Shown here: positions 1-32,906 of the stretch, piece by piece | How the letters are laid out: the number at the start of each line of letters is the position of its first letter | Numbering within the stretch: position 1 is the first letter of the stretch | Assembly (NCBI GenBank): GCA_018302745.1 | Contig: JAGVZH010000002.1 | Coordinates: forward strand, 1 to 32,906 | Length of the DNA stretch: 32,906 bases | Reading direction: 5' to 3' | Source: Candidatus Woesearchaeota archaeon | GTDB taxonomy: Archaea; Nanobdellota; Nanobdellia; SCGC-AAA011-G17; JAGVZH01 | The notes under the pieces: generated by a model | What the model was told of the DNA's origin: nothing | The model's database searches: none | Seen by the model: the letters and a program-made list of their open reading frames with translations, nothing else | Position numbers and translations under genes: made by a program

Positions 1-1381
1 CCCAATATCTGTTTCTACTTAATGCCCAATCTCTAGCATCTGCTAACCAATTTCCAAAACGACCTTGTTTAAAGTAAGCAGGTACCCAATTTATCTCTTC
101 ATTTTCCTTTACTAGTTTCTCTCGTATATCTGTTACTTTTACATACCAACTCTTTATCGGTTTGTATATTAAAGGTGTATTAGTTCTCCAACACATTGGC
201 ATTTGATGTTCATAGTCTACACTCTTTAGAAGAAGTGACCTGTTCTTTAAATCTTCCATAATGTACTTGTTAGCCTTTTTGTAGAACATACCCTTAAACT
301 CTCCCATCTCTTCTTTCATGTTTCCTTGATCATCTAGATAATCAAACATACTAATACCCATACTTGTCATTAAAGCAAAATCTTCTTCACCATATGGTGC
401 CTGATGTACTAACCCTGTACCGTCCTCAAGTGTCACATGGTTAGCATGTACAACTCTAAAGGCCCCTTCACTACTCTTTGATGAAAAGAATGGGAAGAGA
501 GGCTCATACTCCTTACCAATTAACCGCTCCCCATTGAATGTTTCTAATATTGAGTACTCTCCTTCAAATATGTTACCCACTAATTCTTTTGCAACAATGT
601 ATTTAACACCCTCATACTCAACCTGTACATATTCAAAATCTTTACCAACAGCAACAAGTAAGTTACCAGGTAATGTCCAAGGAGTAGTAGTCCATATCAA
701 AAGATATGTATCTTCACCCTTAAGCTTTAATTTCACAGTTACAGCAGGATCCACAATACCTTTGTAACCACCAAGAGCTACTTCAGAATTAGAAAGAGTT
801 GTACCAGCTCTAGTTGAGTAAGGAACAACCTTGTAACCCTCATATAGTAATCCTTTTTTAAACAACTCCTTTAATGACCACCATATACTTTCAATATATG
901 TGGCATCCATAGTGGCATACTCTTCCTTTGAGTTAACCCATCTACCCATCCTTTCAGTAGTAGATAAAATCTCCTGTTGATATTTCAATACTGATTCTCT
1001 ACATAACTGGTTAAATTTCTCTACTCCAAACTTTTCTATATCTTCTTTCTGTTCAAAACCAAGTGACTTCTCTACCTCATACTCAACAGGGATACCCTGA
1101 CAATCCCAACCCAAACTTCTCTCAACACGAAAACCTTTCATTGTTTTATATCTAGGTATTATATCTTTGATAACCATGGTTAATGCGTGACCATAGTGAG
1201 GTCTGTTGTTTGAAGTGATAGGGCCATCATAGAAGGTAAATGAGTTCTCTACTGATCTTTGATCAATTGATTTTTGTAAAACATTGTTCTCTTTCCAATA
1301 TGCAAGAATTAACTCCTCACTCTTAGGAAAGTTAGGTGTATTTTCTTTTTTAGATATCTTAATATTTTCTACACTACTCAT
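1..1381 (-). CDS. ileS: Isoleucyl-tRNA synthetase, type-2 (eukaryote-like, HYGH) form; N-terminal 460 codons only, the rest lies beyond the window start
   Basis: Hand translation of the minus strand from ATG at 1381-1379 is open to position 2: MSSVENIKISKKENTPNFPKSEELILAYWKENNVLQKSIDQRSVENSFTFYDGPITSNNRPHYGHALTMVIKDIIPRYKTMKGFRVERSLGWDCQGIPVEYEVEK...VVPYSTRAGTTLSNSEVA...WTTTPWTLPGN...GTGLVHQAPYGEEDF...CWRTNTPLIYKP...GRFGNWLADARDWALSRNRYW. HIGH-type motif, GWDC-G-P-E and the RDW-SR-RYW block are IleRS signatures. It is absent from the ORF track because no stop lies in the window. Confidence 0.9.
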   Translation of the reverse strand, partial: MSSVENIKISKKENTPNFPKSEELILAYWKENNVLQKSIDQRSVENSFTFYDGPITSNNRPHYGHALTMVIKDIIPRYKTMKGFRVERSLGWDCQGIPVEYEVEKSLGFEQKEDIEKFGVEKFNQLCRESVLKYQQEILSTTERMGRWVNSKEEYATMDATYIESIWWSLKELFKKGLLYEGYKVVPYSTRAGTTLSNSEVALGGYKGIVDPAVTVKLKLKGEDTYLLIWTTTPWTLPGNLLVAVGKDFEYVQVEYEGVKYIVAKELVGNIFEGEYSILETFNGERLIGKEYEPLFPFFSSKSSEGAFRVVHANHVTLEDGTGLVHQAPYGEEDFALMTSMGISMFDYLDDQGNMKEEMGEFKGMFYKKANKYIMEDLKNRSLLLKSVDYEHQMPMCWRTNTPLIYKPIKSWYVKVTDIREKLVKENEEINWVPAYFKQGRFGNWLADARDWALSRNRYW

Positions 1382-1401
1382 TCTTTTAAATATGTAATAT
1401 T

Positions 1402-1453
1402 AAACAAAAACCCCCTTGTAAAATCTGTACATTGTACCAATCTTACAAAGGGG
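1402..1453 (-). terminator. Intrinsic (hairpin + U-tract) terminator of the T-box leader
   Basis: Minus strand CCCCUUUGUAAGA-(loop)-UUUUACAAGGGGG gives 13 pairs including G-U, followed by UUUUUGUUU. It is mutually exclusive with the antiterminator. Confidence 0.8.
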
Positions 1454-1612
1454 CGTATATACGCGTTACCACCCTTCTTCAAAATTACATTACTGTAATC
1501 TTCTCAAAGACCAAATATATGGTCATAGCTATTTCGAAAGCTTAATCGTTGGAGTCTACTTACATTACTGCGTTCTTTCCACCACTCTCCAGTGATATCT
1601 GGGTCTCTGTGT
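1402..1612 (-). promoter_or_regulatory. T-box riboswitch leader (tRNA-sensing transcription attenuator) of ileS
   Basis: On the minus strand, 5'-AAGGGUGGUAACGCG-3' (reverse complement of 1462-1476) matches the conserved T-box sequence. It folds as a canonical antiterminator: helix A1 AAGGG/CCCUU, 7-nt bulge UGGUAAC, helix A2 GCGU-AUAU-ACGC. The A1 3' strand is shared with the 5' arm of a 13-bp terminator hairpin followed by UUUUUGUUU. A stem III-like hairpin AUUACA-GUAA-UGUAAU lies just upstream. The leader sits directly 5' of an aminoacyl-tRNA synthetase gene. Confidence 0.8.
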
Positions 1613-1618
1613 TCTCAA

Positions 1619-1627
1619 ATTATATCA
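1619..1627 (-). promoter_or_regulatory. Extended -10 promoter element TGATATAAT for the T-box/ileS transcript
   Basis: The minus strand reads TTGTGATATAAT, fitting TGnTATAAT. This would place the transcription start near 1612, giving a ~210-nt leader. No good -35 was seen. Confidence 0.5.
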
Positions 1628-1659
1628 CAACAGTCAGATATTAGGGTATAATCGGGGAT

Positions 1660-3432
1660 ATGAAAACTAAATGGAACTTAAACCTACTCTACAAAAATAT
1701 ATCAGATCCCGATATTGATAAAGATATTAAAAGAAGTATTAAGGAAGTAAACGAATTTGTTAAAAAGTGGAAAACAAACAAAGAGTATATTAAAGAACCC
1801 AATACCCTATATATTGCCCTTCGAGAATTTGAGAAACTCTCAGAAGATCCAGGTATATGTACTAAACCCTCCTACTATATATTCCTTCAAAGGGCACTTG
1901 ATCAAGAAAATCCAAAACTAAAAGCAAAAGAAAACAAACTCCATGATATATCCTTAGAGTTAGAAAATAGTATTCAATTCTTTTTACTCAATATTTCTAA
2001 AATATCTAAAAGTAAACAGAATGCATTTTTAAATTACCCTAAATTAGAAATATACAAACACTTCTTACAACACCTATTTAATGTATCCAAATATACACTC
2101 TCTGATAAAGAAGAAAAGATATTTAATCTCAAATCAAAAACTTCGTATGGTAATTGGGTAGATATGATATCTGAATTACTTTCTAAACAGATGTTTAATG
2201 TAAAAAACGAAGAAGGAAAAATGATAGAGGTTTCTTACAATGAAGTAGGAAAATATCTAAATAGTCAAAAGAAAGATGTAAGAGAGTATGCTGCAGAGGA
2301 GTTCTATAAGATAAATGAGAGATATGCAGAGATAGCAGAATTTGAAATCAATTCAATATTGGAAAACAAAAAGATAAATGATACATACAGAAAGATTAAA
2401 AGAGTTGATACTGAAAGACTATTGGATAACGATATAGAAGAAGAGGTAGTAGATACACTAAGAGAGGTTGTTACAAAGAACTTTGATATATCAAAAAGGT
2501 ATTACAAATTAAAAGCTAAAATCCTTAAACAAGATAAGTTAGCATATTTTGAGAGAGGTGTACCAATTGGGGATATAGCTAAAAAGTTTACATTTGAGAA
2601 ATCATTTGAAATAGTAAGAAATACATTTGGAAAATTGGATAGACACTTTGAAGATATATTAAACAAATACTGTTCAGAGGGGAGATACGATGTATACCCT
2701 AAAAAAGGGAAAGATGGTGGAGCATTTTGTATATCAACCGGAAGTAAATATCCTACATATATTCTTTTAAACCATAATGAGAAATTACAAGACATATTAA
2801 CGATAGCTCATGAGAGTGGTCACGCTATACATTCAGAATACTCTAATAAACAGAATCCTCTTAACCAAGGGCATTCTACTGCTACTGCTGAAGTAGCTAG
2901 TACATTCTTTGAAGATTTTGTATTAAGTGATGTTAAGGATGAGTTTAGTAAAAAGGAGAAAACATCTTTAATGTTAAAGAAACTTGAAGATGATATATCA
3001 AGTATCTTTAGACAAATAGCCTGTTATAACTTCGAACTAGAGTTACATAACTCCTTTAGAAAAGAAGGATATCTTTCTAAAGAGAGAATTTCAGAAATAT
3101 TTTGTAAAGAAATGAATAAATATCTTGGAGAGAGTGTAAGTATTGATAAACATATGGAACTAGGGTGGCTATACTGGAGTCATATTAGAAGTTTCTTCTA
3201 TACATACTCATACGCTAGTGGGCTATTAATCTCTAAATATCTTCAAAATATTGTCAGAGAAGATAAGAGAAATATTAATATGGTAAAGGAGTTTCTAAAA
3301 GCAGGTAACTCTAAATCACCTAAAGATATTTTTAAAGATTTAAATGTAGATATCACTAAAAAAGAATTCTGGATTAGAAGTTTAGATGAAAGTAGAAAAC
3401 AGTTAGAAGAATTAGAATCTATTTACAGTTGA
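1660..3432 (+). CDS. pepF: Oligoendopeptidase F (M3B family zinc metallopeptidase)
   Basis: 590 aa with HESGHAIH (HExxH) and overall PepF-like length and layout. TATAAT at 1647-1652 lies 7 nt upstream of the ATG. Confidence 0.8.
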   Translation: MKTKWNLNLLYKNISDPDIDKDIKRSIKEVNEFVKKWKTNKEYIKEPNTLYIALREFEKLSEDPGICTKPSYYIFLQRALDQENPKLKAKENKLHDISLELENSIQFFLLNISKISKSKQNAFLNYPKLEIYKHFLQHLFNVSKYTLSDKEEKIFNLKSKTSYGNWVDMISELLSKQMFNVKNEEGKMIEVSYNEVGKYLNSQKKDVREYAAEEFYKINERYAEIAEFEINSILENKKINDTYRKIKRVDTERLLDNDIEEEVVDTLREVVTKNFDISKRYYKLKAKILKQDKLAYFERGVPIGDIAKKFTFEKSFEIVRNTFGKLDRHFEDILNKYCSEGRYDVYPKKGKDGGAFCISTGSKYPTYILLNHNEKLQDILTIAHESGHAIHSEYSNKQNPLNQGHSTATAEVASTFFEDFVLSDVKDEFSKKEKTSLMLKKLEDDISSIFRQIACYNFELELHNSFRKEGYLSKERISEIFCKEMNKYLGESVSIDKHMELGWLYWSHIRSFFYTYSYASGLLISKYLQNIVREDKRNINMVKEFLKAGNSKSPKDIFKDLNVDITKKEFWIRSLDESRKQLEELESIYS

Positions 3433-4008
3433 AGCTATTTCTAAGAATGGATCATTCTTAGTTACTTTTTCTGAAAAAATACTCTCTTTGTAATCATCAT
3501 ATGTTAGTCTTGTGTCTCTTGGAATCTGTACCATTATAGAGTCACTAAAGCTCTCTGTTTCTGTGTCATATTTCCACATTGGAACAGTCTTTCCATCCAT
3601 TCCACTACCCGTTAACCTATCTCTAAGTTCTAAAATTGCTATTGTTGGTTTCACTTGTCCAAACTTAATAGTTTCAACTACGAAATATAACTCAGAATAA
3701 ATATCATTTACACTTTTTCCAAGCATTCCAGAATATACATTCACCAATGTGTCACTTTCTTCTTTTCTTTGTAAACGATTATGATAGAAGACTGAAAAGC
3801 CATTGTAATCAACATATGAGAGATTTTTCTTCTCACGGAACTTGTCTAAGATTCCTTTGTATTTCTCTACCTCATAATCAACATACTCTGCATTAACTTC
3901 ATTCGAATCTGCTCTAGGGAAAATTCCGAATGTTTTACCATCTTTTACTACCTTATCTGTTAATATCCTTTGAATAGGACCTGTTTCATTTTCGTATGTA
4001 TCAGACAT
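3412..4008 (-). CDS. Hypothetical protein (198 aa, acidic)
   Basis: Long uninterrupted ORF with no family recognised. Its 3' end overlaps the pepF 3' end by 21 nt (convergent). Confidence 0.5.
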   Translation of the reverse strand: MSDTYENETGPIQRILTDKVVKDGKTFGIFPRADSNEVNAEYVDYEVEKYKGILDKFREKKNLSYVDYNGFSVFYHNRLQRKEESDTLVNVYSGMLGKSVNDIYSELYFVVETIKFGQVKPTIAILELRDRLTGSGMDGKTVPMWKYDTETESFSDSIMVQIPRDTRLTYDDYKESIFSEKVTKNDPFLEIASTVNRF

Positions 4009-4096
4009 AGTGTACTTGTTTTTATGTTATTCCCCTATTATATTAATATCCTCGTATAAAAGAAAGATATTATGAGTAAAATGGTAGAATATCAAT

Positions 4097-4702
4097 ATGA
4101 TAAAAGAGCTAGAAAAGAAAGCATATTCAAATCCTAATACCCTCCCACCAAGAGCATTACTTCTTAATGCATTAGAACTTACTCCCATTGAGAAAACTAA
4201 AGTCGTTATTCTTGGACAAGATCCTTATCATGGCCAAGGAGAAGCCAATGGTTTGGCTTTTTCTGTAAATAAGGATATTAGAATACCTCCCTCTTTAAGG
4301 AATATATTCATTGAACTTCACAATGATTTAGGATTAGAAATTCCTAAATATGGAGATTTAACTTCTTGGGCTAAACAGGGAGTCCTACTACTTAATAGTG
4401 TGTTAACAGTTGAAAAAGATAAGCCAGGATCTCACAGATACATAGGGTGGGAGAAATATACAGATAGTTTAATATCCGAGATATCAGAAAAAAAAGAACA
4501 TGTAGTATTCATTCTTTGGGGTAAGTATGCTCAAAGTAAAGTTTCTTTAATTGATAATAGTAAACACTTAATTCTCCAGTCCCCTCATCCATCACCTTTC
4601 TCTGCAAGAAAAGGTTTTTTTAATAGTAAGCCTTTTAGTAAGTGTAATACATGGTTAAAAGAAAAAAATATTAAAGAGATTGATTGGGAATTAACGACTT
4701 AG
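4097..4702 (+). CDS. ung: Uracil-DNA glycosylase, family 1
   Basis: VVILGQDPYHGQGEANGLAFSV (GQDPYH water-activating loop), LLLNSVLTVE and HPSPFSA (HPSPLS leucine-loop motif). 201 aa. Confidence 0.9.
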   Translation: MIKELEKKAYSNPNTLPPRALLLNALELTPIEKTKVVILGQDPYHGQGEANGLAFSVNKDIRIPPSLRNIFIELHNDLGLEIPKYGDLTSWAKQGVLLLNSVLTVEKDKPGSHRYIGWEKYTDSLISEISEKKEHVVFILWGKYAQSKVSLIDNSKHLILQSPHPSPFSARKGFFNSKPFSKCNTWLKEKNIKEIDWELTT

Positions 4703-4735
4703 AGAAGAAGCTATGAGGATGTTGTATAATAGGAG

Positions 4736-5077
4736 ATGATTGAAAATGGTTATGAGAAAAAAGAAACACCATTCTTCTCAATGGATATACAAGATAGTAG
4801 ATATCAAATATATTTCAATAGTGACAAGGTAGAAAAATATGAACCGTATGGGGTGATATCCACTATTCTTGAAGATGATAAATTTCTTGAAGAAGAAATA
4901 TCAGTAGAAGAATGGGTAATAAGATTGCTAAGACATTTCGGAAGTGCTGAAGACATTAAACAGGGAGGTATCTCCTACTCTGTTGATGAAGATAAAAAGC
5001 TAAGATTCTTTGGTGAGTTTGGAACTCTAACATTAGATAAAGATTCTAATCTTCTATACGAAAGCGAATCTACTTAA
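4736..5077 (+). CDS. Hypothetical small acidic protein (113 aa)
   Basis: ORF immediately downstream of ung. About 27 D/E versus about 13 K/R by hand count. No family recognised. Confidence 0.5.
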   Translation: MIENGYEKKETPFFSMDIQDSRYQIYFNSDKVEKYEPYGVISTILEDDKFLEEEISVEEWVIRLLRHFGSAEDIKQGGISYSVDEDKKLRFFGEFGTLTLDKDSNLLYESEST

Positions 5078-5741
5078 TCTCTACTCCCCCAAATACTACC
5101 CCTCCAGTTATTTCTAATACTGGCTCTGTAACCTCACTCTCTTCTACCTTAGGTTCCCATCCACCAAACACACCTGTTCCTTTAGTAATAACTCTACAAT
5201 TTTTTGGTACAAATATTTCTACACCACCAAATGCACAATTAACATGTAACTTAGCTCCTTCTTTTGCAACTTTTGCTTCTCTTAAATCTAATCCTATTCC
5301 CCCAAATGCAACATTTAGTTCTCCACCTTTGAAATTCTTAGAATTAACCTTTTTATCTACTCCCCAAAATATCGCCGTTTCATTTACATAATCTTCAGAT
5401 GAATACTTACCCTCTTTTTTAACAGGTATATCTTTTTTAATTAACATTGATATTCCAATAGCTATTATTATTACTGGCCATAATACCGAAAAGAAATTCC
5501 AGGAGAAAAGGTTAGTAGCCAAAAATACAGTTCCAAGTACAAGTATCACAATTCCGGGTGTAAAATTCTTCTCTAATAGGAATTTAGTTCCTAAAAATAT
5601 TAAAACTAATGGCCAAAACTTCCATATTATTGACCAAAGAGATACTCTAAATGGAGAAAAAATACCAGTTTGATCCATTAGAAATATTAATCCTAAGAAT
5701 ACAAGAAATACTCCAAAGATAAATTTTGAGTTGTCTTTCAT
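5070..5741 (-). CDS. LiaF-like cell-wall-active-antibiotic response membrane protein
   Basis: N-terminal multi-TM region with WPLVLIFLG-type helices. C-terminal repeats AFGGIGLDL / AFGGVEIFVP / VVFGGVEIK are typical of the LiaF C-terminal domain. Confidence 0.65.
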   Translation of the reverse strand: MKDNSKFIFGVFLVFLGLIFLMDQTGIFSPFRVSLWSIIWKFWPLVLIFLGTKFLLEKNFTPGIVILVLGTVFLATNLFSWNFFSVLWPVIIIAIGISMLIKKDIPVKKEGKYSSEDYVNETAIFWGVDKKVNSKNFKGGELNVAFGGIGLDLREAKVAKEGAKLHVNCAFGGVEIFVPKNCRVITKGTGVFGGWEPKVEESEVTEPVLEITGGVVFGGVEIK

Positions 5742-5758
5742 TATTTAAAAATAATATA

Positions 5759-6766
5759 TTATTTGTTCTCAACACTTAAAGAGCCTACTCCAACATTTGC
5801 TTCAATTATCATTTTTATTTTTGCAGTAGCATAGTTTTCTGATTCATATTTACCATTAGTATCCAACGAATCTGAAATATCTTTACCACCAATCTTAATT
5901 TTCCCAACCCCTAAGTCATATCCAATTTGATATCCAACACCACTAGGAATTTCTAAAATCATAGCTCCTGCTCCAATGTTTAATAGTATCTGACCAGAAG
6001 GTACACTCTCTTCCTCAAAAGATACTGATAATTTCCCTGCTCCTACTTCAGCATAAAGATTGTCTACTTGTAATGTAGACAAATTCATACTTCCATCTCC
6101 TGCGCCTAAATTAATATCAAAGCTAGTTAGAATATCCGGTTGACCAACTCTAAAAACGTATGAAGATTCACTTGACCACATATGGAAACCAATAGGATTT
6201 GCACTTTCAAAATTAATATTTAAGACATCATCTACTTCAGTAGATTCTATTTTATGTTCTTTAAAACCCTCAGGGTATTCTGCTTGCACAAGCATATATT
6301 CTTCAGTTCCCTCATCAACAATTTGGAATTCTGATGCCCCAATATTTAATTCTATACTTCTCTGTTCAATATTAGGAAATTCTTCTAAATCAACTGTAAT
6401 CTGCTTCTCAATCTTTTCAGGATTAAGGTTAAATGCCCTATCTCCACCTTTTAATATCCACTGGTTTACTGAATCTGGAATATATGGAATACCTTTTGAT
6501 GAATACAATACATATGAGACACCAAATACGGATATCATTAAGAATATTGTAATAATAAAGGAGAATATATTCGCTATACGAGATCTACCAAGTATAAATC
6601 TAATACCAATTAATATAATAAATATTGGCCAGAATCTAACAATATATGACCATATCTCCCAGGAAATAATCTTTGTAGTGTTAAGAAGAAGTAGTATACC
6701 CGAAAAAATAAGGAAAACAGCCCAAGAGTAATCTTTAGACTCTTTTCTAACAGAAATATCTTCCAT
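5759..6766 (-). CDS. Membrane-anchored toastrack/DUF4097-like protein
   Basis: N-terminal LiaI/LiaF-like TM segment (WPIFIILIGIRFIL). Followed by repeated beta-strand units NIGASEFQI, NLGAGDGSMNL, EVGAGKLSV, NIGAGAMILEIP, NVGVGSLSV. Confidence 0.5.
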   Translation of the reverse strand: MEDISVRKESKDYSWAVFLIFSGILLLLNTTKIISWEIWSYIVRFWPIFIILIGIRFILGRSRIANIFSFIITIFLMISVFGVSYVLYSSKGIPYIPDSVNQWILKGGDRAFNLNPEKIEKQITVDLEEFPNIEQRSIELNIGASEFQIVDEGTEEYMLVQAEYPEGFKEHKIESTEVDDVLNINFESANPIGFHMWSSESSYVFRVGQPDILTSFDINLGAGDGSMNLSTLQVDNLYAEVGAGKLSVSFEEESVPSGQILLNIGAGAMILEIPSGVGYQIGYDLGVGKIKIGGKDISDSLDTNGKYESENYATAKIKMIIEANVGVGSLSVENK

Positions 6767-6789
6767 AAGAATGAAAAATAAAATTATAT

Positions 6790-7089
6790 TTACTTCTTAC
6801 TATCAGACTCTACACTTTTTTTAATATCTTTTACTACTTTCTTAACCTTCTCTTTAATCTCTTCTGTATTCTTACTCATTACATCTTCAGAAGTTATATT
6901 TGAACTCGATCTAGTAGGAACAACTATCCAAAGTATGATATACAAAAGTAATCCTGTACCGCCATAAAGAACTATCAATGCAAAAAGTAACCTTACTATC
7001 GTTGAATCTATTCCAAAATACTCTCCCAACCCTCCACATACACCTCCAATCATTCTATCTGTCTCAGACCTGTATAACTTTTTATTCAT
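6790..7089 (-). CDS. PspC domain-containing membrane protein
   Basis: [34 protein letters not shown] followed by a TM helix is the PspC-domain signature. It is first in a three-gene minus-strand operon (7089 down to 5070). Confidence 0.8.
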
Positions 7090-7159
7090 TCTTTAAATAT
7101 ACTAACATTTTATATATTCAATCATATTTTAGAACATATTTTTTAAAATGTTAATATGA

Positions 7160-7188
7160 TTGACAACACGAATTGGAAGCAATAATAT
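7160..7188 (+). promoter_or_regulatory. Sigma70-type promoter TTGACA-N17-TAATAT of the copper operon
   Basis: Perfect -35 at 7160-7165, a 17-nt spacer, then TAATAT at 7183-7188. Confidence 0.45.
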
Positions 7189-7211
7189 ATACCCATACCC
7201 TAGGTAGGGAT
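7189..7211 (+). promoter_or_regulatory. Candidate CsoR operator (G/C-tract inverted repeat)
   Basis: ATACCCATACCCTAGGTAGGGAT contains CCCTA-GG-TAGGG (7198-7209), a perfect 5-bp inverted repeat, plus a direct ATACCC ATACCC. It lies immediately downstream of the -10. It resembles TACCC...GGGTA operators of CsoR regulators as I recall them, and a csoR gene ends the operon. Confidence 0.4.
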
Positions 7212-7213
7212 AA

Positions 7214-7597
7214 ATTAAAAATACTATCTCCGCAACCATTATTGCGATTGTAATATTCTCTAAAGATACAAAAAATGCTGAAGATGTAAAAGCTGAAACA
7301 ATTACATCCAATGTATTGGTTGAAGACGGAATACAAGTTATACAAGTTGTATCAACTGGAGGAGGATACTCTCCAAGAACAACAAATGCAAAAGCAAATA
7401 TTGAAACTGTATTAAGAATTAATTCAGAAAACTCATACGGTTGTGAAAGATCTTTTAGAATACCTCAATTAGATATAAATGAGATATTACCTACAAACGG
7501 GATTACAGAGATTGAGCTTGGTAGTCCTAAGGCAGGTGAAGAGATATTTGGTTCTTGTAGTATGGGAATGTACACATTTACAATAAATTTTAATTAA
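7214..7597 (+). CDS. Cupredoxin-like copper-binding protein with N-terminal membrane anchor; probable non-canonical ATT start
   Basis: The track ORF starts at TTG 7316. The frame is open from 7214 and encodes (I)KNTISATIIAIVIFSKDTKNAEDVKAETITSNV, a signal-anchor-like helix plus linker. The C-terminal domain has YGCERSF...GSCSMGM, fitting Cys/Cys/Met ligand spacing. No ATG/GTG/TTG lies in frame between 7214 and 7316. Confidence 0.55.
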   Translation: MKNTISATIIAIVIFSKDTKNAEDVKAETITSNVLVEDGIQVIQVVSTGGGYSPRTTNAKANIETVLRINSENSYGCERSFRIPQLDINEILPTNGITEIELGSPKAGEEIFGSCSMGMYTFTINFN

Positions 7598-7604
7598 AGC
7601 ACAC

Positions 7605-9842
7605 ATGAAAGAAGAAACAGTAGCGATAAAAGGAATGCATTGTGCTAGTTGTGCTTTTAATATTGAAAACAAACTTACAAATAGTAAGGGTGTGAAAAAT
7701 GTAAAAGTAAACTATGCAACAGAGAAAGCAACAATAATATACGATGACACAGTTACATCAGTAGAGAATCTAAATGCTGATGTGAAAGATATTGGATACG
7801 AATTAGATATACATACAGATAATCATGCTCATCATAAGTTAGAAGAGTTAAACAAGCAAAGAAATAGACTCTACTTTCTACTACCAGTTGCCACCTTTCT
7901 CTTTCTTTTCATGCTCTACGATTTAATATCTCAAAGAGTATCATACCTTCCTATGATAGAGATAAATATGGTGGTATTTAACTCTATTCTCTTCTTGATA
8001 TCTACTGTAACTATATTTATCTTTGGTAAGCAATTTGTAGAAGGATTACTCAGATTCATCAGAGGTAAGGGTGCTGATATGGATACACTAATTGGATTGG
8101 GAACAATTGCAGCATATATTTACAGTACTGTACTCCTTGTATCTCTCCTTTTTAATATAGAACTAGGATTACCTGAATCAATGTATTATGATTCTGTAAT
8201 CATAGTAATTGGGTTTGTACTTCTAGGAAAGTTTTTAGAAGCAAGATCAAAGATAAAGACTGGAGAAGCAATACAGAAATTGTTAAACCTTCAAGCTAAG
8301 ACTGCAGTAGTTGAAAGAGATGGTAAAGAAAAAAAAATAGATGTATCAGAAATAGTAATAGGAGATATATTAATAATAAAGGCTGGAGCAAAGATTCCTG
8401 TTGATGGAAAGATAGTAAGTGGTTTGGGAGTATTAGACTTAGCAATGCTTACTGGAGAACCCATTCCTGTTGAAAAAACAATTGGAGATGATGTTTTTAG
8501 TGGTTCAGTAAACAAACAGGGATATTTTAAATTCAAAGCTCTAAAAGTTGGATCCGATACCATGCTTTCTACAATAATAAAAATGGTAGAAGAAGCACAA
8601 AACAGTAAAGCCCCTATACAAAACCTCGCAGATAAAATATCTAGTATATTTGTACCTACAGTATTAGTAATTGCAATCCTTTCTCTACTTGTATGGATAT
8701 TTGTAGGGCAACAGTACCTACCATTTAACGATGCCCTTACATATGGTATATCTTCTTTTGTTGCAGTATTAGTAATTGCGTGTCCATGTGCTCTAGGACT
8801 AGCAACACCTACTGCAATAATTGTAGGTGTAGGAAAGGGTGCTCAGAATGGAATATTAATTAAAAATGCAGAGAGTTTAGAAAAACTTTATAAGGTTGAT
8901 ACAGTAATATTTGATAAAACAGGAACATTAACAAAAGGACAGCCAGAGGTAACAGACATAATATTTAATGGTAAAGATAAGGATAATATACTAAGTCTTT
9001 TGTACTCACTTGAAGAGAAGTCAGACCACCCATTGGCAATAGCTATTCAAAATAAGGCGAAGGAGTTAAATATTAAACTTAAAGTAGTTGATAATTTTAA
9101 AAATATAGATGGTAGAGGTGTAAGTGGAACTATTGAAAAAAACTCATATTATGCAGGAAATTCCAAATTTATCGAAGATCTTGGAATAACTGTAGACAAG
9201 AATATTCTTAAAGAACTTTCTAAAGAAGGAAAAACACCAATAATATTTGCAAACAGTAAGGAGACACTAGCAATTGTTGTAATTGCAGATCAAATAAAAA
9301 AAGAAAGTAAAAAAGTAATAGAAGAACTACACTCTCTTGGAATAAAAACTGCAATGTTAACTGGAGATAATAGTAATGTTGCAAATAATATAGCAAAAGA
9401 CTTGGATATAGATATGGTATATGCAGAAGTATTACCAAATGAAAAAGCAAATATTGTTAAAAAATTACAAAACAATGGGAACTTTGTAGCTATGGTAGGA
9501 GATGGAATAAATGATGCTCCTGCACTTGCTCAATCAAATGTAGGTATAGCAATGGCAACAGGTACTGATATAGCAATAGAATCATCTGATATAACACTTC
9601 TTGGTGGAGATATTAGTAAATTACCAAAGGCATTAAAATTATCAAGGAATACGATGAAGACAATTAAACAGAATCTCTTCTGGGCATTCTTTTATAATAT
9701 ATTAGGAATACCTCTTGCTGCTGGTCTTTTCTATCCAATGTTTGGAATACTACTTGAACCTGCGTTTGCTGGTATCGCCATGGCATTAAGTAGTGTAACA
9801 GTTGTTAGTAACTCTTTAAGATTAAAATTAACTAAAATATAG
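7605..9842 (+). CDS. copA: Copper-translocating P1B-type ATPase
   Basis: N-terminal HMA domain GMHCASC, TM CPC motif (ACPCALGLATP), DKTGTLT phosphorylation site and GDGINDAP hinge. 745 aa. Confidence 0.93.
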   Translation: MKEETVAIKGMHCASCAFNIENKLTNSKGVKNVKVNYATEKATIIYDDTVTSVENLNADVKDIGYELDIHTDNHAHHKLEELNKQRNRLYFLLPVATFLFLFMLYDLISQRVSYLPMIEINMVVFNSILFLISTVTIFIFGKQFVEGLLRFIRGKGADMDTLIGLGTIAAYIYSTVLLVSLLFNIELGLPESMYYDSVIIVIGFVLLGKFLEARSKIKTGEAIQKLLNLQAKTAVVERDGKEKKIDVSEIVIGDILIIKAGAKIPVDGKIVSGLGVLDLAMLTGEPIPVEKTIGDDVFSGSVNKQGYFKFKALKVGSDTMLSTIIKMVEEAQNSKAPIQNLADKISSIFVPTVLVIAILSLLVWIFVGQQYLPFNDALTYGISSFVAVLVIACPCALGLATPTAIIVGVGKGAQNGILIKNAESLEKLYKVDTVIFDKTGTLTKGQPEVTDIIFNGKDKDNILSLLYSLEEKSDHPLAIAIQNKAKELNIKLKVVDNFKNIDGRGVSGTIEKNSYYAGNSKFIEDLGITVDKNILKELSKEGKTPIIFANSKETLAIVVIADQIKKESKKVIEELHSLGIKTAMLTGDNSNVANNIAKDLDIDMVYAEVLPNEKANIVKKLQNNGNFVAMVGDGINDAPALAQSNVGIAMATGTDIAIESSDITLLGGDISKLPKALKLSRNTMKTIKQNLFWAFFYNILGIPLAAGLFYPMFGILLEPAFAGIAMALSSVTVVSNSLRLKLTKI

Positions 9843-9843
9843 T

Positions 9844-10851
9844 ATGAGTAATACAAAAGAACTATATGTAACAGGGATGCATTGTAAGTCTTGTGAAGTC
9901 CTCATTGAAAACAAATTAAACAAAATAGATGGACTTAAGGATGTAAAAGCAGATTTAAATAGCAATAAAGTAAGTTTTAGAACAGAACAAAGTAATAAAG
10001 AAATCATTAAAGAAATTAATGATGTGATAAAACAACACGGATATACAGTACAAGAGCAACAATTAAAGAATAAAGTTGATTATAAAGAATTCGTATATGC
10101 CTTATTAATAGCTACTGGAATCTCTACAATATTTGTTGTAATTCAAAATTTAGGTGTAACAAATCTTGTTAACGCAGGAACATTAACATACCCAGTAGTG
10201 TTTCTAATTGGAGTAATAGCCTCAATATCTACATGTATGGCTGTAGTTGGAGGTCTAGTACTTTCAATATCCTCTACATATGCAAAAAGTAAATCTAAAG
10301 GTATTCCACTTACCCTATTCCATATTGCAAGATTACTCTCCTTTTTTATTCTTGGTGGAGTATTAGGATATATCGGAACTTTCTTTACCCTATCTTCCAC
10401 CTTCTACTTTGTAATCAGTACTGTTCTTTTCTTTGTAATGGTAATACTTGCTATAAACCTATTAGATATATTTCCATTTTTTAACAAATTACAATTAACT
10501 ATGCCAAAGCAACTAACATCTGGCATATTAAAAACAGAAAAGATGAAGAATATCTTTACTCCAATTCTATTAGGAGCAAGTACCTTTTTCTTACCATGTG
10601 GTTTTACTCAATCTATGCAGATTAATGCAATAGCTTCAGGTAGTACATTAAATGGTGCATTGATAATGTTAATATTTGCACTAGGTACATTACCAGTACT
10701 AGCTTTAATATCATTCGGCTCAACTAAACTAGCTAAATCAGCAAGATCCTCTCTTTTTTTTAGAGCTTCTGGCTTCTTAGTTCTTTTCTTTGCAATATAT
10801 ACCTTCCTTACTTCGTTAGTATCAATAGGTATTATTAAACCTATATTTTAA
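9844..10851 (+). CDS. HMA-domain fused to DsbD_2/TauE-like polytopic membrane protein
   Basis: N-terminal GMHCKSC heavy-metal-associated domain followed by ~6-7 TM helices with an FFLPCGFTQ motif. Confidence 0.65.
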   Translation: MSNTKELYVTGMHCKSCEVLIENKLNKIDGLKDVKADLNSNKVSFRTEQSNKEIIKEINDVIKQHGYTVQEQQLKNKVDYKEFVYALLIATGISTIFVVIQNLGVTNLVNAGTLTYPVVFLIGVIASISTCMAVVGGLVLSISSTYAKSKSKGIPLTLFHIARLLSFFILGGVLGYIGTFFTLSSTFYFVISTVLFFVMVILAINLLDIFPFFNKLQLTMPKQLTSGILKTEKMKNIFTPILLGASTFFLPCGFTQSMQINAIASGSTLNGALIMLIFALGTLPVLALISFGSTKLAKSARSSLFFRASGFLVLFFAIYTFLTSLVSIGIIKPIF

Positions 10852-10869
10852 CTTTAACTATTTATACAT

Positions 10870-11121
10870 ATGCATACAGAAAAACAAAAAGCTTTAACAA
10901 ATTTTAAAAAAGTACAAAGCTTAATGGGTAAGATGATTAAAATGACTGAGAATGACGAATATTGTATTGATATAATGCAACAGAATTTAGCAGCCATTGG
11001 GATACTTAAATCGGCTCATCAGATATTAATGGAGAATCATCTTAATCACTGTTTTACTACAGCTATGACATCAAAACAGAATAAGAAGAAAGAACAAACA
11101 GGACTTGGAAAATGGGCTTAA
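10870..11121 (+). CDS. csoR: CsoR/RcnR-family metal-sensing transcriptional repressor (C-terminus looks atypical or truncated)
   Basis: ENDEYCIDIMQQNLAAIGILKSAHQILMENHLNHC carries the Cys...His...Cys metal-ligand pattern of the DUF156/CsoR family. The tail ...KKKEQTGLGKWA lacks the usual amphipathic end of helix 3. Confidence 0.7.
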   Translation: MHTEKQKALTNFKKVQSLMGKMIKMTENDEYCIDIMQQNLAAIGILKSAHQILMENHLNHCFTTAMTSKQNKKKEQTGLGKWA

Positions 11122-12551
11122 GATGGAGCAGATTTTTTTACTCTATTATAAAGTCTTACTAATTCTCTTGGAATTCTGTCTTTAGGATCTATATTATTGG
11201 CAATAGTTGTTCTTAATATTTCTAACCTGTCTCTGTGTCTTCTAGCCTCTTCTAGGGATGCTGCTAACTGTCTTTTAATTTGTATTGAAGTCCCACATAA
11301 TTCCCTGATATTATTCCAATCTGCTGGAGGTGTCCAAATAGCATTTCTGATTTCATTTAATCTAGCTCTAAAAAGGTTTGTTAAGTTTGTTACACCTTCC
11401 ATTTCTTGATAAAACTCTGAACCTTCTCTAATCTCATTTATTAAAACATTCAAATCCTCACTATACACTCTTACTATTCTTTCTAATTCCTCAACTGCTC
11501 CAGGAATCCCTCTAAAACTTTCCCTTGCATCTCCTGCATATTGTTCTAAGTACGCTAAAAGCCTTTGAGGCTGTAAATTAAATATATTTTCTATAACTCT
11601 CTGAATAATTAGGTTATAATCTTCTATTTTATTTTCACTTTCTACTATGCTTGTCACTTTCTTTTTTACTACACCTTCAGCCCTTTTAATGTCCTCTTGG
11701 CTAATGCCTACTCTCAATACAGAAGAGTCAATTAATGGTATTATTCCCTCTAATTCTTTAATCTGCTTTGAAGTTTCTTTAACTTCATTAATAAAAGCAT
11801 TTCTTTCATCTGAAAGATTTGTTCCTCTTACACCTTTCCAAAAATCTCCAAAAACTCCTCCTAAATTTCTTAAGTCTTTTCCAGCTTTAGCAGATGCAGC
11901 CCTAGCAAGATCACTCATTTGCGGACTGGATGTTAACCTTTCATGGATATCCTGCATTGTTTTCTGGCTTGGAGTAAATGCTCTTCTGCCAAATGAGATT
12001 ATTCTAAATACAATTACAAAGAAGCTTATTAATGCTATGATGCTTATCAAGCCCCAAATAATATCCCATGGACTTTCTGACACAAGTTCGATAAAGAAGA
12101 ATTGACCAGCCAGCCATACAACAAAAAAAGCAATAGAAGCAGCCCCAATTTTGTCATTATATCCTGGAAATCCAATTCCAACAAACATTCTGTAAATTAA
12201 AAAAGCGCCAAAAATGATAAGCAAAGCTCCAGCAACAGGCCCTGCTATTTCTAATAAATCAGGCTCTAATCTTATAAGGCCTAAAGCTAAAAGCAAACCT
12301 AAAGCCCAGATAAGTATCTTTCCGCCTGTTTTTCCTTCCAGTCTTTTCCCCAATCCTATGTATACTACGCTGACAAAGAAAAGAAGGATTATTATTGCAG
12401 ATATCCAAGGTCCATTAGTAGGAGAAGTAATAAGGCCAGAAAGCTGCAGCATAATATTGCTAACAGGTTCAAAAAGATTTTGAGCTAGAACAGAAGGAAT
12501 TGCAAATAAAGAAGCTAAGAAAATGCTGCTTAATAACCTCTTTTTGTTCAT
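11118..12551 (-). CDS. Hypothetical polytopic membrane protein with long C-terminal alpha-helical domain (477 aa)
   Basis: Signal-like N-terminus MNKKRLLSSIFLASLFAIPSVLAQ, about 6-7 TM helices, then ~280 aa of helical and charged sequence. No family recognised. Confidence 0.55.
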   Translation of the reverse strand: MNKKRLLSSIFLASLFAIPSVLAQNLFEPVSNIMLQLSGLITSPTNGPWISAIIILLFFVSVVYIGLGKRLEGKTGGKILIWALGLLLALGLIRLEPDLLEIAGPVAGALLIIFGAFLIYRMFVGIGFPGYNDKIGAASIAFFVVWLAGQFFFIELVSESPWDIIWGLISIIALISFFVIVFRIISFGRRAFTPSQKTMQDIHERLTSSPQMSDLARAASAKAGKDLRNLGGVFGDFWKGVRGTNLSDERNAFINEVKETSKQIKELEGIIPLIDSSVLRVGISQEDIKRAEGVVKKKVTSIVESENKIEDYNLIIQRVIENIFNLQPQRLLAYLEQYAGDARESFRGIPGAVEELERIVRVYSEDLNVLINEIREGSEFYQEMEGVTNLTNLFRARLNEIRNAIWTPPADWNNIRELCGTSIQIKRQLAASLEEARRHRDRLEILRTTIANNIDPKDRIPRELVRLYNRVKKSAPS

Positions 12552-12582
12552 ATTATCACTCTTTATAATGAAACTTTAAGAA

Positions 12583-12594
12583 ATATTTAAATAT
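12583..12594. promoter_or_regulatory. Palindromic TATA-like element ATATTTAAATAT between divergent genes
   Basis: Perfect palindrome centred ~27 nt upstream of the trm5 ATG (12616) and ~37 nt upstream of the divergent ATG (12551). Confidence 0.4.
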
Positions 12595-12615
12595 AAACCT
12601 TTCGGATTAAATGAA

Positions 12616-13335
12616 ATGAAATCATACAATTTAATAGGTTCTATAGCTGTTTTAAACGAGAAGACGAGAAATAAGGAAAAAACAGCTGAAGAACTGTTAA
12701 AAAAGCACAAAAACATAAAAACAGTAGTGATAAGCAAAAGTATTCATTCTGGATTATACAGGTTGAGAAAAACAAAGCATATTTTGGGTGAAAAAACAAA
12801 AGAAACTATACATAAAGAAAATAAATCAGTATTAAAGCTAAATATAGACGCATGCTATTTCTCACCAAGAACTTCCTCAGAAAGATTAAGGATAGCAAAA
12901 TTAGTAAAGAAAAGTGAAGTCATCTTAGTAATGTTTTCTGGAATAGCCCCTTATCCAATTGTAATAGCAAAAAATGCAAATCCTAAAAAAATTTATGGTA
13001 TTGAAACGAACAAAGAAGCGCACAAATATGCTTTGGAGAATATAAAATTAAACAGATTAAACAATATAGAATTAATAAGAGGAAATGTAAAAAAAGTAAT
13101 GCCTAAATTAAAAATAAAATTTGACAGAATCATAATGCCTCTTCCAAAAACATCTTTTAGATATTTTGACCTCCCAATTAAAAATTTAAAGAAAAAAGGA
13201 TATTTACATTATTACTTGTTTGCTAAAAGACTTCCTAAAAAAGATATTAAAGGATTAAAAATTAAGAAAGTAACAAGATTAAACCAGATTTCTCCTGGAA
13301 AATACAAGTACTGCATAGACTTTCAAAAAGCTTAA
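12616..13335 (+). CDS. trm5: tRNA (guanine37-N1)-methyltransferase Trm5/Taw2-family, short form lacking the D1 domain
   Basis: Starts with a D2-like YNLIGSIAVL. SAM motif I VMFSGIAPYPIVIAK and the IIMPLPKTS catalytic (NLPK-like) loop are present. 239 aa. Confidence 0.65.
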   Translation: MKSYNLIGSIAVLNEKTRNKEKTAEELLKKHKNIKTVVISKSIHSGLYRLRKTKHILGEKTKETIHKENKSVLKLNIDACYFSPRTSSERLRIAKLVKKSEVILVMFSGIAPYPIVIAKNANPKKIYGIETNKEAHKYALENIKLNRLNNIELIRGNVKKVMPKLKIKFDRIIMPLPKTSFRYFDLPIKNLKKKGYLHYYLFAKRLPKKDIKGLKIKKVTRLNQISPGKYKYCIDFQKA

Positions 13336-13359
13336 ATACATTGCAAATAAAATTTAATA

Positions 13360-14010
13360 ATGCCAAAAAAGAGAAAAAATAGGTCAGCAAAAAAAAGAGG
13401 CAAAAAACCTTCTTTAAAGTTAATTGATCAAAAGTTGAACTTAATTCTGAAAAAAGAGAATAGGCAGCTAAAAGGGCAGAAGAAATTTTTTAAACTGGAA
13501 AAAGAGCAGTTAGAGGAAGTTGAAGATTTTGAAAACTTGGAAAGAAAGCAGTTAAAGGAGCTTTCTGGCATTGAAGAATTGGAAAGAGAAATAAAAGAGC
13601 AGGTTTCTCCGCATCCATTAAGAAGAATTACAATTAGGGATATAAGCAAAGCTTTGATAGGAGCATTTATAGGAATAATTTCTCATTTTGCATTTTCAGA
13701 AGGGGCACATTTAGCAGAAGGAGTGTCTGTAGGAAGAGCATCTTTTATTTTATTAGTGTCTTTTTTAATAGGGTTTATTTTTATTTACCTTACTGGTTAT
13801 AGAAAAATTTTAGACAGAAAACTTTTATTTTTCCTGCCTGTTAGATTAGTGGCAATATATTTAGTAACTTTAGCAACTGTATTTTTTGTGTTATACACTT
13901 TTAATTTCACAGTCGGGGCAGACATAAGTTTAATATACAAGCAGGTAGCTGTAGTATCATTGCCAGCTATTATTGGGGCAAGCGCAGCTGACTTAATCGG
14001 AAGAGAATAA
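13360..14010 (+). CDS. Hypothetical protein: basic/coiled-coil N-terminus plus 4-TM C-terminal domain
   Basis: MPKKRKNRSAKKRGKKPS..., a charged heptad-like stretch, then four hydrophobic helices. Confidence 0.5.
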   Translation: MPKKRKNRSAKKRGKKPSLKLIDQKLNLILKKENRQLKGQKKFFKLEKEQLEEVEDFENLERKQLKELSGIEELEREIKEQVSPHPLRRITIRDISKALIGAFIGIISHFAFSEGAHLAEGVSVGRASFILLVSFLIGFIFIYLTGYRKILDRKLLFFLPVRLVAIYLVTLATVFFVLYTFNFTVGADISLIYKQVAVVSLPAIIGASAADLIGRE

Positions 14011-14399
14011 TGGAAGAAAAGGAAAAAAGAAATTTTAGAATAAAATCTACATTTCATAATTTAATAGATAAACTTATAGATACTCTAATAAGCGAGATAA
14101 ATGAAGGCAGGCAGACAAAACTTACTGAAGATTTCCAGAAATATTTAATAGAGTTAATATCAATAACTGGAATACAAAGTAAAAAAGAACAAGATTCCGG
14201 ATTAAAGAGAATATTTGAGAAACAAGAAAAATCCTTAAAGAGTTTGTTATTATCAATTAACGAAATTAAAAAGAAAATTAAATTAGGAGAGACTACAGAC
14301 AGCTCATCAATAAGAAATTCTGCAGATGAATTTAAAAAATTGCTTAAAGAAGAAATAGCTTCTAAAAGCAGTATGAAAAAAAACAAAGAAGCAGCCTAA
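14010..14399 (+). CDS. Hypothetical coiled-coil protein (129 aa)
   Basis: K/E-rich helical ORF whose start overlaps the upstream stop (TAATG at 14008-14012). The antisense ORF 14054..14386 has the F/S/L-rich look of a shadow frame. Confidence 0.4.
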   Translation: MEEKEKRNFRIKSTFHNLIDKLIDTLISEINEGRQTKLTEDFQKYLIELISITGIQSKKEQDSGLKRIFEKQEKSLKSLLLSINEIKKKIKLGETTDSSSIRNSADEFKKLLKEEIASKSSMKKNKEAA

Positions 14400-16186
14400 A
14401 TATTCAATTTTAATCTCATTCTTGATGATTTGATTGCACTAGGAGCTTCTCCACCATGCCAGCTGAATCTTGGCCTTATTCTCATTGGATAAATTCTTTC
14501 GGAATTATCATCTAAAATGACAGCAGCACCTTTCTCACCAGGCAATTCATTTACAGCTTCTGTTAACCCTCTTACCATATAACTTTGCATCATTGCATTT
14601 AATGCATCAACATCTTTTTTAGCAGTTATTTTATGAGCTATTATTAAATCACTTTGAGTTAAAACATCTCCATGTATCTTTCCAGGCTGCTGTGTAGCTA
14701 GGATTAAACTGATTCCTGGCTGCCTTCCTTCCTTGAGTATTGTAACTAATGCATCTGTAGCAGCATTCTTTCCTTTTTCTGGAAGAAATTCATGGCTTTC
14801 ATCTATGACCAGCCAGACCATCGGCAATTTGCTTTCAGTTTCTTCTTCACCAGTTTCTCCCAAGTAACTATAGCCTTTTTGTACAGCATCTAATTCCTCC
14901 TGCTTTCTGGTAATCATTCTTTCTGTAAATAATTTTTTTGCTATCAAACCTACTGCCAGTCCTTTGATTCCCCATCCTCCAGGAGTTGTAGCATAGCAGC
15001 TTACATCTAAAACAGAGACTTGCCCTCCTTTGATAATGTCTTTTATTTTTGTCCCCCCTTTATCAAATAATCCCCAGTCATTTGCTGTTAACAATAGGCT
15101 GATTGTTTTATTTTTTGTATTTTCATCAGATTGAATATCTCTTTGAACAGCATCTGCGAAATCCTTAACACTATAATTTTGCCCTTCCAATCTTTTTATT
15201 ACTCTATGCATTAATACTCCTGAAGAGCTGAACTGCTCTATTCCAAAAGCATTGCACCAGTCTAAAGCATCTAATTCATTTGGTTTAATTGAAAATGGAA
15301 AATCTGTTGGGATTCCATCTTCCAAATACTGTTGGTAATATCCCTTTGGGGTGTAAATCTTAATGTCTAATCCTTTGCTTTCTAAATTCCATTGCTTCAA
15401 CAAATCTTCGTCCTTTCTGTTTTCAGTTTTCATTGTCCAAAAAATTCCCATAGTATCTAAAATTAAAACAGCAACATTATTTTTGACTTCTTCAGGAAGA
15501 TCAGCAACACCTTCTGCTATGACTCCTTGTGAATAGCTATTATGGACTATAATATCATTAGCAACAAAATTATGAAAGTTTGGAACATTAATATCATAAA
15601 CTGTAAACTTTCCTTCTAGTAATTCCATACTTACTATTTCGTCCCAAAAAATATCCGATTCAGCAAGTAGTTTAATGCCTTGATTTTGATCAGCCTCAGA
15701 GATTTGTAATAAAGTATCTCTTGATGGACTATATCTTAATCTTTCCCTCATTGCTTTCGGATGTTTATAACCAAAAGCCCTTCCAACCTCTGCCCAATTT
15801 TTAGGTTTGTATAAATCCCATACTTCTTTTGGAATTGTATCAATATTTGGATTTCTGATAGTTTTATTTAAATAATCTAAAGCTAATCCTTCTTTAATTT
15901 TTTTTATACCAAAGAAACCTATATTTTCTATAAATTTTTTAACATTTACCCCATTAAGCACTAATTCAAAGGCATCCTTATAATAACCATTATATTTAAC
16001 TTTTTTATATCTAAGTTTGGATAAAATGTCAAATCGTAGTAATAAATTTTGTATTTGTCTAATAAGCTTTTCAGAAGAAGAACTGTATGATACCTCCCAA
16101 TCTCCTTTATTTAGATGATAAATGCTTCCATCGCATGAAAATAATCTATTTAAGAATAATCTAATGCCTTCTTTATTTAAGGCCAT
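14396..16186 (-). CDS. HerA/DUF87-like P-loop ATPase: C-terminal intein part (residues 1-216) plus C-extein (from Ser217)
   Basis: LAGLIDADG-2 FLNRLFSCDGS; intein blocks F/G VYDINVPNFHNFVANDIIVHN followed by +1 Ser. The extein SYSQGVIAEG...MVWLVIDESHEF (Walker B)...ATQQPG is typical of HerA-like ATPases. Confidence 0.8.
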   Translation of the reverse strand: MALNKEGIRLFLNRLFSCDGSIYHLNKGDWEVSYSSSSEKLIRQIQNLLLRFDILSKLRYKKVKYNGYYKDAFELVLNGVNVKKFIENIGFFGIKKIKEGLALDYLNKTIRNPNIDTIPKEVWDLYKPKNWAEVGRAFGYKHPKAMRERLRYSPSRDTLLQISEADQNQGIKLLAESDIFWDEIVSMELLEGKFTVYDINVPNFHNFVANDIIVHNSYSQGVIAEGVADLPEEVKNNVAVLILDTMGIFWTMKTENRKDEDLLKQWNLESKGLDIKIYTPKGYYQQYLEDGIPTDFPFSIKPNELDALDWCNAFGIEQFSSSGVLMHRVIKRLEGQNYSVKDFADAVQRDIQSDENTKNKTISLLLTANDWGLFDKGGTKIKDIIKGGQVSVLDVSCYATTPGGWGIKGLAVGLIAKKLFTERMITRKQEELDAVQKGYSYLGETGEEETESKLPMVWLVIDESHEFLPEKGKNAATDALVTILKEGRQPGISLILATQQPGKIHGDVLTQSDLIIAHKITAKKDVDALNAMMQSYMVRGLTEAVNELPGEKGAAVILDDNSERIYPMRIRPRFSWHGGEAPSAIKSSRMRLKLNI

Positions 16187-16788
16187 TATACTCTTAGGAA
16201 TGTATTTTTCAAGAGAACTTTTATTGTTCCTTTAAGGAATCTGCCTGTTGTTTTATCTCTGATTATTTTTGAATCTAAAACTATTGTATTATGGTGGTGC
16301 TGGGTTAATCTGTAACATCCTTTTTTCTCTTCAACAACATCTAAAGCAGAATCAAATTTCTTCATACTTTCTTTAAAATCTTTTATTATATCAGGGTCGC
16401 TATTTGAGAATAAAGCAATTTTTTTAGTATGACCCTCTGCTATAAAATATGCAAGAAGTTTTATTCTATGGTGAGGTATAGAATTATTTCCAAAACTATC
16501 TAATCTTCTTGGAACAGCTATTCTAGAACCAACTTTTAACTCATTTACAGGTCTCCAGCTTTTTATAGTTAATAAAGGATGTTCTGGGGTTAATTTAATT
16601 TCCCTACCACTTCTTAATCTTAAATGTATAAGATCTTTAACACTCCTTTTGAAGAAATCTCTTTTTTGTAATTTTTCGATTTTTAATTTTTCATTTAAAC
16701 CTAGAATTTTGTTTTTATTATTCTCTAATTCTTTAATCGGAATTTGCCTTCCATCATCCAACTGTATTAAAGTGTCTTCATGCACACA
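15539..16788 (-). mobile_element. Intein with LAGLIDADG homing-endonuclease domain, inserted in the Walker A P-loop; internally frameshifted
   Basis: Cys1 codon at 16788-16786 and terminal Asn codon at 15541-15539. Excision joins FICGKRGSGK|SYSQGV (GxxGxGKS). Blocks seen: A CVHEDTLIQLDDG, B GREIKLTPEHPLL, LLAYFIAEGH, FLNRLFSCDGS, HNFVANDIIVHN. The segment is 1250 nt, not a multiple of 3. Confidence 0.85.
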
Positions 16789-16974
16789 TTTCCCAGATCC
16801 CCTTTTACCGCATATGAATACAACATGAGATCTATTAACATCCATATAGATATTATTTGCTAAAGAAACTTCCCTGCCCATTTTAACATACTGTCTTCCA
16901 ATTAGGATTAGTCCTTTGTCGCCAAACCTTTTTTTATCAGCTTCGCTTCTGCCAACAATTATATCTGTACCCAT
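16186..16974 (-). CDS. HerA/DUF87-like P-loop ATPase: N-extein (62 aa, ending GKRGSGK) plus N-terminal intein part
   Basis: MGTDIIVGRSEADKKRFGDKGLILIGRQ...VVFICGKRGSGK, then the intein from Cys63. The ORF ends at TAA 16188-16186, which overlaps the ATG of the next ORF (TAATG). Confidence 0.8.
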   Translation of the reverse strand: MGTDIIVGRSEADKKRFGDKGLILIGRQYVKMGREVSLANNIYMDVNRSHVVFICGKRGSGKCVHEDTLIQLDDGRQIPIKELENNKNKILGLNEKLKIEKLQKRDFFKRSVKDLIHLRLRSGREIKLTPEHPLLTIKSWRPVNELKVGSRIAVPRRLDSFGNNSIPHHRIKLLAYFIAEGHTKKIALFSNSDPDIIKDFKESMKKFDSALDVVEEKKGCYRLTQHHHNTIVLDSKIIRDKTTGRFLKGTIKVLLKNTFLRV

Positions 16975-17005
16975 ATGACCCTCTTTTGCAAATTAAACAA
17001 AAAGC

Positions 17006-17020
17006 TTTTAAATATATAAG
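17006..17020. promoter_or_regulatory. TATA-like element TTTTAAATATATAAG shared by divergent herA-like and htpX genes
   Basis: Centred ~30 nt upstream of the htpX ATG (17044) and ~40 nt upstream of the minus-strand ATG (16974). The latter is preceded by GAGGGT, which is SD-like. Confidence 0.4.
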
Positions 17021-17043
17021 GATTTCTAATAGTAAATTCTAAC

Positions 17044-17892
17044 ATGGCAATAATAAACCATATTAAGACTGTACTTTTACTGGGAATATTAACAGCTATT
17101 TTATTATTCTTAGGAAGCTTATTTGGTCCAACTGGATTAACAGTGGCTATTGTGTTTGTAGCTGCAATGAACTTAATTACTTATTTCTTCTCTCACAAAT
17201 TAGTTTTATTAATATACAGGGCAAAGGAAGCAAAGAAATCAGATTATCCGAAATTGCATAAAACTATTGAAGAATTAGCTAAAAAAGCAAATATACCAAA
17301 ACCAAAAATTTATACAATACCTACAAATAATCTTAATGCGTTTGCATCGGGAAATTCTCCAAGAAATGCAGTAGTTGCCTGCACAGATGGAATTTTAAAA
17401 GCTTTAAATCATAATGAATTGGAAGGAGTATTAGCTCATGAGATAAGCCATGTTAAAAACAGAGATATCCTAATTACAACTATAGCTGCTACAATAGGAG
17501 GAATAATATCTTATCTAGCTATGATGGCAAGATTTGGCGCTATATTCGGAGGTATGGGGAACAATAGGGATTCTGGAAATATATTTGCATTACTAGCATT
17601 ATCAATATTAGCACCAATAGCAGCATTAGTTGTTCAATTGGCTATTTCAAGAACTAGGGAATATCAGGCAGATGCTTCTGGAGCAAAATTGATCAAAGAT
17701 GGAGAGCCTTTAGCCTCTGCATTAATTAAATTACATGAGCACAATAAGCATAATCCAATAAGATTTGGCAGCCCTGCAACCTCTTCTTTGTTTATTATTA
17801 ATCCTTTTAGCTCAAGCTTTTTAGTCAATATTTTATCAACGCATCCTGATTATAAAAAGCGAGTTGAAAGATTAAAGGGCATGAAGTTTTAA
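17044..17892 (+). CDS. htpX: Zinc metalloprotease HtpX (M48 family)
   Basis: HEISHVKNRD (HExxH), two N-terminal and two central TM helices, and downstream EYQADA. 282 aa. Confidence 0.9.
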   Translation: MAIINHIKTVLLLGILTAILLFLGSLFGPTGLTVAIVFVAAMNLITYFFSHKLVLLIYRAKEAKKSDYPKLHKTIEELAKKANIPKPKIYTIPTNNLNAFASGNSPRNAVVACTDGILKALNHNELEGVLAHEISHVKNRDILITTIAATIGGIISYLAMMARFGAIFGGMGNNRDSGNIFALLALSILAPIAALVVQLAISRTREYQADASGAKLIKDGEPLASALIKLHEHNKHNPIRFGSPATSSLFIINPFSSSFLVNILSTHPDYKKRVERLKGMKF

Positions 17893-18180
17893 TTAATTTA
17901 TCTTTTCAAGGAATTGTTTAATTTCGCTAACTTTTCTTGGATTCAAAGAAACATGATCACTAGTTCCTTTGCCTGTTCTTTTTGGAAGAATAATTATCCA
18001 TTCATTATTAGTTAATTTTTTTAATGTTTTTTCTACTGCTTTTTGCCCTTTGTGAGTGTTTCTATAATGTTCTGGGACTCCTTTTACAACAAAGTCAAGT
18101 GGAGTATGTTTTCCTCCCCAAACATTTGTACGGACAAGCTTTTGCAGAATAATCTTTTTTAGTTTATCCTCTTCTTCCAT
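17893..18180 (-). CDS. Hypothetical small protein (95 aa), possibly winged-helix
   Basis: ORF abuts the htpX stop with zero spacing (TAATTA). No family recognised. Confidence 0.4.
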   Translation of the reverse strand: MEEEDKLKKIILQKLVRTNVWGGKHTPLDFVVKGVPEHYRNTHKGQKAVEKTLKKLTNNEWIIILPKRTGKGTSDHVSLNPRKVSEIKQFLEKIN

Positions 18181-18284
18181 AAATAGTGTGATGGATTTAA
18201 TTCTTAATAAGCATTGCCTTCGCTTTTTATATATTGATATATAAAAAAGAAAGATTTAAATAATAGCTTATTCTTACAAAGAAC

Positions 18285-18443
18285 ATGGCAGAAGAATCAA
18301 TATTCTTAGAACATGTGGGAGACAGCCCAAGAATGAGAGTCTTACAATACTTAATAGAAGGCAGGGATTTTGATTTTACTCTAACAGATATGCTTAATGC
18401 TGGAGTAAGCTGGGGAACCTTAAATATGCTAATCCCTAAATGA
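18285..18443 (+). CDS. Short ORF (52 aa) resembling the N-terminal half of a small archaeal winged-helix regulator; possibly truncated
   Basis: Hand translation gives MAEESIFLEHVGDSPRMRVLQYLIEGRDFDFTLTDMLNAGVSWGTLNMLIPK*. The GDSPR-RVL-L pattern is HTH-like, but the recognition-helix/wing part is missing. It is below the ORF-track size cutoff. Confidence 0.3.
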   Translation: MAEESIFLEHVGDSPRMRVLQYLIEGRDFDFTLTDMLNAGVSWGTLNMLIPK

Positions 18444-18545
18444 AGTTGAAGTTCCAGCGCAATAAATATTGCTGATGTAGAAGTAAACAGGTGGCTTAAA
18501 ACAATTAATAAAAAACTTTATAAATAGCCTTCTTTCAAAGAGACT

Positions 18546-18830
18546 ATGAAAGTTTCAGAATTACAGGCAAGACAGGGAAAAGTAAATATAGAACTGGAAA
18601 TTATTTCTGTTGAGACTCCAAGAGAATTTAATAAATTTGGAAATACAGGAAGGGTTGCAAATGCAGCAGCAAAGGATGATTCTGGAGAAATAAAATTAAC
18701 TTTATGGAATGGAGAGATAGACCAGGTAAAAGCAGGGGATAAAGTTAGAATAACAAATGGTTATGTTTCAGAATTCCAAGGAGAAAAGCAGTTGTCAGCA
18801 GGAAAATTTGGAAAGTTAGAAATTATTTAG
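18546..18830 (+). CDS. Single OB-fold ssDNA-binding protein (short RPA/SSB-like)
   Basis: 94 aa. VNIELEIISV...RVANAAAKDDSGEIKLTLWNGEIDQVKAGDKVRITNGYVSEFQGEKQLS is the classic OB pattern of short archaeal RPA-like proteins. Confidence 0.7.
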   Translation: MKVSELQARQGKVNIELEIISVETPREFNKFGNTGRVANAAAKDDSGEIKLTLWNGEIDQVKAGDKVRITNGYVSEFQGEKQLSAGKFGKLEII

Positions 18831-19982
18831 CCAGCTAATCTCATCATCATTCAATTCTAATTCATTACTCACGTCCTTATCTATAAAATTTTTATAATAC
18901 TCAAAATTCTTGATGCTTTGCTTAACAGAAGTGTGAACCTTATCTGCCATCTTTTCTGCTATCGATTTCTTTTTGGCATTTTTAATATTTGCCTGCCATA
19001 TCTTCAGTGGCTTCATGCTTCTCTTGTAATTTACAAATCTCATATTTCCATCTTTCAGAGAATTTATCCCTATAGTCATCAAAGCATTCATATAAACTAA
19101 AAATCTCCAGTACTGCCACCTTTTTATTCTTCCGTCATAAACTTTGACTCTGGACAAATAATCAAAAGCCTTTCTTAATTTTTCTCCTTTATGCTCTAAA
19201 GGGATATTCTCTTCAATCCATAAAAAACATTCATCAAGATTAGCATTTACATCTTCAAAAACATTCAAAACGTTTATTCCTTTATCTTCTTGGAAAACTA
19301 TTGACAATGAATTGAAAATAGTTTCTTCTTTTTTCCTCTTGCCAAGTAAATCCAGGTCATTCAATGTTATTTCTTTTTTATTTACAAATACTTGTATGTC
19401 ATTGATACAGGCTCTTAAGTCGTTTCTATTGCTCTTCACTAAATCTTCTAAAACTTCTCTTTTAGCATAAATCCCTTCTTTTGAGCAGATATAAGAGAGA
19501 AAATTAACAATATCATAATTTTTTAAGTCATCAAATTTTATTAACTGGCATTTTTTCTTTAAATCATTAAGCTTCTTGTCATAAGGATCATTAGCAGTCA
19601 TAATAACTGGAAATTTGGCTTTGGATATTAATTTTGCCAGAACTTGTATTCCACCTCTGTCTTTAACTCCTGAAAAATTATCAACTTCATCTATCAAGAT
19701 TATCTTTCCTTTAGAAAACAAGCTTTCCTGCTTTAGGCTGTTTCCAACTATCCTTTCAATATTTTCCTTGTTTCTAATCTCACTTGAATTAATCTCAAAA
19801 ACTTCATAACCAATATCATTTGCTAATGCATAAACAGAACATGTTTTTCCGTTTCCAACACTTCCCCAGATTATTACAGGAGTTTTTTCTTTAACATGCT
19901 TTAATAATTCTTTTAATTGTTTTTCCTGACCAACAACCTCCTTTAAGTTTGCAGGTTTGTATTTTTCTGTAAGAAGTTTCAT
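18816..19982 (-). CDS. rfcL: Replication factor C large subunit
   Basis: TEKYKPANLKEVVGQ, Walker A GSVGNGKT, EINSSEIR, Walker B ILIDEVD, and GG...MTANDPY. Confidence 0.85.
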   Translation of the reverse strand: MKLLTEKYKPANLKEVVGQEKQLKELLKHVKEKTPVIIWGSVGNGKTCSVYALANDIGYEVFEINSSEIRNKENIERIVGNSLKQESLFSKGKIILIDEVDNFSGVKDRGGIQVLAKLISKAKFPVIMTANDPYDKKLNDLKKKCQLIKFDDLKNYDIVNFLSYICSKEGIYAKREVLEDLVKSNRNDLRACINDIQVFVNKKEITLNDLDLLGKRKKEETIFNSLSIVFQEDKGINVLNVFEDVNANLDECFLWIEENIPLEHKGEKLRKAFDYLSRVKVYDGRIKRWQYWRFLVYMNALMTIGINSLKDGNMRFVNYKRSMKPLKIWQANIKNAKKKSIAEKMADKVHTSVKQSIKNFEYYKNFIDKDVSNELELNDDEISWLNNF

Positions 19983-20974
19983 TTTGAAAAAGATGCCAAT
20001 AAAGCTTCCAGCTGAACATATTCATCACTACCTTCTACCATTCTAAATTCAATCTCTCCACATTTATCAACTAAATCAACTTTTTTAGTTTGATCAATAT
20101 CTAGATTCCATATTTCTTTTTGTATTTGTTTTATGATATCTAATCCGCTCAATCCGTGTTTTAGCATAACATCCAGCAATTTATTTCTAGCCTTAACAAA
20201 TTCACTGTTCAAAGCCAATTCAAGAATCTCTTTGATTTCTTTGGGTTTTGCCTGGCTTACAATATCATAAATTAACTTATCATCGATGTTTTTGCTTATT
20301 GAAGCGCAGCTTTGCAGAATATTTTCTAACTTCCTGCAGTCTCCTTCAGAAATTTCATATAAACTGTCAATCGCAGAATTGCTTATCTTTAAACCTTCTT
20401 CTTTGGCAATTTTATCTATAATTTTTTTAATCTCTTCCTTTGCCAGAGGCTTAAATCTAAAAACAGTGCATCTGCTTTGGATTGGATCTATGATCTTTGA
20501 TGAAAAATTGCAGCTTAAAATAAATCTGCACGTATTTGAATAAGTTTCCATGGTTCTTCTCAAGGCTTGTTGCGCTTCTTTAGTTAGGGAATCGCATTCA
20601 TCCAAATAAATAATCTTAAATGGGAAATCACCAATCGCTTTAGTTCTTGCAAAGTCCTTAATTGTATTTCTTACTACATCGATGCCTCTGTCATCACTAG
20701 CATTCGTCTCCAAAAAATTACTCTTCCAATTTTCGCCATATAATTTTTTTGCTACTACCAGAGATAAAGAAGTCTTTCCAGTGCCGCTGTAGCCTGCGAA
20801 AAGCAAGTGAGGCATATTCTTTAATTCCACAAAAGCCTTTACTCTTTCAACTATTTTGTCCTGACCTTTAATGTCCTCAAAAGTCTGCGGACGGAATTTC
20901 TCTATCCAAATCTTTGATTCATTTCCCCCCATTTTAGCCATAAAACACTTAATATTTATATAAGTTTGGTTCAT
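19979..20974 (-). CDS. rfcS: Replication factor C small subunit (true start probably Met12 at 20941 or Met15 at 20932)
   Basis: WIEKFRPQTFEDIKGQ, GYSGTGKTS, NASDDRGID, YLDECD, SRC motif (QSRCTVFRF). TATA-like TTTATAAAG and TTATATAAAT lie at or inside the first 11 codons. Confidence 0.9.
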   Translation of the reverse strand: MNQTYINIKCFMAKMGGNESKIWIEKFRPQTFEDIKGQDKIVERVKAFVELKNMPHLLFAGYSGTGKTSLSLVVAKKLYGENWKSNFLETNASDDRGIDVVRNTIKDFARTKAIGDFPFKIIYLDECDSLTKEAQQALRRTMETYSNTCRFILSCNFSSKIIDPIQSRCTVFRFKPLAKEEIKKIIDKIAKEEGLKISNSAIDSLYEISEGDCRKLENILQSCASISKNIDDKLIYDIVSQAKPKEIKEILELALNSEFVKARNKLLDVMLKHGLSGLDIIKQIQKEIWNLDIDQTKKVDLVDKCGEIEFRMVEGSDEYVQLEALLASFSK

Positions 20975-21001
20975 AGTCTTTATAAACCCGTATAATGGAA
21001 T

Positions 21002-21014
21002 AAAATATATAAAT
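21002..21014 (+). promoter_or_regulatory. TATA-like element AAAATATATAAAT upstream of archaeal ileS
   Basis: Centred ~28 nt upstream of ATG 21036, which suggests a leaderless or near-leaderless transcript. Confidence 0.4.
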
Positions 21015-21035
21015 CACGATTAATAGTCAAAGAAA

Positions 21036-23942
21036 ATGTATGATTTTAAAAAAGTAGAGCAGGAAGCAAGAGATTATTGGAAGAAAATAAATTTATTAGA
21101 AAAAATAAATAAAAAAAATAAATCCAATAAAAACTATTTTTTATTAGATGGTCCGCCATACGCTAATGATATACCTCATGTGGGCCATGTAAGAAATACA
21201 GTCTATAAAGATTTTAATATAAGGCTGGCATTCTTAAAAGGCTATAATGTGCTTTTTCAGCCGGGTTTTGATACGCATGGTCTTCCAATTGAAAATAAAG
21301 TAGAAAAAAAACTAAATCTAAAATCAAAAAAAGATATAGAAAAATTAGGAATTAAAAAATTTACTGAATTATGCAAAGCATCTGCAACTGATAATAAAGA
21401 TTTGTGGATGGATGTTTATGATAAACTAGGCTCATGGTACTCATGGAAAGAACCTTATTTAACCTATAACAATTCTTATTTAGAGTCTGCATGGTGGACT
21501 TTTAAACAAATTTGGGATAAAGGATATGTTTACGAAGGAAAAAAGCCGGTTTTTTGGTGCCCTTCTTGTGAAACTGCATTAGCAGGCTATGAAGTTACAG
21601 ATTCTTATGCTATGAAAAAAGATCCTTACATTCTGATCAAATTTAAAGTTAAAAACACTAAAAACGACTTTTTATTAGTCTTCACAACTACTCCTTGGAC
21701 TTTAATCTCAAATGTGGCTATAGCAGCCAAAGCTGACGAAAACTATACTAAAGTTGAAACCTCTCAAGGAAATCTGATTTTGGCAAAGGAAAGGTTAGAA
21801 GTCCTTACTGAAGCTGGTATAGGATATAAAATATTAGAAGAATTCAAGGGCAAGAAATTGGATGGCATAGAGTATGAACATATTATAGATGTTCCAGAAC
21901 AGAAAGAATTAGAAAAAAATCCAAGAGCACATAAAGTTTACATGTCAGTTCCAATATTAAAAGAAAGAGTTTCTGCGAAAATGAGAACTAAAAAAGAGAC
22001 TAAAGGTGAAGATGTTTTTGAGGATTTTGTAACTGTCAAAGAGGGTACAGGTTTGGTGCACACTGCTCCAGGACATGGTAAAACAGACAATGAAGTTGGA
22101 AAACATTATGGATTGCCAGAACCATCACCATTAGATGATTCATGTAGATATACGGATGAAGCAGGACAATTCTCTGGCATGTTTGTAAAAGATGCAGATA
22201 AAGATATCTTAGAAGTTTTAGAAAAAACAGGAAAATTGTTGTTTAGCTCAACTGTATCCCATAAGTATCCTTTATGCTGGAGATGTAAATCACCTTTAAT
22301 TTTTAGATTAAGCAACCAATGGTTCATAAAAATAGATCCAGTTAAGCAAAAGATGCTTGACGGAAACAAAAAAGTTGACTGGTATCCGGAATTTGCAAGA
22401 GAAAGATTTGAAGCATGGGTTTTAAATGCAGATGACTGGAATGTTTCAAGACAGAGATATTGGGGTATCCCTATGCCTATATGGAAATGCATCTGCGGTG
22501 AGATAAAAGTTATCGGATCTTTGAAAGAATTAGAAAAAAATTCTACGAAAAAATTATCAAGTAACTTTGATTTGCATATCGCCTCTGAAGTAAAATTAAA
22601 ATGTGATAAATGCAAAGAGGAGATGAAAAGGATAAATGATATATTTGATGTATGGTTTGATTCAGGAGTTGCTCCCTGGGCATCATTAGGATATCCTTTT
22701 GAGGGTAAAAAGCTGTTTGAAGAGCACTATCCTGTTAGCAGAATAAATGAATCTCAGGATCAAATTAGGGGATGGTTTTATTCGCTGATGTTTTGCGGAG
22801 TTGCCGCGCATGATAAAATTCCCTATAAAGAGGTTTCCATGCCTGGTTGGGTGGTTGATGATAAAGGAGAAAAAATGTCAAAATCTGTAGGTAATGTTGT
22901 TTATGCGAAAGATGCAATTGAAGAAGTTGGTGCAGATAACCTAAGATTTTATTATATGTGGGATATTGCTCCTTACAGTTTACAATTATTCAACAAAGAT
23001 GCAATTAAAAAAGAAGTTTGGAAAGTGTTTAATGTATTGGTAAATCTAAATACTTATTTAACTAACCTGACAGATAAAATAAAAAAAGTAAGTATCAAAG
23101 AAATTGAGGATAAATGGCTCTTATCAAAGCTTAATACTCTAATCAAAGAATATTCTGAAAATTTAGATAAATTTGAATACCATACAGCAACAAGGAAGTT
23201 GTCAGAGTTTATTCTTAATAATTTAAGCAGAGAATATATCCATATGATAAGGGAAAGAGCAGATAATAAGGATGAAGCTGTTGCTTATGTCATCTTTGAA
23301 TCCTTATCTAAAGTATTATCTTTATTAGCACCAATCACACCCCACTTATCTGAAAATGAATATCAAAAACTAAAAGAAAAATATGCACTAAAAGATGAGT
23401 CTGTCCATTTGTTGGGGTGGCCTAAAGAGGATAAAAAATCAATTAACTCCGAGCTAGAACAAAATTTTGAAATTATAAAAGATATAATCACAAAAATATT
23501 ATCTGAAAGGGAAAAAATAAAATTAGGTGTAAGATGGCCATTATCTTCTGTTGAAGTTAATTGTGACAGTAAAACAGAAAAAGCTGTAAAAACATTATCA
23601 AAAATAATAGAGGTACAAACCAATATCAGGAGATTAAAAACAAAGGAAGCAAAAGAATTAAGCATAATATTGGATTCAAAGCTCACGCCTGAATTAGAAA
23701 GAGAAGGATACGCTAGGGAAATAGCCAGAAAAATACAGGCATTAAGAAAAAATGCAGGATTAAACAAATCAGATGAAATTAATTTATCAATTAACTCAGA
23801 GTATTCTTTGGCTGAACTAGAGAGCTATATAAAAAATAAAGTAGGGGCAGCAAAATTAATCTTTGAAAAATCTGAATATAAAAATAAATTTAAAGAAAAA
23901 ATCAAAGACAATACATTCGAAATAGCTTTTGATAAATTATAA
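21036..23942 (+). CDS. ileS: Isoleucyl-tRNA synthetase, archaeal type
   Basis: 968 aa with PPYANDIPHVGH (HIGH), GFDTHGLPIE, FWCPSCETALAGYEV, TTTPWTL, DWNVSRQRYWGIPMPIW and KMSKS. Confidence 0.9.
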   Translation: MYDFKKVEQEARDYWKKINLLEKINKKNKSNKNYFLLDGPPYANDIPHVGHVRNTVYKDFNIRLAFLKGYNVLFQPGFDTHGLPIENKVEKKLNLKSKKDIEKLGIKKFTELCKASATDNKDLWMDVYDKLGSWYSWKEPYLTYNNSYLESAWWTFKQIWDKGYVYEGKKPVFWCPSCETALAGYEVTDSYAMKKDPYILIKFKVKNTKNDFLLVFTTTPWTLISNVAIAAKADENYTKVETSQGNLILAKERLEVLTEAGIGYKILEEFKGKKLDGIEYEHIIDVPEQKELEKNPRAHKVYMSVPILKERVSAKMRTKKETKGEDVFEDFVTVKEGTGLVHTAPGHGKTDNEVGKHYGLPEPSPLDDSCRYTDEAGQFSGMFVKDADKDILEVLEKTGKLLFSSTVSHKYPLCWRCKSPLIFRLSNQWFIKIDPVKQKMLDGNKKVDWYPEFARERFEAWVLNADDWNVSRQRYWGIPMPIWKCICGEIKVIGSLKELEKNSTKKLSSNFDLHIASEVKLKCDKCKEEMKRINDIFDVWFDSGVAPWASLGYPFEGKKLFEEHYPVSRINESQDQIRGWFYSLMFCGVAAHDKIPYKEVSMPGWVVDDKGEKMSKSVGNVVYAKDAIEEVGADNLRFYYMWDIAPYSLQLFNKDAIKKEVWKVFNVLVNLNTYLTNLTDKIKKVSIKEIEDKWLLSKLNTLIKEYSENLDKFEYHTATRKLSEFILNNLSREYIHMIRERADNKDEAVAYVIFESLSKVLSLLAPITPHLSENEYQKLKEKYALKDESVHLLGWPKEDKKSINSELEQNFEIIKDIITKILSEREKIKLGVRWPLSSVEVNCDSKTEKAVKTLSKIIEVQTNIRRLKTKEAKELSIILDSKLTPELEREGYAREIARKIQALRKNAGLNKSDEINLSINSEYSLAELESYIKNKVGAAKLIFEKSEYKNKFKEKIKDNTFEIAFDKL

Positions 23943-24031
23943 CTTAGAAGTAATGAACATTTTGTTTATAAATAGTTTTATATATCTTTCTATCTTTTAA
24001 AATAAAAATTTACTTTTGAGGGGGTTAAATT

Positions 24032-24634
24032 ATGACAAAAAAAGAACTTAAAGTTGTAAATATAGTTGCTTCTACATACCTGGAGCATGATATTCCATTG
24101 ATTAAACTTGCAGAAGCTCTTCCTAACACAGAATACAATCCAGAGCAGTTTCCTGGGCTTGTTATGAGGATAAAAGAGCCAAAAACATCAGCATTAATAT
24201 TCAGCTCTGGTAAGGTGGTTTGTACTGGTGCTAAGTCACTTCTTAAAGTGAGAGAATCTATCAATCAGATAATCAAAAACCTAGCCAAAATAAAGATTAA
24301 GATAAAAATAAAACCGGAGATTAAAGTGCAGAATATGGTCGCCTCTGGTGCGATTGGCATGGATTTAAACCTTAATGGCCTAGCAATGACTTTAGAAAAC
24401 ACAGAGTACGAGCCAGAGCAGTTTCCTGGTTTGGTTTACAAATTGCCGAATACAAGAGCGACTTTCCTGCTGTTTAGCAATGGAAAAATAGTGTGTACAG
24501 GAACAAGATCTGAAGAAAAGCTTAGAGAAGCATTAAACAAGCTTATAAAGACTTTAAATGCCCTTAAAAAGCCCTCATCAAAAGCAGGGAAAAAAACCAA
24601 ACCAAAGGTAAAAAAATCAAAAAAACGAAGATAA
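24032..24634 (+). CDS. tbp: TATA-box binding protein with lysine-rich C-terminal tail
   Basis: Two TBP repeats, each with NTEY-PEQFPGLV and ...GK-VCTG. SD-like GAGGGGG lies 7 nt upstream. Confidence 0.93.
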   Translation: MTKKELKVVNIVASTYLEHDIPLIKLAEALPNTEYNPEQFPGLVMRIKEPKTSALIFSSGKVVCTGAKSLLKVRESINQIIKNLAKIKIKIKIKPEIKVQNMVASGAIGMDLNLNGLAMTLENTEYEPEQFPGLVYKLPNTRATFLLFSNGKIVCTGTRSEEKLREALNKLIKTLNALKKPSSKAGKKTKPKVKKSKKRR

Positions 24635-24701
24635 ACAGTATTCTGTAATGCTCATTTTGCAGTTACAGAAAGCTCTTTTATTTTTAAGTAGTCTAATAAA
24701 A

Positions 24702-26720
24702 ATGGACGCACAAGAACAAACAGAAAAATTTAAAGAATTTATAGAAATTAATTACTTAGAGCAGATTCATAATTTAGTTAGAAAAGGAAAAAAATCTCTT
24801 GTTATTGATTTTGGAGAACTTGCAAAGTTTGATCCTGATTTAGCAGAAGATCTTCTGGAAGATCCGGAAAACCTATTTAAATCAGCTGAATTTTCTTTGG
24901 AAAATTTTGATCTTCCTGAAAAAAATTTTAGAGTCAGATTCAAAAATTTGCCCGACACCCAAAAGATGATGATTAAAGATATCAGGTCTATAGATCTTAC
25001 CAAATTCATAGCTTTAGAGGGCATTGTAAGGCAGGCTTCTGAAGTAAGACCTCAAGTAGAAAGCGCTAAGTTTGAGTGTCCTGCTTGCGGAAATAATATA
25101 ACCATACTACAGTTAGACACTAAATTTAAAGAACCTACAAGATGTTCTTGCGGAAGAAGAGGGAGATTTCATCTCATTAAAAAAGATTTGGTTGATGCTC
25201 AAAGACTAATAATTGAGGAGCCCCCTGACGCTTTGGATGGAGGAGAGCAGCCAAAGAGATTGGCAATTTTCCTAAAAGAAGATTTAGTAGACCCTTTGAT
25301 GGAAAAGAGAACAACGCCTGGAGCAAAAGTCAGGGTTTACGGAATAATAAAAGAAATTCCTATACTGCTAAAGTCAGGTGTGCAGTCTGTTAGGTATGAT
25401 CTAGTCATGGATTCAAATTATATAGAACCAGTAGAGGAAACTTTTCTGGATATAGAAGTATCAGAAAAAGATGAGAGAGAGATTCAGGAGCTGGCTAAAG
25501 ATCCTAAAATATACGAAAAATTAGTTGACTCAATCGCGCCTTCTATTTATGGGCATGAAAAAGTAAAGGAAGCAATAGTACTTCAATTAATGGGAGGGGT
25601 TAAGAAAATAAAGGATGATGGAACAACTATCAGGGGAGATTTACATATCTTATTAGTTGGCGACCCTGGTGCAGCAAAATCTTCCATATTGACATTTGTT
25701 TCTCAAGCAGCACCTAAAGCAAGGTTTGTTTCCGGAAAGAGCGTTACAGGTGCAGGATTGACAGCTACTGTAGTGAGAGATGAATTTTTAAGAGGATTTG
25801 CTCTGGAAGGAGGTGCATTAGTTCTAGCAAATAAAGGCATATGTTGTATTGATGAATTGGATAAGATGTCACCAGAAGATAGGGCAGCAATGCATGAGGC
25901 TTTAGAACAGCAAAGAATTTCTATTGCAAAAGCAAATATTCAGGCAACTTTAAAGACAGAGACAACGGTTTTAGCAGCAGCAAATCCAAAGATGGGAAGA
26001 TTTGATCCTTATGAGCCAATTGCAAAACAAATTGATTTGCCTCCTACTTTGATAAATAGGTTTGATTTAATATTTCCAATAAGAGATATTCCAAACAGAG
26101 CAAAAGATGCCAAAATAGCATCTCATGTTTTGGAACTTCAAAGAAGACCGGAAAAAATAATTTCTCAAATTCCAGTTAAGACTTTAAGAAAATATATAGC
26201 CTATGCAAAGCAAAAAGTAAAACCAAAATTAACACAGGAAGCAGTAGATGAGATAAAAGAATTCTATGTTAACTTAAGAAATAGCGGAGACGCTGACGGA
26301 GAATCTGTTAAACCGATTCCAATATCGGCAAGACAACTAGAAGCATTAGTAAGACTTGCAGAAGGTTCAGCTAGAGTCAGACTGAGCGAAAAAATAACAA
26401 AAAAAGATGCAAAAAGAGCAATAGATCTGTTAAGGCATTGCCTGCTGGAAGTAGGTTTTGATAAAGAAACAGGAAAAATAGATATTGATAGGATTTCAAC
26501 AGGAATTCCTGCATCAACAAGAGGAAAAATAATTTCAGTAAGGGAGATAATACATGAACTGGAAAAGAGAGTAGGAAAAAAAATCCCAACTCAGGATATT
26601 ATAAAAGAGGCTTCTGAAAAAGGCATAAAAACCAGTGAAATAGAGGAAGCGATAGAAAAACTAAAGCGTTCAGGCGATATTTTTGAACCTAAATCAGGAA
26701 TTATTTCTCCTATAAACTAA
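24702..26720 (+). CDS. mcm: MCM replicative helicase
   Basis: Zn motif CPACGN...CSCG, Walker A GDPGAAKS, Walker B CCIDELDKM, arginine finger region SRFDL-like NRFDLIF, and a C-terminal winged helix. The start is moved to MDAQEQ (24702) because the 18 upstream codons of the track ORF are hydrophobic and unlike MCM. Confidence 0.92.
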   Translation: MDAQEQTEKFKEFIEINYLEQIHNLVRKGKKSLVIDFGELAKFDPDLAEDLLEDPENLFKSAEFSLENFDLPEKNFRVRFKNLPDTQKMMIKDIRSIDLTKFIALEGIVRQASEVRPQVESAKFECPACGNNITILQLDTKFKEPTRCSCGRRGRFHLIKKDLVDAQRLIIEEPPDALDGGEQPKRLAIFLKEDLVDPLMEKRTTPGAKVRVYGIIKEIPILLKSGVQSVRYDLVMDSNYIEPVEETFLDIEVSEKDEREIQELAKDPKIYEKLVDSIAPSIYGHEKVKEAIVLQLMGGVKKIKDDGTTIRGDLHILLVGDPGAAKSSILTFVSQAAPKARFVSGKSVTGAGLTATVVRDEFLRGFALEGGALVLANKGICCIDELDKMSPEDRAAMHEALEQQRISIAKANIQATLKTETTVLAAANPKMGRFDPYEPIAKQIDLPPTLINRFDLIFPIRDIPNRAKDAKIASHVLELQRRPEKIISQIPVKTLRKYIAYAKQKVKPKLTQEAVDEIKEFYVNLRNSGDADGESVKPIPISARQLEALVRLAEGSARVRLSEKITKKDAKRAIDLLRHCLLEVGFDKETGKIDIDRISTGIPASTRGKIISVREIIHELEKRVGKKIPTQDIIKEASEKGIKTSEIEEAIEKLKRSGDIFEPKSGIISPIN

Positions 26721-26721
26721 G

Positions 26722-27342
26722 ATGGCAGAACAAAATATAAGGCAAATTGCCTATAAAGTTTGGATAGCGGATTTGCTTAGAAATAAATATGAAGCAAGAC
26801 AGGGAGAGTGGGAGCCTAATTACATAGATGTAAATGGAAAAAAAATTTCAAGAGTTAACATCATTGCCAATGTGGTAGAAAAGCAGGATACAGAAAGGCT
26901 TTCTTCTGCAGTGATAGATGATGGTTCTGGCAATATTAGCGCAAGGTGTTTTAATGAAAATACAAAAATATTAAGGAATATAGTTGTTGGTGATACAATC
27001 CTTGTTGTAGGAAAGCCAAGAATGAATAATAATGAAATGTTTATTGTTGTTGAGATAGCAAGAAAACTGGAAAATTCTTTGTGGCTTCAAGCAAGAAAGA
27101 AGGAATTAGAGAAAGAAGGAAAAACTTTGCCGGAAGCAGAAAATATTGAAGAAACTGACTCAAAAAGAGGAAAAATAATGAAATTGGTTAGGAATTTTGA
27201 CAAAGGGGATGGAGCTTTACAGGAAGAAGTGATAGAAAAATCTGGGTTAAGCATTGACGACAGCAAAAAAGTAATAAAGGAGCTTTTGGAGGAAGGAGCG
27301 ATATACCAGCCGAAGATAAACAGGTTAAAAACAATCGAATAA
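26722..27342 (+). CDS. OB-fold protein with C-terminal winged helix (RPA32/Stn1-like architecture)
   Basis: VSRVNIIANVVEK...VIDDGSGNISARCF...VGDTILVVGKPR...FIVVE is an OB pattern. The C-terminal KIMKLVRNFDKGDGALQEEVIEKSGLSIDDSKKVIKELLEEGAIYQP looks like a winged helix. The gene starts 2 nt after the mcm stop. Confidence 0.5.
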   Translation: MAEQNIRQIAYKVWIADLLRNKYEARQGEWEPNYIDVNGKKISRVNIIANVVEKQDTERLSSAVIDDGSGNISARCFNENTKILRNIVVGDTILVVGKPRMNNNEMFIVVEIARKLENSLWLQARKKELEKEGKTLPEAENIEETDSKRGKIMKLVRNFDKGDGALQEEVIEKSGLSIDDSKKVIKELLEEGAIYQPKINRLKTIE

Positions 27343-27380
27343 TTAACAACATTTAAAAACCTACTTCCTATATTTCTTTT

Positions 27381-27788
27381 ATGGATTACCAAGAAATGCT
27401 TGAAAAAGCAAAAGAAAAATTACCTGAAACGAAAAAAGCTACTGAAAGGTTTGAAATTCCTACTGTCAAAGGCCATGTCCAGGGTAATAAAACTATTATA
27501 TCAAATTTTAATCAGATAGTTTCAACTTTAAGAAGAGAGCAGGGGCATTTGTTAAAGTTCCTGCAAAGAGAATTAGCAACGCCTGCAAATGTAGATGGTC
27601 CAAGATTAATTCTTGGAAGGAAAATAGGCTCTTCCCTGATAAATGAAAAAGTAAAGAGATATACAGAGACTTTTGTCCTTTGCAAAGAATGTGGAAAGCC
27701 CGATACTCAGTTAAAAAAGGAAGACAAAGTCCTTATGTTAAAATGTACTGCATGCGGAGCAAAGCATCCAATAAAATCAAGAATATAG
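27381..27788 (+). CDS. Translation initiation factor aIF2 beta subunit
   Basis: RFEIPTVKGHVQGNKTIISNF..., LLKFLQRELATPA, and C-terminal zinc ribbon CKECGKPDT...CTACGA. Confidence 0.88.
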   Translation: MDYQEMLEKAKEKLPETKKATERFEIPTVKGHVQGNKTIISNFNQIVSTLRREQGHLLKFLQRELATPANVDGPRLILGRKIGSSLINEKVKRYTETFVLCKECGKPDTQLKKEDKVLMLKCTACGAKHPIKSRI

Positions 27789-27897
27789 GATATTGTTAAA
27801 AAAGAATATTAAAAAATAAACTTAGCGATTAAGATTAATCAATCAAGCTTTGAAAAAAGAAAAAAAATCCAGCAATTTCATCTTATGCTAAATAAAT

Positions 27898-28182
27898 ATG
27901 ATAATCAAAATACACAAAACAAAATATTCTACTTTGGTAGCTATTTGTGATGAAAAATTAATAGGGAAGATTATAGAAGATAAGAATATAAAAATAAATC
28001 TATCAGAACGATTTTATAAAGGGGAAGAGATTCCAGAAAAAAGAGTGGTTGAAATATTAAAAGATGCTGATTCTATAAATTTAGTAGGCAGAAAGGCTGT
28101 TGAAACAGGTTTAAAGGCTGATGTAATAAAAAAAGAAAATATTAAAAAAATAAAGGACATACCCTTTGCCATTTCGGTGTAA
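27898..28182 (+). CDS. DUF424-family archaeal protein
   Basis: 94 aa. The pattern LVAICDEKLIGK...YKGEEI...INLVG matches my memory of DUF424. Confidence 0.5.
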   Translation: MIIKIHKTKYSTLVAICDEKLIGKIIEDKNIKINLSERFYKGEEIPEKRVVEILKDADSINLVGRKAVETGLKADVIKKENIKKIKDIPFAISV

Positions 28183-28184
28183 AC

Positions 28185-28517
28185 ATGAAGAGACAAATAC
28201 CAAGAAAACACAGGAAATATTACGAGGCAATTATCCAGCTAAGACCTGCAAGCTACCCCATTATTAAATTTGTAAAAGACATAATAAAAAAAAGAGAGGA
28301 TGTTTTTATTTCAAGAGAGGAAAGGCAAAAAACAGGCATAGACCTTTATATCTCCTCTAAAAGTCTGGCAATGACTATAGGAAGGATGCTTAAAAAAAGA
28401 TTTGGCGGAAAAATAATATTATCAAGATCAATCTATGGCGTCCAGAAAGCCAGCAGCAAGAGGCTTTATAGACTTACTCTATGCTACCGAGAAGAAGAAT
28501 CTGCAAAAGATTTATAA
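28185..28517 (+). CDS. Minimal NMD3-like protein (lacks the N-terminal Cys4 zinc-binding clusters)
   Basis: YYEAIIQLR...TGIDLYISS...FGGKIILSRSIYG...RLTLCYR resembles the central NMD3 signature (yEa-iQlR ... GiD-y ... fGg). Only 110 aa. Confidence 0.45.
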   Translation: MKRQIPRKHRKYYEAIIQLRPASYPIIKFVKDIIKKREDVFISREERQKTGIDLYISSKSLAMTIGRMLKKRFGGKIILSRSIYGVQKASSKRLYRLTLCYREEESAKDL

Positions 28518-28541
28518 ACGCACTTCTTTCTAACAAAATTA

Positions 28542-28871
28542 ATGGCTGAAAAAAGAAAAAATAATGAAGAAGAAATAATTGTAAGAGTCAGAGTTCCAAG
28601 AGGAAAAGAAACATTCGGCGTTTTAGAGCAAAGATTAGGCGCTTCTAGAACAAGAGTCAGATGTTTAGACGGAAAAACTAGGATATGCAGAATTCCTGGC
28701 AGACTTAAGAGAACATTATGGGTTAGGGAAGGAGATATAGTTCTTGTAGAGCCTTGGGAGTATGGTGGAGATGAAAAAGGAGATATAATCTTTAAGTACA
28801 GAAAAAACCAGATTGACTGGCTTAAAAAGAAAGGTTATTTAAAGGAATTAGAATCTGTGCAAGAATTTTAA
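28542..28871 (+). CDS. eif1A: Translation initiation factor aIF1A
   Basis: [57 protein letters not shown] is the S1-like OB of eIF1A. Confidence 0.88.
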
Positions 28872-28874
28872 GAA

Positions 28875-29408
28875 ATGCAATACGAATTAAAAATACCAAA
28901 GGAAAGAATAGCTATACTAATTGGTAAAAAAGGAGAAGTAAAAAGAAGAATAGAGAAGTTAACAAAAACTAAATTAAAAATAGACTCAAAAGAAGGTGAT
29001 GTTATTATCAGCGGAGAAGATTCCTTAAACTGTTACATTATGCAGCAGATAGTCAGAGCAATTGCTCGAGGATTTAATCCTGAAGCTGCTCAACTTCTTT
29101 TAGATGAGGAAAACTGTCTTGAAATTATCGAAATGGGAAATTATATTGGAAAATCTAAAAGAAAACAGAAAAGGTTAAAAGGAAGAGTTATAGGAGAGGA
29201 AGGAAAAGCAAAAAAGATGATTGGGCAGATTACAGAGACTGAAATTTCAGTTTATGGCAAAACCATCTCTATAATCGGCAAAATAAGCGATGTTGCATTG
29301 GCAAGGAAAGCTGTAATTGATTTGCTTGCAGGAGCTCGCCACGGTCCTATTTACAATACACTGCAAAAAAAGAAAAATGAATTAAAGGTTTCCGGAGATC
29401 AAAAATGA
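28875..29408 (+). CDS. Two-KH-domain RNA-binding protein (Dim2/Pno1-like)
   Basis: IGKKGEVKRRIE and IGEEGKAKKMI are GxxG KH loops. Position between aIF1A and Topo VI fits the usual archaeal synteny. Confidence 0.7.
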   Translation: MQYELKIPKERIAILIGKKGEVKRRIEKLTKTKLKIDSKEGDVIISGEDSLNCYIMQQIVRAIARGFNPEAAQLLLDEENCLEIIEMGNYIGKSKRKQKRLKGRVIGEEGKAKKMIGQITETEISVYGKTISIIGKISDVALARKAVIDLLAGARHGPIYNTLQKKKNELKVSGDQK

Positions 29409-30988
29409 CTAAGGTCATAGCAGAAGAATTAGCAAAAAAACAAAGAGCAATATCTGTTTCTGAATTTTTTACGAAAAACAGGCATTTACTGGGATTTGAT
29501 AGTCCAACAAGAGCATTATTAATGACTGTAAAAGAGGCTGTTGATAATTCTTTAGATGCATGCCTTGAGATGAAAATTCTTCCTGAAATAAAAGTAATTT
29601 TAAAGGAAATAACTGAAAGCAGATTTAATATTGTGGTTGAGGATAATGGGCCAGGAATAATAAAGCAGCAGATACCAAATATATTTGCTAAATTGCTTTA
29701 TGGCTCAAAATTTCATTCTTTGAAGCAAAGCAGAGGGCAGCAAGGGCTTGGAATCTCAATGTCTGTTCTTTATTCACAATTGACAACAGGGAAGGCAACA
29801 AAAATTATTTCAAAAATCTCTCCAAACAAACCAGCCCATTATTATGAATTGCAGATAGATACAAAAAACAACGAGCCTAAAATTTTGAAAGACCAAACTG
29901 TAGATTGGGATAAGGATCATGGCACAAAAATAGAATTAGAGATTGAAGGAAAGTATCTAAAAGGAAGACAGTCTGTAGATGAATATATAAAACAGACAGC
30001 AATGGCCAATCCTTATGCACAGATAACTTATCTAAATCCTCAAAAAGAAAAACAAGTTTATAAAAGAGTAACGGAAATTTTGCCTAAAGAAGCAAGAGAA
30101 ATTAAACCACATCCTCACGGCATAGAACTGGGAAATTTTATAAAAATGATGCATGATACTACATCAAATACACTTTCAGGTTTTTTACAAAAGGATTTTT
30201 CAAGAATTGGAGCAGGAACAGCAGAAGCAGTACTTAAGGAGGCTAAGCTACAGGGAAATAATCCAAGGAAACTTGATGATAAAGAAACAGAAAAGCTGTT
30301 TAATACTCTACAAAAAACACAGATAATGTCCCCTCCTACAGATTGCTTATCTCCTATAGGATTTGAATTATTGGAGCAAAGCTTAAAAAAACAGCTTGAG
30401 GCAGAGTACTATGTCTCTATAACAAGAAAGCCTGATGTATACAGGGGAAACCCTTTCTTAATAGAATGTGCAATTGCTTATGGAGGAAACATACCGCAGG
30501 ATAGCACTTTAAGATTAGTAAGATTTGCAAATAAAGTTCCTTTGCTTTATCAGCAGGGAGGATGTGCTATAACGGAAAGTGTACTTGATACAAATTGGAA
30601 GCCTTATGGACTGCAGCAGTCAGGAAGCAACATGCCTGTAGGACCTGCTGTTTTGGTTGTACACATGGCGTCTGTATGGGTACCATTCACATCAGAGTCT
30701 AAAGAAGCAGTAGCTCATTATCCTGAAATAATAAAAGAGATTAAATTAGCTTTACAAGAATGCGGAAGAAAGCTTGGGCTTTATATAAGAAAGAATATAA
30801 GAGCAAAAGAGCAGAGAGAAAAAGCAGGTCTGTTTGAAAATTATATCCCTGAATTAGCCAGTTCGATATCAAATCTTTCTGGAGACAATAAGTCAGAAAT
30901 TGAAAATGATTTAAAGAAAATATTAAAAAAACATATTAAAAACATCCTCGGAGAAAATGAAGATGAAAACCAACAAGTCAGAGAATAA
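29405..30988 (+). CDS. top6B: DNA topoisomerase VI subunit B
   Basis: GHKL ATPase motifs: EAVDNSLDA (N box), DNGPGI (G1), LLYGSKF and QQGLGIS (G2). 527 aa. The start overlaps the upstream stop (ATGA). Confidence 0.92.
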   Translation: MTKVIAEELAKKQRAISVSEFFTKNRHLLGFDSPTRALLMTVKEAVDNSLDACLEMKILPEIKVILKEITESRFNIVVEDNGPGIIKQQIPNIFAKLLYGSKFHSLKQSRGQQGLGISMSVLYSQLTTGKATKIISKISPNKPAHYYELQIDTKNNEPKILKDQTVDWDKDHGTKIELEIEGKYLKGRQSVDEYIKQTAMANPYAQITYLNPQKEKQVYKRVTEILPKEAREIKPHPHGIELGNFIKMMHDTTSNTLSGFLQKDFSRIGAGTAEAVLKEAKLQGNNPRKLDDKETEKLFNTLQKTQIMSPPTDCLSPIGFELLEQSLKKQLEAEYYVSITRKPDVYRGNPFLIECAIAYGGNIPQDSTLRLVRFANKVPLLYQQGGCAITESVLDTNWKPYGLQQSGSNMPVGPAVLVVHMASVWVPFTSESKEAVAHYPEIIKEIKLALQECGRKLGLYIRKNIRAKEQREKAGLFENYIPELASSISNLSGDNKSEIENDLKKILKKHIKNILGENEDENQQVRE

Positions 30989-32045
30989 TCTAAAGGAGCT
31001 TGGCAAAGATTTGTCTAAGCAGATAAAAAAAGGAAAAGATCCTAGCCTGACTTTTACTTTGAGAGGATTGACTAATATAGTATTTGATAAAAAAACTAAA
31101 TCATTGTCTTTAGGAAACAAAAAATTAATGAGAACTTTTTTTAATCTTGCTCATGCAAAAAAATTTTTACAGACTATCGAAATTGCTTCTGTTAGTAAAA
31201 ATCTGATTAAAGAAGAAAAACACGCAAGCTTAAGGGACGCATTCTACCAAATTAAGAGGACTATACCTAATACTAAAGTAAACATTGTTGATGAACAGCC
31301 AGAGTCTGACAAGGCAATTGAAGATTTGGAAGTAATTACTGGGTTGTCAAGGGAGCAGTTAAATTTTAATGCGAACAAGAATGGATCTGTTGCAGGAAGA
31401 GTAGTAATCTCTGACAAAGGAGACACAATTGACTGGTCTAAGCTGGGATCAGGCGGGTGGAGTATTCCTTCTAATGTGGAAGATATTAAGTTCAAGAAAG
31501 TAAATGCAAAATACATATTATACATGGAAAAAGCAGCAGTATGGGAAAGACTTCATGAGGATAAATTTTGGGAAAAACAAAATTGCATTATAATAAGCTC
31601 TCAAGGGCAGACAACAAGAGGAATCAGGAGATTATTGCAAAGATTATCTGAAGAGTATAAACTCCCAATATATATTCTGACAGATTTTGATGCTTGGGGA
31701 TTCTATATTTATTCTGTTATAAAATATGGATCAATTGCTTTAGCACATTTGGGAAGTAAAATGACAATTCCAACTGTAAAATTTTTAGGCATTACTGCCA
31801 ATGATATTGAGCATTATGGATTAAATAAGCATCTCATAAAATTAAATGATAAAGATATTGCAAGAATGAAGCAAATTATGGATTATGAGTGGTTTAAAGA
31901 CAACAAAGATTGGCAGGAGCAATTCAAATTGATGAAGAAAATGGGGGCAAAAGCAGAGATTCAGGCATTAAGCTCAAGAGGAATCAGCTTTATTTCTGAG
32001 GAGTACCTTCCGGAAAAAATTAAAAAGAAAGATTTCTTAGATTAG
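30957..32045 (+). CDS. top6A: DNA topoisomerase VI subunit A (Spo11 homologue)
   Basis: SLRDAFYQ (catalytic Tyr region), Toprim YMEKAAVWERL ... ILTDFDAWG ... KAEIQAL. Overlaps top6B by 32 nt. Confidence 0.92.
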   Translation: MKMKTNKSENNLKELGKDLSKQIKKGKDPSLTFTLRGLTNIVFDKKTKSLSLGNKKLMRTFFNLAHAKKFLQTIEIASVSKNLIKEEKHASLRDAFYQIKRTIPNTKVNIVDEQPESDKAIEDLEVITGLSREQLNFNANKNGSVAGRVVISDKGDTIDWSKLGSGGWSIPSNVEDIKFKKVNAKYILYMEKAAVWERLHEDKFWEKQNCIIISSQGQTTRGIRRLLQRLSEEYKLPIYILTDFDAWGFYIYSVIKYGSIALAHLGSKMTIPTVKFLGITANDIEHYGLNKHLIKLNDKDIARMKQIMDYEWFKDNKDWQEQFKLMKKMGAKAEIQALSSRGISFISEEYLPEKIKKKDFLD

Positions 32046-32764
32046 GTTCTGAATATTATAAATTTATCTTTCAAAAGCCTCCTGATAAGTTTTCTTAACT
32101 CTTCTTCTGTTATATCAGGATTTGTTTGCTGGTCGCAGACTAATTTTAAGCTCTTTGCCATTTCAGCATAGCTGTAATATTTATTTTTTTGAAAATATCC
32201 AAGTAAAATATCCGAGTACTTTTGAAGGTTTTTGTAAACTTTTATCCAATTTTCAGAAAATTCTTCAGTTTTATATAATAAACCTATATCTCTTATAAAA
32301 TAAGCAAATAAATTATAAAAAGCTTTTTTATTTTTTTCCTCAACTTTTTCCGCAGTTTTTTCAAAAACTCCTTGCAAATCTTTTAGGGAAATTCTTTTTC
32401 TGAAACCTACATACTTATCTTCAATTTCAAGCACTCTGTTGCATAATTCTTTATATTTACCTTCAATTGCATTCAAATCTATTTTTTTTGAATACAGCAA
32501 TTTTTGTAAACTGATTGTTATGTCTCTAGCTTCAATATCATCCTGCAGCCATCTTTTTAGGCTTGCAACCTTATGGGTTAATTCAAGATAATCGTTAGGA
32601 TCTTTTCTTCCTTTGTACGCAATTAATAGATCTGCAAATTCACTTAATGAAAGAAAAGCAGCTTTGATAACACCCTCCTCTAATTTTCTGGCTCTTCTTT
32701 TAAGCAAAGAACCCATACTTTGCAAAGTTAAGGCATTTACATTTAGGGGTTGAGGGTCAGCCAT
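32042..32764 (-). CDS. Hypothetical helical protein (240 aa), possible C-terminal winged helix
   Basis: Long ORF with TATA-like AAATTTATATATTCC ~30 nt upstream of its ATG. No family recognised. Confidence 0.45.
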   Translation of the reverse strand: MADPQPLNVNALTLQSMGSLLKRRARKLEEGVIKAAFLSLSEFADLLIAYKGRKDPNDYLELTHKVASLKRWLQDDIEARDITISLQKLLYSKKIDLNAIEGKYKELCNRVLEIEDKYVGFRKRISLKDLQGVFEKTAEKVEEKNKKAFYNLFAYFIRDIGLLYKTEEFSENWIKVYKNLQKYSDILLGYFQKNKYYSYAEMAKSLKLVCDQQTNPDITEEELRKLIRRLLKDKFIIFRT

Positions 32765-32846
32765 TCAAAAGTAAGGATATTTGGAATATATAAATTTTAC
32801 ATTAAACCGGCTCTGTCCTGAATCTAATTTTAAAAAAGAATATTAA

Positions 32847-32906
32847 CCCATGAGCCGTTAGGCTTCATGGGGGAAGGAGTTGACCCTTCCATGGGAAAAG
32901 AGGAAA
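32847..32906 (+). ncRNA. Putative 5' end of a structured RNA (possibly RNase P RNA), truncated by the window end
   Basis: Two G/C-rich hairpins in an AT-rich spacer: CCCAUGAGCC-GUUA-GGCU-UCAUGGG (32847-32871) and GGAAGG-AGUUGAC-CCUUCC (32872-32890). They are followed by AUGGGAAAAGAGGAAA, whose last 7 nt match the start of the RNase P CR-I motif GAGGAAAGUCC. This is weak evidence because the motif is cut off. Confidence 0.25.

Follow-up and report, generated by a model that had tools for sequence, protein, structure and literature searches.

The window analysed here, a stretch of 32,906 nucleotides taken at its full length, is a contig that can be read with very high confidence, from its sequence and its matches elsewhere, as an inter-genome chimeric misassembly of a WS6 bacterium and a Woesearchaeota archaeon, with no inter-domain gene transfer. 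About 11.1 kb of WS6/Dojkabacteria DNA and about 21.8 kb of Woesearchaeota DNA, both organisms being from the same Rifle aquifer groundwater, would have been joined by assembly or curation software at a 21-mer that the two genomes share by chance. A DNA molecule carrying the csoR-fen1 junction was presumably absent from the sample, and the junction is almost certainly neither a biological feature nor a biological discovery.

Two genomes on one contig

The initial annotation had described a discontinuity at the level of domains, and this is indeed present. From comparison with other assemblies, the switch from bacterial to archaeal DNA can be placed to the base, at 11078-11098, within the range that had been suggested. 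In megablast searches, window positions 1-11098 are tiled by bacterial contigs and positions 11078-32906 by archaeal contigs, and the sole overlap of the two tilings is a single 21-mer. The window is therefore divided as follows:

1 to 11077: segment of WS6 / Candidatus Dojkabacteria (CPR), from ileS, truncated where the contig ends, to csoR, most of which is included
11078 to 11098: probable chimeric junction, the 21-mer AGAATAAGAAGAAAGAACAAA common to both genomes
11099 to 32906: chromosome segment of Candidatus Woesearchaeota (DPANN), from the fen1 tail through Topo VI B/A

The left half is 99.1-100% identical to 11 bacterial contigs, which include the NCBI MAG contigs MEUO01000010.1, DNMJ01000004.1 and LBOT01000020.1, the last belonging to WS6 bacterium GW2011_GWE2_33_157, and the names of its proteins in database clusters are those of WS6/Dojkabacteria. 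For the right half, identity to archaeal contigs (L001-L010 and L023-L029) is 99.5-100%; these contigs reach up to ~90 kb and are archaeal throughout the stretches displayed. A scan of the genome collection with the 21-mer put a name to the bacterium but to no archaeon. Proteins encoded just beyond the window on these archaeal contigs (MBS3145996.1, which is FEN1, MBS3145991.1 and MBS3145990.1) carry the NCBI name Candidatus Woesearchaeota archaeon.

Gene content follows the same division and agrees with the earlier description of a bacterial-type left side and an archaeal-type right side. The left side holds ileS (partial), pepF/M3, UDG, two LiaF-like genes, PspC, a cupredoxin-like gene, CopA, HMA-DsbD and CsoR. 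The right side holds the fen1 tail and genes for a 477-aa protein, Trm5/TYW2, an intein-bearing ATPase, HtpX, RFC-L/S, TBP, MCM, aIF2-beta, an NMD3-like protein, aIF1A and Topo VI B/A, together with a second, full ileS. Each side thus has an ileS of its own, as had been pointed out, and the bacterial and archaeal IleRS are just 35% identical:

2 to 1381, minus strand: bacterial (WS6) ileS, of which the contig end leaves the N-terminal 460 codons, with Pfam tRNA-synt_1; the gene encodes 967 aa in WS6 contigs
21036 to 23942, plus strand: archaeal ileS, 968 aa, with Pfam match, found in the same place in all archaeal contigs

Hallmarks of a mobile element had not been seen at the boundary by eye, and the searches were likewise negative. 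No integrase or transposase Pfam match was found in the 30 ORFs scanned, and none appears in the precomputed Pfam marks of the L024 counterparts of the five ORFs at the right-hand end (28542-32764); tRNA genes are absent from the window, and its boundary shows no significant repeats, short chance matches at most. A second chimera was briefly suspected near Topo VI-A, where a look-up of the 362-aa protein gave a single odd contig. This suspicion was dropped because the single match is explained by a differing start-codon call (362 aa here, 360 aa elsewhere) and because a look-up of MCM showed the right half of the window to be contiguous in many assemblies.

The composition of the two halves, which the initial annotation had proposed to compare, changes at the same place, with tetranucleotide and codon signatures switching at ~11.0-11.1 kb. 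Tetranucleotide correlation is 0.93 within the left half and 0.96-0.98 within the right half, and 0.80-0.87 between them. The GC dinucleotide is half as frequent in the left half as in the right, TGC and CTG codons are not used on the left at all, and a Markov log-likelihood scan of sequence kept apart from the training set puts a change-point at ~10970-11100. GC content and GC3 are near-equal between the halves and do not reveal the join. With the GC content of both partners at ~31-33% and a shared small, AT-rich genome style, a chimera of this kind is easily missed by binning that is based on GC or coverage.

The junction and its counterparts in other assemblies

The join truncates both csoR and fen1 and leaves the following features around it:

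10870 to 11121, plus strand: probably artefactual fusion ORF of 83 aa, made up of CsoR residues 1-76 and the last 7 residues of FEN1
11078 to 11121, plus strand: 3' remnant of archaeal fen1, the last 14 codons and the stop
11118 to 12551, minus strand: gene for a 477-aa transmembrane/coiled-coil protein, the first intact archaeal gene

In the fusion ORF, the shared 21-mer encodes KNKKKEQ and the archaeal tail reads TGLGKWA, followed by the stop. True CsoR has 90 aa, with the C-terminal end KKKEQMVEEILTVSKLLNK before its stop, and Pfam Trns_repr_metal spans residues 4-72 only of the fusion ORF. The 21-mer, which is purine-rich, lysine/glutamate-coding and of low complexity, corresponds to codons ~70-76 of bacterial csoR and in the archaeon lies near the 3' end of fen1, of which ~322 codons are absent from the window. 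At all 10 archaeal loci, the 477-aa gene and a 336-aa XPG_N/XPG_I gene are convergent and overlap by 4 nt; fen1 is intact in the archaeal contigs shown that reach past the 477-aa gene, except in L010, where a 56-aa ORF is called. The 477-aa protein itself was assigned to no family in the Pfam scan, and the composition of its gene is of the right-hand type.

The contigs used for comparison comprise IDBA-UD scaffolds, MEGAHIT k141 contigs, SPAdes NODE contigs and JGI assemblies from several Rifle groundwater samples. The 477-aa gene is indexed in 44 blocks, and 23 of these, falling into 10 distinct neighbourhoods, were examined; for the bacterial gene, 24 of 64 indexed blocks were. Each of the 20 independent contigs displayed carries on beyond the 21-mer with genes of the genome it belongs to. 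The bacterial loci (10 of 10) read ATCAAAAC, then the 21-mer, then TGGTAGAAGAG, and the archaeal loci (10 of 10) read TTATTGCTGA, then the 21-mer, then CAGGACTTGG. The window has the bacterial flank to the left of the 21-mer and the archaeal flank to its right, where it is identical to all 10 archaeal loci. Beyond csoR, the bacterial contigs carry an 85-aa ORF, gltX, a gene for an S11 peptidase, aspS, recJ, recX and recA, and bacterial gene order extends for tens of kb in WS6 contigs. Beyond the 477-aa gene, whose 3' neighbour is fen1 in every neighbourhood shown, the archaeal contigs carry, as mapped, fen1 and genes for a PDDEXK nuclease, an MreB-like protein, polB and map, an M24 peptidase. 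At its opposite end, the window begins inside the bacterial ileS, and all WS6 contigs go on with bacterial genes there.

The same junction was sought in independent assemblies and samples, as had been recommended, and it was not reproduced. The cluster look-up gave the 83-aa fusion ORF from a single contig of 32,906 bp, the window itself, and an exact look-up of this ORF in the gene-position index returned no record; the true CsoR (90 aa) is recorded from 35 contigs, the true FEN1 from 24. A 62-mer and a 37-mer specific to the junction had no matches among JGI metagenome contigs. In ERZ28563774, a re-assembly of sample SAMN03842451, the two parts are on separate scaffolds, the bacterial one on scaffold_1738 and the archaeal one on scaffold_991, and each scaffold proceeds with its own genome. 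The WS6 and Woesearchaeota organisms co-occur within this one sample.

The join is not the only place at which the window departs from the other assemblies:

7225 to 7226: collapsed gap, 38 nt missing relative to all other WS6 contigs; the cupredoxin-like gene encodes 93 aa instead of 134 aa
16226 to 16227: collapsed gap, 58 nt missing; an intein-bearing P-loop ATPase (878 aa elsewhere) becomes ORFs of 262 and 596 aa
18441 to 18442: collapsed gap, 143 nt missing; a 107-aa ORF of other assemblies is lost

Where the window lacks the 143 nt, scaffold_991 of the same sample has a run of N. Judged by these comparisons, the three additional gaps show the contig to be poorly assembled.

Regulatory elements on the two sides

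Some of the regulatory elements by which the domains had been told apart held up better than others. The initial annotation had reported a T-box leader with a terminator upstream of the bacterial ileS:

1446 to 1616, minus strand: T-box-like leader of bacterial ileS, with shortened Stem I

The T-box sequence AGGGUGGUAACGCG is present in this leader, and a terminator hairpin with a U tract lies 3' of it at ~1398-1450, directly upstream of ileS, with the hairpin CCCCUUUGUAA...UUACAAGGGGG followed by UUUUUG. This much of the description stands. The score falls short, however: in a permissive search of 600 nt the match to Rfam RF00230 reached 43.2 bits (E 3.1e-8), where the gathering score is 93, and a search of the window with Rfam at that threshold gave no match at all. 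The leader shares with RF00230 T-box leaders its site upstream of ileS, the T-box sequence and the terminator hairpin with U tract, but its Stem I is much shorter than that of the model (4 nt for 74 model positions). It belongs to the WS6 bacterium and is not a bacterial device inside an archaeon.

The sequence TTGACA-N17-TAATAT, which had been offered as evidence of a sigma-70 promoter, is found at 7160-7188 among the matches to the sigma-70 consensus. There are 32 such sites on the left compared with 57 expected from shuffles, and 38 on the right compared with 46 expected. As the matches are fewer than in shuffles, they carry no statistical weight, and since the scan does not separate the halves it was dropped as evidence of domain identity. 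By eye, TATAAT-like boxes can be seen a short way before the ATGs of the left side, and TATA-like boxes precede those of the right side by ~25-35 nt, much as first reported.

Origin of the join and its consequences

When ~27 kb of WS6 sequence is compared with ~34.5 kb from the archaeon, no exact match exceeds this 21-mer in length, and chance alone would give two 1-Mb genomes of such composition ~5 21-mers in common. According to the published methods, these samples were assembled with IDBA-UD at a minimum k of 40, and Velvet served for local repair (PMC5079060). IDBA-UD with k >= 40 would not join at a 21-mer, so another assembly step is indicated; this points to small-k local re-assembly, end-overlap extension or a different assembler. 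Inter-genome translocations are a common and well-described class of metagenome misassembly (PMC9661791), and metaMIC, DeepMAsED, ResMiCo and GUNC are tools which target the chimeric-contig class of error (PMC9661791, PMC8201837). The window resembles such misassemblies in its collinear blocks from two organisms that meet at a short, k-mer-sized exact repeat, in its truncated genes and abrupt change of composition, and in a junction that is not reproduced elsewhere. It is unlike the usual chimeras in that its partners come from different domains and have no homology at the join beyond the low-complexity 21-mer. Chimeras more often arise between related strains or at conserved genes.

Bacterial genes have been reported in DPANN archaeal genomes, and this background lends some support to a genuine and very recent transfer, in which at least 11 kb of WS6 DNA recombined into a Woesearchaeota subpopulation at the 21-nt microhomology and replaced fen1 and what lies beyond it. 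Both organisms are present in one sample, and a recombination event at 21 identical nucleotides would produce this local sequence just the same. Nevertheless, such a transfer is very improbable. The junction occurs in one contig and in none of the others displayed, nor among the JGI metagenome contigs; the window shows no second junction, its left end still being bacterial; the archaeon would lose almost the whole of fen1, which is a core gene of replication; and the contig has further assembly defects. The bacterial block shows no amelioration, because it is 99-100% identical at the nucleotide level to WS6, including intergenic DNA and the T-box leader. A transferred island would have archaeal DNA on both sides of the bacterial block, together with integration hallmarks or intact flanking host genes; archaeal DNA was found on one side, mobile-element hallmarks are missing and the flanking genes are cut. 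As in genuine bacterial-to-archaeal transfer in DPANN, bacterial-type genes adjoin archaeal informational genes. In contrast to it, the block matches a co-occurring bacterium over its whole 11 kb with bacterial regulatory elements kept, its other side is without archaeal DNA and its junction is missing from other assemblies of the archaeal population. Taken as an event of uptake, which is just as improbable, a Woesearchaeota cell, possibly contacting or feeding on a WS6 bacterium, would very recently have taken at least 11 kb of the bacterial chromosome into its own by recombination at the 21-nt microhomology. If true, inter-domain DNA uptake would have been caught here before the onset of selection, with a block that carries a T-box leader and bacterial promoters unreadable by archaeal machinery.

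A chimera could also have formed physically, by ligation or multiple-displacement amplification during library preparation, and then have been assembled correctly. Chimeric molecules do occur in sequencing libraries, and one of them would account for a junction unique to one data set. This is even harder to credit, as random ligation is unlikely to land exactly on 21 nt identical in both genomes and a single fragment rarely outcompetes reads of the true continuation in a consensus assembly. The mirror case, in which a WS6 bacterium gained at least 22 kb of archaeal chromosome with TBP, MCM, RFC and Topo VI, has only the local junction sequence in its favour and is so improbable as to be nearly negligible. 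It meets the same counter-evidence as transfer into the archaeon; moreover, the contigs that match the archaeal block at 100% identity show nothing but archaeal sequence over the stretches displayed, and csoR, intact in 35 contigs, would be truncated. The initial annotation had left two readings side by side. For the ~11-kb bacterial block resident in an archaeal chromosome there is no support: its junction is missing from all other assemblies examined, each genome continues past the breakpoint with genes of its own, and the join interrupts two genes at a 21-mer shared by chance. The other reading, a CPR-like bacterium and a DPANN-like archaeon brought together in assembly, agrees with the sequence comparisons throughout, and the lineages can now be named as WS6/Dojkabacteria and Woesearchaeota.

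Read as a misassembly, a public contig in NCBI merges ~11 kb of a CPR bacterium with ~22 kb of a DPANN archaeon, so that whichever bin it is assigned to, a dozen proteins are placed in the wrong domain of life, and an artefactual CsoR-FEN1 fusion protein is present in nr. The database could be corrected by splitting the contig at 11078-11098 and flagging the gaps at 7226, 16227 and 18441. A cross-domain chimera of this kind passes simple binning checks; tetranucleotide and codon signatures, together with cross-assembly comparison, reveal such joins. Two copies of ileS on one contig can inflate counts of duplicate markers, and chimeric contigs can yield false calls of inter-domain transfer, here of an 'archaeal' UNG, LiaF/PspC, CopA or T-box. 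Such contigs can in this way distort studies of bacterial gene content in DPANN archaea.

Gene content, composition and signals of the two parts

The window is almost certainly no biological feature but an assembly chimera, in which sequence of a CPR bacterium has been fused to that of a DPANN archaeon. The gene inventory of the initial annotation, bacterial on the left and archaeal on the right, was borne out by an ORF listing and Pfam scans, and the features are as follows.

Features of the window (coordinates, strand, description, source)
2-1381, minus strand: bacterial ileS, 5'-partial (ORF listing and Pfam)
1446-1616 (1398-1616 together with the terminator), minus strand: T-box-like leader of the bacterial ileS (permissive Rfam-model search)
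Within 1 to ~11.1 kb: M3 oligoendopeptidase, UDG-superfamily glycosylase, two LiaF-like proteins, PspC (Pfam)
Within 1 to ~11.1 kb: cupredoxin-like ORF, CopA-type P-type ATPase, HMA-DsbD_2 protein (Pfam)
10870-11121: CsoR-family repressor (Pfam)
11118-12551, minus strand: 477-aa membrane/coiled-coil protein that matches no Pfam family
From ~11.1 kb on: Trm5/TYW2, DUF2391, intein-bearing P-loop ATPase, HtpX (Pfam)
Right part: RFC large and small subunits; second ileS, complete, 21036-23942, plus strand (Pfam)
Right part: TBP, MCM, aIF2-beta, DUF424, NMD3-like protein (Pfam)
Right part: aIF1A, KH protein, Topo VI B and A (names taken over from precomputed Pfam marks of the counterparts in L024, an archaeal contig)

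The two isoleucyl-tRNA synthetases are 35% identical over the N-terminal 460 residues of the WS6 enzyme. In full-length contigs the latter has 967 aa, and its domains, down to the C-terminal DUF5915, are arranged as in the archaeal IleRS. ARAGORN found no tRNA gene in the window.

While G+C is flat along the window (~0.30-0.35), the higher-order signatures switch, so that the compositional discontinuity is real. This emerged from the tetranucleotide and codon comparison that the initial annotation had proposed. With strand-symmetric vectors of 5.5-kb chunks, tetranucleotide correlation is 0.93 within the left part and 0.96-0.98 within the right, and falls to 0.80-0.87 between them. On the left, the GC dinucleotide occurs at half its right-hand frequency, and GTAC, GGTA and GTA are enriched; the left-hand genes use no TGC or CTG codons, and they use AGC and GGC 4- to 10-fold less often than those on the right. 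Restriction-site avoidance and mutational bias are both possible reasons for such a bias at near-equal G+C. When third-order Markov models were trained on 1-9000 and on 14500-end, their log-likelihood ratio reversed its sign within the held-out middle, with its cumulative maximum at ~10970.

The regulatory signals were less uniform in their outcome. The T-box proposed upstream of the left-hand ileS stands as to its T-box sequence, AGGGUGGUAACGCG, and its terminator hairpin with a U tract, but its score of 43.2 bits lies below the Rfam gathering score of 93 (E 3e-8 in a 600-nt search). Its Stem I is strongly shortened, with 4 nt in place of 74 model positions, and divergent T-boxes of CPR bacteria may escape standard Rfam annotation. 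The boxes described upstream of ATGs were seen again, TATAAT-like at 7-12 nt for several left-hand genes and TTTATATA- or TTTAAATA-like at 25-35 nt for many right-hand ones; Shine-Dalgarno-like motifs are few on both sides. The pattern is consistent with two largely leaderless organisms, the left-hand one with bacterial and the right-hand one with archaeal promoters. Statistical support was not obtained from a generic sigma-70 consensus scan, in which the left part has 32 sites against 57 expected. Bacterial regulatory devices pose no paradox once the left block is assigned to a bacterium.

The junction and its true neighbours

Megablast against bacterial contigs aligned 1-11098 of the window, with 100% identity over 7225-11098 and 99.1-99.8% over 1-7226, and against archaeal contigs 11078-32906, with 99.5-100%. 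Exactly 21 nt, AGAATAAGAAGAAAGAACAAA, are common to the two tilings. In 10 of 10 bacterial loci this 21-mer is followed by TGGTAGAAGAG, and in 10 of 10 archaeal loci it lies between TTATTGCTGA and CAGGACTTGGAAAATGGGCTTAA; in the window, bacterial sequence precedes it and archaeal sequence follows. With a bacterial 5' flank and an archaeal 3' flank, the "83-aa CsoR" is therefore a fusion, consisting of CsoR residues 1-76 and, in frame by chance, the C-terminal tail of FEN1 ending in QTGLGKWA and a stop. This tail, KNKKKEQTGLGKWA with its stop at 11078-11121 (plus strand), shows a possible resemblance to a PCNA-interaction motif. The artefactual 83-aa product is in NCBI nr.

Other assemblies reveal what each gene is truly next to. 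The 477-aa protein occurs in 44 indexed blocks, and in all 10 places displayed its convergent 3' neighbour is a 336-aa FEN1 with XPG_N and XPG_I domains, overlapping it by 4 nt; CsoR was beside it in none of these 10. After fen1 the archaeal loci carry a PDDEXK nuclease, an MreB-like protein, a family-B DNA polymerase and an M24 methionyl aminopeptidase. For the HMA-DsbD protein there are 64 indexed blocks, and in all 10 loci displayed the CsoR has 90 aa, not 83, and is followed in the bacterial loci by an 85-aa ORF, gltX, an S11 D-Ala-D-Ala carboxypeptidase, aspS, recJ, recX and recA.

Both partners can be named. Scanning a genome collection with the 21-mer led to LBOT01000020.1 of candidate division WS6 bacterium GW2011_GWE2_33_157, which is 100% identical to 6976-11098 of the window, and cluster look-ups named the left-hand proteins and their true neighbours candidate division WS6 or Candidatus Dojkabacteria. 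The archaeal FEN1, PolB and MetAP are named Candidatus Woesearchaeota archaeon (MBS3145996.1, MBS3145991.1 and MBS3145990.1). The contigs come from Rifle aquifer groundwater metagenomes (among them PRJNA268031, the ANAN16 scaffolds and a number of JGI data sets) and, judged from their names, from different assemblers (IDBA-UD scaffolds, MEGAHIT k141, SPAdes NODE). In ERZ28563774 (sample SAMN03842451) the bacterial half lies on scaffold_1738, which goes on through the 90-aa csoR, the 85-aa ORF and gltX, and the archaeal half on scaffold_991, which goes on from fen1. Both organisms thus co-occur in one sample, on separate scaffolds.

The junction itself was not found in independent assemblies. 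The 83-aa fusion product has no exact record in the gene-position index, and the protein collection lists it for one contig, whose 32,906 bp equal the window, against 35 contigs for the true CsoR and 24 for the true FEN1. A window-specific pepF variant and one MCM gene call likewise trace to a single NCBI contig of 32,906 bp, and from these three records it follows that the window is the entire deposited contig. Neither a junction-spanning 62-mer nor a more tolerant 37-mer has an exact match in JGI metagenome contigs.

Other assembly defects and possible strain differences

Relative to every other assembly, the window lacks 38 nt at 7226, so that the cupredoxin-like gene has 93 instead of 134 aa; 58 nt at 16227, so that the 878-aa ATPase is broken into two ORFs (262 and 596 aa); and 143 nt at 18441/18442, where a 107-aa ORF is lost. 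None of the three is flanked by repeats. At the last site scaffold_991 of the same sample has a run of N, whereas the window is free of N. From the sequences, the missing stretches look like scaffold gaps wrongly closed or collapsed. The ATPase gene (14396-16974, minus strand) carries an intein, with Intein_splicing and LAGLIDADG homing endonuclease domains, inserted directly after the Walker A motif GKRGSGK|C, and is intact (878 aa) in other Woesearchaeota contigs.

WS6 contigs of different samples (L011-L020, L030) are 0.2-0.9% divergent from the window over 1-7226, and all match it at 100% over 7225-11098, the copper-resistance cluster of copA, HMA-dsbD and csoR. Either the cluster has recently swept through the strains or been exchanged between them, or the window may be a mosaic consensus; both readings are possible. 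At the other end (32765-32906; compared loci L024-L026 and L031-L033), many independent archaeal contigs stop 80-250 nt past the 240-aa gene, as the window does. In the one long contig, the genes that come next are TrmB, a PIN-MazE toxin-antitoxin pair and a DDE transposase, which suggests that the region is strain-variable or repeated and breaks assemblies. In one archaeal contig (L001 8869-8999, SAMN03842436) the 5' end of DUF2391 is different from window 13553-13574 and longer, and the gene calls there are 183 and 81 aa rather than one of 216 aa; either a strain variant or a further local difference in assembly would account for it.

Origin of the join

Of the two readings in the initial annotation, the chimeric assembly is upheld by the tilings, the flanks, the true neighbours, the uniqueness of the junction and the separate scaffolds of one sample. 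The bacterial island in an archaeal chromosome is rejected with near certainty, as the junction is confined to a single contig, each genome has its own continuation, fen1 is lost and integration hallmarks are lacking. Recombination of WS6 DNA into the archaeal chromosome at 21 nt of identity would give an identical local sequence. It would, however, need a junction present in one contig only among all examined assemblies of both populations, a fen1 lost almost entirely, 11 kb without a second junction, a match of 99-100% to the donor at the nucleotide level even in intergenic DNA and the T-box leader, and the absence of integration hallmarks, none of which were found at the boundary in the window; we consider it very improbable. 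A physical library chimera is slightly less probable still, and the mirror case of archaeal DNA in a WS6 bacterium is the least probable of all.

Most probably the two genomes were joined computationally at a 21-mer shared by chance. In a comparison of ~27 kb of WS6 with ~34.5 kb of archaeal sequence, no exact match was longer than this purine-rich stretch, which codes for Lys and Glu and is typical of AT-rich genomes. It does not come as unexpected, because about five shared 21-mers are expected by chance between two 1-Mb genomes at the observed base composition. In the published pipeline, these samples were assembled by IDBA-UD at k 40 to 100, errors were located by read mapping and mended by Velvet local re-assembly, and scaffolds were lengthened through overlaps (PMC5079060). 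A graph with k of at least 40 would not join at 21 nt; small-k local re-assembly, end-overlap extension or another assembler is the more likely origin of the join. The junction falls into the class of "inter-genome translocation", a kind of metagenome misassembly reported to be frequent in benchmark data (PMC9661791). The value of recognizing it lies in correcting a public record that can seed false claims of inter-domain transfer.

Follow-up and report, generated by a model that had tools for sequence, protein, structure and literature searches.

Inteins of P-loop ATPases which carry LAGLIDADG endonucleases are well known, and include those of Sce VMA1 (PI-SceI), Mtu RecA and archaeal RFC. 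Mini-inteins bear in-frame deletions inside the endonuclease-coding region, while natural split inteins (cyanobacterial DnaE, Nanoarchaeum equitans PolB and the gp41/NrdJ 'fractured genes'; Dassa et al. 2009, PMC2677866) are inherited arrangements in which the endonuclease halves are absent, or in which a free-standing endonuclease gene lies between the two intein halves. Interrupted genes can also enter the public record through short-read assembly: local assembly errors, which are particularly prominent when IDBA-UD is the assembler, carry incorrect gene sequences into databases, and chimeras arise from time to time (Chen et al. 2020, Genome Res, PMC7111523).

The stretch of DNA analysed here (the window) is the 32,906 nt of contig JAGVZH010000002.1, deposited as Candidatus Woesearchaeota archaeon, and it contains an intein-bearing ATPase gene which is divided between two ORFs. 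The intact allele of this gene resembles the bifunctional P-loop inteins in its Cys-1, TxxH, two LAGLIDADG motifs, HN followed by Ser+1, and Walker A insertion site; it differs from them in its host, an uncharacterised 442-aa DUF87/HerA-like ATPase of DPANN archaea, and the copy in the window differs further in being interrupted by a 58-nt deletion. In silico, the two ORFs of the window, with N- and C-terminal intein halves and a break in the endonuclease-insertion region, are reminiscent of the natural split inteins. In contrast to these, the window is a singleton among intact alleles, each half retains half a LAGLIDADG domain, and nothing in the arrangement is adapted to the split. The deletion in the window also lies inside the endonuclease-coding region, as in mini-inteins, but it is of 3n+1 nt whereas theirs are in frame, and the mini-intein found among the relatives (L071) occupies another P-loop site. 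The similarities to described mis-assemblies are a lesion private to one contig, a broken gene in the public record, N-gap artefacts in sibling scaffolds, a chimeric join between organisms, and independent assemblers which return uninterrupted sequence (PMC7111523). The window differs in that it contains no Ns, and the formal criterion for a mis-assembly is a junction without read support, which we infer here. The split is most likely not a real feature, and the underlying intein is a new example of a well-known kind.

Organisation of the interrupted gene and its intein

ORF1 proceeds from a Walker A motif through Cys-1 and intein blocks A and B to the first LAGLIDADG motif. ORF2, whose frame is offset by -1 from that of ORF1, contains the second LAGLIDADG motif, the intein C-terminus (VHN/S; a slash marks the splice or insertion site throughout) and the ATPase C-extein. 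Coordinates are given in Table 1. Pfam Intein_splicing was matched in both ORFs and LAGLIDADG_3 in ORF2. The ORF1 stop codon and the ORF2 start codon (16186..16184) share one nucleotide and so form the sequence TAATG. The frame of ORF2 is open further upstream, back to a TAA at 16234..16232, with the translation RNNKSSLEKYIPKSIMALNKEG, and reads ...NNKSSLEKYIPKSIMALNKEG ahead of the ATG. The intein segment in the window (16788..15539) is 1250 nt in length, or 417 codons minus 1 nt. The earlier note on this DNA, which was made from its letters and ORFs, had given the same ORF coordinates, frame offset, stop/start overlap, intein segment, open downstream frame and upstream stop, and all of these were confirmed. 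Separately, it was observed that a stop 13 codons past the frameshift is unremarkable at 32% G+C.

Table 1. Features of the window, with positions numbered from its first nucleotide (strand '.' denotes features not assigned to a strand)
Feature	Position	Strand	Evidence or remark
ORF1, 262 aa	16974..16186	-	
ORF2, 596 aa	16186..14396	-	
N-extein, DUF87/HerA-FtsK-superfamily ATPase, 62 codons, ending in Walker A GKRGSGK	16789..16974	-	Intein-free orthologue L046, GKRGSGK/SYS
Intein N-terminal part, in the ORF1 frame, up to the deletion junction	16226..16788	-	Pfam Intein_splicing, TIGR01445
Motifs of the N-terminal part: Cys-1 CVHEDTLIQL, block B LTPEHP, LAGLIDADG motif 1 LLAYFIAEGH	within 16226..16788	-	
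Junction of the private 58-nt deletion; placement ambiguous by 2 nt ('AC')	16225..16228	.	Alignments with L001-L010
Out-of-frame tail of ORF1, IKVLLKNTFLRV, with TAA at 16188..16186 and TAATG at 16188..16184	16186..16225	-	
Intein C-terminal part, in the -1 frame: block D KYIP, blocks F and G, end VHN	15539..16231	-	LAGLIDADG_3, Intein_splicing, TIGR01443
LAGLIDADG motif 2, LFLNRLFSCDGS, in the C-terminal part	within 15539..16231	-	Pfam LAGLIDADG_3, E 1.4e-17
C-extein from Ser+1 (SYSQG...), 380 codons and stop, Walker B VWLVIDESHEF	14396..15538	-	End-to-end alignment with 442-aa intein-free orthologue
Second private deletion, 143 nt	18441..18442	.	107-aa gene truncated to a 52-aa ORF, 18285..18443
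Third private deletion, 38 nt, in the bacterial part	7225..7226	.	Start codon of a cupredoxin gene removed
Chimeric join, 21 nt common to the bacterial (up to 11098) and archaeal (from 11078) contig families	11078..11098	.	

The N-terminus of the intein was matched by TIGR01445 (intein_Nterm, residues 63-136, E 3.6e-14), and the features expected there of a class-1 intein were found as C63 (CVHEDTLIQL) and the TxxH of block B (LTPEHP; TIGR01445, PF14890). Those expected at the C-terminus were found as IIVHN/SYSQ at 15547..15536 (TIGR01443). Two LAGLIDADG motifs with acidic residues (LLAYFIAEGH and LNRLFSCDGS; PF14528, E 1.4e-17 and 8.3e-21) are present. The insertion site is the P-loop itself, between the Lys and the Ser of GKRGSGK/S, and excision of the intein in silico recreates a 442-aa host which matches the 442-aa intein-free orthologue L046. 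The earlier note's description of a P-loop intein within a HerA-like ATPase of 442 aa after splicing, with a GSGK/SYSQ junction and with splicing blocks and both Walker motifs intact, therefore holds. At least 23 sibling contigs have the insertion in frame, whereas in the window it is out of frame; the best NCBIfam matches of the intact allele were to models of intein-containing DnaB, RFC, GyrA and RecA. The sequence of the underlying element is that of an ordinary bifunctional class-1 intein, with Cys-1, a C-terminal His-Asn, Ser+1 and a predicted two-motif LAGLIDADG endonuclease.

Intact alleles and the 58-nt deletion

A search with the repaired protein sequence returned an 878-aa protein with 97% identity, and the 90% clusters which hold the two ORFs of the window include an 878-aa member, P0122. 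This protein corresponds residue for residue to the two products of the window, with additional residues between ...RFLKGT and KSSLEKYIP. At least 23 contigs of aquifer metagenomes, from ENA, JGI and Logan assemblies, encode P0122 without interruption; on L003, for example, the intact allele occupies 10001..12637. Ten of these were fetched and, by alignment and BLAST, were identical to the window at the DNA level (100%) across the gene, with the exception of 58 nt which are present in each of them and missing from the window (TAACAATACTTTTAAAAAAAGAAGTATAAGGTTATTATTTGAGCAAGAAGGATTATAC). The size and position of the deletion, and its restriction to a single contig, were observed directly in these comparisons. 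No substitution separates the window from the intact alleles over 2,579 nt, and all motifs are intact.

The intact intein is 1308 nt in length (436 codons). As the deletion is of 3n+1 nt, it breaks the ORF and shifts the frame by -1. It removes the endonuclease segment (T)NNTFKKRSIRLLFEQEGLY(N), which lies just before block D (K-x-IP), and the NNTFKKRSIRLLFEQEGLY segment was conserved in all 38 of the other homologues aligned with P0122. The earlier note had placed the loss of a single nucleotide within a 49-nt interval of an intein of 417 codons. The frame change does fall inside those 49 nt and the segment is 1 nt short of 417 codons; the alignment with the ten contigs, however, gives a deletion of 58 nt rather than 1 nt, and 436 codons for the intact intein.

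The TAATG overlap had been described in the earlier note as a typical coupling arrangement. In every intact allele the same nucleotides are read in frame (AGT ATA ATG GCC, S-I-M-A; ATAATGG), which argues that they are not an evolved coupling signal, and the overlap is best read as a by-product of the frameshift, in which an out-of-frame TAA meets a pre-existing internal Met codon. The anti-Shine-Dalgarno (SD) duplex predicted at the ORF2 ATG (-2.4 kcal/mol) falls among the values of real genes, and the SD context of this ATG is no better than background; most genes here, however, lack an SD.

Neither the 262-aa nor the 596-aa product was found in any other record by exact look-ups in public assemblies. 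A 35-mer from the right flank had no match in the metagenome and genome contig collections, and BLAST of the intein DNA gave no secondary matches elsewhere in the window or the loci, and thus no repeats that could account for a difficulty in assembly. The comparison was extended to 80 species representatives of the Pacearchaeota, Woesearchaeota and Nanoarchaeota. The matched region was one uninterrupted reading frame in 78 of them, and the two exceptions were broken elsewhere, in scaffolds with problems of their own; an inherited split was not found in any lineage among these 80 representatives.

Other defects of the contig and origin of the deletion

Positions 11078 to 32906 of the window follow archaeal contigs collinearly and are essentially identical to them. 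These ~21.8 kb contain no private substitution and two private deletions, the 58-nt deletion and a second of 143 nt. Sequence to the left of 11078 has no relationship to these contigs; positions 3882..11098 are instead 99-100% identical to a contig family with bacterial gene content (copper ATPase, CsoR-type repressor, Peptidase_S11, LiaF and PspC proteins), which includes the NCBI genome contig MEUO01000010.1. The only sequence common to the two sources at the join is 21 nt (AGAATAAGAAGAAAGAACAAA), which marks the window as, on the evidence of these alignments, an inter-domain chimera of a bacterium and an archaeon. A further private deletion (38 nt) lies in the bacterial part. Three private deletions distributed across the DNA of two organisms on one contig point to assembly, not biology.

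An association of such lesions with the type of assembly was also observed directly. Private multi-nucleotide indels or blocks of Ns were present at the locus in all four of the 'ANAN16' scaffolds (L001, L004, L009 and L011) and in none of the seven contigs compared from MEGAHIT, SPAdes, JGI or Logan. Several ANAN16 scaffolds contained 10-N gaps, duplicated flanks or foreign filler. L005, a SPAdes contig which shares the two distinguishing SNPs of the window, was intact at both the 58-nt and the 143-nt sites. Scaffold L011, from sample SAMN03842451, lacks 5 nt whose right boundary coincides with that of the 58-nt deletion of the window, and it has a 10-N gap inside the stretch that is missing from the window at 18441/18442. 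It is very unlikely that the lesions of L011 and the window coincide at both sites by chance, and the co-localisation could reflect a failure that is sequence-specific and common to one pipeline, real micro-heterogeneity, or a break hotspot. A different private deletion in the same gene, of 27 nt and in frame, was present in the JGI contig L098, which indicates that small deletions turn up with more than one pipeline. IDBA-UD was used to assemble comparable aquifer data, which were then patched with ra2.py (PMC5220378).

The apparent split is thus very probably a local mis-assembly, by which 58 nt were lost from one contig of a population with an intact intein, as judged from comparison of the assembled sequences. 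The lesion is private to the window, independent assemblies of the same population agree with one another, and other assembly errors (the chimeric join and the deletions at 18441/2 and 7225/6) occur on the same contig. The population itself carries the gene as a single ORF of 878 codons, in a DPANN archaeon from an aquifer, and the 442-aa ATPase would be made by ordinary cis-splicing, as the intact splicing blocks suggest. The 58 nt would most likely have been lost during short-read assembly, scaffolding or gap repair, in which case reads supporting the 58-nt junction should be absent. The earlier note had listed an error as the first of its three readings, and in spirit this is supported; its proposed homopolymer indel was wrong, and a 58-nt deletion of the mis-assembly type takes its place.

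It is unlikely, though conceivable, that the deletion is real and either rare or specific to the sample, so that the window would hold a recent null allele, or nascent pseudogene, which yields no functional protein. The junction has 2 nt of microhomology, other small private deletions occur in the gene (5 nt in L011, 27 nt in L098), and deletions are to be expected in an endonuclease domain that is dispensable for splicing, with mini-intein alleles present in relatives. A recent loss should nevertheless be weighed against the absence of the deletion from at least 23 other contigs, the closest haplotype (L005) included, the lack of any accompanying substitution, and the other deletions on the contig, one of them in the DNA of another organism, together with the chimeric join. 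The intact state of the gene in 78 of the 80 related species also suggests selection. For the pseudogene which the earlier note had offered as its third reading, nothing was found beyond the lesion itself, and further degenerative changes were not found over the 2,579 nt compared.

It is highly improbable that the deletion is real and that the cell survives by trans-splicing of the two products, the window then holding an incipient split intein broken inside its endonuclease. The break does lie in the endonuclease region, as in all known natural split inteins but one (PMC2677866), but it takes out a conserved segment of the endonuclease. An ATG is available at the TAATG overlap; both, however, pre-exist in the intact alleles, which indicates no adaptation to the split. 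No splicing block (A, B, F or G, together with Cys-1, HN and Ser+1) and neither Walker motif is damaged, yet the arrangement is not inherited, being present on one contig where at least 23 others from that population are intact, the ORF is uninterrupted in 78 of the 80 related species, and the contig is demonstrably mis-assembled elsewhere. Inteins split artificially in the endonuclease region often need refolding or assisted association in order to splice. Complementary LAGLIDADG half-domains might in principle act as an association interface, giving a split intein at birth beside intact alleles, and this too must be regarded as very doubtful. A real split would be a natural example of the opening step in split-intein evolution. 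The earlier note had itself named sister genomes with a continuous intein as the observation that would count against its split-intein reading, and at least 23 sister contigs restore a continuous intein, so that the reading fails a test set beforehand.

A single-base homopolymer sequencing error at an A-run between 16204 and 16225, which the A4 and A5 runs of the interval and the net frame change of -1 had brought into consideration, has a negligible probability and in its literal 1-nt form is refuted by alignment with the intact contigs, in which 58 nt and not 1 are additional, while the 19 residues that every homologue has would still be missing after the addition of one A. Programmed -1 ribosomal frameshifting at G_AAA_AAT was likewise dropped, as the frame change is due to the missing 58 nt, and slippage would leave the 19 conserved residues absent.

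With mis-assembly as the preferred explanation, the practical value of the locus is one of caution about a deposited metagenome contig. The fragments of 262 aa and 596 aa are listed as 'proteins' in public protein databases, and a fusion contig of bacterial and archaeal DNA could mislead binning, the inference of horizontal transfer and intein surveys. For this locus, the intact 878-aa allele P0122 should be used.

The host ATPase and its relatives

The spliced extein (442 aa) matched Pfam DUF87 ('Helicase HerA, central domain') with 39.6 bits against a threshold of 23.2. The score for the HerA equivalog model NF040819 was 39.9 bits against a cut-off of 970, and the extein fell far below every NCBIfam HerA cut-off. 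Matches to HerA-like proteins in the PDB were confined to its C-terminal ATPase core. As the superfamily domain DUF87 is the only one to pass its threshold, 'HerA-like' is the most that can be said of this predicted ATPase.

The gene occurs in several forms among the relatives. An intein-free form of about 442 codons is represented by L046 (81% identity, GKRGSGK/SYS), and the form which carries the same intein as the window is about 2.6 kb in length. A form of about 2.4 kb has only 34-40% identity to P0122 and possibly contains a more divergent intein. L071 carries a mini-intein of about 127 aa at a second P-loop site, GKRG/SGKS, and two inteins are presumably present in homologues of about 1310 aa.

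Chimeric structure of the window

The window is a chimera with a bacterial left part (1..11098) and an archaeal right part (11078..32906), the overlap between the two at the join being only 21 nt. The left part was found to be 99-100% identical to bacterial contigs carrying a copper-resistance cluster (e.g. NCBI MEUO01000010.1), while the right part corresponds to a DPANN archaeal locus with genes for MCM, TBP, RFC, Topo VI and IleRS. The archaeal FEN1 gene, which comes next in all other contigs, is absent from the window. The CsoR-like ORF at the join is listed in the table below together with the other affected genes.

Altered genes in the window and in related contigs
Feature	Contig	Coordinates	Observation
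CsoR-like ORF	window	10870..11121	fusion product across the chimeric join; 83 aa versus 90 aa in authentic contigs
Private 143-nt deletion	window	18441/18442	ORF 18285..18443 cut to 52 aa, from the gene of a 107-aa protein
Private 38-nt deletion	window, bacterial part	7225/7226	cupredoxin gene loses its ATG and first codons
PolB split	L004	21331..22637	201 + 605 aa versus 809 aa elsewhere
DUF2391 gene split	L001	13023..13782	10-N gap and foreign filler at the break
Intein-bearing ATPase gene	L098 (JGI 3300025308)	24..2633	27 nt (AVPRRLDSF) privately deleted, in frame, within the N-terminal splicing domain

Deletions and broken genes

The gene for the 107-aa protein was whole in all ten fetched sibling contigs covering its deletion site (L001-L009 and L011), with L011 having a 10-N gap at the matching place. 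The 38 nt missing from the bacterial part were kept in 6/6 matching bacterial contigs. L011, another scaffold from the same site, is also broken at the same intein spot as the window, where a 5-nt deletion (TATAC, at approximately position 10010, corresponding to window position 16225) shares an identical right boundary with the 58-nt deletion of the window and gives a 267-aa plus 614-aa split, unlike that of the window. Further genes were observed to be disrupted in the ANAN16 sibling scaffolds L004 and L001.

The ATPase gene in other records and its intein sites

The 19 residues absent from the window are present in P0001 (SRC, SRR3989344), a protein-level assembly of the ATPase gene; scattered non-conservative changes in this record, including D-to-V in Walker B and G-to-C, look like read or assembly noise. 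The match to another contig, L099 (ENA ERZ5996431; coverage 1.8), was limited to the central 1351 nt, and on either side of this stretch L099 has unrelated sequence.

In relatives, inteins are inserted at two different positions of the ATPase P-loop: GKRG|SGKS, which holds a mini-intein of approximately 127 aa (L071, 3001..4710), and GKRGSGK|S, which holds the full intein. Intein-free alleles also occur in the family (L046, 3001..4329), and homologues of 1306-1319 aa apparently carry two inteins each; a single gene family thus shows inteins at several stages of their life cycle.
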